Source of the DNA: Candidatus Zixiibacteriota bacterium
GTDB lineage: Bacteria > UBP14 > UBA6098 > JBKHBT01
Reading direction: 5' to 3'
Length of the DNA stretch: 64,000 nt
NCBI GenBank assembly: GCA_046542255.1
Contig: JBKHBT010000001.1
Location: 41,627 to 105,626 of the forward strand
Notes under the pieces: generated by a model
Seen by the model: the letters and a program-made list of their open reading frames with translations, nothing else
Told to the model about the DNA's origin: nothing
Database searches by the model: none
In this document: positions 1 to 64,000 of the stretch, one piece after another
Layout of the letters: each line of letters begins with the position of its first letter
Numbering within the stretch: position 1 is the stretch's first letter
Position numbers and translations under genes: made by a program

Positions 1-132
1 GTTACATTATCATTCGTTCCAAAAATAATAGCAATTGGATTATTATTATGGATTATGTCGCCGTATCTGGTAAAGCATCTTGTTGAATACTCTCAGTCGG
101 TATTTTTACTAATCGAAGAAGCTGGACTATAA
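1..132 (+). CDS. fliQ: Flagellar/T3SS export apparatus protein FliQ, 3' fragment (5' end outside window)
   Basis: Frame-1 translation of nt 1-129 reads TLSFVPKIIAIGLLLWIMSPYLVKHLVEYSQSVFLLIEEAGL, then TAA at 130-132. This matches the conserved FliQ C-terminus (E. coli ...TLSFIPKIIT...PWML...). It sits immediately upstream of fliR as expected. Confidence 0.7.
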   Translation, partial: VTLSFVPKIIAIGLLLWIMSPYLVKHLVEYSQSVFLLIEEAGL

Positions 133-158
133 AAGATGACTACTTGCCGGAGAAATAA

Positions 159-911
159 ATGAATACAATAGACTTCCTATTGACGGATATCTTTGCTTTC
201 GGCCTGGTTTTCCTCAGGATTACTGGCTTTGCTACAATGGCGCCATTTATTCGGGAAAACTATATTCCGCCGAGATTTCGTGTTCTCGGAGCGATATTAT
301 TCACGGCCCTTTTGTTTCGAAAGATAACTGGTGATATGCAGCCTGTTGGTTTTGCGGAATTCTTCTTCCTGGGAATAATGGAATTTGCCATCGGAGCCGC
401 CCTGGGCTTCGGGATGAATCTCATTTTCATGGCAATACGAAGCGCAGGCTCACAGATGGGACAGATGATCGGGCTTCGATTCCATATGATGAATACTGGC
501 GAAGAACCCATCGGCCTTGGCGAATTGCTTATGATATTCACTGCTTTTTTCGTTATTTCATCCGGCGGAGACAGATATATGATACAAGTTTTCATCGACC
601 TATACGAGAAAATACCGATAGGAGCTTTCAAGATGGGAGTAGTCTCGATGAGGCCGACACTCGAGCTGGGTACAGCTTTTTTCAAAGCGATTATCAAACT
701 ATCTCTACCGATTATTGGAGTAATTTTGACTTTCTATCTCCTGGTAGGCATCTTCCAGCACTTTTTCCAGAACTGGGACATATTTGCTATGGTATTTCCG
801 GGGGCGGTTTTTATCGGACTATGGGCTATCGCGCTTATGGCGCCGAATATTATAATCCAGGCATCGCAGATTTTCAAAGAGACAGTAAATTCGCTGGGAA
901 ATATATTTTGA
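159..911 (+). CDS. fliR: Flagellar biosynthesis/export protein FliR
   Basis: 250-aa polytopic membrane protein. N-terminus (FLLTDIFAFGLVFLRITGF) matches the FliR family. GGAGA RBS 5-6 nt upstream. Order is fliQ-fliR-flhB-flhA. Confidence 0.85.
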   Translation: MNTIDFLLTDIFAFGLVFLRITGFATMAPFIRENYIPPRFRVLGAILFTALLFRKITGDMQPVGFAEFFFLGIMEFAIGAALGFGMNLIFMAIRSAGSQMGQMIGLRFHMMNTGEEPIGLGELLMIFTAFFVISSGGDRYMIQVFIDLYEKIPIGAFKMGVVSMRPTLELGTAFFKAIIKLSLPIIGVILTFYLLVGIFQHFFQNWDIFAMVFPGAVFIGLWAIALMAPNIIIQASQIFKETVNSLGNIF

Positions 912-950
912 TTATAAAGCGAATTACATATAGCATAAGGAGGTGGTGAA

Positions 951-1979
951 ATGGCCGAAGATGCGGATAAAAGGTATGAGCCTACTCAACATCATCTTGA
1001 GCAGGCAAGAAAGAAGGGTGATATACCAAAAAGTAATGACTTTATAGGCATTATGACGTTGATTATCTCGCTATCGCTTATTTTTACCACATGGAAATTT
1101 GTCGTTAATGATGTTCAGAGGCTTTTTTCTGATGTTCTGAAGCTGGCAGATCCATTGCAAAGTTTCGGCCTTCTTGGAAAGACCTTTTTGAAGTGGCTCA
1201 TGATCTACACGATGCCTGTATTATTGGCCAGCATACTGGGCCATATCGCTCAGAAAGCTATCGTTTTCTCTACCGAGGCCATACAGCCCAAATTCGATAG
1301 AATCAATCCTGCTAAAAACCTGAAGAATCTATTTTCTATCGAGACACTGGTTACAGCTATCAAAGCACTTGTTTCGATGTCGATTCTGGTTGGTGTTATT
1401 ATGATCGCGGTCAGGAAGATGGCATCTATGATGGTTGGTGCCAGTATCGATTTGGCGCCATTTGTCAAGGCATCTGTCGTCTCGATTATTCCAATTGTGC
1501 TCTGGCTTGCGGCAATGAGCTTTGGCGACCTGGTCTTTACAAGACTCCGCCACAAACATAAGCATAAAATGACTGTTCAAGAAATGAAAGAGGAGCTAAA
1601 GCAAACCGAAGGCGATCCTCTGATAAAATCAAAACAGCGAGCATTCCGAAACAAAATCCTTAGCGGAAGTATGCAGCAAGATGTCGAAGAGGCGACTGTA
1701 GTCATCACTAATCCTGTGCATCTGGCTATTGCATTGAAATACGACCCGGAAGAATTCCCAGCACCTTTGGTTATGGCCAAAGGCGCAAGGAAAATGGCGG
1801 AGAAAATCAAGAAAATCGCGAAGGAAAACAAGGTGCCAATAATTGAAAATCCACCTGTTGCACAGCTTCTTTATCGATTTGTGGAAGTTGGCGATGCGGT
1901 GCCTCCGAAGTATTACAAAGTAGTAGCAGAAATCCTGGCATATATAATGACCAGAAAGGCGGCAAGTAATGCGGCATAA
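951..1979 (+). CDS. flhB: Flagellar export protein FlhB (substrate-specificity switch)
   Basis: 342 aa. N-terminus is MAEDADKRYEPTQHHLEQARKKGDIPKS, the FlhB signature. Four TM segments. An NPVH motif sits at the expected NPTH autocleavage site. AGGAGGTG RBS. Confidence 0.9.
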   Translation: MAEDADKRYEPTQHHLEQARKKGDIPKSNDFIGIMTLIISLSLIFTTWKFVVNDVQRLFSDVLKLADPLQSFGLLGKTFLKWLMIYTMPVLLASILGHIAQKAIVFSTEAIQPKFDRINPAKNLKNLFSIETLVTAIKALVSMSILVGVIMIAVRKMASMMVGASIDLAPFVKASVVSIIPIVLWLAAMSFGDLVFTRLRHKHKHKMTVQEMKEELKQTEGDPLIKSKQRAFRNKILSGSMQQDVEEATVVITNPVHLAIALKYDPEEFPAPLVMAKGARKMAEKIKKIAKENKVPIIENPPVAQLLYRFVEVGDAVPPKYYKVVAEILAYIMTRKAASNAA

Positions 1980-4020
1980 AATTGGAATGGGCCTTATAGA
2001 ACATTCAGACTATATTTTCCCGCTCGGGCTGGTTGTAGTCCTTGGCATGATGATTGTGCCTATTCCAACTGCTATGATGGATGTTATGCTGGCACTTAAT
2101 ATTAGTATGTCGTTTTTGGTTTTGCTTCTGGCTTCGTATATCAAAAAACAGCTTGAATTTAGCATATTTCCTGCGCTGCTTCTTGTTCTAACTTTATTCC
2201 GATTATCATTGAATGTCGCGTCAACGCGATTGATTCTGGGACAAGCATATGCTGGTAAGGTAATCAAAACCTTCGGAAATTTTGTTGTTACTGGCAATTA
2301 TGTGGTCGGCCTTGTAATATTTTTGATCATAGTGATTATCCAATTTATTGTAATTACAAAAGGTGCCGGGCGAATTGCCGAGGTAGCGGCCAGATTCATT
2401 CTCGATGCCTTGCCTGGCAAGCAGATGTCTATCGATGCCGATTTATCTGCCGGTGTTATCGATGAAGACGAAGCTCGTCAAATGCGAAAAGATATTGCCA
2501 AAGAAGCCGATTTTTATGGCGCGATGGATGGTGCATCGAAATTCGTCCGCGGCGATGCCATAGCTGGACTTATTATCACATTGATTAATATTGTCGGAGG
2601 CCTTGTCATTGGGGTTGCTCAGATGAAGATGACATTCGGCGAAGCAGTTAGCACATATACACTACTAACCGTTGGAGATGGGCTTGTATCGCAGATTCCC
2701 GCGCTTTTGGTATCGACTGCTGCCGGCCTTATGGTCACAAGGAGCGCATCAAAAAAGAGCCTTGGACGAGAGATTGCTGGCCAGTTTTTCAGTAATCCAC
2801 GCCCAGTCTTTATTACTGCCGGAATAATATTAATTGTTATGTTGCTCCCGGGAATGCCCAAAGTCCCATTTATGATGATTGCTGGAAGCCTCGGAGTTTT
2901 AGGATATGCAGTCAAGAAAGCCGGCGATAGCGCACCAGAGGAAGAAGAATTGCCCGATGAAGACGAAGGCGATGACGATATTCCTCTTTGGGCGCCAGTA
3001 GAACCTCTTGAAATCGAGCTTGGTTTTGATCTTTTGGAGCTGGTCGATGAGGAGCGGCCGGGCAATTTGCTCGAGAGAATCCCCGATCTTCGTAGAAAGC
3101 ATCTTCTTGAAACGGGTTTCCGAATACCTGCGATTCGTATTCGCGATAATCTCGGCCTGCCATCTTCGAATTATCGAATAAGCTTCTATGGCAATACTGC
3201 TGGAGAGGGTACAATTCTGATGAATAAATATCTCGCTCTTCCGCCGGAAGGTATGCAGGAGACTATGCTCGAGGGCGAAAAGACAGTCGATCCTGCTTTC
3301 GGTGTTCCCGCCGTATGGGTTCCGCCCGAAATGCAAATCGAGGCAGAAGACACCGGCCATACCGTTATCGAACCCGAAGCAGTACTAATCACGCATCTCG
3401 GCGAGCTGGTGAATCGTATGGGATATAAACTACTCGACCGCCAGAGCGTACAGGATCTTGTCGATCAGGTGCAGACGGAGTTTCCGGCGATTGTCGAGGA
3501 TGTTATTCCAGAGCAACTTCCATTGGGAGTGCTTCAGCGCGTACTTCAGGGATTACTCAAAGAAGGTGTACCAATTTCCAATATAACGGTCATTCTTGAG
3601 ACATTAGCGGACGTAAGCCAGCAGACCAAAGACCCGAAAATCCTCGTCGAAATGACGCGCCATGCGCTATCGGAAGAGATATATCAGATGTTTGTTGAGC
3701 CGGATGGCAAGCTCTATGCAGTCAGCTTCGACCCGAATCTTGAGGCATATCTTCAGAAATCGACACAAAACTCAAAGGATGGCTCATTCAATATCGCGCC
3801 ACAGACACTTTCGACTATTTTCCGAACGCTCAGGAGCAATCTCGACCGCATGAAGCGCGAAGGACATCCCGAGCTTCTAATTGTGTCGCCATCACTTCGC
3901 GGCAAGCTCCATGAAATCCTTGAACCACTTTTCCCACAGCTTGATATAATCTCCTATGCAGAAATGCCGCTACGCGCTCAATTGCAGTCGAAATGGATTG
4001 TATCGCTGAATCAGAAATAA
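1969..4020 (+). CDS. flhA: Flagellar export protein FlhA
   Basis: 683 aa. N-terminal TM domain followed by a large cytoplasmic domain typical of the FlhA/InvA/LcrD family. Overlaps flhB by 11 nt. Confidence 0.9.
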   Translation: MRHKIGMGLIEHSDYIFPLGLVVVLGMMIVPIPTAMMDVMLALNISMSFLVLLLASYIKKQLEFSIFPALLLVLTLFRLSLNVASTRLILGQAYAGKVIKTFGNFVVTGNYVVGLVIFLIIVIIQFIVITKGAGRIAEVAARFILDALPGKQMSIDADLSAGVIDEDEARQMRKDIAKEADFYGAMDGASKFVRGDAIAGLIITLINIVGGLVIGVAQMKMTFGEAVSTYTLLTVGDGLVSQIPALLVSTAAGLMVTRSASKKSLGREIAGQFFSNPRPVFITAGIILIVMLLPGMPKVPFMMIAGSLGVLGYAVKKAGDSAPEEEELPDEDEGDDDIPLWAPVEPLEIELGFDLLELVDEERPGNLLERIPDLRRKHLLETGFRIPAIRIRDNLGLPSSNYRISFYGNTAGEGTILMNKYLALPPEGMQETMLEGEKTVDPAFGVPAVWVPPEMQIEAEDTGHTVIEPEAVLITHLGELVNRMGYKLLDRQSVQDLVDQVQTEFPAIVEDVIPEQLPLGVLQRVLQGLLKEGVPISNITVILETLADVSQQTKDPKILVEMTRHALSEEIYQMFVEPDGKLYAVSFDPNLEAYLQKSTQNSKDGSFNIAPQTLSTIFRTLRSNLDRMKREGHPELLIVSPSLRGKLHEILEPLFPQLDIISYAEMPLRAQLQSKWIVSLNQK

Positions 4021-4074
4021 TTAGATAGATCCTTAATCCATGACGAACTCAAGAAAATAGACAAAACCGGCTTA

Positions 4075-5457
4075 TTAGAAACTATACGTTGCTGACAGAG
4101 TCAATGCTGCAACATAGCCGTCATAGATGCCCGGAATATTGGTAATCAATGTGGAGTTGTCTTCATTGTATGGCTCTACATCCAGTTCGCCGAAATATTC
4201 CATTTCGAATGATGATTCGATCTGGATTTTGCCATAATCGGCAGAAAAACCAAGGTTGAATGCTGGATTATCATTGAAATCCGGGAGAAATAGATTCTGA
4301 TATTCCGGCACTGGCGGATGAGGCTCATAGAAAACACCACCGCGGAGTGCATATCTCGATAATCGCCATTCTGCCCCAAGGCTATATCGCCAATAGCTTT
4401 TCCATCCGACAGTAATTTGTTCCAAAATCGAATCTGTATCGGCATAGTAAACTGTAAGCTCATCGAGGACTTCCCAATCAGTATAGCTGGCATCGGCAGT
4501 TATAGTGATATCTTCTGTGATATCATAACCGACACCGAAACCATACATAAGGGGCCTTGGCAGAGACAATCTGGCATCCTCCCAGGGGCGAACGATATAG
4601 CCGCCATTTATTATCCCGAGACCTTCGCTAAGTGTTTGATTATAGAATTTATATACCTCTTCGCGGAATTCGCCTTCATATTCAAAATCGGAATCGTACT
4701 TGATGGAAGCTCCGAGTTGAATCTTATCAGTAGGTTGGTATTGTACTCCGGCATTGATACCCCAATTCAAAGACTGCATCTTGGCTTTTTGGAAAACAAT
4801 GCCAGTATCGGCCAGCATCTTTGTGGAATCCAGAGATGGCATATCGACATCGAAAGATGAATATGTAAAAGTTGTAGCCACTCCGATCGATAGGTTTTCA
4901 GTAATCTGATATGCTATAGCAGGCGAGCCAGTCATAGCAAAAATGGTTCCTACGAAATCTTCTTCTGGCAAGGCCTCGGTAGTTGTAAATTCGTATTCTC
5001 GGATATTATTTACAAGTTGCTTCGTAACATAATCCAAATCATGGTCCTTCATGACATCCCAGGTGCTTGCAACACCCAATGGTGAGTAGAAACCAAGTCC
5101 AAAAATCAGCTTTTTAGCTGCGATATTTGGCCGAAAACTGGAAAATATATGAGGCACAATGAAATCGCTGCTTGTCATCTGATGTTCTCCCGGGCGTATC
5201 ACATGAGCTGTTTTCAATAGCGTGTCGGCTGGGGTATATCGGAAATCATTATGGACCCACTGCCCTATCGCCTGTAATTTATAATCCGAATCGATATTGC
5301 TCAAACCGGCAGGATTCCAATAAATGGATGTAGGGTCATCGCATATTGCTCGATATGCTCCGCCCATCGAAATCCCGCGCGCACCGATTCCAGGAAGATG
5401 CATCCCAGCAGCAAAAACATTGATCACTATTGACAAAAGTAGGATGAATCGTTTCAT
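4075..5457 (-). CDS. Outer-membrane beta-barrel protein, FadL/PorV-like family
   Basis: 460 aa. Signal peptide. Motif GISMGGAYRAICDDPTSIYWNPAGL near the N-terminus, typical of FadL-like/PorV-like OMPs. C-terminal aromatic residue (…ATYSF). Alternating amphipathic beta-strand pattern. Confidence 0.5.
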   Translation of the reverse strand: MKRFILLLSIVINVFAAGMHLPGIGARGISMGGAYRAICDDPTSIYWNPAGLSNIDSDYKLQAIGQWVHNDFRYTPADTLLKTAHVIRPGEHQMTSSDFIVPHIFSSFRPNIAAKKLIFGLGFYSPLGVASTWDVMKDHDLDYVTKQLVNNIREYEFTTTEALPEEDFVGTIFAMTGSPAIAYQITENLSIGVATTFTYSSFDVDMPSLDSTKMLADTGIVFQKAKMQSLNWGINAGVQYQPTDKIQLGASIKYDSDFEYEGEFREEVYKFYNQTLSEGLGIINGGYIVRPWEDARLSLPRPLMYGFGVGYDITEDITITADASYTDWEVLDELTVYYADTDSILEQITVGWKSYWRYSLGAEWRLSRYALRGGVFYEPHPPVPEYQNLFLPDFNDNPAFNLGFSADYGKIQIESSFEMEYFGELDVEPYNEDNSTLITNIPGIYDGYVAALTLSATYSF

Positions 5458-5636
5458 TAAATTCCTTTCATAGTTTAATCATCTTTGCATGGAAAAATAA
5501 TACATTATTCGAAGCTTGCCTAATTCTCTTTGAAAAAAAATAATAAAGACATAAAAATAGTATTGACATTAGTGTGAAATTGAATATTTTATTAATGGAC
5601 ATTCGTACAGGTAGCGATGTCGTTTTGATTATTGCT

Positions 5637-5665
5637 TTGACAAGTTTTAGTAATTAATATATCAT
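5637..5665 (+). promoter_or_regulatory. Putative sigma70-type promoter for lexA (TTGACA-17nt-TATCAT)
   Basis: TTGACA at 5637-5642, 17-nt spacer, TATCAT at 5660-5665, about 25 nt upstream of the lexA ATG. GGGAGA RBS at 5679-5684. Confidence 0.35.
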
Positions 5666-5689
5666 TCAAATCTATATTGGGAGAATGAC

Positions 5690-6316
5690 ATGATTTATTC
5701 ATCGAATCCAAAAGGAGAGCTAAACAAAATAGAACGAGGCGTACTTGAATTTATAGTCCGCTATAAAAACGAGAACGATATTGCGCCGACAATTCGCGAA
5801 ATTGCCGGTACACTCAATATGTCCAAATCCCATGTGCCCAATATTCTCCGTTCGCTTCAGGATAAACAATATATCGAAGTATTAGACGGCACCCCCAGAG
5901 GTATCGTTCTAAAGCAAAAGAATTTCGGCAAACTGATTAGTATTCCCGTCATCGGGACAATCGCTGCTGGAGTTCCTGTATTTGCAGCCGAAAACTATGA
6001 AGGCAGCTTTAGCATTTCAAGTGATTTTGTACCTAATGGCGAGCTGTTTGCTCTTATGGTGTCTGGCGAAAGCATGATTGGCGCTAATATCTTCGATGGA
6101 GATGTCGCAATAATAAAACGCGAAGAAATAGCACAAAATGGGGATATAGTTGCCGCTCTCGTTGATGGTGAGGCTACGCTCAAGAGATTCTACCGAAATA
6201 AAGATGTCATCTGGCTTATGCCGGAGAATTCCGATTTCAAACCAGTGATAATTACAAAAGAAGAAGGGCCGCTTCTGGTGCTTGGTAAGCTGGTCGCAAC
6301 AATCAGGAAATACTAA
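5690..6316 (+). CDS. lexA: LexA repressor (S24 peptidase, SOS regulator)
   Basis: 208 aa. N-terminal winged HTH (TIREIAGTLNMSKSHV). C-terminal S24 domain with Ser (LMVSGESMIGANI) and Lys (ATLKRFY) of the catalytic dyad and a cleavage-site-like AAG. Confidence 0.85.
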   Translation: MIYSSNPKGELNKIERGVLEFIVRYKNENDIAPTIREIAGTLNMSKSHVPNILRSLQDKQYIEVLDGTPRGIVLKQKNFGKLISIPVIGTIAAGVPVFAAENYEGSFSISSDFVPNGELFALMVSGESMIGANIFDGDVAIIKREEIAQNGDIVAALVDGEATLKRFYRNKDVIWLMPENSDFKPVIITKEEGPLLVLGKLVATIRKY

Positions 6317-7134
6317 TGAGCCTAAAAGACAAGGTCGAGATCGGGCTTTCTGGTTTTCGCTTCGATAGCGATAAAAAGGTCTTCTATCCAAAAGGCCTTC
6401 AGCAAAACCGATTTATCGAATATTATGCAAAACATTTCACTATTTTAGAAATAAATTCTACATATTATGGACTACCGTCCGAGTCGGTGTTCGAGCGGTT
6501 CAATCGCCTTACGCCACAGGATTTCAAATTCATCGTGAAACTGCCAGGTAGTATGACTCATGAAAGAATCAATCCGAAGTCTGACTACGGCCATTTTATC
6601 AAATTGCTGCATAAAATCGATAATCCCGGAAAACTAAAAGGCCTGCTGGCGCAATTTCCACAGTCATTTCGCAATAACAAAAAAAATATCGAATATATAA
6701 AGTCGCTAAAAAGACTATTTGCCGGCCATATCAAAGGCGATAATTTATATATCGAATTTCGCCATGAAAGCTGGCTCGATGATAAAATATTCAAGATGCT
6801 TCAACAAGAAAATATGGGCATCGTATCAGTTGATGAACCTGATTTGCCGGAGCTTATGACACGAGAGCTTATCAATACCACCGATGAGATATACCTTCGG
6901 CTCCATAGCAGGAACAAAGAGAAATGGTATGAAGGCCGCGATGAGCGATATAATTATTACTATTCCGAAGATGAAATTAGAGAAATAATCAAAAAGCTCG
7001 ACAGAAAAACCAAAGACCGTATGAAAGCACTAGTCTTTTTCAATAATTGTCATCGAGGCTCTGCGGTCAAGAATGCCGAAAAAATGAAGCTGCTTCTTGG
7101 CCAGGATTTCGGGCCGCCCAATCTGGGGTTTTGA
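6316..7134 (+). CDS. DUF72 (UPF0759/YecE-like) family protein
   Basis: 272 aa. N-terminal IGLSGFRFDSDKKVFYP…YAKHFTILEINSTYYGLP matches the DUF72 consensus (IGTSGW…FYP…YA..F..VEIN.TFY). ATG overlaps the lexA TAA (TAATG). Confidence 0.75.
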   Translation: MSLKDKVEIGLSGFRFDSDKKVFYPKGLQQNRFIEYYAKHFTILEINSTYYGLPSESVFERFNRLTPQDFKFIVKLPGSMTHERINPKSDYGHFIKLLHKIDNPGKLKGLLAQFPQSFRNNKKNIEYIKSLKRLFAGHIKGDNLYIEFRHESWLDDKIFKMLQQENMGIVSVDEPDLPELMTRELINTTDEIYLRLHSRNKEKWYEGRDERYNYYYSEDEIREIIKKLDRKTKDRMKALVFFNNCHRGSAVKNAEKMKLLLGQDFGPPNLGF

Positions 7135-7258
7135 TTTATAGATTGTCTTGTCTTTTGTTTTTATTGGAATTTATACAAAATCCGCTTCCAGCGACTCAGT
7201 ATTTAAAAAATTATATCTTCAGCTTTTATTATGCTAAATATTATCTTATCTTATTAAT

Positions 7259-8836
7259 ATGAGAATTTGGATAATAATCATTTTCGCAGTCAATATTCTA
7301 TCGGCAGTCGATGACAGCTTATTGTTGCCTATTGATTCCCTCGAGATCGAAAAAGCTCTCGATTCATTAGCAAATCAGGGATTCTTTGACTATGAGATGT
7401 CCAATAAGGAAGATTCATTGCTGATAGTTTATGATGCAGAAAAAACAAAATTCGGTAATATCTCTTATATTGTAGAAAGCAAAGATACATCATTAGATAT
7501 CGATTCTCCAGTTTTTCTAACATCCGAGAATTTATATGATTGGATATTGAAAATTGCCCGAGAATTTGCTGATAATGGTTACCCATTTGCTAAAATCAAA
7601 ATCAATAAGCTCGAAATTTCGCAAAATAAAGCCGATATTGCACTTCAAATAAATAGGAACAATAGAATTAAAATCCATGATGTGCATATCTATGAAAATA
7701 CAAAGACCAAATCATCATCGATTAGAAAGCAAATGCTTTTGGAAAAAGGCCAGTTATATCGTATTTCTGAAATTGAAAAGGGTATTTCAAGAGTAAATCG
7801 TAAAGGAATCGTCAAATTTAGCAAAACTCATAATATCGCTCGTGATAATCAGGGCAACTGGTATATTGGCCTAAATGGCGAAGATATAGCTCAATCATCC
7901 GCACAGGGGCTTATAACAGCCCATCGAAATGCTGAAGATATAATGGAATTTGGCGGCCAGATTCAGGCGAATATCAAGAATATTTGGGGAAAGGCGAGAG
8001 TTTTCCATTTGGAATGGGAAAAGCTTAACTCGGAGAATGCGCTGCTCGAATTTAAGGCCTATGACCCAAATTTCGCAGGTACATTTTTCGGGGCGGAATT
8101 GTATTTTGGGCAAAACACCAAATCTACCTTTCTAAAAAGAACCCTAAAAATCAATGCTGAATATCCTATTGGATATATTTGGGATATTTCAGCCGGTTTT
8201 GACTTCAAATGGACAATTCCCGATTCATCAGGGCTATGGAGACATCGTATTCCATATCAAAATTCCAGCGGATTTGTTTTGGGAAGCCGTGCAAGCACTA
8301 TCGACAATCCCGATTTCCCCAAAAGAGGTTTCTATTCGGATGTCGAGTTGATTGGCAGCATTAATACTTTCGATGCACCAAAAGATGCCATCGCCGAAGA
8401 AAACATGAAAGATCAATATGAACTTCGCACTAATATCAGTGGAAGTTATGTGCAATATTTAGATTTCTGGGGGCCATTTATAAGATTTGGCGCAAAGGGA
8501 ATTTTAACCACAACCGCAAAAGAGTTATCCATATCGCAAAAAGAATATATCGGCGGCTTTAATACTATTCGCGGGCACCTTGAAGATGAAGCCTATGGCG
8601 ATAGAATTTTCTATTCCGGTGCAGAACTTCGCTTTCTCCTTGCCCCAAAGAGCGCAATCTTCCCATTTTTTGATTTTGGTATCTATAATGAAAATGTGAT
8701 ATCGAATATCTATGGCTATGGAATAGGCATAATATCTCAAACTGCAATTGGAATGATTAGCATAAGTTATGGAATTTCTCCAGAACGAAATATGACAAAT
8801 GGATTATTGCATTTTGGAATTCGTAGCCAATTTTAG
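7259..8836 (+). CDS. Omp85-family (BamA/TamA/D15-like) outer-membrane protein with POTRA-like N-terminal region
   Basis: 525 aa. Signal peptide. N-terminal POTRA-like region. C-terminal beta-barrel ending …GLLHFGIRSQF, the terminal aromatic typical of Omp85 barrels. Confidence 0.5.
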   Translation: MRIWIIIIFAVNILSAVDDSLLLPIDSLEIEKALDSLANQGFFDYEMSNKEDSLLIVYDAEKTKFGNISYIVESKDTSLDIDSPVFLTSENLYDWILKIAREFADNGYPFAKIKINKLEISQNKADIALQINRNNRIKIHDVHIYENTKTKSSSIRKQMLLEKGQLYRISEIEKGISRVNRKGIVKFSKTHNIARDNQGNWYIGLNGEDIAQSSAQGLITAHRNAEDIMEFGGQIQANIKNIWGKARVFHLEWEKLNSENALLEFKAYDPNFAGTFFGAELYFGQNTKSTFLKRTLKINAEYPIGYIWDISAGFDFKWTIPDSSGLWRHRIPYQNSSGFVLGSRASTIDNPDFPKRGFYSDVELIGSINTFDAPKDAIAEENMKDQYELRTNISGSYVQYLDFWGPFIRFGAKGILTTTAKELSISQKEYIGGFNTIRGHLEDEAYGDRIFYSGAELRFLLAPKSAIFPFFDFGIYNENVISNIYGYGIGIISQTAIGMISISYGISPERNMTNGLLHFGIRSQF

Positions 8837-8867
8837 ATAAATTAAAATTTTTAAAATACTTGCCAGA

Positions 8868-10256
8868 ATGATTTTTTATTATATATTGGACGTTATGAAT
8901 GCTCGACTAGGCATAATAGGCGCAGGCCCCGGAGGATATGTAGCAGCAGTTTATGCTGCTAAGAAGGGGCTCGATGTTACCATATTCGAGATGGAACATC
9001 CTGGAGGCGAATGTACCAATTACGGTTGCATTCCTACCAAATGCTTTTATACATATGCGCATCAAATGCATAAGATTCACAAAGCCAAAAAACGCAAGAT
9101 TTTTACCGAAGTTCCAGATATAGACTACAGACGTATAGTAAATCGCAAAGACCAGGTAGTCAAGCGTTCGCGAAAAGGCGTACAATATCTTATGAAAAAA
9201 GCCGGTGTCGAGTTAGTTACCAAAGAAGCTGAATATATCGGTAATAATAAAATCAAAACTATTCCTGATGGCAAAGAATATGATTTCGATTTTGTGCTTT
9301 TGGCTATGGGTTCCGATGCTGCTATACCTCCAATCGATGGTTTAGAAGGTGTCAGGGTATGGACAAATCGCGAGACACTCGCATCAAATAGCTTGCCAAA
9401 AAATATTTTGATAGTCGGCGCCGGTGTTATCGGTGTCGAGTTTGCCGGCATTATGAATGCCTTTGGCGCAAGTGTTACCGTCATAGAAATGCTGCCTACT
9501 ATACTCGCCAGCCTAGACCATACAATGCGCGAGCTTGAACACAAGACGATGGTGAAAAATGGAATAAAAATCATCACCAAAAGCTCATGTGAGAAAATCG
9601 AAGCGGCCGCAGAAAAATATATCGCCCATTATGAAGGCGAGAAACATGAATTTGATGCTGTTATTCTTGCAACAGGCCGCAGCCCAAGAACACCTAAAAA
9701 TGCTATAAATCTCGGTTTCGACGTGGACAGGCGCGGCCATATCGATATCAATTGTATGATGTATACTGGTGTGGACAATGTCTATGCCATTGGCGATCTT
9801 ATTGGTGAGCCATATCTTGCCCACAAAGCATCGGCACAGGCCGAAATTGCTGTCGATAATATTTTAGGTAATGCTCGCAAAGAGTCGCAATTTTATCCGG
9901 CTGCCGTTTTTGGCGATCTCGAAATCGGGTCGATTGGCCTGACCGAGCAAGAAGCCAAAGAAAAGTACGGCGAAGATATCAAAATTGGCGAATTTCCTTA
10001 TATTGCATCCGGGAAAGCACAGGCCGAAGATGAAACCGAGGGCCTGGTCAAATTCATTACTGATAAAGACGGTATTGTCCGGGGTATTCACATAGCCGGC
10101 GAAGGCGCTGCAGAGCTTTTAGCAACTGCCAGTATTGTTGTTCAAAAAGGTATGAAAATTGAAGATTTGGAAGAAATTATATTTGCACATCCAACACTTT
10201 CTGAAATGCTGAAAGAATCGATTTTGGATTGTATCGATGGTGCAATTCATAAATAA
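8868..10256 (+). CDS. lpdA: Dihydrolipoyl dehydrogenase (E3 component)
   Basis: FAD-binding GIIGAGPGGY. Redox-active disulfide GGECTNYGCIPTK. NAD-binding GAGVIGVEF. C-terminal HPTLSE signature of LpdA. The true start is probably the internal ATG at 8895 (MNARLGIIGAG…). Confidence 0.8.
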   Translation: MIFYYILDVMNARLGIIGAGPGGYVAAVYAAKKGLDVTIFEMEHPGGECTNYGCIPTKCFYTYAHQMHKIHKAKKRKIFTEVPDIDYRRIVNRKDQVVKRSRKGVQYLMKKAGVELVTKEAEYIGNNKIKTIPDGKEYDFDFVLLAMGSDAAIPPIDGLEGVRVWTNRETLASNSLPKNILIVGAGVIGVEFAGIMNAFGASVTVIEMLPTILASLDHTMRELEHKTMVKNGIKIITKSSCEKIEAAAEKYIAHYEGEKHEFDAVILATGRSPRTPKNAINLGFDVDRRGHIDINCMMYTGVDNVYAIGDLIGEPYLAHKASAQAEIAVDNILGNARKESQFYPAAVFGDLEIGSIGLTEQEAKEKYGEDIKIGEFPYIASGKAQAEDETEGLVKFITDKDGIVRGIHIAGEGAAELLATASIVVQKGMKIEDLEEIIFAHPTLSEMLKESILDCIDGAIHK

Positions 10257-10274
10257 ATTACAGGAGGTTTAATA

Positions 10275-11051
10275 ATGAAAAAAATTATTATAGCAGCTAT
10301 GTTAATGGTGATTTCAGTTTCTTTTGCGGTCGATACTCACACGAATGCTACTCCAGAAGCCGAACAACCCAAGGCCAAATTGGAACTTCGCGAAACTAAA
10401 TTCGATTTTGGAATTGCTCCAGATGGCCAAAGAATGACCCATCATTTTTTACTCAGAAGTGTTGGAGAAGATCCACTTCTTATAAATAGTGTGCGCGCAA
10501 CCTGTGGCTGTACTTCTGCACCTGTGGAGAAAGATTCACTCACGCCCGGAGATTCGACTTTTCTCAAGGTTACATTCAATAGCAGTGGCTATCGCGGAAG
10601 AAAAGCCAGAAAGCATGTCAGGATAAATTCCAATAATGCTGGCCGTTCTATTCAGAATGTCGGGTTTTCCGCATTTTGCGATACTTCAAAATATACAGTC
10701 ATAAAACCCGATCCAGTAGTTATTGATGTTGGCAGCGGCGAAGATTTCATGGACGAAAATAAATTCATGGTCAAAAATATTACCGAAGACCAGACTATCG
10801 AGCTTAAGGTTGTCACCTATGATTTCGACCATATCGAAGAAGTCAAAATTAAAAATGATAAGCTAAAACCTGGAAAAGATACAGAAGTGATTGTCAAAAT
10901 GAAAGAACCCGTAGATGGCGAAAGAATTCTTAGCTCTGTTACGATTGAAGCCAGCGATGAAGCCAAATCAAGAATAACGATACCTATCCGTGGCGGAAGA
11001 AATATCACAAGGCGACATCCGAGAAGACAATCCAATAATCCAAATAAGTAA
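10275..11051 (+). CDS. Secreted DUF1573 domain protein
   Basis: 258 aa. Signal peptide. …LINSVRATCGCTSAPVEKDSLTPGDSTFLKVTFNSSGYRG…VRINSNN matches the DUF1573 signature (SCGCT…PG…G…V.F). This family is typical of the Bacteroidetes/Chlorobi group. AGGAGG RBS. Confidence 0.65.
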   Translation: MKKIIIAAMLMVISVSFAVDTHTNATPEAEQPKAKLELRETKFDFGIAPDGQRMTHHFLLRSVGEDPLLINSVRATCGCTSAPVEKDSLTPGDSTFLKVTFNSSGYRGRKARKHVRINSNNAGRSIQNVGFSAFCDTSKYTVIKPDPVVIDVGSGEDFMDENKFMVKNITEDQTIELKVVTYDFDHIEEVKIKNDKLKPGKDTEVIVKMKEPVDGERILSSVTIEASDEAKSRITIPIRGGRNITRRHPRRQSNNPNK

Positions 11052-11066
11052 TAAGTAAATAAAGAG

Positions 11067-12752
11067 ATGTTATATTCTATGAATGTTTTCTTCAAGAATT
11101 ATACCGCAATACTTCTACTGGGTATTGCGGTTTTTATTACAGCAATTTTCCCACAGGTAGCAAATGCTCAGGACAAGGAATCAGTCGAAATAGTCTTTTT
11201 CCATTCACATGGCTGCAATCACTGTGATTCGATTTATACCGAATTTATTGTGCCAGCCTTAGAAAAGTATGGAGATAAAATAGATCTCGAATCCTACGAT
11301 GTCGATGATCCTGAAAAAGGCGATGAGAATTATACTACCATGTTAGAATACGAAGACCGCTATGATGATCATGGCAATGATTTTCCATCTGTGATTATTG
11401 GTGGCAAATTCCTCGGCAATACCAGCGAGATTCGCCCTGTTTTCAATGATATCCTTCAAAAAGAGCTGGCCAAACTCGAATCTGATGATGATACTAAAGC
11501 CATAGAAGAAAAAGAAATCACCAAATCCGAAGACAAAGAATCCACCGATTCGGATTCATCAGAGGCTGATTCAATTTCAAAAGCTGATGAGGAAATGGCC
11601 GAAGCCGATGAATCAAAGAAGATTCCGGAAGGAACTCTATACATTATCTATTTCAATAAAGCTGGGTGTGATCATTGCTCAAGAGTTCATAGAAATCTTA
11701 AATATATAGAAAATCAGTATCCTAATATCGTAATCAAGGAATTCGATGTGGAAAATGCAGATGGAGCTTCTTTGTCGGAATATCTTTCTTCAAAGCATGA
11801 TATTCCATCTGAGAAACATCTTGCGGCTCCAGCAGTCTTTGCTGGAGATGGATATTTGATACTGGATGAAATTCAATTTCATTCAATTCTCGAACTTTTG
11901 AGAGAGCAGGGCGAGAAGGCAAAACAAGATATCTCTGATGTGCCGGATAAAGAGCTTGCAATGGCATATGAAAAGATAAAAGACAAGTTCAGCGAGGTCT
12001 CTATCTGGACAGTTATCGGAGCTGGCCTGATCGATGGAATCAATCCATGCGCTTTTGGCGTGATTATTTTCTTTATCACATTTCTTACCGTCATGAAAAG
12101 GTCCAAAAGCGAAATGCTCATTACGGGAATTGCTTTTACTATATCTGTTTTTGTAACTTATTTCCTTGTCGGAATCGGTATCCTGAAGTTCCTGATCGAG
12201 CTGAAAGCCTACGAAGCTATCACCAATTGGATTTACCTTTTGATGGGTATCTTCGTAGCCGTACTGGCAGTTCTATCGATTGTGGATTTCATCAGGACTC
12301 GCAAAGGCAAATCCAAGGACATGCTATTGCAATTGCCATCCGGAATCAAGAAAAGGATGCATAAGATAATCCGCAAGGAAAGCAAGGCCAAGACCAAGTT
12401 CAATATGGTACTGGCAGCACTTTCTACTGGATTTTTGGTATCTCTTATGGAAATGGCATGTACCGGCCAGGTCTATCTGCCAATGATTACCGTGATGACT
12501 CAAACGCCGGATGCAAGAGTCAAGGCGATTGCCTATCTGCTGCTTTACAATCTGATGTTTATCTTACCGCTAGTTATCATTTTTTCGATTACTATGGCAG
12601 GTGTCTCCAGTCAAAAAATGGGGCAATTCCTCGAAAAGAATACATATCTTATCAAGATACTTCTTACTCTGCTATTTATAGGCCTTGGTTATTACTTACT
12701 TATGCATGTAGATTTCTCTATGATTCTCGGCCTTTTTGGAGCAGGAACCTGA
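11067..12752 (+). CDS. Thiol:disulfide interchange protein: two thioredoxin-like CxxC domains fused to a DsbD/CcdA-type membrane domain
   Basis: 561 aa. Signal peptide. CxxC motifs at HSHGCNHCDS and NKAGCDHCSR, separated by an acidic low-complexity linker (DSDSSEADSISKADEEMAEADESKK). The C-terminal 6-8 TM domain has GLIDGINPCAFGVI and MACTGQVYLP, matching the two conserved CcdA/DsbD transmembrane cysteines. Confidence 0.7.
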   Translation: MLYSMNVFFKNYTAILLLGIAVFITAIFPQVANAQDKESVEIVFFHSHGCNHCDSIYTEFIVPALEKYGDKIDLESYDVDDPEKGDENYTTMLEYEDRYDDHGNDFPSVIIGGKFLGNTSEIRPVFNDILQKELAKLESDDDTKAIEEKEITKSEDKESTDSDSSEADSISKADEEMAEADESKKIPEGTLYIIYFNKAGCDHCSRVHRNLKYIENQYPNIVIKEFDVENADGASLSEYLSSKHDIPSEKHLAAPAVFAGDGYLILDEIQFHSILELLREQGEKAKQDISDVPDKELAMAYEKIKDKFSEVSIWTVIGAGLIDGINPCAFGVIIFFITFLTVMKRSKSEMLITGIAFTISVFVTYFLVGIGILKFLIELKAYEAITNWIYLLMGIFVAVLAVLSIVDFIRTRKGKSKDMLLQLPSGIKKRMHKIIRKESKAKTKFNMVLAALSTGFLVSLMEMACTGQVYLPMITVMTQTPDARVKAIAYLLLYNLMFILPLVIIFSITMAGVSSQKMGQFLEKNTYLIKILLTLLFIGLGYYLLMHVDFSMILGLFGAGT

Positions 12753-12768
12753 TTTAGATTATATCATG

Positions 12769-12795
12769 GCCCGACATTGAATGTCTGGCTTTTTT
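12769..12795 (+). terminator. Putative intrinsic terminator after the DsbD-like gene
   Basis: gcc(c)gacat-tga-atgtctggc imperfect hairpin (one bulge) at 12769-12789, followed by TTTTTT at 12790-12795. Confidence 0.5.
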
Positions 12796-12805
12796 ACTTT
12801 AGGAG

Positions 12806-13477
12806 GTGATTATTCCTTTTGCAAAAGACAGGCTATTATCTATCTATCAAATCATGTTCGATGCTTTTGGGCCGCAATATTGGTGGCCAGGTGATACAAG
12901 GCTCGAGATATGCATCGGTGCAATCCTGACACAGAACACCAATTGGAAAAATGCCGCTAAAGCCATCGAAAACCTTAAGAAAGAAGGAATGCTCGATCTT
13001 TATGCAATCGCAGGTTCTGATGAAAAAAAGCTTGCCGAAATGATACGTTCTTCAGGCTATTATAATCAAAAGACCAAGAAGCTGAAGGCTTTCGCTAAAT
13101 TTGTGATAGAAGAAGAAGAGAGCTTCGAAGGCTTCGATAGCTATGACACAGTGAAGCTTCGCGAATTATTGCTATCGATAAGAGGAATCGGCCCGGAGAC
13201 GGCGGATGATATGCTGCTATATGCATTCGATAGGCCGGTTTTCGTGGTCGATGCATATACATTCCGCATTTTCCACCGACATGGTTTACTCGATGATTCT
13301 GCAAGCTATAATGAGATTGCAGAATTGTTTGCTTCTAATCTCGAGTCAGATTCTAAGCTCTATGGCGAATATCATGCTCTAATTGTGCAAATAGGCAAGA
13401 ATTTCTGTAAAAAAAGCAAGCCCAAATGTGAGAGCTGTCCGCTTTTCGGTGATCTAAAGAAAATATCGGGGCAATAA
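12806..13477 (+). CDS. HhH-GPD superfamily DNA glycosylase (endonuclease III-related)
   Basis: YWWPGDTRLEICIGAILTQNTNW…LLSIRGIGPETADDMLLYAF…VDAYTFRIF matches the HhH-GPD fold. C-terminal CKKSKPKCESCP is a cysteine cluster. The annotated GTG at 12806 abuts the AGGAGG RBS, so the real start is uncertain and may be the ATG at 12854. Confidence 0.65.
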   Translation: MIIPFAKDRLLSIYQIMFDAFGPQYWWPGDTRLEICIGAILTQNTNWKNAAKAIENLKKEGMLDLYAIAGSDEKKLAEMIRSSGYYNQKTKKLKAFAKFVIEEEESFEGFDSYDTVKLRELLLSIRGIGPETADDMLLYAFDRPVFVVDAYTFRIFHRHGLLDDSASYNEIAELFASNLESDSKLYGEYHALIVQIGKNFCKKSKPKCESCPLFGDLKKISGQ

Positions 13478-13518
13478 ATTCCAAAAACTATTTTGAAAAT
13501 CTACTCAGGGGGCTTAAA

Positions 13519-14454
13519 TTGTTAAATATGAGAAGGATGAAATACATATTCTTATTCTCTTTGATCCTGATATGCTTCGGCGAACCGGGGACGGATGATT
13601 TCACGAGAATCTCGGTGGAGCCATTTTATGAGGCTACTGGCGGTGCATTTGCTGCAAAGAGCTTTGTAGAGCTAATTCCAAAGGCATCGGCTTCGAACTA
13701 TAATCCTGCTTTGCTGGACGGCCAGAGATCGATTATGCTTTCACATAGCAGCGTATTCGATAATCTCTATATCGCCGATTTCATAGCCTATGGCGACCGC
13801 TTCTCCGAAAAGATTAATTGGGGGATCTCTGCTCTTGTATCTGGCGGCGATGGCCTTATGGTAACTGCATTACCAGATGAAGAGGATAGCATTTCGATGG
13901 ATAATAGGCCATTTATTCTTGAAGAAAAATCGCATTACGATTTTATTATTAATCCATCGGCAAGCTATCGGCTTAGCGATAGAACGAAGGCGGGAATAAC
14001 TGTGCGTCTGTTCTATCGCAAAATTATGGATGAGAATGCTATGGGCGGTGGATTATCCGCAGGCCTTAGCCATAGCCTTAGCAAGAAACTCAATCTTGGC
14101 GCATATATCAGGAATCTATCGACTATGCCTGTTATTTGGAGCACTGGCACCAATGAAACTGCCTTGCCATCATTCCGATTGGGCGGCGTATATAGATTGG
14201 CCGAAAATGAAAATCTCACTGTCGAAGCAGCAGCAGATGGCGAATATTCACTCGATGAGAAGATTTTTGATTATGGTGGTGGCATCAGGGCACAGTTTAT
14301 AGACAGATTTTCGGTTCTTTTGGGATATGGCGACAAAGGTTTCTCAGCCGGTGCGGCTGCTATTTTCAATGGAATCGGCATATCGGCATCATATAGTAAT
14401 CAAAGCGAGTTGAATAATTCATATAGGATAGCGCTATTCTATAGGTGGAATTAA
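13519..14454 (+). CDS. Outer-membrane beta-barrel protein, PorV/FadL-like (NPALL motif)
   Basis: 311 aa. Signal peptide. TGGAFAAKSFVELIPKASASNYNPALL parallels the GGAYRAI…YWNPAGL motif of the 4075..5457 OMP. Beta-strand periodicity. Start ambiguous (TTG 13519, or ATG 13528/13537). Confidence 0.4.
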   Translation: MLNMRRMKYIFLFSLILICFGEPGTDDFTRISVEPFYEATGGAFAAKSFVELIPKASASNYNPALLDGQRSIMLSHSSVFDNLYIADFIAYGDRFSEKINWGISALVSGGDGLMVTALPDEEDSISMDNRPFILEEKSHYDFIINPSASYRLSDRTKAGITVRLFYRKIMDENAMGGGLSAGLSHSLSKKLNLGAYIRNLSTMPVIWSTGTNETALPSFRLGGVYRLAENENLTVEAAADGEYSLDEKIFDYGGGIRAQFIDRFSVLLGYGDKGFSAGAAAIFNGIGISASYSNQSELNNSYRIALFYRWN

Positions 14455-15380
14455 TGATTCTTTCTCGAAAAGCCTTCTTATTATTGATATTGACTCTAAT
14501 ATCTGCTAATTTTGCAGCTCAGGAAGATGTGGACTTATATTCGCATTTCTGGGAACATATACAAAAAATGCCGCTTCTTGAACCACCTTCACATGATGAG
14601 ATTCGTTTTGCTGATTTTCTATTCGAGCATGGCCTTTATGATGATGCAATCACTGAGTATAGCCGATTTATCTATGCGAATAGAGATGATGCTAATCGCG
14701 ATTATGCTTTGTTTCAAAAAGCGGTTTGCTATTTCAAGATAAATGATAATATTCAGGCCAGAAGCACTTTGAATGAACTGGCGTATAGCTCAAGAGATCA
14801 AGATAATGCCTTTCGAGCGCGCTTGATTCTATCTTTGCATTATGTCGCAACTGGCGATATGAAAAGAGGCCGTTTCGAGCTTCAGGAATTACAAAGAACG
14901 GCTACACTCGATAGACAGGGCCTTATCAATTATTTCTTTGGTTGGATGGACTTGATCGATGGAGAAATCGAATCTGCAAATCTGTGTTTCGAAAAATCAT
15001 TTCGCGATACATTGACACCAAAGCGCTATCAAAAACGCGCCTATGAGATCCATAGGTGGTTCAATGCTGAAGACCCAGAATTGCCGGATAAATCACCAGC
15101 CATCGCAGCATTTGCTTCGAGCATACTTCCTGGAACCGGACAAATGTACGCTGGCAGTTTCGCCGATGGCATCAATTCGATGATAATAAACGCTGGATGC
15201 GGTTATCTTACTATTAGCAATTTCACTGCTGCCAGGTATTTTCAGGGAGCATATATCCTTTACTTTTTATGGAAAAGATATTATCTTGGTGGAATTAGTA
15301 ATGCTGAGGCCAGAGCAATTGAATTTAACGATAATGCTCGCGATGAGATAATTGCATCATTGATGGATGCTTTTTTGTAG
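14445..15380 (+). CDS. Secreted TPR-like protein with C-terminal hydrophobic PGTGQMYAG module (paralog 1)
   Basis: 311 aa. Signal peptide. TPR-like helical repeats. C-terminal SILPGTGQMYAGSFADGINSMIINAG followed by hydrophobic segments. Aligns with the 15845..16744 product. Confidence 0.5.
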   Translation: MELMILSRKAFLLLILTLISANFAAQEDVDLYSHFWEHIQKMPLLEPPSHDEIRFADFLFEHGLYDDAITEYSRFIYANRDDANRDYALFQKAVCYFKINDNIQARSTLNELAYSSRDQDNAFRARLILSLHYVATGDMKRGRFELQELQRTATLDRQGLINYFFGWMDLIDGEIESANLCFEKSFRDTLTPKRYQKRAYEIHRWFNAEDPELPDKSPAIAAFASSILPGTGQMYAGSFADGINSMIINAGCGYLTISNFTAARYFQGAYILYFLWKRYYLGGISNAEARAIEFNDNARDEIIASLMDAFL

Positions 15381-15387
15381 GTAATAA

Positions 15388-15867
15388 ATGAAATGGCTAA
15401 TTTTTACATTATTTTTTATCCTAAATATTGGAATGGCTCAGGCAGATGATATCAAACCGCCTCATGCGGACCCTGATGCTCCGATTGCCAATCATGATAG
15501 CCTGCTAAAAGTTAGAATTCCGCCGAAATATAATAATCCCGATATGGATGCTTCGATAAATCCAAAGATTATCGGAAAAGCACAAAAAGATAGGAATACA
15601 AATGCCACCAATCCAGTTAAAATGCTTGCAGATTTGCTTTTTCGACTTTATTCGAGGTTCATCACGCCGCAAGATGATCAGAAATGCCAATTCGAGCTAT
15701 CCTGTAGTGCCTATGCCAGGAAGGCTTTTAGATGCCAAAACCCTGTTAAGGCTGCGCTTATGACCTCTGATAGATTGCTTCGATGTAATCCTGTTGCATA
15801 TAAGTACTATGGAAAAAATCAAAATGAGCAATTAATCGATAATATTGATGGAGTCTGCAATGAATAG
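15388..15867 (+). CDS. YidD-like (DUF37) protein with N-terminal secreted extension
   Basis: 159 aa. C-terminal half LLFRLYSRFITPQDDQKCQFELSCSAYARKAFRCQNPVKAALMTSDRLLRCNPVA matches the YidD consensus (YQ..ISP….C.F.PSCS.Y…A…G…G..L…RLLRCHP). N-terminal ~90 aa is a signal peptide plus an extra region. Confidence 0.6.
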   Translation: MKWLIFTLFFILNIGMAQADDIKPPHADPDAPIANHDSLLKVRIPPKYNNPDMDASINPKIIGKAQKDRNTNATNPVKMLADLLFRLYSRFITPQDDQKCQFELSCSAYARKAFRCQNPVKAALMTSDRLLRCNPVAYKYYGKNQNEQLIDNIDGVCNE

Positions 15868-16744
15868 TTTTTTGAAATTATTGCTTTTGTTTTTGATTGT
15901 CATTAGCGTCTTTCCTGCCGATGATATTAAACCGGATTCGCCCGAAGGTGTTTTACACTTTGCCGACCATCTATTCCAGTATGGCGAATATCGCCGTGCT
16001 GCAACAGAATACCTTCGATACTATTCTCTTTATTTCGATAAAGAAGATTCTGACCATGCGCTTTTCAATGCTGCCTTTTCATTGGAGAAGTCAGAGGAAT
16101 ATTCTAATGCTCGAAATTTCTATATGATGCTAAAAAATAAAAGCGGTAATGATTATAAAGCCGGCCTTGCTGGATACCGTTATGCTGTTAATCATTTTCT
16201 CGATGAGAATATCGATTCGTGTTTGATATATATCGATGAATATCGTGCCAGCGAGAGCTTTTCTCATAGATATTTAGAAGGTTTTTGTTATCTCAAGATG
16301 CGTGAATATGCTCTCGCTGAAAGCCTGTATTATTCACTTGCTTCAATCAATGCTGCCAGCGAGCTTTCTTCGAGTGTTCATTATTTGATATCAAAATCCC
16401 GCCAGGGTTCTTCACTGCCGGCCAGAAACCCGGCTACGGCGGCACTTATGTCCACGGTAATTCCCGGCCTCGGCATGGGCTATTCCGAAAGATGGGGCGA
16501 TGCTTTCTTTAGCTTTATGGCAGTTGCTGTTACAATTGCGCCCGCAGTTTATTTCTACGAAGAAGACAGGACATTCTCGATAACTACCGGTTTGATTGGA
16601 TTATTTTTCTATGGCGGAAATATCTATGGGTCTGCCAATGCAGCCAAGAAATTCAATGAGAAAAAGCACAAAGATTTCTACAATAGTACACTTGAAGGCG
16701 TACCTTTCCAACCTGACGAAATTAACACCAATTTCAAACCATAA
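15845..16744 (+). CDS. Secreted TPR-like protein with C-terminal PGLGMGYSE hydrophobic module (paralog 2)
   Basis: 299 aa. Real start is probably the ATG at 15860 (GGAG 6 nt upstream; MNSFLKLLLLFL signal peptide). HFADHLFQYGEYRRAATEYLRYY aligns with RFADFLFEHGLYDDAITEYSRFI of paralog 1. C-terminal TVIPGLGMGYSERWGDAFFSFMAVAV aligns with SILPGTGQMYAGSFADGINSMIINAG of paralog 1. Confidence 0.5.
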   Translation: MMESAMNSFLKLLLLFLIVISVFPADDIKPDSPEGVLHFADHLFQYGEYRRAATEYLRYYSLYFDKEDSDHALFNAAFSLEKSEEYSNARNFYMMLKNKSGNDYKAGLAGYRYAVNHFLDENIDSCLIYIDEYRASESFSHRYLEGFCYLKMREYALAESLYYSLASINAASELSSSVHYLISKSRQGSSLPARNPATAALMSTVIPGLGMGYSERWGDAFFSFMAVAVTIAPAVYFYEEDRTFSITTGLIGLFFYGGNIYGSANAAKKFNEKKHKDFYNSTLEGVPFQPDEINTNFKP

Positions 16745-17346
16745 TGGCAAAATCAATTAAAAATGAAATAAAAAGAAAAGCGATTCACCTTGCCGCTCTG
16801 TCTATACCGATTGGCTATAGCTTTCTCGATAAAAAAACAGCGCTTTTTTGGGTAGCTTTATGTACAGTTATATCAGCCTTGATAGATATATTACGTTCTG
16901 AAAACCGTGCAATAAGAATACTTTTCTTCAAATTCTTCCGCGATATGCTTCGACATAAAGAGAAGTATAATTTTACAGGAGCCACTTTTATTCTATTTGG
17001 TAGTACCCTGACTTTGCTATTCTACAATAAATGGTTTGCAATTATTGCAGTTACTTATATTATTGTGGGCGATGTTTTTGCTGCAATAATTGGTAAATCA
17101 TTTGGAAAACACAGGATTTACGGCTCCGGCTCTATCGAGGGCAGTATAGCTTTTTTCATAAGTGCTGCTTTATTTACTTCTCTGATGTTTTGGGTTCCCT
17201 ATGAGATAGTTCCAATATACTATCGAATTTTGGGCGCTGTGCTGGCTGCTGCAATCGAGCTTGTGATCAATCAAGTCGATGATAACCTTACAGTTCCTTT
17301 ATTGACGGGACTTGTACTTCAGTTTGCATTAAGCGGTAGATTATGA
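16744..17346 (+). CDS. Polytopic membrane protein, CTP-transferase superfamily (CdsA / dolichol-kinase-like)
   Basis: 200 aa, about 6 TM. Motif IIVGDVFAAIIGKSFGKHRIYGSGSIEGSIAFFI resembles the C-terminal catalytic motif of phosphatidate cytidylyltransferase and polyprenol kinases. Confidence 0.4.
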   Translation: MAKSIKNEIKRKAIHLAALSIPIGYSFLDKKTALFWVALCTVISALIDILRSENRAIRILFFKFFRDMLRHKEKYNFTGATFILFGSTLTLLFYNKWFAIIAVTYIIVGDVFAAIIGKSFGKHRIYGSGSIEGSIAFFISAALFTSLMFWVPYEIVPIYYRILGAVLAAAIELVINQVDDNLTVPLLTGLVLQFALSGRL

Positions 17347-17388
17347 TATATTATATAAATTATGTGATGGTTTACAGCAGGAGGAATA

Positions 17389-18903
17389 ATGGAATCGATA
17401 ATACCAAAAGCGGCATTAGTATCTGTTTATAACAAAAATCACGATGTCATAGAGTTTGCCAAAAAATTACTCGACTATGGCATAGATATCTATGCATCGA
17501 GTGGAACTTATGCATATCTCAAAAAAAGCAATATCGTATCTTATCCGCTGGAGCAAATTACAGGCTTCGAGAAGCTTCTCGATGGAAGAGTCAAGACACT
17601 TCATCCTAATATATATTCTGCAATTCTGGGCAAAGAAGATGACCGCAAGAGAGAATTGGCTTTTGATATTGTGGCAGTCGATTTATATCCTTTCGAAGAT
17701 GCCCTGAAATCAGGAAAGCCTCAGAATGATCTTATCGAGATGGTCGATATCGGTGGTGTTGCTTTGCTTCGCGCTTCTGCTAAGAATTATCATTATGTTC
17801 TTTCAATATGCGGAACATCCCAGCTACTAAAAGCCGCTGACCACATGGATGAAAACGATGGCAAGATTCTTCCAGAATTTTCAGCGAAATTTGCAAGGCA
17901 TTCCTTCCAATATACATCATATTACGATTCACTAATCTCGGCCGGCCTCTTTACCGATGAAGATGAGTTTCCCAAGTATATGTCATTGCCATTAAAAGTG
18001 GGACAGAAGCTGCGATATGGCGAAAATCCACATCAAAAGGCAATTTACTACAAACACTCCATTCCTTCACTGACAGGCAGAATGGAAAAGCTCTGGGGCA
18101 AAGACCTATCATACAATAATATTCTCGACATCGATGGCGCCATCCATGCACTTGCTCATCTATGGGGCAAAATTGGTGTTGTTGTTCTAAAGCATACTTC
18201 GCCATGTGGTATAGGAATTGGCAGCAATCAGGTGGATGCCTATGAAAAGGCGCTCGCATCAGATCCGCTTTCTGCTTTTGGCGGTGTTATTGGTGTCAAT
18301 GAAAAGGTCGGGCTGGAACTTGCAAAGTTAATATTGCGATTTTTCGTAGAGGTTGTTGTGGCACCGGATTTCGATGAGGATGCATTGGAGATATTCAAGG
18401 GCAAGAAGAATATCCGCATAGTCAGAATGCCCGACATCGGTTCTTATCCCGAGAAAATAGTTCGCGGAGTAGCCGGCGGATGTCTTGTCTCGGATTTCGA
18501 TAGTCCACAGGAGATTCCAGATTTTGAAGTCGTTTCAGAGAAAATGCCTACTGATGATCAGGTCTGCGATTTGCATTTTGCATGGCGTGCGATCAAGTCT
18601 GTCAAATCCAATTCGATTTTGATTGCCAAAAATGGCGGAACAGTAGGAATTGGCGGTGGCCAGCCCAGTCGGGTAGATGCTGCTATATCTGCAGTTCGGA
18701 AGGCTCAGGATGCTGCGATTGGCGCAGTTGCTGCATCGGATGCTTTTTTGCCTTTCCCGGATACCCTTCAAGTACTTGCGGATGCTGGAGTTACAGCATT
18801 GATACAGCCCGGCGGAAGCAGAAATGATAAGTTATCTATCGAGATGGCGAATAAGCTTGGAGTGGTTTTGGTATTTACCGGGATGAGGCATTTTAGGCAT
18901 TAA
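17389..18903 (+). CDS. purH: Bifunctional AICAR transformylase / IMP cyclohydrolase
   Basis: 504 aa. N-terminal MGS-like domain (ALVSVYNK…GTYAYL). C-terminal …VVLVFTGMRHFRH is the canonical PurH end. AGGAGG RBS. Confidence 0.92.
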   Translation: MESIIPKAALVSVYNKNHDVIEFAKKLLDYGIDIYASSGTYAYLKKSNIVSYPLEQITGFEKLLDGRVKTLHPNIYSAILGKEDDRKRELAFDIVAVDLYPFEDALKSGKPQNDLIEMVDIGGVALLRASAKNYHYVLSICGTSQLLKAADHMDENDGKILPEFSAKFARHSFQYTSYYDSLISAGLFTDEDEFPKYMSLPLKVGQKLRYGENPHQKAIYYKHSIPSLTGRMEKLWGKDLSYNNILDIDGAIHALAHLWGKIGVVVLKHTSPCGIGIGSNQVDAYEKALASDPLSAFGGVIGVNEKVGLELAKLILRFFVEVVVAPDFDEDALEIFKGKKNIRIVRMPDIGSYPEKIVRGVAGGCLVSDFDSPQEIPDFEVVSEKMPTDDQVCDLHFAWRAIKSVKSNSILIAKNGGTVGIGGGQPSRVDAAISAVRKAQDAAIGAVAASDAFLPFPDTLQVLADAGVTALIQPGGSRNDKLSIEMANKLGVVLVFTGMRHFRH

Positions 18904-20060
18904 GATTCCCCAACAATATGCCCATCTCGAAGATAAAGCCTTTTCACACGTTCTGAAATGCCGGTAATTATCTCATAGTTTATTGTATTAGTCCAGTCGG
19001 CATGGTCAGATGCAGTGATCACTTCATTACCCTGCTTGCCGATTATAATAACCTCATCATCCAGTGATATATTATCGTCATTATTGATTAGGACCATTGT
19101 AGTGTCCATACAAATCCTCCCAATAATTGGGCGTCTCTTGCCACGAATCAGGACATGGCCGGTATTGGATGCCGAAAGCCGAAGGCCATCGCCATATCCC
19201 ATTCGAATTATGGCTATTTGGGCCTTGTCTCTTGTTCTGTATGTCCTGCGATAGCTGATATTCCAATTGGCGGGAAGATGCCTTATCTGAATAACCTGTG
19301 ATTTGACAGTTAAGATAGGCTCGATTTCGATTGGCGGCATAATAGAGCGGTCTGGTAAAAGCCCAAAAGCCATAATTCCCGGCCGAACTGCATTGCCATA
19401 GATAGGATAAGCGAGTATGCCGGCCGAATTTGCAATATGAACAAGTGGGACTATAAAATTATGCTGTTTCATTTTCTCGATTATTGCCGAGAATCTTCGA
19501 AGCTGGAGCATGGTAAATTCATGGTCATTTTCAGAATCAGAGTCGGCTGCTGGAAAATGTGAGAAAATGCCTTCGATTTCGATTCCTTTTAAGCGTGATA
19601 TGGCCAGGATATCGCCGATACAATCATTGAAAATCATACCAGAACGGCCCATTCCGGTATCGATTTCGATATGGCATTTTGTTTTGCGTCCCACTTTCAG
19701 GCTTTGCTGCGATAGAACTTCGGCGAATCGAAGTGATGTTACATTTGGAATCAGGCCATGATGGACAATGCTCGGAATCTGTTCGAGAGTCGGTGGCGTA
19801 AGCATTATTATATCGCATTTTACGCCAGAATCGCGAAGCAGCAAGCCCTCTGCAAGATTCGCGATTCCGACTTTATTGATTCCTAAACGATTTGCCTCTT
19901 TGCAAATAGGGACAATTCCATGTCCATATGCATTGGCTTTAACAGCAAGGATAATCTCACGATTATCGACCCATGTACGAATCTTCTCGATATTTTGCCG
20001 AAAAGCAGATAAATCGACTTCAGAAATTGTCTCGAGATAATGTCCACGGATATCTCGCAT
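18900..20060 (-). CDS. alr: Alanine racemase
   Basis: 386 aa. PLP-lysine motif AVKANAYGHG near the N-terminus. Two-domain Alr architecture. 3' end overlaps the purH 3' end by 4 nt (convergent). Confidence 0.88.
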   Translation of the reverse strand: MRDIRGHYLETISEVDLSAFRQNIEKIRTWVDNREIILAVKANAYGHGIVPICKEANRLGINKVGIANLAEGLLLRDSGVKCDIIMLTPPTLEQIPSIVHHGLIPNVTSLRFAEVLSQQSLKVGRKTKCHIEIDTGMGRSGMIFNDCIGDILAISRLKGIEIEGIFSHFPAADSDSENDHEFTMLQLRRFSAIIEKMKQHNFIVPLVHIANSAGILAYPIYGNAVRPGIMAFGLLPDRSIMPPIEIEPILTVKSQVIQIRHLPANWNISYRRTYRTRDKAQIAIIRMGYGDGLRLSASNTGHVLIRGKRRPIIGRICMDTTMVLINNDDNISLDDEVIIIGKQGNEVITASDHADWTNTINYEIITGISERVKRLYLRDGHIVGES

Positions 20061-20062
20061 AT

Positions 20063-22153
20063 TTAATATCTTCTATATTCAGCGCTTTTTGGCCTTCTGA
20101 CCCGGACCTCATAGAGATACCAGTTATTTCTTTTGGTAACATCGAGTTTCTCTGGATCGAATTCTGCTTCGAGCATAGCTTCTTTTATTGCCCTATCGAT
20201 TATTTCATTGCCACAACTGGCGAGTATTTCGACTCTATCGACCTTGCAAAAAGCATCAACGAATATCTTTAGCCTTGTAACCTTACCACGCAATTGGGTG
20301 CTCCATTCCTGCTCGGGATACTCCAGCTCGAGAGGTTCGACCGGGTATAATCGAAGCGGTGGCAAATCACCGGCAAGAAGGCTATCTCTTTCTTTTTGAG
20401 TCAGCTCGCCTGGTTTTCTCCTTTCATCGTGGTCTTCATCACGGCGCTTGAATTCAGCAAGCAGAGAATCCGATGGTTTAGGCCTTTCATCCTCGAATTC
20501 GATATCGCGTTGCCCGAGACGAATCTGTGCGAGGCTATCGTAAGATGTACCAGGATACTCAGCACTAATAGCAGAATAAACCTTTTCAGCCTTCGATGAT
20601 TCATTCATATATTCGACATATATGTAGGCAACAGCAAGCATAGCCTTTGGAACAAGGTAGCTCTCGGGATAGTCGCGAATGACCTTTTGATATGTCTCGA
20701 GCGCCTTCTCGGGATTATTGTATGTAAAGAGATATTCTTCAGCATTTACAAAATAATATCCCACAGAACGCACCTCGGTTGAATCTAAGGCTGCACCACG
20801 GCTTTGGAAATAGTCAACCGCACCGATTGCATAGTCGGTATCGGCATGTTTTTTCAAAAGGCTGGCATAGACAGAATCTGCTGTGTCCCAGTCTTCTTTG
20901 GAATTTGCATATGTCCACCCGAGTGAATACATGGCCTTGGGTGCCAGTTCACTCTTGGGCATTTCATCGAGCAATCTGCGATATTGATTGATTGCGCTAT
21001 CGGGCTGGTCGAGTTTTAGGACATACATTTCGGCCAACTCCATTCGAATTTCAGCCGGATTCCTTAGTGAATCAGTGCTGTCTGATAGAGCAATACGCAT
21101 TTCGATAATCTTTCGTATGGCATCAGCTCTCTCGCGGGATATGGCGGCGATTTCTGTTCCACGAGCTTCAGATTGTGATTTCTCGAACATCTCGAGTGCG
21201 AGTTCGAGATTGCCAGCATTGAAAGACATGACACCCAGATAGTAAAATGCCCATGCCGAAGCATTGGTATATGGGAATCTTTTGCCAACTTCGCGCCAAG
21301 TCTCGGCTGCTCTTGTGGTATCGTCTCGTTCATAGAAAATGCGGCCGATTCTGACCTCGATATCACCCATTTGATTAGCAAAAGAACGATTCTTTTTCAT
21401 CTTACGGAAATGCTTCAGGGCATCATCGAGCCTTGCAAGTTCGATATATGCCTCGCCAATTCGCATATTTGCAGTAAACCATTGCGTATCATTCAAATCA
21501 TTCGGGTTGATAAATTCTTCCAATTCAATAACTCGTTCGTATCTTGTGAATTGATAAGCGATATCCATAAGGCGAAATGCGGCAAGGCTGACAAGCGAGC
21601 TTTTCGGGTATTCCTCGATGAATTTCTCATATTCCAGCTCAGCCGATACATAGTCATCCTGTTCATAATAGCTTTCGGCTATCATGAAGGCTGCTCTTTC
21701 GGCATAGTCTTCATTATCTTCTTTTATAAGTTCAAATGCAGATTCCGCCTTTTCGAATTCGCCAGCTTTCATCCATGCGATAGAGCGCCAGTATTGAGCT
21801 TCATCGGCAAATTTACTATCGGGAAAGCTTCCTAAAAGCTCCTCGAACTTGGTCGCCGATTTGACCGGTTCATCAGTCCAAAGAAGGCTCATGCCAAGAA
21901 GGAATAGCGCATCATCGACATATTTGCTCGTAGGATAGAAAGCGAGAACCTTGCTGGCTTTTTCTATCGTAATATTATAAGAAGATTTTGCTTCTTCGGG
22001 AATAGTTTCACTTTCTGATTTTTCCCGGATTTTGTCTGCGTGTTTATAATGTTTTTTAGCAAGAAAAAAAGTATTATAATACACGCAGCCGCTTCCGGTT
22101 AAGAGAACTATAAATATTGTTAGTAATAGCTTATTTATCTTCGTCATCTTCAA
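20063..22153 (-). CDS. Lipoprotein with multiple TPR repeats and C-terminal TonB-C-like domain
   Basis: 696 aa. N-terminal LLTGSGC lipobox-like. Many TPR-like units (YxxAxxxY/F spacing). C-terminal LPPLRLYPVEPLELEYPEQEWSTQLRGKVTRLKIFVD…VEILASCGNEIIDRAIKEAMLEAEFDP fits the TonB_C pattern (YP..A…G.V.L.F.V…G.V..V.V…G…LD.AA..A….F.P). Confidence 0.55.
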   Translation of the reverse strand: MKMTKINKLLLTIFIVLLTGSGCVYYNTFFLAKKHYKHADKIREKSESETIPEEAKSSYNITIEKASKVLAFYPTSKYVDDALFLLGMSLLWTDEPVKSATKFEELLGSFPDSKFADEAQYWRSIAWMKAGEFEKAESAFELIKEDNEDYAERAAFMIAESYYEQDDYVSAELEYEKFIEEYPKSSLVSLAAFRLMDIAYQFTRYERVIELEEFINPNDLNDTQWFTANMRIGEAYIELARLDDALKHFRKMKKNRSFANQMGDIEVRIGRIFYERDDTTRAAETWREVGKRFPYTNASAWAFYYLGVMSFNAGNLELALEMFEKSQSEARGTEIAAISRERADAIRKIIEMRIALSDSTDSLRNPAEIRMELAEMYVLKLDQPDSAINQYRRLLDEMPKSELAPKAMYSLGWTYANSKEDWDTADSVYASLLKKHADTDYAIGAVDYFQSRGAALDSTEVRSVGYYFVNAEEYLFTYNNPEKALETYQKVIRDYPESYLVPKAMLAVAYIYVEYMNESSKAEKVYSAISAEYPGTSYDSLAQIRLGQRDIEFEDERPKPSDSLLAEFKRRDEDHDERRKPGELTQKERDSLLAGDLPPLRLYPVEPLELEYPEQEWSTQLRGKVTRLKIFVDAFCKVDRVEILASCGNEIIDRAIKEAMLEAEFDPEKLDVTKRNNWYLYEVRVRRPKSAEYRRY

Positions 22154-23441
22154 ATACTCTTGATAATATATAATCTACCTGTTTTAAGTATCTATCGAGA
22201 TCGAATAGTGCTTCGATTTCTTCGATTGTAATATATCTACGAATCTCGCCATCTCTTCTAATCTGGTCATAGAAATCTTTACCTTCCTTCCATGATGCCA
22301 TGATCTTACCCTGTACCATAGTATGCGCTCTTTCGCGGGACATTCCGGCATTTACCATCCTGAGCATAAGCCTCTGGCTAAATACCAGGCCCTTTGTGAA
22401 TTCTATGTTCTCGCGCATTCTATCTTCATCGACATTCATATTGTCGAGTATGTATGCAAGTTTATTGAAGATATAGTCCATCAAGATTGTTGAATCTGGG
22501 AGTATTACTCTTTCGACTGATGAATGCGAAATATCTCTTTCATGCCAGAGAACGATATTTTCCATCGATGGTGTGGCATAGGAACGAACCATCCGGCAAA
22601 GGCCAGTTAGCTGTTCTAAAGCTACTGGGTTTCGCTTATGTGGCATGGCGGATGAGCCTTTCTGGCTGATCAAAAATGGCTCTTCTACTTCGCCGATCTC
22701 GGTTCTGGCAAGATTACGAAGCTCGACAGCAAGTTTCTCGATTGTTCCGGCCAAAATAGCCAGAGCAGAAATATAATATGCATATCGATCTCTCTGGATT
22801 ATCTGATTTGTGATTCCGGGCTGATTAAGGTTAAATTTCTTGCAAATATGTTCTTCGACAGCAGGGTCCAATTGCGAGTAATTGCCAACTGGCCCAGAGA
22901 CCATACCAATATTGACATCCTTAACAGCATCACGAAAGCGGCGCAGGCCTCGCTTGAATTCATCATAGAAAATAGCGAGCTTCAGGCCAAATGTGGTTGG
23001 TTCTGCATGGATTCCATGGCTTCTGCCAATGATAGGAGTGTATTTGTATTTATTTACCAGCCTTTTGAGAATTTCGATGATTTCCAGGAGCTTGGGTTCA
23101 AGTAATTCATTGGCTTCTTTGAGCTGAAGATTAACGCCGGTATCCATAATATCGCTGGAGGTCATGCCATAGTGAATATACCTGCTGGATGATTCCCCAA
23201 CTCTCTTGAATACTGAATTCAGAAAGGCGACAATTTCATGCCTTGTTTTTTCCTCTTCATCATCGATTTCTTCAATTGAGAAACCGGCTTTTTCCTTAAT
23301 CTCATCAAAGCTCTTTTGTGGGATTATACCAAGCTCGGTTTGAGCTTCCGCGGCAGCCATTTCGATTTCCAGCCATTTCTGGAATTTATTCTCTCGAGAC
23401 CATATTCGTTTCATTTCTTCGCGAGCATAACGGTCAATCAT
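22131..23441 (-). CDS. purB: Adenylosuccinate lyase
   Basis: 436 aa. N-terminus MIDRYAREEMKRIWSRENKFQKWLEIE is typical of PurB. Fumarate-lyase signature region (…SSAMPHKRNP…). Confidence 0.9.
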   Translation of the reverse strand: MIDRYAREEMKRIWSRENKFQKWLEIEMAAAEAQTELGIIPQKSFDEIKEKAGFSIEEIDDEEEKTRHEIVAFLNSVFKRVGESSSRYIHYGMTSSDIMDTGVNLQLKEANELLEPKLLEIIEILKRLVNKYKYTPIIGRSHGIHAEPTTFGLKLAIFYDEFKRGLRRFRDAVKDVNIGMVSGPVGNYSQLDPAVEEHICKKFNLNQPGITNQIIQRDRYAYYISALAILAGTIEKLAVELRNLARTEIGEVEEPFLISQKGSSAMPHKRNPVALEQLTGLCRMVRSYATPSMENIVLWHERDISHSSVERVILPDSTILMDYIFNKLAYILDNMNVDEDRMRENIEFTKGLVFSQRLMLRMVNAGMSRERAHTMVQGKIMASWKEGKDFYDQIRRDGEIRRYITIEEIEALFDLDRYLKQVDYILSRVFEDDEDK

Positions 23442-23472
23442 TTGTGCTCCTTTCGGATATATTTGTCAAAGA

Positions 23473-26400
23473 TTATCTTATCAAAGTTAGTGTACCTTTG
23501 CATACTCTTTCTCCATCGACTGTAATGATATAAAGATAAGTCCCGGATGGGAGATCTTTATCATTATCGGATTTGCCATCGAAAACCGATTTCTCGATTT
23601 CGCCAGCATCGACTTCGATCGTTCTTGCTTTTTGGCCACGCATATCAAAAATCTCTATCTTGCCTCCAAGGCTATATAAATTGGGGAATGAAAAATCTAT
23701 ATCATCATTGTAACCATCATCATTTGGCGTAAATGGATTGGTCGAAAGGCCGCAATCAAGATCCGGCTCGACCCAGAATTTCAGTGTATCGGTGCGCCAA
23801 TTTGGTGAACAGAAATCGGGGCTATCCTCGGCATATACTATGACTGTAAATGAGTCATAGCCCGAATAATCGAAACCACACGCATTAAAATTGATATCCC
23901 AGGTGCCAGAAGAATCGGTTGTTTCCTCGATACAATCCAGTGATGTTACTGTTGCGATTGTATCATAATATGCTGAAAGGATATATGCTGCAAAAGCATT
24001 GGTATTGACATCCGAGAAATAATCCATCGCGCCGAACTCTACATAAGGAGCATCATCGGGTATCATCTCTCCCGGCTCAGGATAGCTAAACCAAAGCTGT
24101 GGCGGAGAAAAATCGAATACAAGATGCCATGTTCTTTGGACAGCTTCATAACCATAGATATCTGATAGGCCATTCAAACGGACAAGCAAACTTCCCTGGT
24201 CGAATGGTTCCGAAGGTGAGAAAACGATGGTATCCGGGGATGTCAATTCTAGCCGATAATCAGAAAGCGTAAAAATCTCGCCATCGATTTCAATTTCGAT
24301 ACTGGATTCTTCAACTTGCTCTTCGCTATGGATAGAAAAAAACAATACATGATCTTCTTCGCTCTGACAGGCAATCACAGAGCCATTTGGCGGATGTATA
24401 AGCTCGATATCTGGCCTCGGCGCAATATTTACTTCATGAATCTCGGATAAAAGAAGGGTTCTATCATCGCGATTATCCAGATCGAAGTCATTATCATAGC
24501 AATGGAGTCTCCACGATACAATGATATCGCCATCTTGTGCTGGAATCGGTGCGCGCGATCGATATATTGAATCGCCATCGACGAAGTCATGGAATTCGAT
24601 ATAGATGCGATTGCTCGAAATATCCAGCTCACCATCGGTATCCCATTCGATATAGGCTGCCTGAGCATCCGAGAAATCTCCGGTAATAAAGATTCCAGAA
24701 CTATCTTCCAATGCAAATTCTATATAAAATGCGCTGTCCTGTACCCAATTAGATGGACTGGGTGAATGCATTATGGGCGGCAAAGTATCATCATCAGGAA
24801 TATAGAAATTTGTATTATAAAATGTATCATTTGCGCCACAGTATTCTGCACAATCGGCAATGTAAATGGTAAAATCGAAAGAATCATCCTCTGAATAGCT
24901 AAATGCTACATCCGATGGATCGAAATATACCGTATCGCCATTTATATCGAGATGTGAATTGTCGAGAGTATCGGAATCAATTGTGAAAATCATTGTCTCG
25001 AAATCAATACCACACATATCGTCATCAATTATAAACCAAACCGGCACATCAAATTGGCCGATAATTACAGAATCAGGCTCCGGAGACACCTCCAAAAGCT
25101 CAGGTGGTTCAATATCAATATAAAATTCTGTGAAAATTTCATCGGTATGTTCATTGCCGAGTGTATCGCTGATTTGCATAAGCGATGCTGTAATACTGTC
25201 GCCATGTCCAAATGGGGCAGTCGGCCTGAAAATCAGTGTATCGTCATTTAGCGATAGTTCACTCGCCGGCCAGGGAAATGTGGAATCATTGACATTGAAA
25301 ACCATCGACTCTAAATCGAGGCCATTGTCATCATAGAGCCATAAACGGATTTCTTGATTTTCGCATGAAGAATATGCTCCGCTATCTGGCAAAATGAAAT
25401 ATGCTTCCGGGCCGACCATATCGACTACGAAAAAGTATTCGAAAGTGGTTGAATTGGCTTCACAGAAATCCGGCGCATCGGCTATCTGGATTTCGATATA
25501 GGCTGTGTCTTCGAAGGAGAGGCCAGCGGCTGCAAAATCTATGTAAATAGTGTCTTCGGAATCAGAAAGCCACATGCCTGCTGGGCTATCGATATATCGC
25601 AACTCGGTATCATTAACATCGACAATAATACTCGATGGATCGATGCCAGCAATCTCATCGTAAATATAAATAGACATCACCGGGTCGCCAGCGGCCGTGC
25701 CACCGATTCTTGGGTATATTGGAAGCACATGAGGCGGCGATGTATCGACATAGAAACGGCCTTCTAATGTATCAGAAATAGGATTGCCAAGAGAATCCTC
25801 AGCGGCTGTAACCATCACATCGACAGTATCGCCATGCGACCATGCCGGCGAAGGCGTATAAATTAGCGTATCGCCAATATAGCTTGCAGATGGCGATGTG
25901 GTTGTAAAAAACTCTCCATCGATATAGAATTCTATGCTCGATTCAACAACGCCATTGACATCGCGAATGCTAAGATAAAGCGGGCCTTCATTGCATGATG
26001 TAACCGTCTCGTCCTCTGGCATAATAAAATTGGCAATAGGCCCGGATAGATTTATCGAGAAGCTCCAGCAAGTATCTCCTTCGTTCTCGCCACAATAGCC
26101 GGCAAGGTCCTGGAAATAGGTGCAAACCTCGACAGTATCGTAATCATCGAAATGAGGCACGACATCTTCACTAAGATAAAATCTTGTGCCATCCCAAATA
26201 GGATCATAAGAAACGCCATCTATCATGATGCTGACTGTGGATGTATCGAAGCCGGAAAGCTCATCATCCAGATTGAAATAGATATCAGTGATGCTATCGC
26301 CTATTACATAGCCGGCTTCGGGATATTCATCGACTAGATATGGTGGCGCAAAGTCCCTTGTTACGCTAAAAGCTTCGCTTTCCAGAGTATTGGCGACATT

Positions 26401-28554
26401 ATCCGAAACAGAAACATAAACCGTAATCTCATCACCATCATCCATGGAAATTGGCGGTTCGAATTCAAGGTTTCCATCTTCGAATGTCATATAATCTGGA
26501 TAGTCATACTCCGAGCCTTCGACAGTTATCGTGATAGAAGTCTCATCGACACCCATCAAATCGGAAATCTCGAAAATCATAGAAAGCTCGGGACATGAAG
26601 TATAGATTGTCGGCTCGATAAGCTCGACCTCTGGTGGTAAGGTGTCCACAAAGAAGCTCCAGCAGCGAGCATTGGAATTTCTGTCACAATATGCAGCATT
26701 GTCGATAGCAGTGATACAAACTTCGACAGAATCACCAGTATAGATACCTGCTTCATCACCGTCTATGCTGAGTGCGCCAGTAACTGGCTCAAATAGAATG
26801 CCGTCTTCGATAAGTATGCCATTGACAGTTATCAGAAAGCCAGTAGCATCGATTCCCGAAAGGTCATCAGCGATATTTGCATGGATATCGAAGCTGGGAT
26901 CGGCTATTAAAGTGTCTGGATTTGGTGATAAATCGGTTATCTCCGGCGGCAATAAATCGAAAATGATTTCGAAAGTATCCGGGTCATAAATACTGAAGCC
27001 TGCGGTATTTCGGACATTAGTCAATACTCCTGTAACAGTATCGCCATGTTCGAAGCAGCCTTCTTCGCCCTCGGGTTCAAAAAACAGCGTATCGCCGGAA
27101 ACTCTGAAACTGGTATAGTCGAAGCCGTGGCCTTCTATCATAGCATCCATAGTACCGGGTTCTATATCGATAGAATCAGGCATTTCGACAAGCCATGCCA
27201 CTCTTGCACATTCGCAGCTTGTAATCTCAGTAGGGTAGAGCAGTGTAACTTCGGGAGCCGGAACATCTGCTTCTATTAATATCCAATGGAAAATCGGCCT
27301 GCCAACGCCTCTGTCCATAAGGACACGATATTGGAAATATCGAAATTCCATATCCAGGTCTTCGCCTTCTTCCACATCGAACCAGTCTGTCCAATCTACA
27401 TCATCGAGGGATATGCGCGCCTGTACTGAAAGGCTTGCAAGCTCGGGTACGGTCTCCGACCAGGTTATTCTTTCAAGTGTGCCGATTCCTGGCAGTGATT
27501 TGACATCGGATTTATAATCCCCAACACCGACACCGCCATTATAGGCATAGTACATGGAATTGATCATGGCCTTGGCTTCCCATTCTATTGGCCGGAATGT
27601 CTCCGGAGAGCCCCTTAACTCTTCAGACTCATGGCCAGTGCTGAAAAATGAAAAGAAGGAATTGTGTTCCGGGTCATTATAAGTATGCATATATGGGATT
27701 CCTGCGTCATTGACATACCACAAATCGCCTCTATCGTGGACTTCGCCAAAATCGTGACACTCTGTAACATCGAACTCTTCGGGCAATACAAATGGTACAT
27801 TCATAACAATTGCATCACCATCTGCGCCGGGCGCCCTTTGCACATGCGTCCATGTTTCATCGGGTACGCAGCAATCTACCCATTCGGCTCTAAGGCCAGT
27901 AAGCTCTGTCATATTGTTAAAATTGGGATGTTCGAAATTATCACTGACTGAACAGCATAGCATTTCCCATGGCCATAAATCATAATGGTCCCTTCCCCAT
28001 CTTTTGGCAATAACATCATGGGTAAAAACAACTCCTTTTCCAAGACGAGCAAATTCTTCGACGGCATTTCTGGCTTCTTCGGAAATATCATTGCTCGAAC
28101 CACCATAACCATTAGCAATGCCGAAAAATATAATATGAAAAAAGGAAACTGGAAGGGTAACTGTGCCACCTGTATATGCGTTTTCGACAGTAAGCTCATC
28201 AGAAGCAGAAGAAATCGAATTGAAATCGTCAAACTCTATTAGGTAAATTCCGAATGTCAACCTGGGCGTGCCATCATCGGAATATTCATTGATAGGGTCA
28301 CTGAGACATTCGACACAATGGTCTTCTGGATAAATTTGAAGGACATAAATTGTATCGTTTTCAGTAAATATCAAAGCGCCATTATCCGGATCTGGTAATC
28401 CATCGGGATCCGGGCTTATGACATCGATATTTTCTGCATCGCCAGTGGAGAAATCAAAAACAGTAGTTTCATAAAATTCTATTGGATAAGCGATTATGCT
28501 TATCGTAAATACAAAAAGAATAAGTCCGATGCATAATTTGGCATACTTAGCCAT
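23473..28554 (-). CDS. Giant secreted cell-surface protein with T9SS type-B C-terminal sorting domain
   Basis: 1693 aa. Signal peptide. N-terminal alpha/beta region (HIIFFGIANGYGG…GKGVVFTHD). Many ~100-aa Ig-like modules. The last ~90 aa are FTPNDDGYNDDIDFSF…GKIEIFDMRGQ…GTYLYIITVDGERVCKGTLTLIR, the gliding-motility/CHU_C-type T9SS type-B CTD (FTPNGDGxND motif). Confidence 0.75.
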   Translation of the reverse strand: MAKYAKLCIGLILFVFTISIIAYPIEFYETTVFDFSTGDAENIDVISPDPDGLPDPDNGALIFTENDTIYVLQIYPEDHCVECLSDPINEYSDDGTPRLTFGIYLIEFDDFNSISSASDELTVENAYTGGTVTLPVSFFHIIFFGIANGYGGSSNDISEEARNAVEEFARLGKGVVFTHDVIAKRWGRDHYDLWPWEMLCCSVSDNFEHPNFNNMTELTGLRAEWVDCCVPDETWTHVQRAPGADGDAIVMNVPFVLPEEFDVTECHDFGEVHDRGDLWYVNDAGIPYMHTYNDPEHNSFFSFFSTGHESEELRGSPETFRPIEWEAKAMINSMYYAYNGGVGVGDYKSDVKSLPGIGTLERITWSETVPELASLSVQARISLDDVDWTDWFDVEEGEDLDMEFRYFQYRVLMDRGVGRPIFHWILIEADVPAPEVTLLYPTEITSCECARVAWLVEMPDSIDIEPGTMDAMIEGHGFDYTSFRVSGDTLFFEPEGEEGCFEHGDTVTGVLTNVRNTAGFSIYDPDTFEIIFDLLPPEITDLSPNPDTLIADPSFDIHANIADDLSGIDATGFLITVNGILIEDGILFEPVTGALSIDGDEAGIYTGDSVEVCITAIDNAAYCDRNSNARCWSFFVDTLPPEVELIEPTIYTSCPELSMIFEISDLMGVDETSITITVEGSEYDYPDYMTFEDGNLEFEPPISMDDGDEITVYVSVSDNVANTLESEAFSVTRDFAPPYLVDEYPEAGYVIGDSITDIYFNLDDELSGFDTSTVSIMIDGVSYDPIWDGTRFYLSEDVVPHFDDYDTVEVCTYFQDLAGYCGENEGDTCWSFSINLSGPIANFIMPEDETVTSCNEGPLYLSIRDVNGVVESSIEFYIDGEFFTTTSPSASYIGDTLIYTPSPAWSHGDTVDVMVTAAEDSLGNPISDTLEGRFYVDTSPPHVLPIYPRIGGTAAGDPVMSIYIYDEIAGIDPSSIIVDVNDTELRYIDSPAGMWLSDSEDTIYIDFAAAGLSFEDTAYIEIQIADAPDFCEANSTTFEYFFVVDMVGPEAYFILPDSGAYSSCENQEIRLWLYDDNGLDLESMVFNVNDSTFPWPASELSLNDDTLIFRPTAPFGHGDSITASLMQISDTLGNEHTDEIFTEFYIDIEPPELLEVSPEPDSVIIGQFDVPVWFIIDDDMCGIDFETMIFTIDSDTLDNSHLDINGDTVYFDPSDVAFSYSEDDSFDFTIYIADCAEYCGANDTFYNTNFYIPDDDTLPPIMHSPSPSNWVQDSAFYIEFALEDSSGIFITGDFSDAQAAYIEWDTDGELDISSNRIYIEFHDFVDGDSIYRSRAPIPAQDGDIIVSWRLHCYDNDFDLDNRDDRTLLLSEIHEVNIAPRPDIELIHPPNGSVIACQSEEDHVLFFSIHSEEQVEESSIEIEIDGEIFTLSDYRLELTSPDTIVFSPSEPFDQGSLLVRLNGLSDIYGYEAVQRTWHLVFDFSPPQLWFSYPEPGEMIPDDAPYVEFGAMDYFSDVNTNAFAAYILSAYYDTIATVTSLDCIEETTDSSGTWDINFNACGFDYSGYDSFTVIVYAEDSPDFCSPNWRTDTLKFWVEPDLDCGLSTNPFTPNDDGYNDDIDFSFPNLYSLGGKIEIFDMRGQKARTIEVDAGEIEKSVFDGKSDNDKDLPSGTYLYIITVDGERVCKGTLTLIR

Positions 28555-28568
28555 GATATGAAATCTCC

Positions 28569-29129
28569 TTAGATATTATATCTGATACCGATTAAAATAG
28601 TTGAAAAGGATGGATTAGAGAGCACGGCTCTTGTTGAGAAATTAGCAGTGAAGTCTTCATTTAGTTTATAGTCTGCGCCCAGCTCTACCCTCGGCTGAAA
28701 ATATGCTGGTTCGGAAGAATCTTCATCTGATGTTTCACGCGGATAATCTCGTAAAATAACATTAACACCTAAGCCAGCTCCAATATATGGCTTCACTTCC
28801 CAATCGACCTCCGGCCTGAATAGGCCTTTTACTGCACCGCCGATGACTGTTAGCTTTACCGGGCTGATGCCTTCTTTAGGGTCACTTTCATCGGCCTTCA
28901 TATACTCTAATTCGAGAGCTAATGATAGTTTTGGTATTATTGTACCAAAATCAGCCATCAGATTAGTTGCGAAACCTGGTGCATATTTTGCATAAGGTAT
29001 TGAAAGCCCGCCTCTGATACCAATATTCTTCAAGCCCATATCTGTGCCACTTTTCGGTGCAAGGTTATCGATTCCCTGTGAATATACAACTGTCGCAAAT
29101 AAAAAGACAATGAGCAATGTTTTTCTCAT
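28569..29129 (-). CDS. Small outer-membrane beta-barrel protein (OmpW/OmpA-barrel-like), co-transcribed with the type-B T9SS protein
   Basis: 186 aa. Signal peptide. Alternating hydrophobic beta-strand pattern consistent with about 8 strands. GGAGGG RBS 5 nt upstream. Only 14 nt separate its stop from the next ATG. Confidence 0.55.
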   Translation of the reverse strand: MRKTLLIVFLFATVVYSQGIDNLAPKSGTDMGLKNIGIRGGLSIPYAKYAPGFATNLMADFGTIIPKLSLALELEYMKADESDPKEGISPVKLTVIGGAVKGLFRPEVDWEVKPYIGAGLGVNVILRDYPRETSDEDSSEPAYFQPRVELGADYKLNEDFTANFSTRAVLSNPSFSTILIGIRYNI

Positions 29130-29267
29130 TATTAGCCCTCCGGTTATTTTATCCGCACAAGCGGAAAATACTTTTTTACATAATACAATATAATATGCAT
29201 AGAAATTTAGTCAAGCTTTACAATGGCTTAAACCAAAGAAAAAAGTCTCATTAAACTAATAAATAAA

Positions 29268-32200
29268 TCAGAAAATTGAAGTGCTATAGTTTACCCATAC
29301 GTTTTCTTCAGCCATAAGGCTTTTGGCTTCCTGGATTAGTTCTTTTTGAGTACAAATCTCTACTATACGTACTCGGGCTTTCTTGAAGTTATTTTTTGTT
29401 TGCACATGCAAAATGACAGGTATCTTGCCAGGATATTTTTTCAAGATTTCCAGAAGCTCCTCTTGTATCTCACGGTTGTGAATTTTTGTATCGATCCTGA
29501 TATGAAGCTGTTGGGCAAGCCTTTGGTGAATTCCCTGGAGAGACGCTATCTTTTCTATGGATATTTCGATACCGCCTCTTTGTTCGAGCTGGCCCTGCAT
29601 AATATAAAGCTCTCCGGATTGCACCTTCACTTTTTGCATCTTATATGCCCGTGGATAGAGCTTGAATGTGATGCTGCCTGTTTCATCCTCCAGAGTACCA
29701 TAGGACATTGGATGGCCTTTTTTGGTTTTTGTTACTCTGTAATCGGTAACCTGTCCGGCAATTGTTACTATTCTGCCATCGCCAACTTCTTCGAGAAGGT
29801 CGATTCGTATGGCCTGAATCATCTCGAGTATTTTTGTATAGCCTTCTAAAGGATGGCCGGATTGGAAAAATCCAAGAGCATTTTTTTCATTTTTGAGGTA
29901 TTCGGCCAGTTCCCATTCTGGTTTATCGGTAACATCGGGATATTCATCCTTTTTGTCCATAGCGCCGATATCGAAAAATGTAAGCTGCATATCGGATTTT
30001 TTAGCATTCTCCTGTGCAAATTTGATTGCTCTATCGGCATGGTTGGCCAGAGCAGCGCGGCTTAGGCCGAAATCATCCAGCGCACCCGCGTAGATAAGAT
30101 TCAAAAGCGAGCGAGAATTCAGGCCAAATTTTGCGCTCCGGTCGCAGAATTCATATAATCCGGGAAAATCCCCCTTTTCTTCGCGATCTTTGATAATCTG
30201 TTTTGCTGTCTCTTCACCAAGACTTTTAATTGCACCCAGTCCAAAACGTATTTTGCCTTTTTCGACAGAAAAGTCCCAAAAGCTATTATTTATCGAAGGC
30301 TTAAGGATTTCTATCCCAAGGCGTTTGATATCGTCGAGCAATATCTGAAGGCGATCGGCACGGCTGACAAAGCTGGTAAGGTTTGCTGCTGTAAATTCAA
30401 CTGGATAATAGCATTTTAGCCATGCTGTTTGATAGGCCAGTATCGCATAAGCAGCAGAATGGGATTTATTGAATCCATATTCGGCAAACTTATTTATAAA
30501 TTCGAAAAGCTTCTCGACAAATTTTTTCTTATAGCCCTTTTTGACAGCCCTTTCGATGAATACTTTTCTCTGGTCTTCCATGAGTTTTATCTTCTTTTTG
30601 CCCATAGCGCGACGAAGAATATCGGCCTCGCCAAGAGAGAAACCGCCGATTTTCTGTGCAATTCTCATCACCTGCTCCTGATAGATGATTATTCCCTGTG
30701 TGTCTTTCAGGATGGGTTCGAGGTCCTCATGAAGAAATTCCACATCTTCTTCGCCATGCTTACGGCTGATATAGAGTGGAATATTGCCCATCGGCCCAGG
30801 GCGGTATAGAGCATTCATAGCGATAAGGTCTTCTATCGAGTCGGGCTTTAGCTGCATGAGATAGCGAGTCATGCCGTCTGATTCGAATTGGAATAGCCCG
30901 GTTGTATTGCCATCGGCAAATATTTTGAATACCTTTTGGTCCTCCTGGTCGATGGCGCGTATATCGACATCCTCATCGGATGTATATTTGATCTGCTTTA
31001 TCGTATCATCGATGACAGTAAGAGTCCGAAGGCCCAAAAAGTCCATCTTGAGAAGGCCAAGCTCTTCCACATAGTCTTTATCGATCTGTGTTGCCACATC
31101 TTTTTTGGAAGTAACAAATAGCGGTACAAAATCGGTAGTCGGCCCGGGAGTGATAACCACTCCAGCAGCATGAATCGAAGTATGCCGCGGAAGGCCTTCG
31201 ATCCTTTTGGCAAAATCGAATAATTTGTGCATGTCATGCTTTTTGATGAATTCTTCCATCTCGGGATTCTCTTCATAGGCTTGTTGAAGCTTTGCATTTT
31301 CGGGTATGAGTTTGGCGAGCTTATTCATATCATCGAAGCTATAACCGAGCGCCCTGCCGACATCTTTCAATGCGGCGCGAGCCTTCATCTTTCCGAATGT
31401 AGCGATATGTGCGACCGATTCATCGCCATATTTCTCGCGGACATAGTCAATTACCAGTTCTCTTTTATTATCGGAGAAATCGATATCGAAATCCGGCATC
31501 GATTGCCTTTCGGGATTGAGAAATCTTTCGAATAGCAATTCATACTTCAAGGGGTCAAAGTCTGTAATTTCCATGCAATATGCCACCAGCGAACCGCCAC
31601 CGCTACCACGTCCCGGCCCAACTGAGATATTACGCTCGCGCGCTGCTTTGGTGAAATCGGCAACAATGGCAAAATAGCCGGGAAAGCCCATCTTTTCGAT
31701 GATATTAAGTTCATGCTCGAGCCTATCGAGATGCTTTTTCTCGACTTTTTTATATCTTTTATACAGTCCTTCTTTCGATTTTTCGCGAAGATATGTTTCC
31801 ACGTTACCGCCGCCAGGCACCGGAAATTCAGGAAAATGAAGTTTACCGAGTTCCATCTTGAAATCGATTTCATCGGCTATTTTTAAGGTGTTTTCGATTG
31901 CTTCTGGATAGTCTTTGAAAAGCTCGATCATCTCTTCTTGAGTCTTGAAATAGAATTCTTCATTCGCAAATTTGAGCCTATCTTTGTCTGATACCAGCTT
32001 CTTTGTGCCGACAGCCAGAAGCACATCATGATATTCTGCATCTTCGCGGTTTAGATAATGGCTGTCATTTGTAGCGACTATTCCGATCCCCATTTCTTTG
32101 GCGAGATTGGCCAGAGGCTCTATCGATTTGACTTCATCCTCGATGCCATGATTCATCAGCTCGATATAGAAATTTTCCCGGCCGAAAATATCCATATAAT

Positions 32201-32684
32201 CTCTGGCGGAATTTTTGGCTTCATCGATTCTATTGTATCTGATATGTTCATTCACCTCGCCCTTAAGACAGGCAGAAAGTGCAATAAGGCCTTCGGAATG
32301 TTCGCGCAGGGTCTTCTTATCCAATCGTGGTTTGAAATAGAAGCCCTCGGTATATGCGATACTCGAAAGCCAGATGAGATTTTCCCAGCCTTTCTGATTT
32401 TTCGCAAGAATCACCAGATGATTAAGATTTGGTGGCCGCCCATCGATATATGCTTTATGGTACATATCGCCGGGTGCGATATAGAATTCCTGGCCAATAA
32501 TCGGCTTTATGCCAGCCTTATCAGCAGTCTTGAAAAAATGAACCGCTCCGAAAAGATTGCCATGGTCGGTCATCGTAACGGCAGGCATATCAAGCTCTTT
32601 AGCGCGTTCGACCAATTCGTTGATACGACATGCGCCGTCCAAAAGGCTATATTCGGTGTGATTGTGAAGATGCACAAAATTCAT
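29268..32684 (-). CDS. dnaE: DNA polymerase III alpha subunit
   Basis: PHP domain start MNFVHLHNHTEYSLLDGA. Polymerase core, OB-fold and C-terminal region all present. Start set at the ATG at 32682-32684, not at the upstream in-frame extension in the ORF track. Confidence 0.93.
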   Translation of the reverse strand: MNFVHLHNHTEYSLLDGACRINELVERAKELDMPAVTMTDHGNLFGAVHFFKTADKAGIKPIIGQEFYIAPGDMYHKAYIDGRPPNLNHLVILAKNQKGWENLIWLSSIAYTEGFYFKPRLDKKTLREHSEGLIALSACLKGEVNEHIRYNRIDEAKNSARDYMDIFGRENFYIELMNHGIEDEVKSIEPLANLAKEMGIGIVATNDSHYLNREDAEYHDVLLAVGTKKLVSDKDRLKFANEEFYFKTQEEMIELFKDYPEAIENTLKIADEIDFKMELGKLHFPEFPVPGGGNVETYLREKSKEGLYKRYKKVEKKHLDRLEHELNIIEKMGFPGYFAIVADFTKAARERNISVGPGRGSGGGSLVAYCMEITDFDPLKYELLFERFLNPERQSMPDFDIDFSDNKRELVIDYVREKYGDESVAHIATFGKMKARAALKDVGRALGYSFDDMNKLAKLIPENAKLQQAYEENPEMEEFIKKHDMHKLFDFAKRIEGLPRHTSIHAAGVVITPGPTTDFVPLFVTSKKDVATQIDKDYVEELGLLKMDFLGLRTLTVIDDTIKQIKYTSDEDVDIRAIDQEDQKVFKIFADGNTTGLFQFESDGMTRYLMQLKPDSIEDLIAMNALYRPGPMGNIPLYISRKHGEEDVEFLHEDLEPILKDTQGIIIYQEQVMRIAQKIGGFSLGEADILRRAMGKKKIKLMEDQRKVFIERAVKKGYKKKFVEKLFEFINKFAEYGFNKSHSAAYAILAYQTAWLKCYYPVEFTAANLTSFVSRADRLQILLDDIKRLGIEILKPSINNSFWDFSVEKGKIRFGLGAIKSLGEETAKQIIKDREEKGDFPGLYEFCDRSAKFGLNSRSLLNLIYAGALDDFGLSRAALANHADRAIKFAQENAKKSDMQLTFFDIGAMDKKDEYPDVTDKPEWELAEYLKNEKNALGFFQSGHPLEGYTKILEMIQAIRIDLLEEVGDGRIVTIAGQVTDYRVTKTKKGHPMSYGTLEDETGSITFKLYPRAYKMQKVKVQSGELYIMQGQLEQRGGIEISIEKIASLQGIHQRLAQQLHIRIDTKIHNREIQEELLEILKKYPGKIPVILHVQTKNNFKKARVRIVEICTQKELIQEAKSLMAEENVWVNYSTSIF

Positions 32685-32730
32685 AGTGCACAATTTAATA
32701 TTTTTATCATTTTCAATCAAGCACTTTGAT

Positions 32731-32760
32731 AAAAAAAAGCCCTCTTCATCCGAAGAGGGC
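32731..32760 (-). terminator. Intrinsic terminator (minus strand) downstream of the Lrp/AsnC-like gene
   Basis: Perfect 9-bp GC-rich stem gccctcttc/gaagagggc (32739-32747 / 32752-32760) with a 4-nt loop. On the minus strand it is followed by an 8-nt U-tract (plus-strand A8 at 32731-32738). Confidence 0.6.
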
Positions 32761-32784
32761 AAAGGAGATAAAAAAGCGAATAGA

Positions 32785-33036
32785 TTATTGGCCGCTGTCA
32801 GAATTGAAGGCAAAGCAGGTGACAGTGCGAGTAACACCTTCTGTTTTTCTGATATTGTAAATATGGTCTTTCAAAAGCTCGATATTGTCATCCTCGACAT
32901 AACAAATAATGTCATGAAGACCTGTAACGACTCTCGAATGATAGACAAAGTCTTTCTGCATCAAATCATTGTGAACCATAAGCTCGGTTCCAGATTTAAC
33001 ATTGATCAAAAGGTATGCTCCGGGTTTCATATACAT
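32785..33036 (-). CDS. Stand-alone Lrp/AsnC-type ligand-binding (RAM) domain protein
   Basis: 83 aa. GAYLLINVKSGTELMVHNDLMQ…VVTGLHDIICYVEDDNIELLKDHIYNIRKTEGVTRTVT follows the beta-alpha-beta-beta-alpha-beta RAM-domain pattern of AsnC-family C-termini. There is no HTH. Confidence 0.55.
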   Translation of the reverse strand: MYMKPGAYLLINVKSGTELMVHNDLMQKDFVYHSRVVTGLHDIICYVEDDNIELLKDHIYNIRKTEGVTRTVTCFAFNSDSGQ

Positions 33037-33305
33037 CCTCCTTTGATTTGGTATTCCCCAGTTTGCTTTAATTTAATCATTCTCTAATAATAATGCACAT
33101 ACAATGGCTGAAAGTCAATAATTTTTTTAATTAGAGTTTCCAGCCGATTATTTTGAGTAGAATAGATTAAATATTGGAAAAACAGTAAGCTATTGATTTA
33201 GGAATATTGTTAGATTCACCTAAATGTTGCTCAAATAACAGACAATGTATGATCCCGCGCGGATTTAATTTAAACATCAATAAAAAGTGTTAAAAATTCT
33301 TATTG

Positions 33306-33428
33306 CTCTTTTAAAGCCATATATATATAACACATATATAATACTTAATACATATACTCAAAAGGCTTTACTGATGTTTTAGCCTGAAAAGTATGACAAT
33401 GCGGAACAGCGCATTGTCTGGATTAACC
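33306..33428. repeat. Copy A of a ~120-bp repeat element. It is inverted relative to copy B and contains the 9-bp-stem hairpin gacaatgcg-N6-cgcattgtc at 33395..33418
   Basis: The reverse complement of 33306-33428 aligns with 47921-48038 at about 90% identity. Differences are mainly indels in the (TA)n-rich tract. Confidence 0.8.
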
Positions 33429-33606
33429 TTTTATGGGCTCTACATTATCATTATCCCTTGCATAAGTTTTTGTGGTTTTTTCCTTTTCTATATATTCAGT
33501 GGAATTATATTAAATTCAATGTGAATGCCTTTAGAAGAAATTATGAAAGAAAACGATTGATTTTAGGTGATTTATAGCATATTTTACATCATTGTAAACT
33601 TATAGG

Positions 33607-34746
33607 ATGGGAAAAATGTGTCCAAGTTATGATGAGACAAGCGCAATAAGTAAGGTTCGGTATCTACAAAATACCAGTGCGGTCGAAGAACAATTAAATA
33701 AAAATTATGCCATTATCTATAATACCGCTGTCGATATAATGGATGTTGACAGCCTTGTTCTTTTTAAGTTTGACCGTAAAAAACAAGAGTTATATTCTGT
33801 AAAATACAAACTTGCCGGCCTCGAGTTTCGAATGAGCATCAATGAAGGCGTTACAGGATGGGTTTTCAGGACAGGAAAACCAGCGATTGTGAATAATCCT
33901 AAAGACGATCACCGATACTATCCACATTTCGATAGAAGATTTGAACTCGATACAAGAAATCTTCTTGCAGTCCCTATAAAGAATTCTTCTAATAAGCCAA
34001 TTGGTGTTTTGGTATTTGCTAATAAAAAAGGCGACTTTGACCAGGAAGACCTGGAATTGGCAGAGTCACTCGCTGGGCATATGAGTATTACTTTCGAGAA
34101 TGCAATTTTATACGAAGATCTAATTTTGACCTTCGAGAGCCTGGTCAATGTACTGGCATTTACTATCGATGAACGGCATAAGATTTCCAGTGGACATTCT
34201 CATAGGGTAGCCGAATATTCCGAGAAAATTGCTCAAAAAATCGGTCTAAATCAACATGAAACCGGCCTTATATGGCTTTCTGCTATGCTTCATGATTATG
34301 GCAAAATCAGCATACCCGACAAGGTACTTCGCAAAGAAGGCCAGCTCGATGAAAAAGAGATGGAACTTATGAAAAAACATGCAAAAAGTACTTATGATAT
34401 GCTTAATCGAGTTTATTTCAATGAACAAATGTCCAAGATTCCGGAGATCGCTGCCTATCATCACGAGCGAATAGATGGCAAGGGCTATCCATTTGGCCTT
34501 ATGGGAGATCAGATACCCCTTGGCGCTAAAATTATTGCTGTTGCAGATGTTTACGATGCTATGACAAGCTGGCGCGAATACCATGACCCATATTCCAGAG
34601 AAATTGCTGTAAAAGAGCTAATCGATGGCAAAGGGACTAAATTCGATGCCAAAGTTGTAGAAGCTTTCACCGATTTACTCGAAAGCGGCGAGCTGGACCA
34701 GATTGAAAAAAGAGCGACTAATTTTCATAAGGTTAATAATCTTTAA
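33607..34746 (+). CDS. GAF-domain HD-GYP phosphodiesterase (c-di-GMP signalling)
   Basis: 379 aa. N-terminal GAF-like domain. HD motif in LSAMLHDYGKISIP. HHERIDGKGYPFGL is the HD-GYP signature. Confidence 0.8.
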   Translation: MGKMCPSYDETSAISKVRYLQNTSAVEEQLNKNYAIIYNTAVDIMDVDSLVLFKFDRKKQELYSVKYKLAGLEFRMSINEGVTGWVFRTGKPAIVNNPKDDHRYYPHFDRRFELDTRNLLAVPIKNSSNKPIGVLVFANKKGDFDQEDLELAESLAGHMSITFENAILYEDLILTFESLVNVLAFTIDERHKISSGHSHRVAEYSEKIAQKIGLNQHETGLIWLSAMLHDYGKISIPDKVLRKEGQLDEKEMELMKKHAKSTYDMLNRVYFNEQMSKIPEIAAYHHERIDGKGYPFGLMGDQIPLGAKIIAVADVYDAMTSWREYHDPYSREIAVKELIDGKGTKFDAKVVEAFTDLLESGELDQIEKRATNFHKVNNL

Positions 34747-34850
34747 TACCCAGATTCAGTGTTAACCTGAAGTTCCACAATCATTTCAACAGCAAACCCA
34801 ATTTATTTTACCAAAAATATCAATATATTTACTTTTAATATTTGATAATG

Positions 34851-35501
34851 TCAAGAACCCGGAAAAGCAACTGGTTGAGTGATGATTATATTTTGATGAC
34901 CCTCGAGTTGCATCTTTTTGGCGAGCCCATCTTTGTTAACCATGCCGAGAGCGACAGTGGAAAGGCCTTCTGATGCACAAAAAAGATAGACATTCTGGCT
35001 GATATACCCCGTATTTATCGCAGAATAGAAGTCCTTATTTTTCTGAGGTATCGAACCCATTTTTTTGTAATCGGCAACGAATACCAAACAAACAGGGGCA
35101 TCTTTTGTGAAGCCCTGAAGCCCGGTTTTATTGCGAATATCCTCGCTATGAATTTTTCTAAGGCTATGGCTTTCTGCATCATAAAGATAAAGGCCATCCT
35201 CCATTGCGGCATAAATATCGATCTCTTGCCAGTTTCTTGCAGATGGAGCAGTCCTTTTGCCAGAGTCATCGCGATTTACGCCGAAAGCTGCCCAGAGAAG
35301 ATTCGAAAGCATTTGCTCGGATAGGGCTTTATCCTGAAAATCCCGATTTGTTTTTCTTTCTGATAGCGCCTGCATAAGAGGTTTGCCACCAGTTTTGTCA
35401 GGTTTTGGTAAATCCATAGAGAATACTGGATTAATGTAAACAAGGAATAATAAAACGTATAAAATACCATTTCTGATAGGGTAAAACATACCGCACCTCA
35501 C
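34851..35501 (-). CDS. Secreted nitroreductase-superfamily protein (SagB/ThcOx-like)
   Basis: Signal peptide, likely from the ATG at 35489. …RKTNRDFQDKALSEQMLSNLLWAAFGVNR…TAPSARNWQEIDIYAAMEDGLYLYD matches the nitroreductase-like fold pattern. Confidence 0.5.
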   Translation of the reverse strand: MRCGMFYPIRNGILYVLLFLVYINPVFSMDLPKPDKTGGKPLMQALSERKTNRDFQDKALSEQMLSNLLWAAFGVNRDDSGKRTAPSARNWQEIDIYAAMEDGLYLYDAESHSLRKIHSEDIRNKTGLQGFTKDAPVCLVFVADYKKMGSIPQKNKDFYSAINTGYISQNVYLFCASEGLSTVALGMVNKDGLAKKMQLEGHQNIIITQPVAFPGS

Positions 35502-35885
35502 TTAACTTAATAGATTTGAAATATACAAAATTACCTGCAGGCTTATTATAAACATAATTCTCAGAAAACACAAGCTTCAAATTATTTTGAAAAATATTGA
35601 AACATTCTTGTGTTTCAAAGCTTATAGTATTAGTATAAGAATCTTCTTAGGCAAGGTTAAATGGGCTAGTAATAGCCCTGGGGTTAGGGTCGCTTTTTTT
35701 AGCGGCTCTTTTTTTTGTTCAAAAATAGTGCACATTATCTGTGAAGCAAATAAAAAGATGCACAAAACAGTTGCCTTATTAGTAAGTCATAAATCATAAA
35801 GCCTTTAATCACGGTGTTTATATCAATTGGCACGAAGTTTGCTATTATCTAAAGTGGAAATGAAAACTGAGATTTTGGAGGTATC

Positions 35886-36782
35886 ATGAAACGATCGATT
35901 TTGAAAATATCGCTCGCACTAATTATAGTTTCAGCATTTTTCTTCACCGGCTGCGACACATGCGTAAATTGCAATGACCGATATGATGATTGCTGCGATG
36001 AAGACTATTATCCACCGCCTGTTCCCTATGATGTCTATACCACTACCTATGATGGCTTCATAGAGATCGATTGGCATCCGATCTATTCCAGCGATTTTGA
36101 TTATTATAGAGTTTGGCGCGGTTACTATGAAAGTGGAGAATACACACTCATAGGCGAAACATCCACTGCATTCTTCACAGATTATAATGTCAGAAATGGC
36201 CAGACTTACTATTATGCAATCAGCTCTGTCGATTATTGGGGCAATGAAAGCGAAATGTCATATGAAATCATCTACGACACGCCTAGGCCAGAAGGCCATA
36301 GATATACAATCTATAGCGGTGATTTGTATCCTGAGTCATCTGGTTTTGACTTCTCGGAGAGATATGTCGTACCCTGGGATGATGTAAACTGCGATGTATT
36401 CTTCAGCTATGATAGCGATATCGAAGAGTTCTATCTTCAGGCCGGAAACGATATGACAGATATTATGGACTATGGCTATACAAGTGATCTTCAGGATGTC
36501 GATTTTGCCCCGGAGACAGGATGGGACCCGGAAGGCTGGGAAATTGCACAGAGAGGCCATTCCTATATCATATGGACATCCGATAATCATTTCGCACATC
36601 TGCGAATAACCAGCATGTACGATGACAGGATCATATTCGACTGGGCCTATCAAACCGATACTGGCAATCCAGAGCTTTTCCACAGGACGGAGAAAGAATT
36701 GCCTGTTCGAGATATGATAACAGAAAGAACAATCGAAAGAAATAATAACTATTCAGAAAATATCACCATGGAGGAAAAATGA
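35886..36782 (+). CDS. Lipoprotein with fibronectin-III-like domain
   Basis: 298 aa. Signal plus FFFTGC lipobox. Cys-rich stretch (CDTCVNCNDRYDDCCDED). FN3-like YRVWRG…TAFFTDYNVRNGQTYYYAISSVDYWGNES. GGAGG RBS. Confidence 0.5.
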   Translation: MKRSILKISLALIIVSAFFFTGCDTCVNCNDRYDDCCDEDYYPPPVPYDVYTTTYDGFIEIDWHPIYSSDFDYYRVWRGYYESGEYTLIGETSTAFFTDYNVRNGQTYYYAISSVDYWGNESEMSYEIIYDTPRPEGHRYTIYSGDLYPESSGFDFSERYVVPWDDVNCDVFFSYDSDIEEFYLQAGNDMTDIMDYGYTSDLQDVDFAPETGWDPEGWEIAQRGHSYIIWTSDNHFAHLRITSMYDDRIIFDWAYQTDTGNPELFHRTEKELPVRDMITERTIERNNNYSENITMEEK

Positions 36783-38137
36783 GACGCGCAATATTAATCG
36801 CAATAATTGCAATAGCTGCAATAATCCCAATCACGGCGCAGGCCGATTATGCCCTGATATTCCATTACTCGACCGGATCACCTTATGTCCCTTACTATCC
36901 TTATGTTTACACCGACTACGAATACTACTGGGACTACTATGACCTTATCGTAATGGATGATTTTTGGGATCCATTCCCTTGGTTTACTCGCCACTGGGTA
37001 AGGACTTACTATAGCCCCTGCGGATGGTATCGTTATCACTATTATGATTATCCATGCCATGGCTGCACGAGAGTCTATGTCAATGGCCGTTATCGCTATC
37101 GCTATCCAGAACCACGGCGAACCAGATATGTCCATCGAAGCTCGAATTATCCTACAAGGAGTGAAATAGTCCGCGAAAGATATGTCGAAAGGACAAGAAG
37201 TACTGCTCCTACAAGAACAGTTACCAGAACAAGGACGACTTCATCGACCAGAACACCGGAAACCAGAACAAGGACAACACCTGCGACCAGAACTACAGAT
37301 TCAAGGCTCTACAGAGAAGGCGAATCATCCAGCAGAACAGAATCTTATCCCGAAAATTTAAGCACAAGAAACCGTACTGAATCGAGAGCACACTCGACAG
37401 AATCCACAAGGGATATCACCCCCGATCGTAATGATGAAGTAACTTCGAGAAGGCCAAGCGAAATTGGTTCCAGCCCGAAAACTGCCACCAGTTATTCATT
37501 AGATGATACCGAAGAGCGTTCAAGCAGCCCTCGAGGAACAAATATCGACAGTAAAACACGAGATATAGAATCTGTTTCTGAAAAACCAGAAAAGCCCACC
37601 AGCATTTCCAGAGAATCTTCGGCCGCTAATATCGATAATTCCAATAGAGCAAATGTCAAAGAAGAAAGCGAAACTTCTGATGGGGGCTGGGAAGAATACT
37701 ATCGTGGCAGGTCTTTCGAAAGAGAAGAGAAAAGAAGCTCAAGAACAATCGAAAAACCATCGACTTCGTCCAGAGCATCTTCGACGATATCAAGATCGCC
37801 AGCTCCAGAATCGAAATCATACACCCCTCCGTCTCCATCGAATTCTTCGCGAAGTATTTCCACTTCACCATCCAGCCGCTATGGCACAAAACCAATGAAA
37901 AGCTACGAAACCAAAGATGATGATGACGACAAAAAGAGCACGAAAAAATATATTGCTCCTTCAAAAAGCAAAAAGAAATCCACAAGTAGTAGCAGCTCAA
38001 AATATACACCAACATCCAGAAGCAAAACATCTGGGTCATCTTCCAATAGCTCCAGCAAATCGCCAGCTAGCAGAAGTACACGAGGTTCGAGCAGCAGTTC
38101 CAATTCCAGTTCATCACCCAGAACAAGGTCGAAATGA
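36779..38137 (+). CDS. Secreted intrinsically disordered protein: Tyr/Trp/Arg-rich N-domain, (T-R)n tract, Ser-rich tail
   Basis: 452 aa. Signal peptide. About 26 Tyr in the first ~118 mature residues (…PYVPYYPYVYTDYEYYWDYYDL…RYRYRYP…). Four Cys. Then RTRSTAPTRTVTRTRTTSSTRTPETRTRTTPATRTT. Then a long S/T/K/R-rich tail. Start overlaps the upstream gene stop (ATGA). Confidence 0.55.
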   Translation: MRRAILIAIIAIAAIIPITAQADYALIFHYSTGSPYVPYYPYVYTDYEYYWDYYDLIVMDDFWDPFPWFTRHWVRTYYSPCGWYRYHYYDYPCHGCTRVYVNGRYRYRYPEPRRTRYVHRSSNYPTRSEIVRERYVERTRSTAPTRTVTRTRTTSSTRTPETRTRTTPATRTTDSRLYREGESSSRTESYPENLSTRNRTESRAHSTESTRDITPDRNDEVTSRRPSEIGSSPKTATSYSLDDTEERSSSPRGTNIDSKTRDIESVSEKPEKPTSISRESSAANIDNSNRANVKEESETSDGGWEEYYRGRSFEREEKRSSRTIEKPSTSSRASSTISRSPAPESKSYTPPSPSNSSRSISTSPSSRYGTKPMKSYETKDDDDDKKSTKKYIAPSKSKKKSTSSSSSKYTPTSRSKTSGSSSNSSSKSPASRSTRGSSSSSNSSSSPRTRSK

Positions 38138-38292
38138 ATTCAAGAGAAATCGACATAATTGCAGAAGAAATTCTCCCATCAACGAATGCAGCTTCGCAGG
38201 CCACTGCGGAGCTGCAAAATTGCAAGCGAAAGGAGCCTCTCGAAAAATACTTGCAGCTAAAGATTTGTAATGATATATTCTAAGGAGATATT

Positions 38293-38808
38293 ATGAGTAC
38301 TAATAAAATAAACAGCTATTCGATAATCAAGATCCTAATACTTCTTTTTTTAGTATTAGCAGGAAGTATTTTTGCCGATGATGATGAGAACGATGACAAT
38401 AAATCATTTATCAAATGGCTTATGGAAGCATCGGATGAATCTTCATCCAGGAAAACAGCGAGAAGCAGCAATGGCGAATCCTATGACTATTTCCAGGATT
38501 CCAATGACAATGGTATCGATGACAGATTAGAGAAAGAACGCTCTAAAGATACCAATCCGACTAAACAGAGGAAGTCAATAATCAATTCAGAACCTTCAGG
38601 TAAGTCGATTGGTAAAGCAATTGAATCAGAAATTCGAAACTCATTAAGAGAAGACTCCCGGGAAGATGCTCCAGCACCTTCGATACGGAGAAAGGAAAGC
38701 CCCGGTTCTTCAAAAAACAGCAAAAGAACAATCAGCCCCTCCAAAACAAAAGATAAAAATTCCACATCGAATTCCGAAAACAAAAGCAAGAAAAAACGAA
38801 TAAAGTAA
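38293..38808 (+). CDS. Small secreted charged low-complexity protein
   Basis: 171 aa. Signal peptide. D/E/S/K-rich. GGAG RBS. No recognisable domain. Confidence 0.4.
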   Translation: MSTNKINSYSIIKILILLFLVLAGSIFADDDENDDNKSFIKWLMEASDESSSRKTARSSNGESYDYFQDSNDNGIDDRLEKERSKDTNPTKQRKSIINSEPSGKSIGKAIESEIRNSLREDSREDAPAPSIRRKESPGSSKNSKRTISPSKTKDKNSTSNSENKSKKKRIK

Positions 38809-38824
38809 ATATGATGGGAGAATA

Positions 38825-48699: not shown

Positions 48700-51600
48700 A
48701 TGAATAAAAATACTGTTTTTGCGTTTTTGCTGTTTGTATTAATCTTATCTACAACCTTATTTTGGTTTGCATGCCAAAAAACTTCTAATCCCATTGGGGT
48801 TCAGGAAGATAAAAATTGGATTATTGATTCTCTTTATACCGTTCCATCGAGTTTTCCTTATCAGGGGATTGGGTATGTATATGCAGATGTAGTCGATGAA
48901 GAGACTGGCGAACCATGCGATGATCCATCGATTTATGTTACATTTTCCAGTCCCAATGATACCAGTATTTTTAGCAATTCCATTTCTTATGTCAATAGCG
49001 ATGGAATCGCTGCCTCTCGAGTCAGTCTGAGAAATATTACCGATACAACTGAAACCCTGGTTGTTATAGATGCGACTATTGAATATCCCAATACAGACTA
49101 TGAAAGTTATTATCTAAGCGTTGGTGACCAGGCAGCATCTAAAGCTGCTGATATCGAGCTGGAGGCAAGGCCGGATACCGTTTTTGCTGATTCGTATGAT
49201 ACCGTTATGGTCTCTTGCACAGTAATCGATTCATTTGGAAGCACGATTGAAAATGTCAGGGTTTACCTTGAAAGCGTAAGCCGAAATTTCACTATTCCAT
49301 CTGGCAATTATTATACCGATGAAACCGGAGTAGCGCATGTGCCGATTCCGGCGCCAACTGCGCCGGGTGAAGGCGTTCTTCGGGCTTATGTATATGGAGC
49401 CGCAGAAACTATCGTAGATGATACTGTTAGTTTCTGGTTCATTCCTGAGGCACCTGTTAGTAATATACAGCTTACTTCCGATGATATGCAGATTCCTGCC
49501 GATGGAATTTCTACTACAACGCTATCGGCAAGAGTAATGGTCGGTGAACCTTCTGCGCCTGCTCCCGATGGAACACCGGTTACATTCGAATCTGATAATG
49601 GTTCTTTCCAGGACTATGTTTTCGCAACAAGAAGAAATCCTAATCCATCCGAAGCAGAAGGCGATGGTATTCAGGAGAGCCAGTCGAGCTGGACTGCATA
49701 TACCGAAGACGGAGTAGCGAGAGTGATTTTGGTTAGTTCCACCGAAGCAGATTCTGTTACAATTACCGCAACCTCAGATCTTGTAACTGCAGAACATACG
49801 ATTTTATTTACACCGGGCGAACCTGCTATCATAGAGCTTGAATCCAATGAATCTTCTTTGATTGCAGATGCTTCGGATACAACTTCGCTAACAGCTACAG
49901 TGTATGACGAATATAGAAATACTGTCAATGCCGGGATCACGATTGAATTCGATGCCGATATTGGCTTTACTTCTCCTGCGGCCTCGAATACCAATGTTAA
50001 TGGTGTCGCGAGGTCTTTACTCAGAAGTGCTAATTCTTCGGGATTAGCTACAATCACAGCTTCATATGGTTCGATTGTAGATCAAGTCGAGGTCATCTAT
50101 CGTTCGACTACGCCACAAAGGCTGACAATGACTGTCGAACCGAATGAGCTACTCGCAGATGGCTCCGAAACGGCAACTGTCCGAGTCCAGGCTTTGGATG
50201 AAAACTATATCGCAGTTACCGATGGCGTTCCGATATCATTCGAGACTAATAAGGGAAGCTTCAGTCCTGCAGCATCTTACTTAGAGAGGCCTTTCGAGAA
50301 TGATGATAACGATGAGATAAATACCGATGGAATCGATGATGATGATTTGCGGATGTCGATTAGCGAAGCGATGCTGGAAGATGATTTTGTCGCGTTGACA
50401 GAAGGAGGCTTCGCAGAGGTTACTCTCAGGAGTGATACTATTGCTGGAGTCGCTGTCGTCAGAAGTTTCCACATGACAGGCGATAGTTACGATGCAATAG
50501 ATACTGCCAGAGTTCCTTTCTATCCAGGGCCACCACAAAGAGTTGAAGTGTCTTTCTACCATGATACGATAACTGCCAATGGAGCAGACACAACTACTGT
50601 TTATGCAACAGTTTACGATGAATATAATAATAGCATCGGTAGTGGCTATACAGTTGATTTCTCTACAGTAGAAGGTTCTGTTTTCCCGACTTCGCAGACC
50701 ACAGGCTCCGATGGTATTGCAAGAACCAAACTGACATCCAGCCTTAATTCTGGAATGCACTATATTACAGCTACGGCTTCCGGGATAACAGCCAATACAA
50801 ATATCTATTTTGAAGCATCCCGGCCAGCAGAAATAACGCTTAGAGCCGATGCCTATACTATGCCGGCAGATGGTATATCAGAGAATATTCTTACAGCCTA
50901 TCTTTACGATGCTGCCGGAAGGCCTGTCTCCAACGGGACCAGAGTGGAATTTGCCTGTTCTTTGGGTGAATTCAGCCTTTCTTCTTTGTATCGTAGAGGA
51001 ATTAGCGAAGAAGAGCCGGGCGATGGAAGAAAAATCGGCCATGGTTTGCGTAGCTTCTCTACAATGGATTCAGAAGAGATTTATTATGCTTATACCGAAG
51101 ATGGCCAGGTTTCTGCCAGCCTCATCAGCCCAACTTCAGAAAGTACTGATACTTCTATTTATGCCAAAGTTGTAACCGATTCGATTATACCACCGGCTGA
51201 CACGCTTGTTTTAGCAGATACTATATCGATTTCTTACATATCCGGTGATATTTCAAGAATTGGAGTTGTTGCAGCACCGACAAGTATTACTAATGATAGC
51301 TCCGAAATTACCGCGACTTTATATGATGAGCATGATAATCCAATGGGCGAAGGAATACTCGTTGAGTTTTCCACTACAATGGGTTCTGTTAATTCGCCAA
51401 TAGTAACCGATACATTGGGCCAGGCAAAAACATACCTATTCCCGGGTTCCGAGACAGGTACAGCTACGGTTACCGCAAGAGCTGGCGAGGTTTCAGGTTT
51501 TGTTAATGTAAATATTAGGCCGGTGAATGTCGGTGAAATTTACCTTTCTCTCTCATCATCAGAAATGACAGTAGATGGCGAGACAATCGACCTCGAAGCC

Positions 51601-54600
51601 TATGTTACAGACGCAGACGGTTATCCAGTATCCGATAGTACACCAATACATTTCGAAAGTACAATTGGCGAGGTGATGCCAGTCGTCGATAATACGGCGA
51701 GAGGACTGGCAATATCTCAGTTATCTCCTACTGGCATTATTGGCAAAGATACTGTGATTGCAAGATTTGATACTTCCGTTGCAGATACTGCTTTCATTAA
51801 AATTAAAGCCGGTGCTCCAGCAAGTATCGTTATGGATGTTATGCCCGATACGATGTACACTGGTGGATTACCATCCGGGCAGGTTTGCGCAACTGTCAGA
51901 GATGTTTATGATAATATTGTAGCATTTGGCACTGTGATTAATTTCGAAATTGGTGAAGGAGCGATTATTCCACAAGCGCCTACCGATAGCTCAGGTATTG
52001 CAACAGCGACTGTTACATCTCCTTTAGAGCCGGGAGCTACATACATTACAGCAAGCTATGGCGGTGTTTCTTCGACTGTACCGGTGGTTTTCGAAAGCTC
52101 ACCTGCATCAGAAATTATTTTGACAGCTTCCAGCAATGAGATTACTTTGGATGAAATATGTTCTCTAACGGTTGTTGCTATCGACACAATCAGTGGTGTA
52201 ATAAGCGATGGTGTCCGGGTTAATTTCATAAGTGATTTTAGTGATATTGTACCTCCAATCGCTTTTATCGAAGATGGCGAAGCTGTTTCTTATGCCTATC
52301 CAAATGAAGTAAATACTGATAGAATCGTTGCAATAGTTGGAGAACTTGCCGACACTGTCGAAGTCAACTATAATCCGGGAGATGTTACCAGAATCGAGAT
52401 TACTTCTGATGAAAGCTGGATATATGCCAATGGTTCATCCCGGACAACAGTGAGAGCAAGATGTTATGATTCAGAAGATAATCCTGTCGACAGAGGCGTC
52501 AGGCTCGATTTTAGTTCTACGATGGGTGAGCTTATACCTTCATCGGGAATAGGAATAACAAATTCTAGCGGTGAAGCTACAATAATTTTGCAAAGCAGTA
52601 CAGAACCAGGCACTGCTGTTATCCAGGCTACATATGAGGATCTTATTGAATTTGTTAATATAGATTTTATCCGTTCCGGTGCTGATGAGGTAATACTCCT
52701 TCCATCATCCAGAAGCTTCAAGATTGGTGACAATGTTACTCTTAGAACTTTAGTCTATGATGAATTGGGTGATCCAATTACAGATGATACTCCTGTCGAA
52801 TTATACAGCATTCTAACAGATCCTATTGGTATTCCAGTACCATCCAGGCCAAGAACCATAGATGGCGAAGCGTTAAGCGTTCTCTCTGATCGTGGCGAAG
52901 TGGGGGTTGAGACAATTGTTGCAAATGTAGATTCTGCATACGATACAGTTTCAATAGAAATAAAACCTGGTGATCCTGCAAGGATAGAGCTTTCTGCTAC
53001 GAGTTCTTTCCTATTCGCTAATGGTTCGCATACTTGCGACATTGAAGCAACCGTTTATGATGATAATGATAACCTGCTTCATTCCGGACAGATAGTCAAT
53101 TTTAGCACATCTATGGGAGAACTGGGTTCGTCTGTTGGCGTTACGAGTGACTCGGGTGTTGCGGCTGTAGAACTTCAGTCGGGAACCGAAGAAGGCACAT
53201 GTGTTGTGCAGGCTTATATCGGCGATATCGTAGCTATCGAGACGATCGACTTTATGGCATCCAATGCAGGCAATATTCAAATTATACCATCATCCAATAG
53301 AATCACACTCGGAGAGATTGACACAGTTTTGGTCATGGTACAGGATACCGATGGTTTACCAATTTCTGATGATACACCTGTTATTCTGGAGAGCTTAAAT
53401 GATTTCTTGATTCCAATACCTGGCGTAATAAGGACATTAGATGGTGAAGCTACAGGTTATCTCTATACTGCCGGAGAGCCTGGAGTAGATACAGTAATAG
53501 CATATTCTGATCCTGAGACAGCATCGGTCGAAATAACAGTTCTGCCTGGCGAGGCAGAATTGATCGAATTGGAAGCGCTACACAATCCAATACTTGCAAA
53601 TGGAAGAGACACTTCTCGTATTCGCGCTACAATCAAAGATTCTGATGGTAACAATCTTGGCGCTGGCCAGAGAGTCGATTTCACGACTACAAAAGGCGAA
53701 ATCCAATCAACCGGAATTACAAATATCGATGGTGAAGCCGAGGTACTATTAACAGCAGGTTATGAAGATGGTACTGCCTATGTCGAAGCGACTTATGAAG
53801 ATTTATCACAAATTGTCGAAGTTCAATTGAGTGGCTCTGAAGCTTTTTGGCTCGAACTTATGCCATCTACCAACAGGCTTAGACTTGGAAATACCTGTAC
53901 ATTGGATGTTATTGCATATGATGCCTTATTCGAACCGGTAACCGATGGTTCACAGGTGTTATTTAGAAGCGATTCTGGCGTTGGACTGGTAATTCCACCC
54001 GCAACAACTACAACAGATGGCCAGACCAGATCATTTTTGTATTCGAATGAGCAAATAGGCAGGGATAGTATTTCTGCAAATATGATAGGTGCCAATGATG
54101 GCTCCTGGATTGAATTCATTGCCGGCGACCCTGCTCAGATATCAATAGAACCAGCAAGAGTTGACCTGTTTGCTGATGGATTAGATACCACACAGATCAA
54201 AGTTACAGTCTTTGATGAAGACTCTTTCCGAGTCAGCAGTGGAATCGAAGTCGATTTGGAAACAACTTCGGGAACAATCGAACCTTTGACATCATATACA
54301 AATAGCAGCGGCGAAGCTTTCGCTACTTTTACTGCGCCAACTGTTCCAACTACTGCCTATATTACCGCTACCGTTCGAGATATCGAAGCAAATGCTTTGA
54401 TTAATATCGAAAGGTCCGAACTCGGTAGCATTAGTATCATTCCAAGCAAAACAAGAATGTCGTTGGGAGAAAGCTGTACTCTGGATGTTTTCGTCTATGA
54501 TGATTCAGAATCCTATATTTCAGACGGAACAAGGGTCAGTTTCAGGTCGGAAATTGGTTTTATAACTCCGCCAATTGTGGAAACTTCTGATGGACATGTA

Positions 54601-57600
54601 CAATCGATTTTGCATACCAGAAGGGATGTCGGAACCGATATCGTTACAGCAAGTGTTGGCGGAATCGATTCTACTATCGAGATTAATTTTGTTTCTGGTA
54701 AGCCAGCTACTATCGAATTAAACCCGGACGAGAATCCTATCTATGCCAATGGTTATTCAAGGACAAGAATTGAAGCAACAGTCGAGGATGAATATGAAAA
54801 TCCTGTCAAGGCAGGATACAGGATTAATTTTAGCGCAACCTTGGGAGAACTCGAATCAGAGATTGGAGTAACCAATAGCTCAGGAATTGCCGAGGTTTAC
54901 CTAAAGAGTGGAATCAGAACAGGTACATCGGTTATACAAGGTTGGTACAATGATATTAGCGGCCTTACGATGGTTTCTTTCGACCAGGATACTGCTGGAA
55001 GTATCGAGATTATACCTTCGAGCAGTTCGATAAGACTCGGTGAAATAGATACATTAACAATAATGGTGTTCGATACAGTCGGGATGCCGATTGCCGACGA
55101 TACTCGAATCGAAGTAACACTCGATACATCGAGTACCGGTATGGTAATACCGAGGGTATTATGGACTGAAGACGGTGAAGCGACTACTTATCTGTACACC
55201 ACTGGCGATACTGGCAGAGCTATTATTACAGCAGCCGTAGGAAGAACAACCGCAACAGAAACAATTGAAATCGAGGCAGGTACGGCTGATAATATCGAGC
55301 TCAGTGCTTCTGATTCTACTTTGCCTGCAAATGGTGTTACGAGAACGAATGTCGTAGCTAAAGTATTGGACGATGAGGGATATGTCTTAGGAGCAGGCCT
55401 TGTTGTCAATTTCACCACTACAATGGGTACAATAGGCGCTGTTGCTGTAACAAATACAGATGGTGAAGCAACTACTACATTGACAGCATCAAATGATATT
55501 GGTGTTGCTCTCGTAGGAGCATCTTATGCAGGGGTCGAGCAATATATGAATGTAGAAATGGTTTATTCTGATATCGCATCTATCGATATGTTTATCGAAC
55601 CATCGACAATAAATCTTGGTGATAGCTCAATAATTAGTCTTTCTGTTCTTGATTCCGACTTTGAACCGGTTACCGATGGCACAAGACTGGAAGTAACTAC
55701 TTCTCCATTCGGATATGTCCGTCCGAGAATTGTCAGAACTGTTGATGGTGAAACTCAGGCTATTTTTAAAGGCGATGGGTTGACTGGATCTGCAACAATA
55801 AGAGCATTCCAGGATAGCTCTGTTGAAATGGCTATGGATACTATAGAAGTTCTCCCTGGTATTCCTGCTAATATACAAGTTAATGCAATTGTAGATTCAT
55901 TCTTATATGCCAATGGTGTGGATACTGCATCTATCATTGTCGAGGTTACAGATGCTGATGGCAATCCCGTTGGCGCCGGGCTAACTGTCGATCTCGAGAC
56001 AGACCTTGGGACACTCATGCCAAATATTGGAATTACAGATGACGATGGTATGGTACGAGTCCGTTATCGAGCAGCTAATTCTCCAGGACTTGCTCTTATA
56101 ACAGCTACATGCGAAGGTGAAGAAGGACTTGAAACTATAGAACTTCGAGAAGCAAATGCGGATATAATCGAGCTTTTCTCGGACAGTCCAATCATACAAA
56201 TTGGCGATACCGATACAATTTCGGCTTATGTCTATACTATAACTCCTGAAGAAGATACCTTATTCGTGTCTGATGGCACAAGAGTGAATTTCTCTACAGA
56301 CAATGGTTTAATACTACCTCCAAGCTCTAATACTGTTGATGGATATGCTTTCAGCGTGCTTAGTACAGGTAGGGAACCAGGAGAAGCAACCATTGTTGCA
56401 AGAGTTGGAGATACGGTAGATTCTACAAAAGTACAGATATTAGCCGGCAGGCCCGACAGAATCATATTGGAGGCTGAAAGGAATGATCTTTATGCCAATG
56501 GCTTCGATGAGACTACAATAAAAGCAGTAGTCGTAGATGAAGATGGCAATTCTGTTGGCAGCGGGCTTGTTTTAAATTTCTCGACGGATCTGGGAACTGT
56601 TACTTCTGCCGCTATGACGCAGGATGACGATACTGCTAGAGTAACATATACAGCCGCAAGCGAAATTGGAGTGGCAATAATTACAGCCGAATACGAAGGA
56701 ATAACTTCGATTTTACCTATTACTTTAGAAGAAGCTCCAATTGGAAATGTCGAATTAATACCATATAAAACAGAATTTGGCCTGACCGAAGTATGTACCT
56801 TGCAAGCCTTTGTAACCGATTCTGCTGGTAATGATATTGCAGATGGAACAAGAATTACATTTACCTCGAATCTCTGCCGAGTTGAGCCTCGTTATGGATA
56901 TACCGAAAGAGGTATGGTTTTTGCTGTATTGTATCCAAGAGACTCGATAGGAATTGATACTGTCGAAGCAATATGTGGTGAACGAGATATGGCTAGAATA
57001 AAAATTCTGCCTGGAGAGCCCAGTGATATTTTACTTAATACCCAGTTTGATAGAATCTATGCAAATGGTTTCGACACAACCGATATTGCTGCTCAGGTTG
57101 TAGATATTTATGGTAATCCAGTTCTACCAGGTAAACTGGTTAACTTTACAACGGATTTAGGCTCGATTATTAGTGTCGGGATAACAGATTCCCTATCACC
57201 AGATTCTATGGGAATCGCAAAATCTATATTGACCAGTGAATCAGTTCCTGGAATTGCTATTGTGAACGCTGAATGCGAAGGAGCTAGCGGTTCTATACCT
57301 GTCGAATTTATGGAATCTATCGTAGATGAAATGATTATTCATGCAGATGACAGAACATTATCTTATCGTGATACAACAAGTATCAGAGTAACTATGTTTG
57401 CAGGTGGTACATATGTTTCAGATGGAACTATGGCATTTTTCAGCGCAGAGAATGGACAAGTCAGGCCTATCATTCAATCTACAACCGATGGCGAAGCGGT
57501 AGTTGAATTTTATGCTAATGATTCTCTTGGGCCTGCTTCTGTTACCGTTCATGCTGGAGATACATCAGCTAGTGAAACAGTAGATCTAACAATCGAACCA

Positions 57601-60600
57601 GGCATTCCTTCCCGAATTCAATTAGAAGTCCAGCTGGACTCGATCTATGCAAATGGTATTTCGACAGATTCAATACATGCTACTGTTTACGATGAAGAAG
57701 ATCATATTGTAGGTCCAGGAGTAATCGTGGACTTTACAACTTCGTTAGGCACAATAGCCCCATTTGGAATAACAAATGAGGATGGCAGAGCAAGCGCAGT
57801 TTTAACCTCCGGTTCAGAAACTGGTTGGGCAAATATATCTGCTACAAGCGGAGGCGCATCGAGTAATACGCTCGTTAAATTCTTTAATGCCAATGTGGGA
57901 AGTATCGAGCTAATACCTGAAAGATATGTTATAAATCTCGGAGAAACAATAAATCTGAGAGCTTATGTCCTCGATGAGGATACACTCGAGATAACAGACG
58001 GAACCAGAGTAAGATTCTCAAGCATTCTTGGATATGTAGATCCAATAATTTCAACTACAAGTAGTGGAGAAGCATACTCGGTTCTAAATACTACTACCAA
58101 TACAGGTTTTGATACTGTAACAGCAGTCGTCGGAGATAAAGTAGATACTGTTTTTGTTGAAATACTTTCCGCAGAACCCTATAGGATTACTGTAAGTACC
58201 CAGTTTGATTCTATTTATGCTAATGGTACAGCCAAGAGTAAAGTCTATGCATATGTAGAAGATAGATATGGTAATCCAGTAGAAGACGGTACACCAATTG
58301 AATTCACTACAACTTTAGGTGAGATTATTAATGTTGCTTATACCGATAGCATAGGTGTAAATGCCGCAGGGGACCCAGTATTGCATCCTGACAGCATAGA
58401 TCATTATGAAAATGGATATGCAATAAGTGAAGTTCAAGCGCCAAATGAACTGGGTGTCGGATATATCAATGCCAGCTATGGTGCAATTAGAGGCGTTACA
58501 AGCATTAAATATTATAATGCTTCCGCTGGGCGCGTAATCCTAAGAGCAAGCAGCTCATCGATAACACTCGATGAAAAAGATACACTCACTGTTCTGGTTT
58601 ACGATGAGGATGATGCACCGATAGGTGATGGAACAGTCGTGAATTTCACTACCGCGAATGGTATGGGCATTGTTATTCCACCGGTTGCTACAACAGTAGC
58701 TGGAGAAGCGCAAGTTGTTTTCGAACCATTTGATACGATTGGTTTCGAGACAATAGTAGCCGATGTCGATGGAGAAGATGATAGCCTTACAATCGAAATA
58801 AAACCAGGTATTCCTGCAAACTTAGACCTTTTCCTTGCTGACTCTTCAGACTCGATTTTACCTGCCGATGGCTACTCAGAAGCGACTATTATGGCTCAAG
58901 TAATAGACAGATATGGTTATGAGGTCGGTTCTGGCTATCGGATTGCATTTACAACACCTACTATCGGCACAGTCGAGCCAAGCGAAGCCTATACTAATGA
59001 CCGCGGACAATGCGAAGTCAATCTTATCAGCACTACTACTGAAGGCATGGCAATTGTACGTGGTGAAGTAGAAGGCGGTATTTTCGACCAAGTCGAAGTA
59101 AGATTTGTAAATAGCTCTGTCGGCAATGTAATTCTTTCCATCGAAAATAATATTGTCCAGATCGATGAGGACAGATCCAATCAAATTAGTGCTCTGGTAC
59201 TGGATGCGTCCGGGAGAAGAATAACTGATGGAACAGAAATCGAATTCGATGCAACATATGGTGAAGCTATTCCACCGATTGCATTTACGACAGATGGTAT
59301 GGCAACGGCCGATTATTCACCAGGTATTGTTACTAATACAGATATGGTATCGGCTTATGATCCTATTTCTGGTGAATCCGATTCTTTATTCGTATCTGTT
59401 AAAGCTGGGATTTGCCAGCTATGCTCTGTTACAGTTTCTGAAGATTCTGTTGCATCGGATGGCGGAACTTGCGAGATAACAGCCTATTGCTATGATTTCT
59501 ATGACAATCCTGTCGAAGCGGGAAGACCCGTTACATTCACGACTTCGATTGGTTCGATTATTGGAACTGCCGTTACAAATGAATATGGAGAAGCAAAAAC
59601 CATGTTCACAAGTGGAAATGTATTGGGAACATCTATTATAACAGCAGTTTGTGAAGAAGGAACCGGTACTGGGGAAGTAGAAATTATAAGGCCGAATATC
59701 AGATTTATTAGTATGTCGGCAGACCCATTAAATATTACAGCAGATGGTTTTTCAACCTCTAATATAACAGTACGTGCATATGATGATGAAGCCAATCCAA
59801 TATCATCGGGAGTTATAGAATTCACAAGCTATAACGCCGAATTTGGCCCGGATAGTACATTAGGTGAAATTGACTCGATTGCTCCCATAACAGATGGAAT
59901 TGCAACAGCATTGTTTAGATCAGAAAGAGAAATTGCTACTGCATGGGTTATTGCAGAACGATTTGGTATAAGAGATAGTATTCAAATCGACTTAATCGCC
60001 GGTGAACCATTTGCAATAGATTTAAATGCAATGCCACCAAGTCTTCCTGCCGATGGCGAATCAGAATCTCAGATTACGGCGACAGTCAACGATGAATATG
60101 GTAATATTGTTAAACCGGGTACACAGGTTAATTTTTCAACTGATTTTGGTCGGCTTTCACCAGCGCGTGGCTGGACAGATAGTCTTGGACAGGTTATAGT
60201 TGATCTTGTAAGTCCTGACTCGATATGCATTACTACTATTACTGCAACATCAGGTGCTGCTGAAGGTTTTGCTACTGTTGAATTTGAAGAAGTCATTGCA
60301 GATACAATTATACTTCTTTCAGACTCACTCTCTATGGAAGCAAATGGCAACTCCAGGACGACTATTACAGCAATAGTCCAGGATTCAGACGGAGGTGTTG
60401 TCCCTGATGGAACTATTGTTAATTTCCGGGCAAGAAACTCGATTTTATTGTCCAATACTGCATTAACTACCGATGGTTTTGCCGAAGTCGAGCTTCGTGC
60501 AAGCACTAATGCTGTTGATAGTGCAAAAGTTGTTGCAAATATCGGATTGGTTTATAGCGATTCACTCGTGATGAACCTTCGTCCTGGCAATGCCGCAAAT

Positions 60601-63600
60601 ATCCTTCTCACAGCAGATGATACAACTATGAGCGCAGATGGCGACACTATGGTAAATATCTATGCATATGTAGAAGATCTATATGGAAATATCGTTACCA
60701 GTGGAACTAAAGTTAATTTCACAACTTCGCTCGGTACAATCGATAGTATTGCATTTACAGATGAACTGGGTATTGCCGAGGTCAATTTCCGTGCTGGCAC
60801 AACTCCAGGTATTGCGCAAATTATTGCAAATAGCTCTGAAGCGGTTGGAGTATTAGGAATTACTCTCGAAGATACAGAAGTAGATGAAATTCTCGTTAAT
60901 GCCGATCCAACTAGATTGGTTGTTGGTGGTACGACATCTGATATCACAGGCCAGGCATTGAATGCTCTTGGTGCTCCGATATCCGATGGCGCTCCGATAA
61001 CAATAAGTGTGCTAAATGATTCTCTTGGTACTGTTTTCCCAACAAGAGCTTTGACAGATACCGGATATTTTGCTTCGACTTTCCGAGCCGGTAGAAAAAC
61101 CGGAAATACATATATCAAAGCTGGAACTGGCAGTGCAGAAGACTCAGTCGAGATTGAATTAATTGCTGATGTTCCATATCGCTTCGATTCATTATATCCT
61201 GCCGATATAAGTATTCCTGCCGATAGCTTGACAACAACAGAAATTAGAGTCATGCTTGTAGATAGGTTTGGTAATCCTGTTGCTGCCGGAACAGAAATAG
61301 AATTTGAATCCAGCCTGGGAGATATTGAACTTAATACGACAACAGATACAGAAGGCAAGGCTCAAGTCATCTTGCAATCTGGACGCGAAAGTGGAGTTTG
61401 CAGAGTTACAGCCACATCTGGCGATGCTATTGCAACAACAGAAGTAGTATTCGATGAAACAACACCGACTTCCATATTGCTTGTGTCCGATGATAGAGAA
61501 TTAATTGCAGATGGAAATGCTAATACATTCTTAAGGGCTACTGTTTCTGATACTCTTGGTGCTGCTGTTTCCGATGGTACTCCAGTAACCTTCTCGATAG
61601 CTCCTGATTCATTAGGCTATATTCTTCCGAGAGTCGCCACTACCACCGGCGGCGAAGCTGTTTCCGTTCTCAGGGCAGCTACTTCACTCGGAGAAGCTGA
61701 AGTCATAGCACAATCCGGCGATAGCACAGGCTCGACACCGATTGAATTTATTGCAGGCCCACCATACGATATCGAAGTAGAAGTCGCTGATTCAGCACTG
61801 GATACAATCCCGGCAGATGGCTTCTCGACAAGCGATATAAGAGCGACTGTATATGATAGAAATGGAAATACAGTAGCTGGCGGTTATGAAGTTGTATTCA
61901 ATACAACTGCAGGCTCTTTAGACCCGACTACAACGACTACAAATTCCGAAGGTGAATGTATCACAACCCTTACCAGTTCAACAAGAGAAGAATTTGCTAG
62001 TGTTCGCGGTACTGTAGAAGGTACAATAATAGACCAGACCGAAGTATTCTTCCAGTCCAGCACAGTTGACGATATAATTTTGACTATTGAAAATAATAAT
62101 GTACAAATAGGCGATGATACACCTAATACAGTAACCGCTCTGGTAGTCGATGCTTTCGATAGAAGAGTAAGTGATGGTACATATGTTACTTTCCAGGTCG
62201 ATTATGGCGAATTGCTTTCAATGGATGGCTATACGAGCGATGGAGTAGTAACGACCGATTATCTGCCGGCTACTGTCGATAGTTCAGATACTATAATTGC
62301 CTTTAATTCTGATTCAACAGTCGCAGATACTGTAACTGTGAGTGTCAAGCCAGGAATCTGCCGAAATATAACTGTCGATGTCGATCCACCAGAAATAGCT
62401 TCTGATGGCCGTGGCTCCAGTGCGATTAGTGCAGAATGTTATGACTTCTATGGTAATCCTGTCGAAGCTGGACGTGATGTTACTTTCACAACTACGATTG
62501 GTACTGTGATTGGAACAAGTATTACTAATGAAAATGGAATCGCACGCTCTATTTTAACCAGTGGCCCAGAATTGGGTACAGCCGTCATAACAGCAAGATG
62601 CGAAGATGGCGTAGGCACAAATGAAGTGGATATCATCGAACCAGAGATCGCTTTCATAAGCGTGAATGCTGACCCAATCGATATCACTGCTGATGGTGTA
62701 TCGACTTCGGAGATTACAGCCAGAGTTTATGATGACGAGGCAAATCCAATAACAAGTGGACTTATCAAATTCTCGAGCTTTGATTCATTAGGTAGTATAA
62801 TGGGCGATATCGACACTATTGCTGCTATATCTGGTGGAATTGCAACAGTAGATCTTCGCTCAGCGCCAACTGTCGGCACTGCTATTGTTAAAGCATACAC
62901 AGATGCAGGAATTTCCGATAGTATCCTGGTAGATTTTATTCCAGGAGTACCTAATTCTATAGAATTAGAAGCTAATCCAGATACACTACCGGCAGATGGA
63001 CTTTCTCTCTCACAAATCAAGGCCAAAGTCAAAGACGAATTTGGCAATACAGTAAAACCCGGAACACAGGTCAACTTTGCAACAGAATTCGGACGACTTT
63101 CTGCCAGTAGAGGTTGGACAGATGATACCGGATGCGTTTTTATCGAACTAACAAGTGCAGACTCTATCGGAGTAACAACTATTACAGCAGAATCCGGCGA
63201 TGCAATCGGATTCGAAAATGTAGAGTTTACTCCAATTGTTGCCGCATCGATAGAAATCTATTCAGACTCGATGTCTCTGGAAGCCAATGGTAATTCGCGT
63301 ACAACGGTTAATGCCACTGCCCTCGATGCTGATGGACTCGCAGTTCCTAATGGTACTCCAATAAGATTCTACACGACCGAAGGAATCATGATTCCGAATT
63401 CTGCTACAACTTCAGAAGCCATAGCATTATCCGAGCTTCGCGCCAGCACCAATGCCGGCGATACAGCTTTTGTCTACGCAGAAGCCAGTGCTACGGTTCG
63501 TTCTGATAGCATTGGAATATACCTGAGGCCTGGTGAAGCTGGTAATATTGTCCTGACACCAAATGAAAGCACCTTACCCGCAGATGGCGATACATTCACA

Positions 63601-64000: not shown

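Follow-up and report, generated by a model that had tools for sequence, protein, structure and literature searches.

Organization of the locus

Within the 64-kb stretch of DNA that was analysed (hereafter the window), three consecutive plus-strand genes encode a tetratricopeptide repeat (TPR)-like membrane protein (paralog A), a YidD-like protein and a second TPR-like membrane protein (paralog B), flanked by a PorV/PorQ-like outer-membrane barrel gene and a gene for a polytopic membrane protein (Table 1). All three open reading frames (ORFs) of the original prediction are real, with the starts of both paralogs moved downstream. The start of A is most likely ATG 14454 and not GTG 14445, the TAATG at this point sharing one base with the upstream stop; in the public records one gene call begins at 14454 (308 aa) and the NCBI protein record at the GTG (311 aa). 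Paralog B begins at ATG 15860, in agreement with its NCBI record. The yidD gene had been described as overlapping both paralogs, which holds for B (8 nt) but not for A, which ends 7 nt ahead of the yidD ATG. Promoter and terminator scans gave results at chance level, and a DNA repeat search in the operon returned nothing meaningful. The mature N-terminus DDIKP is common to the YidD-like protein and B, with no underlying DNA repeat.

The product of the upstream barrel gene aligns end to end (residues 49–308) with the NCBIfam PorV family model NF033709, at E = 2e-11 and 44 bits versus a cutoff of 90, whereas the equivalog models fail (PorV2, 34 versus 325 bits; PorQ, 20 versus 220 bits) and a Pfam scan gave no match. 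An ortholog, 61% identical, occupies the same position at one related locus (L060), and the gene was not found at the remaining related loci, including 14 metagenome loci; it is probably an operon member in this lineage only. The 200-aa membrane protein downstream shows a weak match to the cytidylyltransferase family PF01148 (E = 0.0014, 18.9 bits versus a cutoff of 24) and none in NCBIfam, and no homolog adjoins the module at any other locus, leaving its membership of the module doubtful.

Table 1. Coordinates of the genes and protein regions of the operon, numbered from the first nucleotide of the window
Feature	Nucleotides	Strand	Residues	Remarks
PorV/PorQ-like outer-membrane barrel gene	13528–14454	+		Translationally coupled (TAATG) to A
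Paralog A (A-type)	14454–15380	+	308 aa	NCBI MFP4458001.1, 'tetratricopeptide repeat protein'
A, predicted signal peptide			1–~23	
A, TPR-like helices	14592–15068	+	~47–205	
A, PGxGxxY membrane module	15090–15323	+	213–290	Third helix charged, WKRYY
YidD-like protein	15388–15867	+	159 aa	NCBI MFP4458002.1, 'YidD'; above both family cutoffs
YidD-like, predicted signal peptide	15388–15444	+	1–19	
YidD-like, Pro/Asp-rich linker	15445–15612	+	20–75	
YidD-like, YidD domain	15613–15864	+	76–159	Cys100, Cys106, Cys133
Paralog B (B-type)	15860–16744	+	294 aa	NCBI MFP4458003.1
B, predicted signal peptide			1–20	
B, TPR-like region	15938–16399	+	~27–180	
B, PGxGxxY module	16424–16657	+	189–266	Third helix GNIYG
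Polytopic membrane protein	16744–17346	+	200 aa	1-nt start overlap with B stop

The central gene encodes a YidD-family protein with a predicted export signal

In the central protein, a Sec signal peptide and a flexible linker precede a genuine YidD-family domain. The YidD signature that had been placed in the C-terminal half of the 159-aa protein passes the cutoffs of both Pfam PF01809 (E = 1.9e-14, 53.6 bits versus 27, residues 83–137) and NCBIfam TIGR00278 (56.4 bits versus 40). In an alignment with 22 canonical YidDs, C100, C106 and C133 fall in invariant columns and the C-x5-C-S ... R-C-x-P pattern of the family is present, while the DPV motif is absent and the C-terminal end reads LIDNIDG. 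The N-terminus, MKWLIFTLFFILNIGMAQA/DD, has a positively charged n-region, followed by a hydrophobic core of 13 residues and an A-x-A site. The AF2 model of the protein exhibits a helix at residues 2–21, low confidence at 22–75 (the ~55-aa linker) and YidD helices at 76–96, 106–116 and 119–133. The gene is thus as atypical as had been claimed on account of its length, its signal peptide and the lack of an adjoining rnpA or yidC. An HMM search over all window ORFs of at least 50 aa revealed no second YidD, and Pfam or NCBIfam scans of 36 window ORFs detected no rnpA, yidC or second YidD (the large ORFs at 23473–28554 except its C-terminus, 29268–32837, 44588–46855 and 48688 onward lie outside these scans).

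The flanking proteins are ancient paralogs

A and B are ancient paralogs, each with a signal peptide followed by a TPR-like solenoid and, C-terminal to it, a PGxGxxY membrane module of three helices. The paralogy proposed at the outset is confirmed by BLASTP (23% identity over 266 aa, E = 7e-9), and both proteins carry the signal peptide and the PGxGxxY motif, which reads SSILPGTGQMY in A and STVIPGLGMGY in B. Paralog A scores 95 bits on the A-type HMM versus 23 bits on the B-type HMM, the membrane module of B scores 57.6 bits on the B-type HMM versus 36.7 on the A-type HMM, and this A-type/B-type orthology is maintained across phyla. Pfam TPR matches for A lie under the cutoffs (TPR_19, 21.6 versus 25; TPR_6, 21.7 versus 26.3); for B there is no Pfam TPR match and only a weak NCBIfam YbgF match. 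Among 34 family members, 27 weakly match TPR_16, and TPR profiles are passed by some relatives. A TPR fold finds structural support in the AF2 model of an A-type homolog (P0028, 39% identity), in which eight paired helices are predicted and the pLDDT exceeds 90 over both the TPR region and the three-helix module. The best matches of this model in a Foldseek search of the PDB are generic TPR proteins, with E-values no better than 1e-3, and a sequence search of solved structures gave no match. The proposed DUF5683-type character of A and B did not hold up, as both score well under the PF18935 cutoff (17.6 and 13.5 bits versus 26.7) and the alignment spans 24 of 151 profile positions (3–26). Neither protein matches TM2 (PF05154) at E ≤ 0.1, and some relatives give weak TM2 matches of 13–23 bits versus a cutoff of 27.9.

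The association recurs across bacterial groups

We define the module by two features: the YidD-like protein carries an export signal, and its gene is a same-strand neighbour of, or fused to, at least one member of the A/B family. At E ≤ 1e-30 this family comprises 940 clusters in a set of 1.84 billion representatives. In a species-level genome collection, the YidD-like gene adjoins or is fused with a family member at 46 of 48 informative loci, lying directly upstream of it on the same strand where the two are not fused. A metagenome scan added five further triads and three fusions, and an exported YidD with such a partner was present at 8 of 11 informative metagenome loci as well as in the window. 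The loci belong to WOR-3, TA06, Stahlbacteria, Planctomycetota, Spirochaetota, Desulfobacterales, Myxococcota and others. In at least eight bacterial groups a B-type partner adjoins the YidD-like gene or is fused to it, and some of these groups have an A-type protein as a second partner. At two loci from Desulfobacterales and three of the A-type, a family member stands with no YidD nearby, and none of the 50 related genome loci has an adjoining rnpA, yidC or second YidD. The A-YidD-B order is kept in close relatives (L001, L002, L060), but the common order elsewhere is YidD-B-A, and many lineages have YidD with one B-type partner only. Neither condition named at the outset as refuting the prediction came true: the YidD profile is matched, and the triad, with its association of yidD and the paralogs, recurs in other genomes. 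Its paralog-yidD-paralog arrangement represents a local permutation. We found no description of an exported YidD paired with a TPR partner in the literature or in curated family models, in keeping with the claim that the arrangement is undescribed.

Fusions of YidD to its partners, 17 of which lie among the top 147 family representatives, come in three architectures: A-YidD (P0028), YidD-B (P0106, L028, L041 and L042) and SP-YidD-B-A, the last represented by five triple fusions of about 700–726 aa. These natural fusions argue for a physical complex and suggest a putative contact between the YidD and TPR domains. About 46 of 50 partnered YidDs possess a hydrophobic N-terminal segment, in contrast to canonical YidDs, none of which has one. 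Partnered YidDs of Desulfobacterales and Planctomycetota carry the lipoboxes LSGC, AAGC, LLGC and LAAC, and at one locus (L061) all three proteins have full-length signal peptides. The WOR-3 N-termini, with about 11–12 hydrophobic residues and no A-x-A site, are unusual as signal peptides. A conserved 'CLKY' upstream of the WOR-3 YidD starts was considered as coding sequence and rejected, the ORFs starting at the next Met; its conservation more likely reflects an AT-rich DNA signal. Across phyla, partnered YidDs share SDR in place of WR/KR ahead of the third Cys and an insertion of roughly 3–17 residues, depending on lineage, ahead of the DPV motif; at the equivalent position the insertion is about 3 residues in the window protein and up to about 17 in relatives.

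A candidate periplasmic complex for envelope protein biogenesis

The family includes single-signal polyproteins of the types SP-YidD-TPR(B)-module(B)-TPR(A)-module(A) and SP-TPR(A)-module(A)-YidD, and the unfused proteins each have their own export signal; taken together, these imply that each module enters and leaves the membrane on the same side. In the AF2 model of P0028, the module is predicted as three antiparallel helices joined by 3-residue loops, which would naively amount to three membrane crossings and conflicts with the even number expected from the fusions, and applying the positive-inside rule to the module loops indicated no decisive orientation. Each membrane module may instead comprise a TM2-like hairpin and one interfacial helix, so that the YidD domain and the two TPR domains would face the periplasm. 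We consider it an even chance that the three genes encode subunits of one inner-membrane-anchored complex, with its soluble parts in the periplasm, that aids the membrane entry or release of envelope client proteins. In such a complex the TPR solenoids would dock or hold unfolded or newly translocated envelope proteins and would tether the YidD-like domain, a small amphipathic, membrane-surface-active unit that may perform on the outer leaflet the task proposed for cytoplasmic YidD at the Sec/YidC site, with more efficient membrane entry or release of the clients as the putative effect. A putative role in envelope protein biogenesis is suggested by the YidD name, YidD being termed the 'membrane protein insertion efficiency factor', and by the envelope genes found nearby. 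These are a PorV-like barrel in the window and at L060; two lipoproteins, one of them Lpp-like, and an OMP barrel in WOR-3; GspM, GspC, GspD and GspE in Desulfobacterales; and a T9SS-sorted protease downstream at L031–L033. Judged from these neighbours, the likely clients would be outer-membrane or secretion-system components; no third partner is conserved across phyla at the loci compared, so that the client class is a guess.

The same neighbourhood may be read as that of an accessory to outer-membrane secretion machinery, namely the T9SS in FCB-related phyla and the T2SS in Desulfobacterales, that helps to assemble or tether outer-membrane components such as PorV-like barrels or secretins and is not a general insertion helper. 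We regard this as unlikely, even though translational coupling links the PorV-like gene to A, the gene is kept at L060, T9SS-sorted cargo is encoded in the genome, WOR-3 triads adjoin a UPF0164/PorV-like-OmpA protein and a T9SS-CTD protease, and at five loci of Desulfobacterales and Thermodesulfobacteriota a gspM-C-D-E block stands immediately upstream. The neighbours vary between phyla, no secretion genes were seen near the Spirochaetota, Myxococcota and Planctomycetota loci, and the low PorV-like score and the lack of a PorV-like neighbour at the 14 metagenome loci likewise count against it.

It appears improbable that the exported YidD-like domain handles metals or thiols in the periplasm, its cysteines serving as ligands or redox centres and the TPR/TM2-like proteins holding it at the membrane, with no role in insertion. 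The Cys-x5-Cys pair is invariant, and the third Cys is swapped for Asp in Planctomycetota and Glu in Spirochaetota, which would be ligand-like, but also for Ala or Gln in Myxococcota. Cys116 and Cys157 are both present or both absent among close relatives, and a thioredoxin/glutaredoxin-like membrane protein is encoded two genes upstream in the window and at L060, yet such a neighbour was not seen in other lineages and profile scans matched no metal-binding or redox family. It is very improbable that the YidD-like protein is a membrane-damaging effector with the TPR membrane proteins as immunity, regulation or export partners. PF01809 was originally called the haemolytic domain, since B. subtilis YtjA lyses cells, and the protein is predicted to be exported; however, the WOR-3 module resides in conserved housekeeping synteny (pheST, RNase Y), no conserved mobility or toxin-system genes adjoin, and fusion to partners and lipoprotein anchoring would retain the protein on the producer's own membrane. 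Scarcely credible is an ordinary cytoplasmic-face YidD with an N-terminal anchor and coincidental TPR neighbours, which would fit the pass on the YidD equivalog model, the NCBI name and the absence of another YidD from the window, but is at odds with the predicted K2 ... AQA/DD signal, with the lipoboxes in orthologs, which are decisive for export, with the adjacency or fusion across phyla noted above, and with the rpmH-rnpA-yidD-yidC setting of canonical copies, which do not have the subfamily insertion.

Extending the preferred reading, that of an inner-membrane-anchored complex working from the periplasm, to a widespread and so far unrecognised periplasmic counterpart of YidD, in which two or three subunits, an exported YidD-like domain with one or two TPR/TM2-like hairpin proteins, aid envelope protein entry, release or hand-over, is possible but tentative. 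If true, it would add a new component of diderm envelope biogenesis in many phyla that have no well-studied models. Should the module act in the biogenesis of the outer membrane or of secretion systems, it would supply an envelope factor so far missing from Spirochaetota, Planctomycetota, Desulfobacterota, Myxococcota and FCB-related candidate phyla. YidD is nearly universal, and the function and mechanism of its canonical form are poorly defined; a paralogous, exported subfamily invariably accompanied by a defined and often fused partner provides a natural way into the binding and activity of the YidD fold. It also places a large uncharacterised membrane-protein family in a context for the first time, together with the orphan TM2/DUF5683/DUF6677-like PGxGxxY module, all of which is hidden by current annotation under the names 'YidD' and 'tetratricopeptide repeat protein'.

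Comparison with known systems

Canonical YidDs (E. coli YidD, B. subtilis YtjA) share with the window protein the same domain, including the amphipathic N-terminal helix, Cys-x5-Cys-Ser and RC(N)P, and reportedly act at the cytoplasmic face near Sec/YidC. They differ in being about 70–110 aa long with no signal peptide, whereas the window protein has 159 aa and is predicted to be exported; in being encoded in rpmH-rnpA-yidD-yidC (checked for P0005), whereas the window yidD has dedicated TPR membrane partners; and in lacking the SDR and short insertion of partnered YidDs.

The membrane module has in common with TM2 (PF05154), DUF5683 (PF18935) and DUF6677 (PF20382) a G-rich PGxGxxY(A/S)G helix and a second hydrophobic helix, and the weak matches to these families cover exactly this stretch. 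Among the 34 family members, DUF6677 is matched by nine, DUF5683 by five and TM2 by three, all under the gathering thresholds. Beyond these families, for which no described function was found in the literature, the A/B family possesses a conserved third helix, which reads GNIYGG in B-type members and NRFY/KRYY in A-type members, and the N-terminal TPR domain. The TPR domains bear a weak profile similarity to BamD/YfiO (E = 1.5e-7, 31 bits versus 81) and, also weakly, to YbgF/CpoB, and the predicted P0028 TPR matches NlpI and other TPR scaffolds structurally (Foldseek); these proteins, however, are lipoproteins or soluble and have no membrane module, and the scores are far under the cutoffs.

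A parallel in manner of working may be YfgM-PpiD, an inner-membrane-anchored periplasmic TPR protein and a chaperone at the SecYEG translocon, which would resemble the module, as an analogy of function only, in joining a membrane-anchored, periplasm-facing TPR domain to a small partner. A YfgM chain (8zht_B) is among the Foldseek matches to the A-type model, with a TM-score of 0.65 on the target, and relatives give weak matches to TPR_21, the YfgM family, short of sequence-level membership. YfgM is anchored by an N-terminal helix and partnered by the PPIase-like chaperone PpiD, whereas the module proteins would be anchored by the C-terminal PGxGxxY module and partnered by a YidD-like protein.

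The exported YidD-like protein and its operon

By sequence reading, five tightly packed plus-strand genes of the window, which belongs to a Candidatus Zixiibacteriota metagenome-assembled genome, span 13528-17346 (Table), among them the YidD-like gene between paralogs A and B, which encode proteins with a signal peptide, TPR-like helices and a PGxGxxY membrane module. The triad coordinates of the original prediction are essentially right; the overlap of A with yidD that it described is not seen, as A ends at 15380 and yidD starts at 15388, and A and B probably do not start at GTG 14445 and TTG 15845, where their longest ORFs begin. The current NCBI labels of the three module genes are generic, and the 159-aa YidD-like protein is identical to MFP4458002.1 (125-kb contig). 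Its anticipated YidD identity is confirmed by scores above cutoff, 53.6 bits with the Pfam model PF01809 (cutoff 27) and 56.4 bits with the NCBIfam equivalog model TIGR00278 (cutoff 40), residues ~80-137 being covered in both. When the protein is aligned with 22 canonical YidDs (short leaderless proteins of the rpmH-rnpA-yidD-yidC cluster), Cys100, Cys106 and Cys133 do not vary, nor do the motifs SAYA and R..RC.P. The additional N-terminal half begins with a Sec signal of classical type (MKWLIFTLFFILNIGMAQA/DD) and continues as a stretch rich in Pro and Asp, and the AF2 model (mean pLDDT 68.5) comprises a helix at residues 2-21, a low-confidence region at 22-75 and the YidD helices at pLDDT ~72-87. 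Among database matches without the extension, the best are ordinary YidDs, and the canonical context was confirmed for one of them (P0005, in rpmH-rnpA-yidD-yidC-jag). No second YidD was found in the window by HMM among all ORFs of at least 50 aa, and neither rnpA nor yidC among 36 profile-scanned window ORFs, a few large ORFs lying outside that scan. The window protein and its homolog P0002 have two further cysteines, Cys116 and Cys157; the homolog P0003 and the ortholog at the related locus L060 have neither, a pattern compatible with a disulfide bond in an exported protein.

Table. Coordinates of features in the window and at related loci
Feature	Locus	Position	Strand	Remarks
fliR-flhB-flhA	window	159-4020	+	flagellar export genes
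FadL/TodX-type barrel	window	4075-5457	-	
Omp85/POTRA protein	window	7259-8836	+	525 aa; far under BamA cutoff
DUF1573 protein, then 561-aa protein	window	10275-12752	+	
PorV-like barrel gene	window	13528-14454	+	sequence reading
Paralog A	window	14454-15380	+	ATG, one base common with preceding stop (TAATG)
YidD-like gene	window	15388-15867	+	7-nt gap after A
Cys116 of YidD-like protein	window	15733-15735		
Cys157 of YidD-like protein	window	15856-15858		
Paralog B	window	15860-16744	+	8-nt overlap with YidD-like gene (ATGAATAG)
200-aa membrane protein	window	16744-17346	+	1-nt overlap with B
1693-aa protein	window	23473-28554	-	
First serpin gene	window	40568-41755	+	PF00079, E=1e-95
Second serpin gene	window	41766-43007	+	PF00079, E=3e-112
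Giant open frame	window	48688-64000	+	past window end
Membrane-domain gene	L060	1-474		
DarT-Macro pair	L003	5511-6868	-	
Rce1-like protease	L005	7976-8647	-	
Genes after triad	L005	11098-13048	+	

Two ancient types of membrane partner

A and B are 23% identical across 266 residues (E=7e-9), with a signal-peptide-like N-terminus, an all-helical middle and a C-terminal module from S.(I/V)(L/I)PG.G..Y common to both. Their TPR profile matches are sub-threshold. The AF2 model of P0028, a homolog 39% identical to A, has eight paired helices at residues 45-205 (pLDDT >90) and a three-helix module (211-228, kinked at PGAG; 232-254; 258-303), and its Foldseek matches are all TPR proteins, including YfgM, an inner-membrane periplasmic TPR protein. 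The curated libraries gave no model for the membrane module, and membership of A and B in DUF5683 was rejected because the DUF5683, DUF6677 and TM2 matches are only weak and partial; a distant relationship of the module to the DUF5683/DUF6677/TM2 group is nevertheless probable.

HMMs for the partner genes in first and in second place, drawn from 27 WOR-3-type triads, resolve two ancient partner types, to which A (A-type, 95 vs 23 bits; NRFY/KRYY in the third helix) and the module of B (B-type, 58 vs 37 bits; GNIYGG in the third helix) belong. The sole partner in single-partner lineages is B-type, and the usual gene order is YidD-B-A, of which the Zixibacteria order A-YidD-B is a permutation with the YidD-B junction kept.

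Conservation and fusion of the module

The triad, i.e. the YidD-like gene with both partner types, does recur in related genomes, and the order A-YidD-B is kept in the close relatives L001, L002 and L060, the last of which also retains the PorV-like gene (61% identity) and an upstream HhH-GPD gene. A search with the family profile retrieved ~80 clusters, with proteins of 234-250 aa, from WOR-3, TA06 and relatives, and 940 clusters at E<=1e-30 were obtained in a search of 1.84 billion representatives. Scanning one genome for each species gave 50 loci from WOR-3, TA06, Stahlbacteria, Planctomycetota, Spirochaetota, Desulfobacterales/Desulfatirhabdiaceae, Thermodesulfobacteriota, Trichlorobacter and Myxococcota. 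An HMM scan of the six-frame ORFs of these loci places the YidD-like gene in 46 of them, either fused to the family member or immediately upstream of it in the same orientation; two of the remaining four are cut by contig ends and two, from Desulfobacterales, are truly without YidD. A metagenome scan with A-type seeds yielded five further complete triads, three fusions, two B-A pairs truncated upstream and three loci (L071, L072, L073) where a solitary A-type gene has neither a YidD-like nor a B-type gene within 8 kb of it; the YidD-partner link is therefore strong, not absolute. Three WOR-3 MAGs, JBARXB01 (L019, L025), JAFGPO01 (L027, L034) and JBDRWA01 (L021, L038), carry two YidD-B-A triads each in differing neighbourhoods.

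A YidD domain is present in 17 of the 147 top family representatives, and the fusions take three forms: A-type then YidD (P0028, 408 aa, 12 near-identical sequences from several sources), YidD then B-type (P0106, L028 and the Planctomycetota loci L041 and L042), and signal peptide-YidD-B-A polyproteins of ~700-726 aa (P0118, P0119, P0122, P0126, P0135). Such independent fusions in differing orders give the strongest evidence for YidD and its partners acting as one physical unit. In L003, the A-YidD fusion gene is closely followed by a DarT-Macro (DarTG-like) toxin-antitoxin pair that is absent from the sister contig L004 and is probably an unrelated insertion.

Partnered YidDs as an exported subfamily

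Across phyla, an acidic Q/D-G-D stretch precedes the first Cys of partnered YidDs, an insertion of ~3 to 17 residues, depending on lineage, lies ahead of the DPV motif and an N..F/W motif follows it, whereas canonical YidDs have none of these; before the third Cys, S/A-D-R in partnered YidDs stands against W/K-R in canonical ones. At the third Cys position, Planctomycetota carry Asp, Spirochaetota Glu, and Myxococcota either Ala or Gln. The features shared across phyla mark the partnered YidDs as a separate YidD subfamily.

In almost all partnered YidDs the domain is preceded by a hydrophobic leader, whereas canonical YidDs have none. The leader is a Sec-type signal in the window, L061 and Spirochaetota, and a lipobox (LSGC, AAGC, LLGC, LAAC) is found in Desulfobacterales, Thermodesulfobacteriota and Planctomycetota. 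In WOR-3, a short M-x-(hydrophobic)8-10-Q stub forms the same N-terminus on all three module proteins; in L061, as in the window, all three bear full-length signal peptides. The polyproteins have one N-terminal signal and no further hydrophobic segment from module B to the TPR domain of A, and in P0028 the YidD domain lies downstream of module A. These arrangements would place all soluble domains in the periplasm only if both ends of each membrane module face one side of the membrane, which we infer to be the case. As the three antiparallel AF2 helices would naively make three crossings, this topology requires one of them to be interfacial or re-entrant; there is a kink at PG in the first, and A-type modules have a charged third helix.

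Genomic neighbourhood

Beyond the YidD-partner pair, no gene conserved across phyla was found in the scan of related loci; the neighbours are nevertheless often envelope-related. In the window the neighbour is the PorV-like barrel, and the genome encodes T9SS-sorted cargo. The C-terminus of the 1693-aa protein is barely above TIGR04131 (35.9 vs 35) and TIGR04183 (23.1 vs 23), and, judging by these sorting-domain matches, T9SS-type sorting seems to be in use in this Zixibacteria genome. In WOR-3, a divergent Rce1-like CPBP intramembrane protease adjoins the YidD-like gene upstream in 16 loci (L005, for example), downstream genes encode an Lpp-like 93-aa lipoprotein, a ~260-aa lipoprotein and an OMP_b-brl protein, and some loci have a UPF0164/PorV-like-OmpA protein or a T9SS-CTD M6 peptidase nearby. 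In the Desulfobacterales/Thermodesulfobacteriota loci L044, L046, L053, L054 and L057, a type II secretion block lies directly upstream on the same strand (T2SS-M (GspM), a 295-aa protein, a GspC-like PDZ protein, a GspD-like secretin and a GspE-like ATPase); L044 and L053 retain the partner but have no YidD.

Two genes upstream of the window module, the DUF1573 gene is followed by that of the 561-aa protein, with two thioredoxin/glutaredoxin-like domains and a polytopic membrane domain, and the membrane-domain gene has the same position in L060. Elsewhere in the window, the tandem serpin genes are full-length and followed by the apolipoprotein N-acyltransferase gene Lnt, and the giant open frame (>5100 aa) has a lipobox-like N-terminus (…LSTTLFWFACQK) of a surface protein or lipoprotein.

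A probable periplasm-facing complex

The module is an undescribed, widely distributed one in which an exported YidD-like domain is combined with one or two TPR/PGxGxxY membrane proteins. Our literature search gave no paper linking YidD with TPR or TM2-like proteins and none on DUF5683 in bacteria; the parts of the module are known domain types. We consider it probable that the proteins form a complex anchored in the inner membrane and facing the periplasm. More tentatively, clients may be held by the TPR domains, which would also keep the YidD-like domain tethered at the outer leaflet, and the complex could help envelope proteins to enter the membrane, be released or be handed over. Taken as a whole, this mechanism is the most likely one, at about even odds.

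Less probably, the module may be a dedicated secretion-system accessory, a reading favoured by the type II block of five loci and opposed by the varied neighbours across phyla. The YidD-like domain could also, with lower probability, be a metal or thiol-handling unit, in favour of which are its conserved cysteines and against which is the Ala or Gln at the third position in Myxococcota, or a haemolysin-like effector, against which stands its fusion with membrane partners. An ordinary YidD with chance neighbours is effectively excluded, adjacency and fusion being as frequent as they are. The proposed periplasm-facing complex would be likened in function to YfgM-PpiD, as well as to cytoplasmic YidD, which reportedly acts at Sec/YidC.

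Follow-up and report, generated by a model that had tools for sequence, protein, structure and literature searches.

A small outer-membrane barrel gene paired with a giant type-B-like sorting-domain gene in Zixibacteria and close relatives

Anatomy of the locus

The window analyzed here, a 64,000-nt stretch of a Candidatus Zixiibacteriota MAG, carries on its minus strand a gene for a small outer-membrane (OM) β-barrel (28569..29129, 186 aa) directly upstream of a gene for a giant protein (23473..28554, 1693 aa), each with an ATG start. A sequence-only reading of this DNA had described the first of these as a signal-peptide OM β-barrel ORF ending 14 nt before the ATG of the giant, and we find its coordinates to be exact. 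Both ORFs are real genes, with homologs of each present in other MAGs in the same arrangement. The barrel gene encodes a Sec-type signal peptide at residues 1–18 (29076..29129; MRKTLLIVFLFATVVYS, with QG following the cleavage site) and a mature barrel of 168 aa with eight strands (28572..29075), and it closes with a TAA stop codon (28569..28571). The 14-nt spacer between the genes (28555..28568) contains a GGAG that forms the ribosome-binding site of the giant and is too short to hold a terminator.

The giant protein, encoded on the same strand, begins with a putative Sec signal or anchor that we assigned by inspection to residues 1–23 (MAKYAKLCIGLILFVFTISIIAY; 28486..28554). The globular N-terminal domain that follows (residues ~24–430; 27265..28485) shows dense invariant columns among orthologs and is the most conserved part of the protein. 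It is weakly DUF5057-like (PF16480, 20.9 bits, below the GA of 27.9), no sequence relative of it was found in the PDB, and domains of its type also occur in paralogs that have no barrel neighbour. Next comes a stalk of ~10–11 tandem Ig-like modules of ~100 aa each (residues ~431–1604; 23743..27264), recognizable from internal repeats at residues ~432, 533, 637, 734, 848, 937, 1048 and 1381, with matches to Big_5 (23.9 bits) and Big_13 (20.5 bits). The mature protein is very acidic, with a pI of 4.05, and contains 30 cysteines.

The giant ends in a C-terminal type IX secretion system (T9SS) sorting domain, or CTD, at residues 1605–1693 (23476..23742), followed by the stop codon (23473..23475). 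These last ~90 aa match PF13585 (CHU_C) over residues 1605–1686 of 1693 with a score of 38.5 bits against a GA of 27. The same tail scores 30.4 bits with the type B model TIGR04131, just below the cutoff of 35, versus 18.3 bits with the type A model TIGR04183, for which the cutoff is 23. TIGR04131 is also the best T9SS-CTD model for all eight ortholog tails scanned (26.5–38 bits), two of which (L009 and L010) lie above its cutoff, and for the window as for each of these tails the type A score is the lower one and stays under 23 bits. By these profiles the CTD looks type-B-like rather than type A, which supports the class that the sequence-only reading had assigned to it.

On the far side of the giant, purB begins after 31 nt and is succeeded by a TPR gene and alr, all in one tight run on the same strand. 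Upstream of the pair, the 138 nt from the dnaE stop codon to the barrel ATG contain a promoter-like site, TTGACT-16 nt-TATATT (29187..29214, minus strand), that agrees with the consensus at 10/12 positions and is a candidate start of a barrel–giant transcript; since the region contains 47 such sites compared with 38.5 ± 6.9 in shuffles, this site is weak evidence. We found no terminator-like site between barrel and giant on the minus strand of the window, and the sequence makes co-transcription of the two genes here reasonable. Elsewhere in the window are T9SS-like accessory genes for a PorZ-like protein with a type-A CTD, a PorV/PorQ-family-like barrel and a PorW-like TPR protein, and the source organism presumably has a working T9SS. 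A literature search for T9SS or type IX secretion in Zixibacteria returned nothing.

Family and fold of the small barrel

The window barrel matches PF13505 (OMP_b-brl) over residues 24–184 with 32.9 bits against a GA of 28.7, and 7 of 14 subfamily members match this family at E ≤ 10. The chain contains no cysteine and terminates in a β-signal-like G-I-R-Y-N-I of the aromatic-x-hydrophobic type; tails within the subfamily include ...GIRYNI and ...GVMFDM. An AF2 model built from a 105-sequence MSA has a pLDDT of 86.6 and predicts eight antiparallel transmembrane strands (residues 30–45, 52–65, 68–83, 87–103, 112–127, 143–155, 160–169 and 175–185) with very short loops; a single-sequence model with a pLDDT of 32 was set aside in its favour. 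The best Foldseek matches of the model in the PDB are the OmpA transmembrane domain, NspA, OmpW, the N-terminal domain of OprF (OprF-N), OmpX and Ail, with E values from 2e-7 to 4e-5 and TM scores of 0.5–0.78. As modeled, the 186-aa protein belongs to a lineage-specific subfamily of 8-stranded OM barrels of the OmpA/OmpX class. The subfamily is rare, with 12 matches at E < 1e-3 in an exhaustive phmmer search of 1.84 billion representative proteins, and a word-indexed search for homologs that started from the barrel by itself retrieved no other protein. A profile search drifted into the broad PF13505 family; those matches served as an outgroup and to build the MSA and were not counted as subfamily members.

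The sequence-only reading had proposed the barrel as a candidate PorP/SprF-like partner, perhaps of a reduced or novel adaptor class, but in none of the respects that we could compare is it PorP/SprF-like. The window barrel has no match to PF11751 or TIGR03519 at E ≤ 0.1 (Pfam and NCBIfam), nor does any of the 14 subfamily members at E ≤ 10, whereas a positive control from the same lineage, the L049 protein, matches PF11751 with 46.1 bits versus a GA of 22.3. Aligning the barrel subfamily profile with this PorP_SprF protein in hhalign gave a probability of 0.8%. PorP-like proteins are 14-stranded FadL-type barrels (PMC9143113), and sprF-like genes sit directly downstream of type-B cargo genes (PMC12618676), the canonical cargo-to-PorP_SprF order that we also observe in L049. 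With no homology, eight strands versus 14 and a reversed gene order, we reject the identification of the barrel as a reduced SprF.

Conservation of the barrel–giant pair

Orthologous loci were gathered by scanning with the alignment of the giant. In 15 of 17 informative loci, a member of the narrow barrel subfamily (>200 bits against the subfamily HMM, including members from outside the HMM-building set) directly precedes, in the same orientation, a full-length ortholog of the giant (the window, L008, L005, L009, L011, L012, L013, L015, L016, L020, L022, L030, L033, L035 and L037); the P0018 contig is too short to show any context. This recurrence is the co-occurrence with type-B CTD genes elsewhere on which the sequence-only reading had made its proposal depend. 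The paired loci cover about 4–5 deep lineages, between which the barrels share 20–35% and the giants 33–44% identity, and the gap between the genes ranges from −4 to +102 nt. It is tight in three lineages: 14 nt separate the genes in the window and 23 nt in L020, and in L022 they overlap by 4 nt.

The flanks of the pair vary from dnaE and purB in the window to a nitroreductase gene and, further along, purB-dxs in the main clade, ruvX-yceG and GT9 in L022, and unrelated genes in L033, so that barrel and giant are the sole constant unit among reshuffled surroundings. Every subfamily barrel with usable context adjoins a giant, and none was seen away from one. In contrast, small barrels of the broader family (75–83 bits; Zixibacteria, Krumholzibacteria and Latescibacterota) stand alone and have no CHU_C neighbour. 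In the two remaining loci, from the sister genomes L010 and L014 (JAFGQG01 and JAFGGQ01), the giant has no adjacent barrel, and a search for a degraded barrel upstream of these giants found none. Because the pairing persists in 15/17 loci with differing flanks, the barrel is not a random neighbour, and its persistence across deeply diverged Zixibacteria-like genomes suggests that barrel and giant probably work together. The two genes form a conserved cassette in Zixibacteria and close relatives.

This cassette does not extend to type-B cargo in general, for which the sequence-only reading had offered the barrel as an adaptor. The same-lineage CHU_C protein P0014, encoded in the same genome as one of the barrel–giant ortholog pairs, is followed 10 nt downstream by a canonical PorP_SprF+OmpA gene and has no small barrel, which indicates that the small barrel is specific to the giant.

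The transcription signals differ between lineages. In nine genomes of the largest clade, a conserved canonical intrinsic terminator (a 13-bp stem with A- and T-tracts on either side) separates barrel from giant, so that a simple obligate operon does not describe the pair in that clade. With such a terminator, expression of the barrel may be independent of the giant or far exceed it, as expected of a generic abundant outer-membrane protein (OMP). Only ~35–45 nt lie between its T-tract and the giant ATG, so the giant probably relies on read-through from the barrel promoter. The claim that the two genes are almost certainly co-transcribed is reasonable for the window but qualified by the terminator in the largest clade, and in the window purB, the TPR gene and alr follow the giant just as closely.

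These features bear on a competing explanation that would make the barrel a generic OMP, structural or for small solutes, of the OmpX, OmpW or OmpA-transmembrane type, with inherited gene order as the reason why it neighbours the giant. The family assignment to PF13505 alone, the fold neighbours (OmpA-TM, NspA, OmpW and OmpX) and the very short loops would all suit such a protein, as would the monocistronic, stand-alone relatives in neighbouring phyla and a terminator placed right after the main-clade barrel, which is typical of an independent, strongly expressed OMP gene. Moreover, the giant stands without an adjacent barrel in two genomes, and the window pair is part of a same-strand run that continues to purB, the TPR gene and alr. 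The partial synteny of purB with the giant is comparable: two of the deep lineages likewise keep purB after the giant, and inherited synteny can therefore last this deep without a functional link. Against this explanation, adjacency and orientation have been held through reshuffled flanks in all but two of the loci, the narrow subfamily was never seen apart from the giant, three lineages show spacing of the translational-coupling type, and the main-clade giant is probably transcribed by read-through that starts at the barrel promoter. On balance, we regard a generic OMP held in place by gene order as possible, though doubtful.

A candidate surface partner and its relation to known systems

Type-B cargoes require cognate barrels (PMC12618676), and proteins with a type-B CTD are anchored at the surface by remaining attached to an OM barrel (PMC9143113). 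No PorP/SprF gene lies downstream of the giant in the window, where purB is found instead, which makes the giant an "orphan" type-B cargo by the definition used in Flavobacterium; orphans there rely on a PorP/SprF shuttle encoded elsewhere (PMC12618676). Setting this background beside the anatomy of the genes, the fold and CTD classes, the conserved pairing with a single cargo and the canonical PorP_SprF proteins of the lineage, we propose from genomic context that the barrel is a cargo-specific OM partner or anchor of the giant, analogous but not homologous to PorP/SprF, and assign this reading a probability of about 0.5.

We infer a physical contact between barrel and giant, and the step at which the barrel would act, along the following lines. 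Both proteins would leave the cytoplasm by Sec, after which the BAM complex would place the barrel in the outer membrane. The giant would cross that membrane via the T9SS with its type-B CTD as guide, and a PorP/SprF-type shuttle encoded elsewhere may still collect it from the translocon, as with the orphan substrates of Flavobacterium. The barrel would then be the giant's own OM partner, most likely the docking or retention point that keeps the fibre on the cell surface; alternatively, it may be a factor required for stable display of the giant. A small, unrelated barrel would thereby perform the anchoring half of the job that the 14-stranded PorP/SprF does for type-B cargo in Bacteroidota.

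In a more specific version of this proposal, a barrel of OmpX size with eight strands would represent a non-PorP class of receptor, new and dedicated to one cargo, that recognizes a type-B T9SS tail outside Bacteroidota: it would bind the CTD of a single giant adhesin, or the region next to it, and keep that protein on the cell surface. We consider it unlikely in this exact form. Were it true, the anchoring of type-B cargo would have evolved more than once on unrelated barrels.

The barrel might instead be a general accessory of the T9SS machinery, in the manner of the 8-stranded PorG/PorT of Bacteroidota. PorG provides the precedent, being an essential T9SS component and an 8-stranded OM barrel bound to the PorK/N ring (PMC12365241), and the PorZ-like, PorV/PorQ-like and PorW-like genes of the window would supply the setting. 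Marginal matches to the T9SS_PorG model NF052316 come from 2 of 14 subfamily members (best E 0.016). The window barrel itself gives none and has no cysteine, whereas the disulfide between PorG Cys232 and PorK is conserved and essential (PMC12365241), and we rejected membership in PorG on both grounds. In addition, porG belongs to a bamA-skp cluster rather than adjoining cargo genes (PMC12365241), and a general component should neither track one cargo gene through rearrangements nor be missing beside other CTD cargo genes. A role of this kind therefore seems quite improbable.

About as improbable, in our view, is a true replacement of PorP/SprF, in which the barrel binds the type-B CTD and takes the giant from the SprA/Sov translocon as a new minimal class of shuttle. 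The missing downstream PorP/SprF gene, the conserved and cargo-specific pairing and the need of type-B cargoes for cognate barrels (PMC12618676) would fit this role. The known PorV and PorP-like shuttles, whose presumed docking site is the lateral opening of SprA, are however 14-stranded FadL-type barrels (PMC9143113), and an 8-stranded barrel with very short loops offers little surface for such docking. The orphan cargoes of Flavobacterium, moreover, use a shuttle encoded elsewhere, and PorP_SprF genes exist in this lineage. Finally, a PagL-like lipid A deacylase or other 8-stranded barrel enzyme that modifies the OM around the giant is a reading that we reject as very improbable: PF09411 is matched weakly by 5 of 14 members (best E 0.006) and by the window barrel with 14 bits, but all of these scores fall below the GA of 23, and the window barrel lacks the catalytic H-x-S motif and has Gln and Arg in place of the near-invariant Glu and His of the other members (alignment positions 145 and 147).

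The recognition and surface retention of type-B cargo are still being worked out, so far only in Bacteroidota and with the 14-stranded PorP/SprF. A natural comparison is at hand inside a single lineage, between CHU_C cargo paired with PorP_SprF(+OmpA) and a giant paired with a minimal barrel. If the barrel is the anchor of the giant, the logic of a cargo plus its cognate barrel would extend to another fold and to another phylum (Zixibacteria) and would provide a very small and tractable partner for studying CTD–barrel recognition. If it is not, the pair would serve as a warning, as does purB, that tight and conserved adjacency alone proves no functional pair.

Among known systems, the barrel shares with the OmpA transmembrane domain, NspA, OmpX, Ail and OmpW its fold and family (PF13505), a Sec signal peptide and a C-terminal β-signal-like motif. 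It differs from them in context and architecture: the classical members are encoded alone, and OmpA carries a periplasmic domain, whereas the window subfamily is rare, distinct and placed in front of a giant CHU_C gene. With PorG it has in common that it is a small 8-stranded OM barrel in a T9SS context, and PorG demonstrates that barrels of this size can be dedicated T9SS partners; the window barrel, however, stands beside a cargo gene, unlike the PorG of the bamA-skp cluster with its conserved cysteine. The giant resembles the orphan type-B cargoes of Flavobacterium in having no sprF-like gene directly downstream, but it is preceded by a conserved, non-PorP small barrel, and nothing comparable is described for those orphans (PMC12618676). 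A parallel in arrangement exists with the SprB–SprF and PG1035–PorP pairs, in which an OM β-barrel is likewise encoded beside a giant type-B CTD gene on the same strand and the association is cargo-specific and kept across genomes (PMC12618676, PMC9143113). The window barrel departs from these PorP/SprF proteins in having eight strands and 168 mature residues in lieu of 14 strands and ~300 aa, in sharing no sequence similarity with them and in lying upstream of its cargo rather than directly downstream, and the genuine PorP_SprF proteins of the same lineage pair with other CHU_C cargo.

Anatomy of the gene pair

The sequence-only reading gave the coordinates exactly. Both genes lie on the minus strand: first a 186-aa ORF for a small outer membrane barrel (28569..29129) and then, past a 14-nt spacer that contains GGAG (28555..28568), a 1693-aa ORF for a giant surface protein (23473..28554). 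The gene order in the window runs dnaE, barrel, giant, purB, TPR and alr. With purB starting 31 nt past the giant, the tight same-strand run extends to TPR and alr, so the spacing by itself proves little. Upstream of the barrel gene, in the gap after dnaE, is a promoter-like site, but sites of this kind are not enriched relative to shuffled sequences.

The barrel protein has a Sec signal peptide (…VVYS/QG), ends in G-I-R-Y-N-I and contains no cysteine. Its sole identical database entry is 'outer membrane beta-barrel protein [Candidatus Zixiibacteriota bacterium]'. It matches PF13505 (OMP_b-brl) at 32.9 bits against a threshold of 28.7, and an NCBIfam scan gave no match. The AlphaFold2 model, based on a 105-sequence alignment, is confident (pLDDT 86.6): a signal helix precedes exactly eight antiparallel strands, and the loops joining them are short, the longest (residues 128-142) being acidic. 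Foldseek matches in the PDB are the OmpA transmembrane domain, NspA, OmpW, OprF-N, OmpX and Ail (E 2e-7 to 4e-5), and the modeled fold is of the 8-stranded class.

The giant, annotated in the same MAG as 'gliding motility-associated C-terminal domain-containing protein', comprises a signal sequence, a head domain of ~400 aa, ~10-11 Ig-like modules of ~100 aa each and a C-terminal domain (CTD); the mature protein has a pI of 4.05 and 30 Cys. The head domain is the best-conserved portion among orthologs, with a sub-threshold match to DUF5057 and no relative found in the PDB. The CTD matches CHU_C at 38.5 bits (threshold 27) and the type B model TIGR04131 at 30.4 bits, just under the cutoff of 35, with type A clearly weaker at 18.3 bits. 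Among the CTD models, TIGR04131 gives the highest score for each of eight giant-ortholog tails (26.5-38 bits, above the cutoff in two), and none reaches the type A cutoff; the CTD is therefore type-B-like, as had been proposed, rather than type A. Taken singly, neither protein is unusual: one is a barrel of family PF13505, the other an adhesin-like giant of the CHU_C kind.

Paralogs that combine cohesin-like domains with a type-A-like tail also carry the head domain at loci from other genomes (L047:3771-8384, also L038-L046, L017 and L018), and distant copies occur in MAGs of cyanobacteria (Stenomitos) and Sericytochromatia. The domain is widely dispersed among surface proteins and has many invariant His, Cys and Asp residues.

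Source organism and other genes in the window

The source organism lies outside Bacteroidota. Three ORFs (159..4020, +) resemble the flagellar export genes FliR/FlhB/FlhA on inspection of their translations, and because they share the window with T9SS-type cargo, this FCB-group organism appears, from gene content, to have both flagella and T9SS-like secretion. The window also encodes divergent T9SS-like accessory proteins, all below curated thresholds except for the type-A CTD of a PorZ-like protein (44588..46855, +; 114 bits, cutoff 260), which is above cutoff. The others are a 311-aa barrel resembling the PorV/PorQ family (13519..14454, +; 44 bits, cutoff 90), a FadL/Toluene_X barrel weakly similar to PorV (4075..5457, -) and a TPR lipoprotein that partially matches PorW/SprE and ends in TonB_C (20063..22153, -); the gene for this lipoprotein comes next after purB both here and in locus L037. 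An ORF of >5100 aa (48700..64000, +) with a lipoprotein-like N-terminus (…LFWFAC), at least 27 Big_1/Invasin_D3 Ig-like repeats and a C-terminus beyond the window is a second giant surface protein, its repeat family unlike that of the giant studied here. Two adjoining ORFs of 298 and 452 aa (35886..38137, +), with signal peptides and Ser/Lys-rich tails, have no Pfam or NCBIfam match.

Conservation and specificity of the pairing

Ortholog loci were gathered by exact look-up plus genome and metagenome scans, and HMMs representing the barrel subfamily and the giant's head domain and CTD were run on every ORF in them. Upstream sequence is informative in 17 loci; in 15 of these, a narrow-subfamily barrel directly precedes the giant on the same strand, at a gap of -4 to +102 nt. 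These paired barrels score >200 bits, sequences left out of HMM building included, and form about 4-5 deep lineages with 20-35% identity between them; full-length giant orthologs share 33-44% identity. An exhaustive phmmer search with the barrel against 1.84 billion representatives returned only 12 matches, and the close homologs with usable context (P0019 and P0021) each precede a giant ortholog. Broad-family PF13505 barrels of ~190 aa (75-83 bits) from Zixibacteria, Krumholzibacteria and Latescibacterota are each encoded on their own, with no CHU_C neighbor.

The flanks differ: dnaE and purB-TPR-alr in the window; nitroreductase(-) and, after 0-2 genes, purB-dxs-rSAM in the main clade of orthologous loci; ruvX-yceG(-) and GT9 in L022; and unrelated genes in L033. 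The sole constant unit is the barrel-giant pair. In L010 and L014, from two sister genomes, the giant has neither an adjacent barrel gene nor any remnant of one. In addition, two deep lineages keep purB downstream of the giant, so inherited synteny can survive at such depth without a functional link; that the barrel is a generic outer membrane protein kept by synteny is a serious, if less probable, alternative to a dedicated partnership.

In Zixibacteria GCA_014730175.1 (L023:4314-8552), the broad-family barrel P0096 adjoins dnaE divergently; dnaE is immediately upstream of the pair in the window, and this adjacency may be coincidental or may go back to an ancestor in which dnaE and the barrel gene were neighbors. 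In several main-clade loci, the giant and purB are separated by a gene for a calcineurin-like phosphoesterase (Metallophos) of 455-474 aa (L005:13106-14473, L009:11087-12475, L030:10049-11473). Because its C-terminus matches the CTD HMM weakly (18-22 bits), this protein may be a further T9SS cargo.

The genome of pair L005, GCA_015657875.1, also encodes a different CHU_C protein, P0014 (2522 aa; TIGR04131 41.3 bits, cutoff 35). Ten nt downstream on contig NPID01000634.1 is an 883-aa protein (L049:15580-18231) combining a PorP_SprF barrel (46.1 bits) with a C-terminal OmpA peptidoglycan-binding domain (48.4 bits), which by analogy looks like the PorP-PorE pair fused into one chain; P. gingivalis ties type-B cargo to the cell wall by means of that pair. 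No small barrel lies beside P0014, nor beside the L047 paralog of the same genome, which shares the head domain and has a type-A-like tail. The barrel therefore follows a single giant orthogroup, neither type-B tails generally nor the head domain alone.

A canonical intrinsic terminator, AAAAAAAGGTTGCC-TTTT-GGCAACCTTTTTT, is conserved within the 70-100-nt barrel-giant spacer of nine main-clade genomes (L008:5904-5997, L005:7906-8000, L009, L030, L011, L013, L015, L037 and L012). It has an A-tract, a 13-bp GGTTGCC stem and a T-tract; some of its changes are compensatory, and RNA z-scores reach -4.3. It ends just ~35-45 nt before the giant's ATG. In these genomes the barrel is probably overproduced relative to the giant, which read-through would supply, or each gene is expressed separately. 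The terminator is missing from the 14-nt spacer of the window and the 23-nt spacer of L020, as well as from L022, where the two genes overlap by 4 nt, so the expression logic of the pair appears to vary among lineages.

A candidate outer membrane partner compared with PorP/SprF

Anatomy, fold, CTD class and conserved pairing are established; beyond them, we infer from genomic context, with a probability of roughly one half, that the barrel is the giant's own outer membrane partner. Both proteins would be exported by Sec and the barrel inserted by BAM. The giant would exit through the T9SS by its type-B tail and be collected from the translocon by a PorP/SprF shuttle encoded elsewhere, as are 'orphan' substrates in Flavobacterium (PMC12618676). 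The barrel would then serve as a docking or retention point, or a stabilizing factor, for the surface fiber; an unrelated fold would thus take the anchoring role of PorP-like barrels, which anchor SprB and PG1035 (PMC9143113).

A general T9SS accessory of the PorG or PorT kind is improbable, as the barrel has neither a PorG HMM match nor the essential Cys, and a true minimal shuttle in place of PorP is slightly less probable still. A PagL-like enzyme is very improbable, its catalytic motif being absent.

The novelty lies in the pairing, conserved and cargo-specific, between a subfamily of 8-stranded barrels and a type-B cargo that would otherwise be an 'orphan'. It occurs in a phylum, Zixibacteria, for which we found no T9SS literature, alongside a canonical PorP-cargo pair of the same lineage.

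The sequence-only reading had proposed a reduced or novel PorP/SprF-like adaptor for type-B-CTD cargo. PF11751/TIGR03519 matches none of 14 distinct subfamily members, even at E<=10, while the control, a true PorP_SprF protein of the same lineage, was found easily (46.1 bits vs a GA of 22.3); aligned to this control with hhalign, the subfamily profile gave a probability of 0.8%. PorP-like proteins are 14-stranded FadL-type barrels (PMC9143113), whereas the window barrel has eight strands. Likewise, sprF-like genes lie directly downstream of their own cargo gene (PMC12618676), whereas here the barrel gene is upstream of the giant and purB is downstream. Lacking homology, and with a different strand count and the opposite gene order, the barrel is wrongly labeled a 'reduced SprF'; relative to PorP/SprF, it is at most a functional analogue.

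Follow-up and report, generated by a model that had tools for sequence, protein, structure and literature searches.

A tyrosine-rich secreted protein of a previously undescribed family, encoded in a three-gene cassette of Zixibacteria/UBP14-like bacteria, putatively helps build the cell envelope

INTRODUCTION

A 64,000-nucleotide stretch of DNA from a Candidatus Zixiibacteriota bacterium (the window) contains an open reading frame at 36779..38137 (+), encoding 452 amino acids, of such unusual composition that two questions arise: is it a gene at all, and if it is, what does its product do outside the cytoplasm? To our knowledge, no member of Zixibacteria, WOR-3, KSB1, or UBP14 that is open to genetic work has been brought into culture, and what is known of their envelopes comes solely from the genes they carry. 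An earlier reading of the letters alone (the sequence-only reading) had described a secreted protein with a Tyr-rich N-domain, a (Thr-Arg)n tract, and a serine-rich tail. Here we find that the ORF is a genuine gene and that its product (the target) is a secreted protein of a small, previously undescribed family in Zixibacteria/UBP14-like uncultured bacteria, which probably helps build the cell envelope. No prior description was found in the literature on DUF4384, on PEGA together with lipoproteins, on Zixibacteria, or on tyrosine-rich envelope proteins.

RESULTS

The target has four parts: a Sec signal peptide, a Tyr-rich segment, a (Thr-Arg)n tract, and a polycationic Ser-rich tail. The signal peptide (MRRAILIAIIAIAAIIPITAQA, residues 1 to 22, 36779..36844, +) has an AxA cleavage site and an equivalent N terminus in all family members, in agreement with the claim that the protein is secreted. 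It is Cys-free and ends in …ITAQA↓DY, with no lipobox ([LVI][ASTG][GA]C), and since no Cys stands at the cleavage site, it appears to be of the SPase I type. Residues 23 to 140 contain 26 Tyr among 118 residues (22.0%), 5 Trp, and 16 Arg, against a Tyr background of 4.27% across 38 long ORFs of the window (binomial P = 4.9e-12), and no other ORF of the window matches this density; the Tyr and Trp content had been read correctly, while the reported four Cys come down to three (C81, C93, and C96). Once the signal peptide is removed, the net charge of the protein is +21. Its start codon overlaps the stop codon of the upstream lipoprotein gene (ATGA), a GGAGGA Shine-Dalgarno sequence lies upstream, and the alternative frames hold only short ORFs. 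Tandem Repeats Finder (TRF) returned no relevant repeat in the target DNA, and all six Ser codons are in use; the low complexity therefore does not stem from repeated DNA, and slippage or DNA-level repeats were rejected as its source.

The gene is genuine, because 18 loci from different MAGs keep an ORF of full length and equal architecture and because purifying selection on the N-domain is strong (pN 0.18 to 0.25, with pS >0.8, where synonymous sites are saturated). The search for homologs called for by the sequence-only reading thus turned up a conserved low-complexity ORF, with neither a lack of conservation nor a better frame. The family is rare, with 10 matches among 1.84 billion (1.84e9) representative proteins, and the MAGs that carry it were recovered from sediments, seeps, and vents, several of them from hydrothermal or cold-seep sediments. 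We define it by a signal peptide, an aromatic/Cys acidic segment, a core (W-P-x-x-x-R-R-x-V-x-x-Y-Y-S-P-C-G-W-Y-R-Y-x-Y-Y-D-Y…R-V-Y-V-x-G-R-Y-R-Y-R), and an S/T/R/K tail ending in R-x-[KR], encoded after an FN3 lipoprotein; the target carries all of these elements and scores 153.8 bits against the family profile (E = 3.7e-47). It had been called extreme in composition and free of any standard domain, and this holds: the target has no Pfam, NCBIfam, PDB, or fold match and no transthyretin-like fold neighbor, and 23 family members have no match in Pfam or NCBIfam.

What the family conserves is not its Tyr-richest segment but a Tyr/Arg β-meander of about 55 residues, …YSPCGWYRYxYYDYPCxGCxRVYVxGRYRYR…, which alignment, AlphaFold, and pN/pS place at residues 65 to 120 (PFPWFTRHWVRTYYSPCGWYRYHYYDYPCHGCTRVYVNGRYRYRYPEPRRTRYVHR, 36971..37138, +). 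In a model built from 15 sequences (mean pLDDT of the whole model, 57.6; core, 78 to 91), the core is predicted to form four strands (75-78, 84-89, 97-101, and 104-112) in which Tyr and Arg alternate, giving one Tyr-rich and one Arg-rich predicted face. R71, S79, G82, Y84, Y86, Y88, R108, and Y117 are invariant. Cys residues are not conserved in the family, C81 alone being nearly invariant, and the core CxxC is absent from P0001, P0003, P0004, P0008, and P0009. Behind the core, alignment and AlphaFold point to a short predicted helix (residues 126 to 139, TRSEIVRERYVERT, 37154..37195, +), the counterpart of the RRRGLE motif of relatives, with an invariant R132.

The segment preceding the core (residues 23 to 64, 36845..36970, +; …PYVPYYPYVYTDYEYYWDYYDL…) is acidic and Tyr-rich, with an AlphaFold pLDDT of <50. 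It is conserved inside the window's own clade (dN/dS about 0.14 for the target versus L002 and L022), whereas most relatives have Cys/Trp/Asp-rich runs (CxC and CCCC) in its place, with 6 to 12 Cys versus 0 or 1 in the window clade.

The (Thr-Arg)n tract is present as described (RTRSTAPTRTVTRTRTTSSTRTPETRTRTTPATRTT, residues 138 to 173, 37190..37297, +) and is lineage specific, being missing even in the two closest relatives, L002 and L022. Beyond it, a presumably disordered Ser/Thr/Arg/Lys-rich tail extends to the stop codon (37298..38137, +), and its described dominance by these four residues is borne out by 29% Ser, 10% Thr, 10% Arg, and 9% Lys in residues 191 to 452. The tail sequence evolves fast (pN 0.54 to 0.58), and its composition and positive net charge (+11 to +27) are kept across the family. 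Sequence comparison reveals one island, SDGGWEEYYRGRSF (residues 300 to 313, 37676..37717, +), which the target has in common with P0001/L002, where it occurs in two copies, and which is missing in L022. Alignment also brings out the C-terminal R-S-K (38126..38134, +): the family ends in R-x-K/R with an invariant Arg at -3, and K/R is the last residue in all members or the second to last before a terminal Leu/Ile. The tail aromatics are not evenly spaced in the manner of stickers, either in the window protein (z = -0.39) or in the family mean (z = 0.03). They adjoin R/K in 60 of 100 cases across the family versus 36 expected, an enrichment that is not seen in the window protein (5 of 12 versus 4.1 expected). 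A sticker-spacer patterning of the tail was therefore rejected as unsupported in the window protein and in the family mean.

The target is the second gene of a three-gene cassette that opens with an acidic lipoprotein of FN3 and β-sandwich domains and closes with a small secreted DxNxNG-motif protein. In essentially every one of the 18 loci, the lipoprotein gene lies immediately upstream and the motif protein gene immediately downstream, and ATGA coupling recurs in 7 of the 18. The outer neighbors are variable and are housekeeping genes, which suggests that the trio is a functional unit; a FeS_assembly_P gene behind the cassette is confined to the window and its closest relatives, L002 and L022. 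No cassette member contains a recognizable enzymatic domain, no cassette gene has a paralog elsewhere in the window, and the neighboring cassette genes are annotated only as "hypothetical protein."

Gene 1 (35886..36782, +) encodes a lipoprotein of 298 amino acids whose lipobox, FTGC, is followed by Asp at +2 and by a Cys/Asp/Tyr-rich linker (CDTCVNCNDRYDDCCDEDYY). Its AlphaFold model contains a predicted FN3 domain, a seven-stranded β-sandwich fold, at about residues 45 to 130, a second predicted β-sandwich at about residues 133 to 260, and a low-confidence C-terminal tail. Translational coupling of the target to an FN3 lipoprotein had been claimed, and the ATGA overlap, the lipobox, and the modeled fold agree with it, but Pfam does not recognize the FN3 domain. 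For the second domain, FN3 matches dominate both fold searches, and the best whole-chain match, a DUF4466 lipoprotein with a TM score of 0.41, is uninformative. The lipoprotein is strongly acidic (58 D+E versus 19 K+R), and charge complementarity is conserved, with net charges of -18 to -36 (mean, -27) for the lipoproteins and +3 to +26 (mean, +15) for the gene 2 products. The Cys/Asp/aromatic linker, with 2 to 5 extra Cys together with Asp, is found only in cassettes containing the target family. By the E. coli rule, Asp at +2 would keep the lipoprotein in the inner membrane, and acidic residues after Cys+1 are a surface export signal in Bacteroidota, so that the sequence signs of lipoprotein localization conflict and appear ambiguous.

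Gene 3 (NCBI ACLFSQ_00330, "hypothetical protein," 38293..38808, +) encodes 171 amino acids with a signal peptide and low complexity, acidic at the N-terminal end and basic at the C-terminal end. It had been noted as a secreted, charged, low-complexity neighbor and proves to be a conserved partner, with a counterpart that directly follows the target homolog in 17 of 18 loci. Pattern conservation marks residues 64 to 80 (YDYFQDSNDNGIDDRLE, 38482..38532, +) as a candidate Ca2+ loop of the DxDxDG/EF-hand/TSP3-like kind. In each of 38 loci, exactly one protein, always the product of the last cassette gene, shows the sequence pattern [FYW]-x-[DENQ]-x-[DN]-x-[DN]-[GN]-[IVL]-[DENG]-D, to which most of them add x-x-E. 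As in EF-hand, thrombospondin type 3, and dockerin DxDxDG Ca2+ loops, the gene 3 motif reads D-x-[DN]-x-[DN]-G-[IV]-[DN]-D-x-x-E, with acidic or amide residues at ligand positions 1, 3, 5, 9, and 12 and Gly at 6. It differs from them in being one isolated loop in a disordered protein and in having its hydrophobic residue at position 7 rather than 8, and gene 3 has no EF-hand or TSP_3 match in Pfam.

Homologous lipoproteins and the motif protein recur in WOR-3/KSB1-type cassettes, in which the middle gene differs, encoding an aromatic-rich or a DUF4384/PEGA protein with a tail. With the target family counted as gene 2 of type A, gene 2 of type C cassettes combines DUF4384, a weak PEGA domain, and a basic tail, and type B cassettes also have a DUF4384+PEGA protein. 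These proteins (PF14326 and PF08308; WOR-3-, KSB1-, and Zixibacteria-type MAGs) resemble the target in their position between the lipoprotein and the DxNxNG-motif protein, in being secreted, and, in type C, in having a long basic disordered tail. They have no detectable sequence or fold relationship to it, however, and consist of two β-sandwich domains where the target has its Tyr/Arg β-meander. The WOR-3-type aromatic gene 2 proteins (L016 5794-6975 and L020 5785-6726) resemble the target in having a signal peptide, a Tyr/Trp(/Cys) segment of acidic character, a strongly aromatic core that closes with R-P-R-Y-G…V-R-Y, a charged disordered tail, and the same lipoprotein and motif-protein neighbors. 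They differ in being Trp dominated, in having an extra helical charged domain, and in the separate DUF4384+PEGA gene alongside. Homology between the two aromatic domains was not demonstrable (no HMM match; hhalign P = 0.013, probability 3%), and the link between them is one of synteny only.

Although the genome encodes T9SS parts and cargo as well as giant adhesins, no T9SS C-terminal domain (Por_Secre_tail TIGR04183/PF18962 or CHU_C) was matched in the target by libraries that do detect T9SS sorting domains in the window proteins at 44588-46855 and 23473-28554. PEP-CTERM is likewise missing, since the C terminus, …SSSPRTRSK, has no PEP motif or hydrophobic helix and no NCBIfam match. With none of these signals and no lipobox on the target, periplasmic retention is the default expectation. 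The proposed check for Bacteroidota-type O-glycosylation sequons, D(S/T)(A/I/L/V/M/T), gave 0 in the target versus 1.7 expected from shuffles, for a sequon that may not be that of Zixibacteria, and a Bacteroidota-type O-glycoprotein was rejected for want of any such site.

DISCUSSION

Our results lead us to propose, tentatively and as a possibility short of a probability, that the target serves as an envelope scaffold without enzymatic activity, docking through its β-core and binding polyanions with its cationic tail. In the periplasm or cell envelope, it would be a structural partner of the lipoprotein. Because a lone four-stranded sheet cannot bury an all-Tyr face itself, the core would either dock on the lipoprotein or self-associate through this face; synteny, charge, and co-varying composition are consistent with docking on the lipoprotein. 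The pre-core segment may pair with the similarly composed Cys/Asp/Tyr linker of the lipoprotein, while the Arg face and the disordered tail could bind polyanions, be it the acidic lipoprotein, peptidoglycan, or membrane/LPS phosphates. Together, these contacts would yield a layer or tether that is multivalent and driven by charge, and Ca2+ might modulate it via gene 3. Against this reading weigh the conflicting signs of lipoprotein localization, the 15 sequences behind the core model, and the nearly unconstrained tail sequence, which would also suit a passive spacer.

An unlikely alternative, which takes up the suggestion of adhesion, coacervation, or nucleic acid or polysaccharide binding made from the composition, is an extracellular adhesive or matrix protein that is displayed outside the cell and glues cells to minerals, polysaccharides, extracellular DNA (eDNA), or each other, possibly through coacervate-like Tyr-Arg contacts. 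The extreme Tyr/Arg composition, the family-wide adjacency of tail aromatics to R/K, the acidic residues after Cys+1 of the lipoprotein, the T9SS parts and giant adhesins of the genome, and the sediment, seep, and vent habitats all speak for it. However, the target shows no signal for export across the outer membrane, be it a T9SS C-terminal domain, an autotransporter, or a lipobox, which favors a periplasmic or envelope role over extracellular adhesion. Moreover, the tail aromatics are spaced no more evenly than by chance, their adjacency is not enriched in the window protein, repeats typical of adhesins were not found, and the cassette lies among housekeeping genes.

Quite improbable, in our judgment, is a metal-binding or mineral module in which the Cys/Asp/aromatic segments of gene 2 and the lipoprotein linker bind metals and gene 3 binds Ca2+, with detoxification, storage, or the nucleation of minerals as its purpose in habitats rich in metal and sulfide. 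Such a module would fit the metallothionein-like CxC/CCCC runs of most relatives (as many as 17 Cys within residues 1 to 170), the CxxC in most of their cores, the extra Cys and Asp of the lipoprotein linker, the DxDxDG-like loop, the several hydrothermal or cold-seep MAGs, and the FeS_assembly_P gene behind the cassette. It is at odds with the Cys residues themselves, which form no ligand set (metallothionein-like or CxxC site) conserved across the family, are replaced by Tyr in the window clade, and are lost from the core CxxC in several clades; furthermore, the FeS_assembly_P neighbor is restricted to the closest relatives, and Pfam and NCBIfam detect no metal-binding family. The hint of metal chemistry in the Cys-rich relatives nevertheless counts against the scaffold model, which makes no use of it.

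That the target is a degenerate PEGA or DUF4384-PEGA envelope protein, with "YPCxGCxRVYVDG" of the core as the decayed PEGA motif of the sister-cassette proteins, is very improbable and largely refuted. The equivalent cassette position of the DUF4384/PEGA proteins in types B and C suggests it, and YYDYPCxGCxRVYVDG looks by eye like VYIDYPFGAEVYFDG, segments that hhalign pairs exactly (P = 0.017). But the hhalign probability is 2.7%, in a comparison of low power whose positive control (type C versus gene 3) failed; a profile from types B and C scores real members no better than shuffled ones; PEGA (PF08308) has no match at E≤10 in the 23 family members; and DUF4384 (PF14326) has none in the target or these members, while sister-cassette positive controls reach E values of 1e-20 to 1e-23. 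PEGA homology of the core was therefore rejected. Finally, a chance or decaying low-complexity ORF or a wrong frame, for which the extreme composition and the "hypothetical protein" annotation of the neighbors might speak, has practically no chance of being right and is already refuted by conservation: of the architecture in 18 loci, of the N-domain under selection, and of signal peptide, core motif, and C-terminal R-x-K/R, alongside the Shine-Dalgarno sequence, the ATGA coupling, and the merely short ORFs in other frames.

The envelope scaffold that we favor has partial counterparts in known systems. Plant extensins and the Bacillus spore-coat proteins CotG/CotC are Tyr-rich, basic, Ser-rich wall proteins that build extracytoplasmic matrices by electrostatic and Tyr-mediated contacts. 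The target is also basic, Ser rich, of low complexity, and secreted and has Y-x-Y motifs, but it has no homology to them and no Pro/Hyp or tandem repeats, and oxidative Tyr cross-linking is doubtful if the hosts are anaerobes, as their sediment, seep, and vent sources suggest. FUS-like phase-separating proteins have Tyr/Arg sticker-spacer disordered regions. The target likewise combines Tyr/Arg enrichment with Ser/Thr-rich spacers and an oppositely charged partner encoded next door; in contrast to FUS-like regions, its tail aromatics are not evenly patterned, most of its Tyr lies in a folded or semifolded N-domain, and its setting is extracytoplasmic and bacterial. LipL32 of Leptospira, an abundant β-sandwich lipoprotein that forms a structural periplasmic layer and sets envelope stiffness (PMC13547282), offers a precedent for a lipoprotein-built periplasmic layer by functional analogy only. 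It has no homology to the cassette proteins and acts without an aromatic or disordered partner protein.

Across Zixibacteria, WOR-3, KSB1, and UBP14, a conserved, enzyme-free cassette pairs a strongly anionic lipoprotein with an equally aromatic-rich and strongly cationic partner. An envelope scaffold of this kind, if real, would be a lineage-specific answer to how diderms organize or stiffen the intermembrane space, and it would be a rare bacterial case in which selection preserves composition (aromatic, charged, and disordered) and not sequence. We consider it conceivable, if rather doubtful, that the cassette is a widespread, hitherto unrecognized system for building envelopes in candidate phyla of the FCB superphylum (Zixibacteria, UBP14, WOR-3, and KSB1), whose oppositely charged partners would form a periplasmic or pericellular gel, layer, or mineral-nucleating matrix by Tyr/Arg and electrostatic contacts and in whose middle position unrelated aromatic-rich solutions (Tyr, Cys/Trp, Trp/Tyr, or DUF4384-PEGA) would replace one another freely. 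Between clades Tyr is exchanged for Cys/Trp, and between phyla the whole middle gene is exchanged, which amounts to a natural experiment on which physicochemical features count. The family core, the lipoprotein, and the DxNxNG-motif protein represent three uncurated families and are candidates for domain databases.

Composition and predicted structure of the target

The ORF at 36779..38137 (+) encodes 452 residues and opens with a signal peptide (residues 1-22, MRRAILIAIIAIAAIIPITAQA) of the n/h/c layout typical of SPase I. The sequence-only reading had described an extreme Tyr-rich N-domain with four Cys, then a (Thr-Arg)n tract and a Ser-rich tail, and the composition count bears this out in all but the cysteines: residues 23-140 hold 26 Tyr among 118 (22%), 5 Trp, 16 Arg, and 3 Cys, the tract lies at residues 138-173 (RTRSTAPTRTVTRTRTTSSTRTPETRTRTTPATRTT), and the tail (residues 191-452) is 29% Ser, 10% Thr, 10% Arg, and 9% Lys. 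Against the 4.27% Tyr background of the window's 38 long ORFs the tyrosine count has a binomial P of 4.9e-12, and no other ORF in the window matches this density. The net charge of the mature protein is +21. No DNA tandem repeats were found in the gene and all six Ser codons are used, which argues that the compositional bias is a protein-level one. The proposed coupling to the upstream gene is also present, as the start codon overlaps its stop (ATGA) and is preceded by a GGAGGA Shine-Dalgarno. A 49-aa ORF at 38134-38283 (+), between the target and the third gene, shares an ATGA overlap with the target stop; it was called by the Logan gene caller and apparently not by NCBI, since the tags _00320 and _00330 leave room for one gene only.

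In an AlphaFold model built on 15 sequences, only the core (full-length residues ~68-120) is modeled confidently (pLDDT 78-91), as a four-stranded β-meander (strands 75-78, 84-89, 97-101, and 104-112) followed by a short predicted helix (127-139), and the first 43 mature residues fall below pLDDT 50. Tyr and Arg/His take alternate positions along the strands (YRYHYY; RYRYRY), so that the predicted sheet would have one Tyr-rich and one Arg-rich face.

A narrow family with a conserved core

Residues 1-140 matched 10 proteins in an exhaustive phmmer search of 1.84 billion representative proteins, a profile search of a 5.8-billion-protein collection gave four further members, and scanning GTDB species genomes by pattern brought 13 loci. 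The sources are all uncultured MAGs labeled only "bacterium," one of them UBP14_UBA6098, and other members come from Guaymas, Auka, and cold-seep sediments. Members are 209 to 467 aa long and share a single architecture: a signal peptide, an acidic pre-core of 30 to 60 residues (35-56% Tyr+Cys+Trp+Phe, basic residues nearly absent), the core W-P-x-x-x-R-R-W-V-x-x-Y-Y-S-P-C-G-W-Y-R-Y-x-Y-Y-D-Y-P-C-x-G-C-x-R-V-Y-V-x-G-R-Y-R-Y-R…L-x-x-R-Y, and a Ser/Thr/Arg/Lys tail (net charge +11 to +27) that keeps a C-terminal R-x-[KR]. R71, S79, G82, Y84, Y86, Y88, R108, Y117, and R132 are invariant, and the core CxxC is missing in several clades. The (Thr-Arg)n tract, present in the target, is absent from the two closest relatives (loci L002 and L022). 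Tail aromatics show no evenness of spacing beyond chance (z = -0.39 in the window protein, 0.03 as the family mean); they are enriched beside Arg/Lys family-wide (60 of 100 versus 36 expected) and not in the window protein.

The target lies outside every described family, both partner families are uncurated too, and we found no paper describing the cassette. It is new in a narrow sense, having no known match, and we claim no newness of mechanism. Its interest lies in the striking composition, in a clean cassette conserved across several candidate phyla, and in an interchange of Tyr, Cys, and Trp.

A three-gene cassette

A lipoprotein homolog stands directly upstream of the family member in 18 of 18 loci (46-64% identity), better conserved across them than the target, with the ATGA overlap in 7 of the 18, and in 17 of the 18 a signal-peptide protein of ~130 to 180 aa follows directly downstream. 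In the window, which derives from a Candidatus Zixiibacteriota MAG, these neighbors are a 298-aa lipoprotein (35886..36782 (+); 100% identical to NCBI ACLFSQ_00320) and a motif protein (38293..38808 (+); ACLFSQ_00330), both annotated "hypothetical protein." The lipoprotein is strongly acidic: its precursor carries a net -39, and over the C-terminal 255 residues the charge is -36 here and ranges from -36 to -18 at loci of this type, in which the second gene is basic (+3 to +26). After the lipidated Cys comes a linker of 20 to 30 residues in which Cys, Asp/Glu, and Tyr/Trp abound and Asp takes position +2 (in the window Cys/Asp/Tyr-rich: 35954-36013, lipoprotein residues 23-42, CDTCVNCNDRYDDCCDEDYY); it is limited to cassettes with the target family, and sister cassettes have a short, plain one. 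In E. coli an Asp at +2 keeps a lipoprotein in the inner membrane, whereas acidic residues after Cys+1 are a surface-export signal in Bacteroidota, so that the two rules point apart and the localization is ambiguous.

The third gene has the conserved motif YDYFQDSNDNGIDDRLE. At each of 38 loci exactly one protein carries [FYW]-x-[DENQ]-x-[DN]-x-[DN]-[GN]-[IVL]-[DENG]-D, in most cases continued by x-x-E, and this protein is invariably the product of the cassette's last gene. The motif looks like a Ca2+ loop of the DxDxDG, EF-hand, or TSP3 kind, with no Pfam call. The genes flanking the trio vary by locus (MgsA, FeS_assembly_P, EF-Tu/SecE, and what we take by eye to be RsmE-like and GT2-like genes); these are housekeeping neighborhoods, not islands. 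MgsA/RarA is never more than a few kilobases from the cassette at the loci of Zixibacteria, UBP14, and WOR-3 type listed here (window 39219-40571; L015 1511-2848; L016 9217-10425; L022 9308-10606), a loosely conserved neighborhood across phyla.

The lipoprotein family is broad: 415 of 605 candidates scored reach E≤0.001, and a metagenome scan contains at least 223 confirmed relatives among the 600 pattern matches listed, with NCBI labels including Zixibacteria, WOR-3, and KSB1. We surveyed the genes downstream of the lipoprotein at 102 loci. In type A the second gene belongs to the target family. In the WOR-3-like type B its product has, after the signal peptide, a Tyr/Trp domain that is more aromatic still, with as many as 45 Tyr and 14 to 19 Trp per 170 residues, and then a charged helical region and a charged tail; a DUF4384+PEGA protein comes next, followed by the motif protein. 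In type C a DUF4384 protein with weak PEGA and a basic tail precedes the motif protein; type D has a DUF4783 protein and a ~1275-aa protein without the motif protein. The survey thus identifies the lipoprotein and the motif protein as the constant parts, around a middle gene that is variable, always secreted, and in types A to C aromatic-rich, basic-tailed, or both.

Several of these loci deserve mention in their own right. Three WOR-3-type second genes (L016 5794-6975, L020 5785-6726, and L052 5335-6447) are more extreme than the target, one example (…YVWWYPWWWDWYWARCYWCHRFHWDFFY…) having 30 Tyr and 15 Trp in 170 residues and L052 having 45 Tyr in 170, and none has a Pfam or NCBIfam match. 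In L028 (1694-3643) the position after the lipoprotein homolog is taken by a 649-aa FecR + DUF6600 protein, Trp/Gly/Pro-rich with a long Ser/Lys/Arg tail, another solution combining an aromatic domain and a basic tail. L075 (3304-3726) and L099 carry after the FN3 lipoprotein a second lipoprotein of 140 to 144 aa, rich in Tyr/Arg/His/Cys (…GPRYRYHHPRYCYDCHHHP…RVYVY…), then a ~450-aa protein and a DxNxNG motif protein, which may be a fifth variant. The type-D loci (L060, L036, L043, L054, and others), with more distant lipoprotein homologs (35-43% identity), an NTF2-like DUF4783 protein, and a secreted ~1275-aa protein, are probably a paralogous system.

Possible role and alternatives

In membership tests the target showed no T9SS C-terminal domain, lipobox, or PEP-CTERM signal, even though a PorZ-like protein and CHU_C cargo are encoded in the window. 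All three cassette proteins are predicted to be exported, no member has a recognizable enzymatic domain, and no outer-membrane export signal was seen in the target, which by default places it in the periplasm or envelope. If the model of the core is right, a lone four-stranded sheet with an all-Tyr face would have to bury that face, against the lipoprotein, a second copy, or its own pre-core segment. The lipoprotein is favored as partner by the conserved opposite charges, by the type-specific linker of matching composition, and by a strictly kept gene order in which translational coupling is frequent. Polyanions (the lipoprotein, peptidoglycan, or lipid/LPS phosphates) would be the ligands of the Arg face and cationic tail, and the outcome would be a multivalent, charge-driven layer or tether, to which the third gene possibly adds Ca2+ dependence. 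We offer this model as a whole tentatively, with a good deal less than even confidence. For a periplasmic layer built from a lipoprotein, LipL32 (PMC13547282) offers a precedent, by analogy only.

That the target is instead an extracellular adhesive or matrix protein seems unlikely given the missing outer-membrane export signal. Metal or mineral handling, slightly less probable again, would suit the Cys-rich relatives. The Tyr-richest stretch, highlighted in the sequence-only reading, is not the conserved element: at this segment most relatives have Cys/Trp/Asp instead (CxC and CCCC runs, and as many as 17 Cys among the first 170 residues), and the window clade has 0 to 1 Cys and 8 to 11 Tyr. 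Tyr (TAY) and Cys (TGY) codons are one base apart.

A decayed PEGA protein is a very improbable reading. By eye, YPCxGCxRVYVDG in the core and the type-C PEGA motif look alike, and hhalign aligns exactly these segments, at P = 0.017 and a probability of 2.7%. Shuffled members score as well as real ones against a PEGA profile made from type-B and type-C proteins, and no PEGA match was found in Pfam at E≤10 among 23 members. On these results together the link was rejected. Homology of the core to the type-B aromatic domain was likewise not demonstrable. The Bacteroidota O-glycosylation sequons that the sequence-only reading suggested looking for number 0 in the target versus 1.7 expected.

That the ORF is no gene at all can practically be dismissed, and its sequence conservation marks it as a real one. 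An independent assembly (L001) carries an identical protein, and P0001, the homolog in L002, lies on another contig in the same gene order (41% identity overall, 67% over the N-domain). Between the target and its relatives in L002 and L022, synonymous sites are saturated (pS 0.64-0.91), with a pN of 0.18-0.25 for the core and of 0.25-0.32 for the Tyr-rich pre-core, where dN/dS is about 0.14, indicating strong purifying selection on the N-domain; at a pN of 0.54-0.58 the tail retains only reading frame, composition, and C-terminus. A better alternative frame, raised earlier as a possible objection, was not seen, as other frames hold only short ORFs.

Other genes in the window

A giant ORF (48700-64000 (+)) runs off the window end; its product exceeds 5100 aa, has a signal peptide, and contains at least seven Big_1/Invasin_D3 Ig-like repeats (E 2e-79) in its first 1500 residues, which mark it as a giant adhesin resembling invasin/intimin. 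GC content dips to 0.287 at 48001-49000, ahead of the ORF and into its start. A 1693-aa protein (23473-28554 (-)) combines bacterial Ig-like domains with a C-terminal CHU_C type-B T9SS sorting domain, indicating that the organism has T9SS cargo, and adjoins DnaE (DNA polymerase III alpha; 29268-32837 (-)). The PorZ-like protein (44588-46855 (+)), with a T9SS type-A sorting domain, scores well below the PorZ equivalog cutoff; the overlapping FemAB-family gene (46852-47826 (+)) has a weak likeness, below cutoff, to the XrtA/PEP-CTERM-associated FemAB family.

Tandem serpin genes (40568-41755 and 41766-43007 (+)) directly follow MgsA/RarA (39219-40571), with which the first shares 4 nt, and in L022 a serpin likewise comes directly after the MgsA gene. 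A Tyr-enriched 298-aa protein (15848-16744 (+); 18 Tyr in its richest 118-residue stretch) carries a hydrophobic segment at its N-terminus and membrane-like ones at its C-terminus, has no Pfam match, and is unrelated to the cassette by BLAST. A second GC dip (0.321) at 33001-34000 covers an intergenic region and the start of a GAF-HD (HD_5) gene (33607-34746).

Follow-up and report, generated by a model that had tools for sequence, protein, structure and literature searches.

The window, by which we mean the whole 64,000-nucleotide stretch of Candidatus Zixiibacteriota DNA analysed here, carries the 5' part of a giant gene that is real and runs beyond the window end. The + strand frame that begins with the ATG at 48700 stayed open for 5,100 codons up to position 63999 with no stop, whereas the remaining five frames contained 128-415 stops. 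A gene call on the NCBI contig CAZORF010000001.1 extended the product from the identical start to 9,325 amino acid residues. With moderate confidence, we propose that this genuine gene encodes a lipid-anchored fibre of Big_1 domains, which would be exported by Sec, carry an adhesion tip at its C-terminus and be expressed from a promoter with a short untranslated leader.

The original prediction had described a gene that starts at this ATG behind an AGGAGG ribosome binding site, is absent from the program-made list of open reading frames, continues past the window end and encodes a lipoprotein-like signal followed by at least 50 Ig-like units of two alternating subtypes. All these points were borne out: the frame is indeed missing from the list, the signal matched a lipobox expression with Cys25, and the domain search returned Ig-like units of the Big_1/Invasin_D3 type. 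The proposed role as a surface adhesin or fibre is reasonable by homology and fold, which point to such a function by analogy.

The giant gene, its assembly and its upstream region

The features of the gene start and of the region in front of it are as follows.

33303-33424, - strand: copy A of a dispersed intergenic repeat of ~120 nt, which pairs with copy B
43095-44591, + strand: Lnt gene (Pfam)
44588-46855, + strand: Reg_prop beta-propeller gene (Pfam)
46852-47826, + strand: GNAT/FemAB-like acyltransferase gene (Pfam)
47827-48699, no strand: intergenic spacer of 873 bp with 27 % GC, the longest gap in the window
47928-48041, + strand: copy B of the ~120-nt repeat, inverted with respect to copy A
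47934-47957, + strand: terminator-like hairpin, GC-containing and with a T-rich tail, 108 nt past the stop of the GNAT gene
48635-48662, + strand: promoter-like TTGACT-N16-TATATT, 10 of 12 consensus positions, ending 38 nt before the ATG
48685-48691, + strand: ribosome binding site TAGGAGG, which includes the upstream in-frame stop TAG and is identical in the orthologue L018
48700-64000, + strand: 5' part of the giant gene with Big_1 repeats, 5,100 codons out of 9,325, from the open frame, Pfam and the gene call

The ATG at 48700 is the earliest possible one, the closest in-frame stop upstream being the TAG at 48685, and the AGGAGG at 48686-48691 is separated from it by 8 nt. The GC content at the three codon positions was 51, 47 and 30 %, which fits a genuine coding sequence. 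The contig CAZORF010000001.1 belongs to a Candidatus Zixiibacteriota MAG (GCA_964582205.1) and was 99.99 % identical to the window. On this contig the full gene comprises 27,978 nt, so that the window carries the first 55 %; its stop codon would lie at the window-equivalent position 76677 and the contig ends ~7 kb further on. The accessions of the assembly and of the run gave no match in the literature. The full product of ~0.98 MDa is acidic with a pI of ~4, its length of 9,325 residues resting on this one short-read MAG assembly.

The source being a MAG, the 28-kb frame might be an assembly artefact or a pseudogene, namely a chimera in which repeats were collapsed or strung together, and 9,325 residues are ~1.8 times the very uniform ~5,050-5,400 residues of the relatives. 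Against this stands a frame of 15.3 kb with no stop. The repeat units are 23-62 % identical, and the DNA repeats within the window part of the gene are at most 85 nt long and mostly less than 80 % identical, which leaves nothing for an assembler to collapse and speaks against the worry about collapsed repeats that had accompanied the original prediction. A separate short-read (Logan) contig from the same run is broken just 5' of the giant gene, but the break at 47979 falls inside the intergenic repeat copy B and outside the gene. The orthologue L018, which comes from another metagenome and is colinear and syntenic with 39-48 % identity from residue 1, supports the reality of the gene. Its own giant gene is frameshifted, but the genes upstream of it are split as well, which suggests that assembly errors affect this contig in general. 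An artefact is highly improbable.

The order Lnt, Reg_prop, GNAT and giant gene is kept in L018. For the spacer behind the GNAT gene, an unusually long AT-rich leader with repeat copy B and short palindromes had been proposed and taken as a sign of complex regulation. The length, the AT-richness and the repeat copy stood, whereas the palindromes did not exceed chance (4 observed 10-mers versus 4.2 expected) and an excess of inverted repeats vanished after the repeat element and a TA-run had been removed. At a permissive threshold, Rfam gave no match in the spacer or across the whole window; the window contained no tRNAs and the spacer no convincing small open reading frames. The repeat copies A and B are 89 % identical over 122 nt on opposite strands, and the terminator-like hairpin lies inside copy B in a position that would serve the upstream gene. 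The spacer is shorter in L018 (318 bp) and in the closest complete relative (147 bp).

Close to the ATG, the TTGACT-N16/17-TATATT arrangement is conserved in L018. Promoter-like sites in this region were not above the shuffled expectation, so that the support for this one is its conservation in two sequences. A promoter-like site 38 nt from the ATG implies a short 5' untranslated region, and most of the spacer is then probably not a leader. The most likely start of transcription is this conserved TTGACT/TATATT site, ~30 nt 5' of the ribosome binding site. On this promoter reading, the AT-rich spacer would consist mostly of a terminator and a repeat element with no regulatory leader, and taken together these results speak against complex regulation.

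The Ig-like repeat array, its fold and its relatives

The array was divided into the following parts.

48862-49482, + strand: divergent Ig-like units u01-u02 (residues 55-261), 21 and 44 bits with a self-built HMM
49483-64000, + strand: units u03-u51 with A/B alternation, from the self-built HMM, identity offsets, AlphaFold and Foldseek
58849-61203, + strand: super-repeat copy 1, units 34-41, each with its best partner ten units later at 43-62 % identity
61798-64000, + strand: super-repeat copy 2, units 44-51, paired unit by unit with copy 1 and cut by the window end

Pfam Big_1 (PF02369) and Invasin_D3 (PF09134) matched every third of the window product with E-values of 1e-72 to 1e-124, scoring 248-406 bits per third against gathering cut-offs of 33-35. 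With the self-built HMM, 51 units with a period of ~97 residues were found in the window part, the last being cut by the window edge. If this period holds beyond the window, the whole protein would contain about 95 domains. Two subtypes A and B alternate, as seen from a mean identity of ~31 % at even offsets and ~23 % at odd offsets. Lone type-A units reached 33-44 bits in Pfam, whereas lone type-B units were weak or undetected there and were found by the self-built HMM. Residues 1-157 gave no Pfam match and u02 only a sub-threshold Big_1 score of 30 bits; the u01-u02 region is colinear with the N-termini of relatives by homology. Insertions of 20-45 residues were present in u03, u05 and u07. 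NCBIfam contains no family for the giant protein.

Between the two super-repeat copies, the DNA identity is only ~70-78 %, over short stretches. As judged from the pairing of the units, the last ten units of the window are an old ten-unit super-repeat or segmental duplication. The domains are built from a two-domain A/B module, which has undergone separate amplification in each lineage, this duplication being part of it here. The ~23 % identity between neighbours plausibly limits misfolding between adjacent domains.

The fold was predicted with AlphaFold for u12 and u13 together (pLDDT 96.3). The best Foldseek matches of this model were InvE (5n40), intimin (6tpl, D0-D1) and invasin (1cwv), the latter with a TM-score of 0.71 across both domains, and a sequence profile search of the PDB returned invasin at 1e-13. 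On the basis of the model, the array consists of invasin/intimin-type Big_1 beta-sandwich domains in unbroken tandem. The S-layer proteins SbsC, SbsB and Sap were matched by Foldseek as well (E-values of 1e-9 to 1e-6), and the fold match to SbsC also stands beside the adhesin reading.

Among the best 150 representatives of 1.84 billion proteins, the giant protein itself did not appear and the closest matches were 36-37 % identical. The longest of these representatives has 7,473 residues, and the 9,325 residues of the present protein place it among the longest Big_1 chains seen. A word search with the N-terminus found relatives of at most 33 % identity. The relatives include giants of Zixibacteria-like MAGs annotated as "Ig-like domain-containing protein", such as MBN1756367.1 (P0010, 5,163 residues) and RKZ31968.1 (5,158 residues, in the cluster of P0011). 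The P0010 group shares 34-37 % identity, a homologous N-terminus, the lipobox, a CQKT(G/S) motif and the A/B module with its parity preserved, but its members have ~5,050-5,400 residues instead of 9,325. They end in a Cys-containing two-domain cap with the motifs NEC..GSYA and GNPICGE, which is followed downstream by genes for a barrel and a TPR protein. The window gene, in contrast, is placed after Lnt, Reg_prop and GNAT.

A profile of the C-terminal cap found 10 relatives in the GTDB genomes. In the complete relatives, the C-terminus consists of Big_1-like domains and a charged tail. A search of metagenome contigs with the N-terminal profile gave no match, and the last 600 residues of the window part found no related locus in genome or metagenome contigs.

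The N-terminal signal and possible routes to the surface

48700-48774, + strand: signal peptide with the lipobox LFWFA/C, from a lipobox expression; the codon of Cys25 is at 48772-48774

The signal has a lysine at position 3 and no charge in residues 5-24, and its F-W-F-A-C25 fits a PROSITE-type expression, on which the assignment is based; the Trp at -3 and the Phe at -2 are atypical. The family motif CQKTSNP follows directly at the cysteine. The lipobox and the post-Cys motif were also found in P0010, P0140, P0018, P0012, P0040 and the orthologue L018, and relatives that keep them with a CQKT(G/S)-type motif are only 20-40 % identical. When the relatives with a plausible start residue were inspected, 37 of the 144 had a lipobox. 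Beyond the signal there was no further hydrophobic segment in 5,100 residues. Pfam detected neither an IAT beta-barrel nor LysM; residues 1-1500 matched only Big_1, Invasin_D3 and GH2_C5, and the first Ig-like unit begins at residue 55. The lnt gene sits in the conserved gene order upstream. By its signal, the giant protein is probably lipid-anchored at the N-terminus. A precedent is the lipoprotein InvL of Acinetobacter baumannii, which has invasin-like Ig domains, lacks a barrel and requires the T2SS to be exposed at the surface (PMC9245377).

In the proposed mechanism, the protein would be exported by Sec and lipidated on Cys25 by Lgt, Lsp and Lnt, and the fatty acids would be its sole membrane anchor. 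The chain of domains would form a stiff rod that projects from the outer membrane and presents a putative tip at its C-terminus, by which the cell would adhere to particles or other cells. In invasin, one domain spans ~3.6 nm; with this literature value, the rod would measure ~0.2 µm for the window part and ~0.35 µm for the full protein. The outer membrane might be crossed either through a T2SS, which is the route of InvL and PulA, or through a dedicated barrel/TPR pair like that beside related giants.

Alternatively, the protein could be a T9SS cargo. After Sec export, a C-terminal domain outside the window would direct it through the type IX system across the outer membrane, and it would be attached C-terminally, like the giant gliding adhesin SprB, the lipobox being a mere signal peptide. 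In favour of this route, the window encodes a PorV/PorQ-like protein as well as a protein of 1,693 residues that carries the T9SS domain CHU_C. Zixibacteria are members of the FCB group, and the gene upstream of the relative P0010 codes for a T9SS-tailed S8 peptidase. The closest complete relatives (P0010, P0011, P0013, P0016 and P0040), however, have no Por_Secre_tail or CHU_C at their C-termini, and a Cys lipobox with its post-Cys motif, kept in distant relatives, would be unexpected for an ordinary SPase I signal. We consider this route unlikely.

A component of a surface layer or sheath, in which laterally packed Ig-like chains would surround the cell as a coat or spacer, has a slim chance of being correct. 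The acidic and extremely long product and the matches to SbsC, SbsB and Sap would suit such a coat, but sequence and fold are nearer to invasin, intimin and InvE. A chain of 95 domains with one lipid anchor is unlike the known lattice-forming S-layer proteins, and in the 5,100 residues Pfam detected neither SLH nor another domain of the kind that anchors S-layer proteins.

Similarly improbable is export by a split system of the type-V or Slam kind, with the giant as its passenger: a separately encoded small outer-membrane barrel would let the lipoprotein through, helped by a large TPR protein. At least 9 related loci contain, in a row, a Big_1 giant of 5,052-5,394 residues, a conserved protein of ~265 residues and a TPR protein of ~855 residues. 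For the ~265-residue protein, the structure prediction gave a beta-barrel (pLDDT 75.6) with Pla/OmpT, the EstA/EspP autotransporter barrels and FapF as best matches, but its TM-scores of ~0.42-0.45 denote a generic barrel only. One of the TPR proteins showed a weak TPR_Slam match. Adjacency, however, is no proof of function, and profiles of the barrel and TPR proteins found no member on the contig of the giant gene or in the window, in word-index searches that may miss divergent members.

A more far-reaching view, to which we give little credence, would see a distinct class of megadalton Big_1 fibres that are held only by the N-terminal lipid and reach the surface by an undescribed route set by the post-Cys motif C-Q/E-K/Q-x-G/S-x-x-x-P, in many relatives with the help of a dedicated, separately encoded small outer-membrane barrel and a large TPR protein. 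If true, it would constitute a 'split' inverse-autotransporter or Slam-like exporter of surface lipoproteins in FCB candidate phyla. For the favoured lipid-anchored fibre, the mechanistic question is how a lipoprotein of ~1 MDa that lacks a fused barrel crosses the outer membrane. Testable leads on its export come from the conserved post-Cys motif and from the barrel/TPR genes adjoining the giants of relatives.

Comparison with known surface proteins

A giant surface protein is often what a bacterial genome invests most in, and such proteins largely decide what an uncultured organism sticks to. For the phylum Zixibacteria, known from metagenomes alone, the gene provides a concrete candidate for attachment to particles or cells.

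The best sequence and fold matches were the type Ve proteins invasin, intimin and InvE, which share Big_1 and Invasin_D3 in a rod-like tandem. In these, a 12-stranded beta-barrel at the N-terminus, with LysM in some of them, is combined with 2-47 Ig domains and a lectin-like tip, whereas the giant has no barrel, a lipobox signal in its place and a predicted ~95 domains. An inverse autotransporter was rejected, as no IAT_beta barrel was present and the Ig units begin at residue 55.

LigA and LigB of Leptospira are surface lipoproteins with tandem bacterial Ig-like domains, 12-13 of the Big_2 type. They resemble the present protein as surface lipoproteins of tandem Ig-like domains but differ in having Big_2 instead of Big_1. 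A Lig-type lipoprotein was rejected, since Pfam reported no Big_2 match for the window product at E<=0.01.

The giant adhesins of the T1SS are not known to have a cleavable N-terminal Sec signal, carry a C-terminal RTX/T1SS signal, are encoded next to T1SS genes and often contain near-identical repeats. The window protein differs in its Sec/SPII signal, its Big_1 domains and its strongly diverged repeats. An RTX/Bap-type adhesin of the T1SS was rejected because a Sec signal is present and no T1SS genes (ABC, MFP, OMF) occur in the 48 kb upstream of the giant gene. SiiE, BapA, LapA and MpIBP are described as proteins of half a megadalton to several megadaltons, in which 50-120 Ig-like domains project a binding tip from the Gram-negative surface (PMC5466336, PMC7493085, PMC4083281), and the window protein is alike in being a giant chain of many Ig-like domains.

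InvL, a lipid-anchored surface adhesin, has a lipoprotein signal together with invasin-like Ig domains and lacks a barrel (PMC9245377). It has 492 residues, few domains, a lectin-like end and a proven T2SS dependence; the giant has 9,325 residues and belongs to another phylum, and the window showed no T2SS genes. In conclusion, the gene product belongs with the giant tandem-Ig surface proteins already known from bacteria, among which it is an unusually large member.

Reading frame and domain array of the giant gene

From the ATG at 48700 to the final base of the window, the giant gene runs for 5,100 codons without a stop; over the same 15.3 kb, the remaining forward frames contained 283 and 412 stops, and the reverse-strand frames between 128 and 415 each. 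The closest in-frame stop on the 5' side is the TAG at 48685, which forms the first three bases of TAGGAGG, so the ATG at 48700 is the earliest possible start. A consensus ribosome binding site lies 8 nt 5' of it. The GC content at codon positions 1, 2 and 3 was 51, 47 and 30% (window 41%), a pattern typical of genuine coding sequence. The original prediction had described this frame correctly, including its coordinates, the upstream ribosome binding site and its absence from the six-frame ORF listing.

That the gene continues past the window end was borne out by the record CAZORF010000001.1 (GCA_964582205.1; 125,350 bp), where the gene call begins at the same ATG and gives 9,325 residues. Window base 1 is base 41,628 of this record, and the gene is expected to end at about record position 118,304 (window-equivalent 76,677), ~7 kb short of the record's end. 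Over the 24 kb compared, the two sequences differ at two bases, both far from the giant gene: 35414 and 35456, each C in the window and T in the record, in the 5' part of a minus-strand nitroreductase gene. The NCBI titles of neighbouring proteins read 'MAG: ... [Candidatus Zixiibacteriota bacterium]'.

The domain search proposed at the outset returned the Pfam families Big_1 and Invasin_D3 throughout the window product, at 241-406 bits for each third. With an HMM grown iteratively from a single unit, 51 units with a period of ~97 residues were found in the window part, the last (u51) being cut short where the window ends. Units u01 and u02 are divergent, and insertions of 20-45 residues occur in u03, u05 and u07. 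Mean pairwise identity was ~31% at even offsets versus ~23% at odd offsets and the units therefore belong to two strictly alternating subtypes, A and B, in agreement with the predicted array of at least 50 Ig-like units. The lower value, that of adjacent domains, fits what is known of tandem-domain proteins, in which neighbours tend to differ. Single type-A units match Pfam Big_1 at 33-44 bits; single type-B units gave a weak Pfam match or none. The window part has a mass of 538 kDa, which scales to ~0.98 MDa for the full 9,325 residues, and the 97-residue period would correspond to ~95 domains.

Units 34-41 each have their best partner 10 units on (units 44-51) at 43-62% identity, an old 10-unit segmental duplication. 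For such an array, an assembly artefact has to be considered, and collapsed repeats had been raised as a concern; collapse by the assembler is unlikely, since the longest DNA repeats inside the gene are at most 85 nt and mostly <80% identical.

One A+B pair was modelled with AlphaFold, using the other 20 pairs of the protein as the alignment, and gave two beta-sandwiches (pLDDT 96.3). The top Foldseek matches in the PDB were InvE (5n40), intimin D0-D1 (6tpl) and invasin (1cwv), the last with a TM of 0.71 and an rmsd of 3.8 Å including both domains, and InvD and FdeC were also among the best. Among solved structures, the sequence profile of the pair likewise picked out invasin (1e-13), together with InvE and intimin. 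NCBIfam contained no specific family for the giant protein. A rival reading is that the protein forms an S-layer-like coat instead; the S-layer protein SbsC matches the model lower down the Foldseek ranking.

Relatives and the proposed N-terminal lipid anchor

When the last 1,200 residues of the window product were searched exhaustively with HMMER against 1.84 billion representatives, 2,614 matches reached E<=1e-3 and 380 of them E<=1e-30, and these numbers indicate a populous, mostly unnamed class of tandem Big_1 giants, labelled 'Ig-like domain-containing protein' or 'adhesin/invasin'. The best matches have 3,200-6,900 residues and are 34-37% identical to the giant protein; the longest among the best 150 has 7,473 residues, and the giant protein sits at the top of the tandem Big_1 size range. 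The N-termini of the giant protein and its relatives are colinear and homologous. Their units show no one-to-one correspondence and only the A/B parity is preserved, so the two-domain module expanded independently in each lineage.

In the first 25 residues, MNKNTVFAFLLFVLILSTTLFWFAC, a basic n-region leads into an uncharged core of 20 residues and then F-W-F-A-C. With Cys25, this segment fits a PROSITE-style lipobox pattern, which upholds the predicted lipoprotein-like signal, and the closest relatives share it.

Lipobox and post-Cys residues of the giant protein and related Big_1 proteins
Giant protein: FWFAC-QKTSNP
P0140 and the L018 orthologue: FWFAC-QKTGGVSP
P0010: VWIAC-QKTGNMSP
P0018: VWFSC-SKKGTINP
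P0012: VFSSC-QQRGNLNP
P0040: LWFGC-EQKGDVSP

The cysteine and its flanks are kept among proteins just 20-40% identical, which argues that it is functional, i.e. lipidated. The residues following it may act as a sorting signal. The first Ig-like unit starts at residue 55. No second hydrophobic segment was found in the first 5,100 residues, and Pfam detected neither an IAT beta-barrel nor a LysM domain in the window part.

Spacer and conserved upstream gene order

The related locus L018 (JGI 3300045917, Ga0496409_0004149) carries P0140 at 10001-14322, a syntenic orthologue. The following order is common to both loci.

Window 43095-47826 (+) and L018 5104-9682: Lnt, Reg_prop beta-propeller protein, GNAT/FemAB-like acyltransferase, then the AT-rich gap and the giant gene

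The L018 product is colinear with the giant protein from residue 1, with 39% identity over 1,095 residues and then 48% over 344. Its gene has a frameshift at codon 1096 and is later truncated by the contig end; since the Lnt and Reg_prop genes upstream also appear split, this suggests assembly errors and not a pseudogene. Conservation of the order, with giants just 39-48% identical, may reflect a functional coupling of lipoprotein N-acylation to a giant lipoprotein. The GNAT gene at 46852-47826 (+) encodes 324 residues and has the same length and identical DNA at locus L001. Two adjacent full-length serpin genes, 40568-41755 and 41766-43007 (+), lie directly upstream of lnt (Pfam Serpin, E 1e-95 and 1e-112).

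The spacer before the giant gene measures 873 bp in the window, 318 bp (28% GC) at L018 and 147 bp at the P0010 locus and is thus not a conserved feature. A proximal block, ...CTTGACTA-N-TATATTGA...TTTAGGAGGT...ATGAA, is kept between the giant gene and its L018 orthologue. It includes the region's best sigma-70-like match, TTGACT-N16-TATATT at 48635-48662 (10/12 consensus), and from this putative promoter a 5' UTR of ~30 nt is predicted. The distal part contains the repeat copy that had been noticed originally, one of a pair occupying the window's two longest intergenic gaps.

47928-48041 (+): copy B of a ~120-nt dispersed repeat, in the distal spacer, 89% identical to the inverted copy
33303-33424 (-): copy A, in the second-longest intergenic gap

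Copy B opens with a GC-containing hairpin and T-run, 108 nt past the GNAT stop and terminator-like. An independent assembly of short reads from the same run has a contig end inside it, as expected for a multi-copy element, which could be MITE/REP-like or a small RNA gene. The proposed complex regulation found no support: 10-mer inverted repeats, originally noticed as short palindromes, were at or below chance in the spacer outside the repeat (4 versus 4.2 expected; 0 versus 2.3 on the 3' side of the repeat), no Rfam family matched the spacer including the repeat, small ORFs were unconvincing, and the length is unconserved. The AT-rich DNA could serve as a binding site of nucleoid proteins.

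Possible export routes and comparison with known systems

Within its first 5,100 residues, the giant protein has a Sec/SPII-type signal and an unbroken invasin-type Ig chain and no fused barrel. We propose that it is lipidated at Cys25, to which the lnt gene in the conserved order is an only suggestive pointer, and that the lipid would hold it in the outer membrane. The rod of ~95 domains would then project from the cell by an estimated ~0.35 µm, at the ~3.6 nm per domain of the invasin rod, and would bear a C-terminal tip encoded beyond the window.

As a rival for the outer membrane route, the protein could be T9SS cargo, and T9SS parts are present in the host, but the relatives have no T9SS CTD: none was found at the C-termini of the complete proteins P0010, P0011, P0013 and P0016, where Pfam sees Big_1 only. 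These four share a two-domain cap with the Cys motifs NEC.GSYA and GNPICGE and a charged tail. Elsewhere in the window, the following genes were observed.

159-4020 (+): flagellar export genes fliR-flhB-flhA
7259-8836 (+): 525-residue Omp85/POTRA protein, weak ShlB/FhaC-type match, not adjacent to the giant gene
10275-11051 (+): DUF1573 / OS_HP2-family (seleno)protein-like gene, not adjacent to the giant gene
13519-14454 (+): PorV/PorQ-like gene
23473-28554 (-): 1,693-residue CHU_C (type IX secretion domain) protein
28569-29129 (-): small OMP barrel, adjoining the CHU_C gene

Since CHU_C, PorV/PorQ-like and fliR-flhB-flhA genes share the window, the organism has flagella as well as T9SS parts.

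Another rival is export by a split barrel/TPR system. At nine or more related loci, giants of nearly constant size (5,052, 5,158, 5,163, 5,268, 5,277 and 5,394 residues) are followed by a conserved gene set encoding a ~265-residue protein, a ~855-residue TPR protein, a cyclophilin and a nitroreductase.

Related loci with uniform giants and the cassette: L004, L007, L008, L010-L012, L014-L017, L019-L021

The ~265-residue protein has no Pfam family and is a predicted outer-membrane beta-barrel (AlphaFold pLDDT 75.6; best Foldseek matches Pla/OmpT, FapF and the autotransporter barrels EstA/EspP, TM ~0.42-0.45). The four genes may form a dedicated export or assembly module. Profile searches found no orthologue of the barrel or TPR protein on a contig of this record's length, 125,350 bp, and none was found in the window. 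At a further locus, L006, masked N runs (~11576-11680 and ~18500-18600, GTDB contig) stand directly 3' of the related giant gene. There is a small chance that anchoring by lipid, together with the barrel/TPR genes linked to such giants, points to a new export route.

Among known systems, the giant protein falls into the Big_1/Invasin_D3 repeat superfamily. The defining N-terminal barrel of inverse autotransporters is missing from it. A T1SS giant adhesin was rejected, as the protein starts with a Sec signal and the 48 kb upstream yielded no T1SS genes, and a Lig-type protein was rejected because no Big_2 domain was found in the window part. Of the characterised analogues, InvL of A. baumannii comes closest: this lipoprotein carries invasin-like Ig domains, lacks a barrel and requires the T2SS for its surface exposure (PMC9245377). 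The giant protein is ~19-fold larger and, by analogy, would work most like InvL. It belongs with the unnamed giants of Zixibacteria-like MAGs. As a class, giant surface proteins have already been recognised (PMC11573180; bioRxiv 10.1101/2023.11.21.568195).

Follow-up and report, generated by a model that had tools for sequence, protein, structure and literature searches.

Evidence for an ancient tandem duplication of a ten-domain block in a giant Ig-domain gene of a Zixibacteria-related bacterium

The window, that is, the whole 64,000-nucleotide stretch of DNA analysed here, ends within a giant gene, of which it carries the 5' part (Table 1). Frame +1 contains no stop codon from 48688 to 64000 and is still open at the window end, and the gene starts with the ATG at 48700, ahead of which lies an AGGAGG box. 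Elsewhere, the window has the gene content of an ordinary chromosome, coding for DnaE, PurB, alanine racemase, Lnt, RarA/MgsA, two serpins, and T9SS-tagged proteins. Its DnaE shows 100% identity to a protein (P0169) encoded on a 125-kb contig of a 'Candidatus Zixiibacteriota' metagenome-assembled genome. A minus-strand open reading frame at 60660-61358, antisense within the giant gene and without a Pfam match, was rejected as a spurious gene.

Table 1 Positions of the giant gene, its domain arrays, and its upstream neighbours, counted from the first nucleotide of the window (for U1-U10 the spans are those given by the HMM)
Feature	Position	Position in copy 2	Strand	Remarks
lnt	43095-44591		+	upstream neighbour (Pfam)
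Gene for 755-aa propeller protein	44588-46855		+	upstream neighbour (Pfam)
FemAB/GNAT-like gene	46852-47826		+	upstream neighbour (Pfam)
Giant gene, 5' part	48700-64000		+	5,100 codons; at least 51 Big_1/Invasin_D3 Ig-like domains; runs past window end
Lipoprotein-like signal peptide	48700-48774		+	MNKNTVFAFLLFVLILSTTLFWFA, then C; read by eye in the sequence
A/B array	51250-58800		+	26 domains (W8-W33) of alternating A and B types; 5' of super-repeat
Super-repeat copy 1	58819-61767		+	U1-U10 (W34-W43); 983 aa/2,949 nt
Super-repeat copy 2		61768-64000	+	U1 to part of U8 (W44-W51); ends at window edge
U1	58816-59109	61753-62052	+
U2	59110-59391	62056-62343	+
U3	59407-59688	62350-62637	+
U3 motif	59488-59526	62437-62475	+	CYDFYDNPVEAGR in copy 1; partner CYDFYGNPVEAGR in copy 2
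U4	59689-59997	62638-62940	+
U5	59998-60288	62941-63231	+
U6	60289-60576	63232-63522	+
U7	60583-60870	63529-63816	+
U7 motif	60796-60834	63742-63780	+	GTTPGIAQIIANS, identical in both copies
U8	60871-61164	63817-64000	+	partial in copy 2
U9	61180-61455		+
U10	61456-61752		+

The giant protein begins with MNKNTVFAFLLFVLILSTTLFWFAC, a hydrophobic signal closing in Ala-Cys. The signal comprises 24 residues and then Cys, reading ...LFWFA ahead of the C, with a residue other than the canonical Leu at position -3. An equal layout, namely, a hydrophobic stretch, A/G/S at -1, and then Cys, is found at the N-termini of the related proteins P0005, P0006, P0007, and P0012. The predicted product is probably a lipid-anchored surface fibre, which would be exposed on the cell and may serve as an adhesin.

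An HMM built from the giant protein itself delimited 51 domains of ~97 aa each (W1-W51) in its 5,100-5,104 residues. In Pfam, every kilobase-scale piece tested matched Big_1 (PF02369; cut-off, 34.9 bits) and Invasin_D3 (PF09134) far over threshold and nothing else substantially, the Big_1 matches reaching E-values of 1e-60 to 1e-65 and 199-217 bits per ~1,000-aa segment, with 6-8 stretches in each. Such repeated matches over the gathering score place the product among the Big_1/Invasin_D3 arrays. A profile of 17 window domains also matched the PDB entries of invasin (1CWV; E=2e-10) and intimin (6TPL/1F00) and the Big_1 fragment 5LDY; a phmmer search of the PDB with the 983-aa unit described below returned zero matches, even at E ≤ 1. 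Pfam searches of the N-terminal 1,200 and 400 aa detected only Big_1, Invasin_D3, and related Ig models, with no beta-barrel or LysM domain. The full-length orthologue P0007 likewise showed Ig models only, without a lectin-like tip, RTX, or T9SS sorting domain.

Two kinds of periodicity were found along the domains. In the A/B array, domains an even number of positions apart share 31% identity on average and those an odd number apart 22%, and the BLASTP offsets are multiples of ~193 aa. In the super-repeat, the period is ten domains. Of copy 2, 7.6 of the 10 domains fall within the window; all eight visible pairs ten domains apart are mutual best matches, with identities of 41, 42, 49, 58, 58, 59, 59, and 64%, and the probability of this by chance is roughly (1/43)^8. 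Domain pairs that are not ten apart show 22-35% protein identity, and no other partner in the domain-by-domain matrix exceeds 39%. The three top matches in self-BLASTP with 500-aa chunks (45-57% identity, 356-469 bits) share an offset of +980 to +982 aa, all remaining offsets giving at most 37% identity and 259 bits. In a global alignment, identity rises where nt 58819 is paired with nt 61768 and stays up through the window end, and direct alignment of copy 1 with copy 2 gave 54% amino acid identity over 744 aa with ~10 gap columns. The in-frame nucleotide autocorrelation over 58819-64000 peaks at lags of 2946 and 2949 (z = 9.8 and 8.4), the next-best lag having z = 5.5, and the period of the super-repeat is 2943-2949 nt. 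Moreover, when only columns outside the Big_1 consensus are counted, domains at the same position share 43% identity, versus 17% for other same-type pairs; the signal therefore reflects common ancestry beyond shared core motifs. Collinear similarity at the ten-domain offset stands above that at every other offset, as is characteristic of a multi-domain block duplication.

A reading of the window made from its sequence alone (hereafter, the sequence-only reading) had described a super-repeat of ~3 kb and ~10 Ig domains lying in tandem at 58.8-61.76 kb and from 61.76 kb to the end, and had taken it for an old higher-order duplication and not a single-domain array. The matrix, BLASTP, and alignments agree with this description and set the unit at exactly ten Ig domains, or 2,949 nt. 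Since the ~2.95-kb off-diagonal is seen in both the protein and the nucleotide comparisons, a periodicity of ~285 bp only can be dismissed. As for the motifs that had been listed as identical in the two copies, GTTPGIAQIIANS and CYDFY.NPVEAGR are each present in exactly two places, with a spacing of 981-983 aa, whereas LEANGNSRTT is present in copy 2 only; copy 1 has MEANGNSRTT, and the common part is EANGNSRTT. The U3 motif holds the longest exact DNA word common to the copies (14 nt at 59506/62455). Three Cys positions of U3 are kept in both copies in the alignment, and P0005 appears likewise by eye. Among nine aligned U7-U8 sequences, PGIAQIIANS is found in the window sequence only; it also occurs in window copy 2 and in the closest relative (P0025/L001). 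A third, older copy 5' of 58.8 kb was considered and rejected, the offset-10 identity between W24-W33 and W34-W43 being 19-38%, which is background.

Relatives of the unit were then collected from sequence databases. An exhaustive HMMER search of representative proteins with copy 1 retrieved 2,322 Big_1 proteins, and a word-indexed protein search with the unit gave four weak matches only. The top relatives (P0005, P0006, P0007, P0008/P0166, P0009/P0168, and P0012) are giant proteins of 3,900-6,000 aa with a similar lipobox-like N-terminus, from unclassified and Zixibacteria metagenome-assembled genomes (MAGs), and the closest is L001, one JGI contig with the fragments P0025 and P0066, at 42-48% identity. 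No relative was detected when genome, metagenome, and viral collections were scanned with the alignment pattern of copies 1 and 2, and a second metagenome scan, with the PGIAQIIA pattern of the window/L001 subclade, yielded nothing closer than 36%. When the domains of the relatives were mapped onto those of the window, the order U1-U10 was kept; averaged over P0005, P0007, and P0012, 8/10 unit positions match their own position best. The resulting U-strings agree in independent proteins and loci, giving the conserved order among orthologues that is characteristic of block duplication.

A census with position-specific HMMs located the unit in 21 of 169 proteins examined, all in the giant-protein family, the result being circular for the training sequences (the window, P0005, P0007, and P0012) and independent for the others. 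Ten loci more were obtained from GTDB species representatives in a second genome scan; the locus search was run on a 3-sequence alignment, the 9-sequence alignment being too divergent. The number of units is one in the P0007 cluster, two in P0005, P0006/L002, P0168, L003 (UBP14 UBA6098), L004, L007, and L008, three in P0166, L010, and L011, and at least four in L009. Later units, from the second onward, usually have eight domains and lack U2-U3. With regard to gene order, tblastn showed that lnt, the propeller gene, and the FemAB-like gene precede the giant gene in L002, L003, L004, L007, and L008 (identities at the orthologous loci, 42-45% for lnt, 24-26% for the propeller protein, and 44-47% for the FemAB-like protein), and the FemAB-like gene lies ahead of it in L006. 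From this conserved order it follows that the giant genes are positional orthologues. P0005 and P0007 have no A/B array, their N-terminal module adjoining U1 directly, and residues 2393-3374 of the giant protein share 40.6% identity with L001:3048-5840; the 26-domain A/B array is an insertion specific to the window/L001 lineage.

At the DNA level, the two copies are strongly diverged. Aligned by codons, they share 60% of their nucleotides (66/74/41% at the three codon positions, with a chance identity of 30% at third positions), short of the 70-75% estimated in the sequence-only reading, and BLASTN pieces between them show 63-65%. The values of pS (0.67), dS (~1.7), and dN/dS (~0.24) were obtained; both copies are kept under purifying selection, and, given the dS, there has been no recent homogenisation between them. 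Throughout the gene from 48700 to 64000 (15.3 kb), exact repeats reach 20 nt at most, with not one 21-mer occurring twice.

These values bear on whether the super-repeat is a current substrate of recombination, as had been proposed from the sequence, with variation of fibre length and a tendency to assembly collapse, a view that resembles the strain-to-strain length variation of Periscope proteins. The orthologues do differ, from one to at least four units, so that gain or loss of units has recurred, and young, near-identical copies would escape short-read MAGs. However, with 60% identity, a longest common word of 14 nt, and no repeated 21-mer, neither current recombination nor assembly collapse is supported, and repeats of very high DNA identity are what defines the Periscope class (PMC9704523). 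Within-gene unit pairs show 35-63% protein identity in all genomes examined and 45-63% DNA identity in each of the 12 genomes compared, although short-read MAGs cannot resolve near-identical 3-kb repeats and the lack of young copies may thus partly reflect survivorship bias. Close variants also speak against ongoing length switching: the P0007 orthologue is represented by six variants (95.3-99.9% identical) in independent assemblies, each of 3,919 aa and with zero indels, and P0006 by two variants of 5,158 aa each, again without indels. We therefore regard present-day recombination as very unlikely. What remains of the earlier proposal is length variation over deep evolutionary time, in which orthologues have come to hold one, two, three, or at least four units; the suggested comparison of unit numbers among strains revealed differences among orthologues and constant length in close variants. 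The copies appear today to be too diverged for recombining, and the array appears genetically stable.

Because the window comes from a metagenome-assembled genome, the two copies might also be two diverged strain or paralogue versions joined head to tail by the assembler. Such an artefact is extremely improbable, considering that the junction at 61768 keeps the frame and coincides with the U10/U1 domain boundary within 15.3 kb lacking a stop codon, that the copies share no k-mer able to bridge an assembly graph, that an amino acid identity of 54% is a divergence far past strain variation, and that tandem units in the same phase occur in at least ten independent assemblies of orthologues.

The timing of the duplication was approached by comparing the units of the family. 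In U4-U8, identity between the two window copies is 57%, against 45-47% with the unit of L001 and no more than 46% with any other. Bootstrapped neighbour-joining trees, built from very divergent sequences, unite the window copies in 100% of replicates and add P0025 to them in 99%; the two copies of P0005 and the two of P0006 are united in 0%, and the second-type units of P0006, P0008, and P0009 in 100%. The window copies are thus each other's closest relatives, which makes their duplication lineage-specific. A second lineage-specific pair is formed by copies 2 and 3 of P0166 (59%). The family has therefore undergone an older duplication into first-type and second-type units and then at least two later, independent unit duplications, that of the window among them. 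In L001, one first-type unit is followed by ~1.4 kb of frameshifted Ig sequence and then by U7-U8 of a second-type unit, a spacing as expected for 10 + 8 domains without an additional copy; by analogy, the window gene probably continues past 64 kb with a second-type unit. Copy 2 is predicted to close with U8-U10 at ~64.0-64.7 kb, ahead of an 8-domain second-type unit (U1, U4-U10, bearing the U7 insertion of P0006_c2 and L001_c2), ~15-20 A/B domains, and an Ig-only C-terminal module of ~600 aa. In U1-U2, each of the three pairs formed by the window copies and L001 shows 41-42% identity, from which it follows that the duplication is probably about as old as the split from L001.

The uneven identity along the unit (41-42% in U1-U2 versus 49-64% in U3-U8) and the three-way split with L001 in U1-U2 could also be explained if the duplication were the ancient one into first-type and second-type units, the window copies having come to look like sisters through later gene conversion of U3-U8. 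Against this explanation, window copy 2 possesses U2 and U3, which are missing from the second-type units of most relatives, and appears to lack a U7 insertion that inspection by eye showed in P0006_c2, P0008, P0009, and L001_c2; furthermore, L001 consists of one first-type and then one second-type unit with no space for a third, and the sister relation of the window copies has a bootstrap value of 100%. We consider it distinctly improbable as an account of the duplication itself, while partial gene conversion may have shaped U3-U8.

Collectively, it is very probable that the locus records an ancient in-tandem duplication of a ten-domain block in a chromosomal giant Ig-fibre gene, now stable. 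The gene would encode a giant fibre made almost entirely of invasin/intimin-type Ig domains in a Zixibacteria-related bacterium, and ten non-identical domains, U1-U10, would have been duplicated in tandem as a single piece at about the time when the window lineage parted from its closest sequenced relative. The block predates this event, being a module whose order is conserved in orthologues of related MAGs, and it was duplicated independently in several lineages to give one to at least four units. The duplication may have arisen by unequal crossing-over or replication slippage at a time when the in-phase domains or units involved still resembled each other. In the crystal structure of invasin, a Big_1 domain spans ~3.6-4 nm; on these dimensions, each unit would lengthen the rod by ~35-40 nm.

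A functional reading of the same block would make it a bacterial counterpart of the super-repeats of titin, in which domains have position-specific roles and whole units are selected, being added or removed entire, to match a periodic partner or a set spacing, that is, a quantised reach of ~40 nm for the lipid-anchored fibre. The order of positions kept in distant orthologues (8/10 on the diagonal), position-specific features such as the three conserved Cys of U3, the repeated gain of whole units in the same phase, and the dN/dS of 0.24 in both copies are all consistent with such a role. Nevertheless, 8-domain units lacking U2-U3 are as common as 10-domain ones, which argues against a strict ruler; the 26 generic A/B domains inserted on the 5' side mean that spacing is not fixed; phase is kept automatically by unequal exchange between existing tandem units; and a periodic binding partner is not known. 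This functional reading seems to us unlikely. The feature is an ordinary multi-domain block duplication within an uncharacterised yet coherent protein family.

Such a duplication illustrates that higher-order periodicity in a giant surface-protein gene need not by itself mean hypervariability or misassembly, the window array being unique at k ≥ 21. The analysis also defines an orthologous family whose giant, lipoprotein-like Big_1 members are encoded at one conserved locus of Zixibacteria and MAGs related to them. Length in this family has evolved by the ten-domain module on at least three separate occasions.

Among known systems, the invasin/intimin inverse autotransporters, which use type Ve secretion, carry Big_1 arrays of 2-47 domains. 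The window protein shares with them the Big_1/Invasin_D3 domains and the expectation of a rod-like extracellular array; it differs in having a lipobox-like Cys signal in place of the N-terminal beta-barrel or LysM domain, and, as judged from its N-terminal sequence, would lie outside the inverse autotransporter family. In size class (>5,000 aa, ~50 Ig-like domains) and presumed stalk role, it resembles SiiE, with 53 BIg domains and secretion by a T1SS, and the Mobiluncus adhesin, with 51 Ig domains (PMC5466336, PMC10619420). The domains here are of the Big_1 type, the N-terminal lipobox read from the sequence contrasts with a T1SS signal or sortase motif, the phylum is another, and the orthologue P0007 contains no RTX or any other non-Ig domain. 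Periscope proteins (Whelan et al. 2021, PMC8201768; PMC9704523) are similar as monomeric Ig-like stalks on the bacterial surface whose homologues differ in length. Their repeats are near-identical in DNA and vary in number among close strains, whereas the units of the window family are 45-63% identical, very high DNA identity is not seen between the window copies, and the close variants in the P0007 and P0006 clusters are equal in length, with no variation of repeat number.

The classic case of duplication of multi-domain blocks is that of the 7- and 11-domain super-repeats of the titin A-band. Duplication of several domains at once is the usual route by which domain repeats expand (Bjorklund, Ekman & Elofsson 2006, PMC1553488). 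As in the proteins that have grown in this way (PMC1553488), similarity in the window peaks several domains off while neighbours are dissimilar (22% here), the duplication is internal to the array and not terminal, and the order is kept between copies and orthologues. Differences are that the window gene is bacterial and without exons, that the block consists of 10 (or 8) Big_1 domains, and that, compared with titin, copy number in the family is low (one to at least four) and no periodic partner is known. The family thereby provides a clean bacterial example of domain-array growth.

Between the N-terminal module of the giant gene and its super-repeat (the tandemly duplicated ten-domain block U1–U10), we found that the 26 Big_1 Ig-like domains W8–W33 consist of two domain types, A and B, in alternation, with an identity of 31% at even offsets versus 22% at odd offsets. 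Autocorrelation of this array at the nucleotide level gave a peak at 1155 nt, corresponding to 4 domains. A U2-like classification was obtained for many B-type domains, with a clear score margin in 5, and this assignment suggests that the array grew by amplification of a U1-U2-like pair. The window shares the array with L001, the locus of the closest relative (40.6% over 964 aa), whereas the orthologous giant proteins P0005 and P0007 lack it.

In the N-terminal module, W3, W5, and W7 are each broken by an insert of ~30–60 aa, acidic or low-complexity in appearance (e.g., ...ENDDNDEINTDGIDDDDLRMS...). Four orthologous giant proteins, P0005, P0006, P0007, and P0012, have domains for which these three were the best matches; thus, the whole N-terminal module appears, from these sequence matches, to be conserved.

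No exact DNA repeat within the giant gene exceeds 20 nt. The repeat of this length (TCTATGCATATGTAGAAGAT) specifies part of ...VYAYVED..., and its offset of 2,415 nt differs from that of the super-repeat. This repeat is probably coincidental, because the same peptide is coded in two A-type domains. The antisense ORF overlapping the super-repeat gave no match in a Pfam search and is probably spurious.

Features in the window, by position
Feature	Position	Strand	Remarks
1,693-aa protein	23473-28554	minus	Weak Big_5/Big_13 matches; CHU_C type IX secretion C-terminal domain
Three ORFs in succession (298, 452, 171 aa)	35886-38808		Signal-like N-termini
Two tandem serpin genes (395 and 413 aa)	40568-43007		Pfam Serpin, E=1e-95 and 3e-112
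lnt (apolipoprotein N-acyltransferase), 755-aa propeller protein gene, FemAB/GNAT-like gene	43095-48700		Adjoin giant lipoprotein-like gene on its upstream side
W3, W5, W7	49456-51183		N-terminal Big_1 domains
W8-W33	51250-58800		A/B array
20-nt exact repeat	58244-58263 and 60659-60678		
232-aa ORF	60660-61358	minus	Antisense to super-repeat copy 1

Five or more related MAGs keep the order lnt, propeller, FemAB-like, and giant gene, and the FemAB-like gene was also found on a sixth, short contig; in the window, an intergenic gap of 870 nt separates the FemAB/GNAT-like gene from the giant gene. The C-terminus of the propeller protein, as judged by eye, resembles a T9SS sorting domain. Farther upstream, both serpins, members of a family uncommon in bacteria, start with a hydrophobic, signal-like N-terminus. 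Among the three successive ORFs, the 298- and 452-aa products had no match in Pfam, the latter having an extremely high content of Ser, Thr, Arg, Tyr, and Pro, and the 171-aa product is rich in Ser/Lys/Asp. The 1,693-aa protein was noted as a second large surface protein within the window.

In L001 (JGI Ga0496409_0002916, 1-18535), the giant gene is split by frameshifts into at least 12 called ORFs, with badly scrambled sequence at 8535-9920, and represents either a decaying pseudogene or the product of an error-prone long-read assembly. A related locus from the genome scan, L009 (CAYUDB010000080.1, 2-11566), lies on a contig that holds the giant gene alone and leaves it open at both ends; here, four 8-domain units follow in succession with a partial fifth, sharing a mutual identity of 47–63%, the highest unit count in the giant-gene family as seen here.
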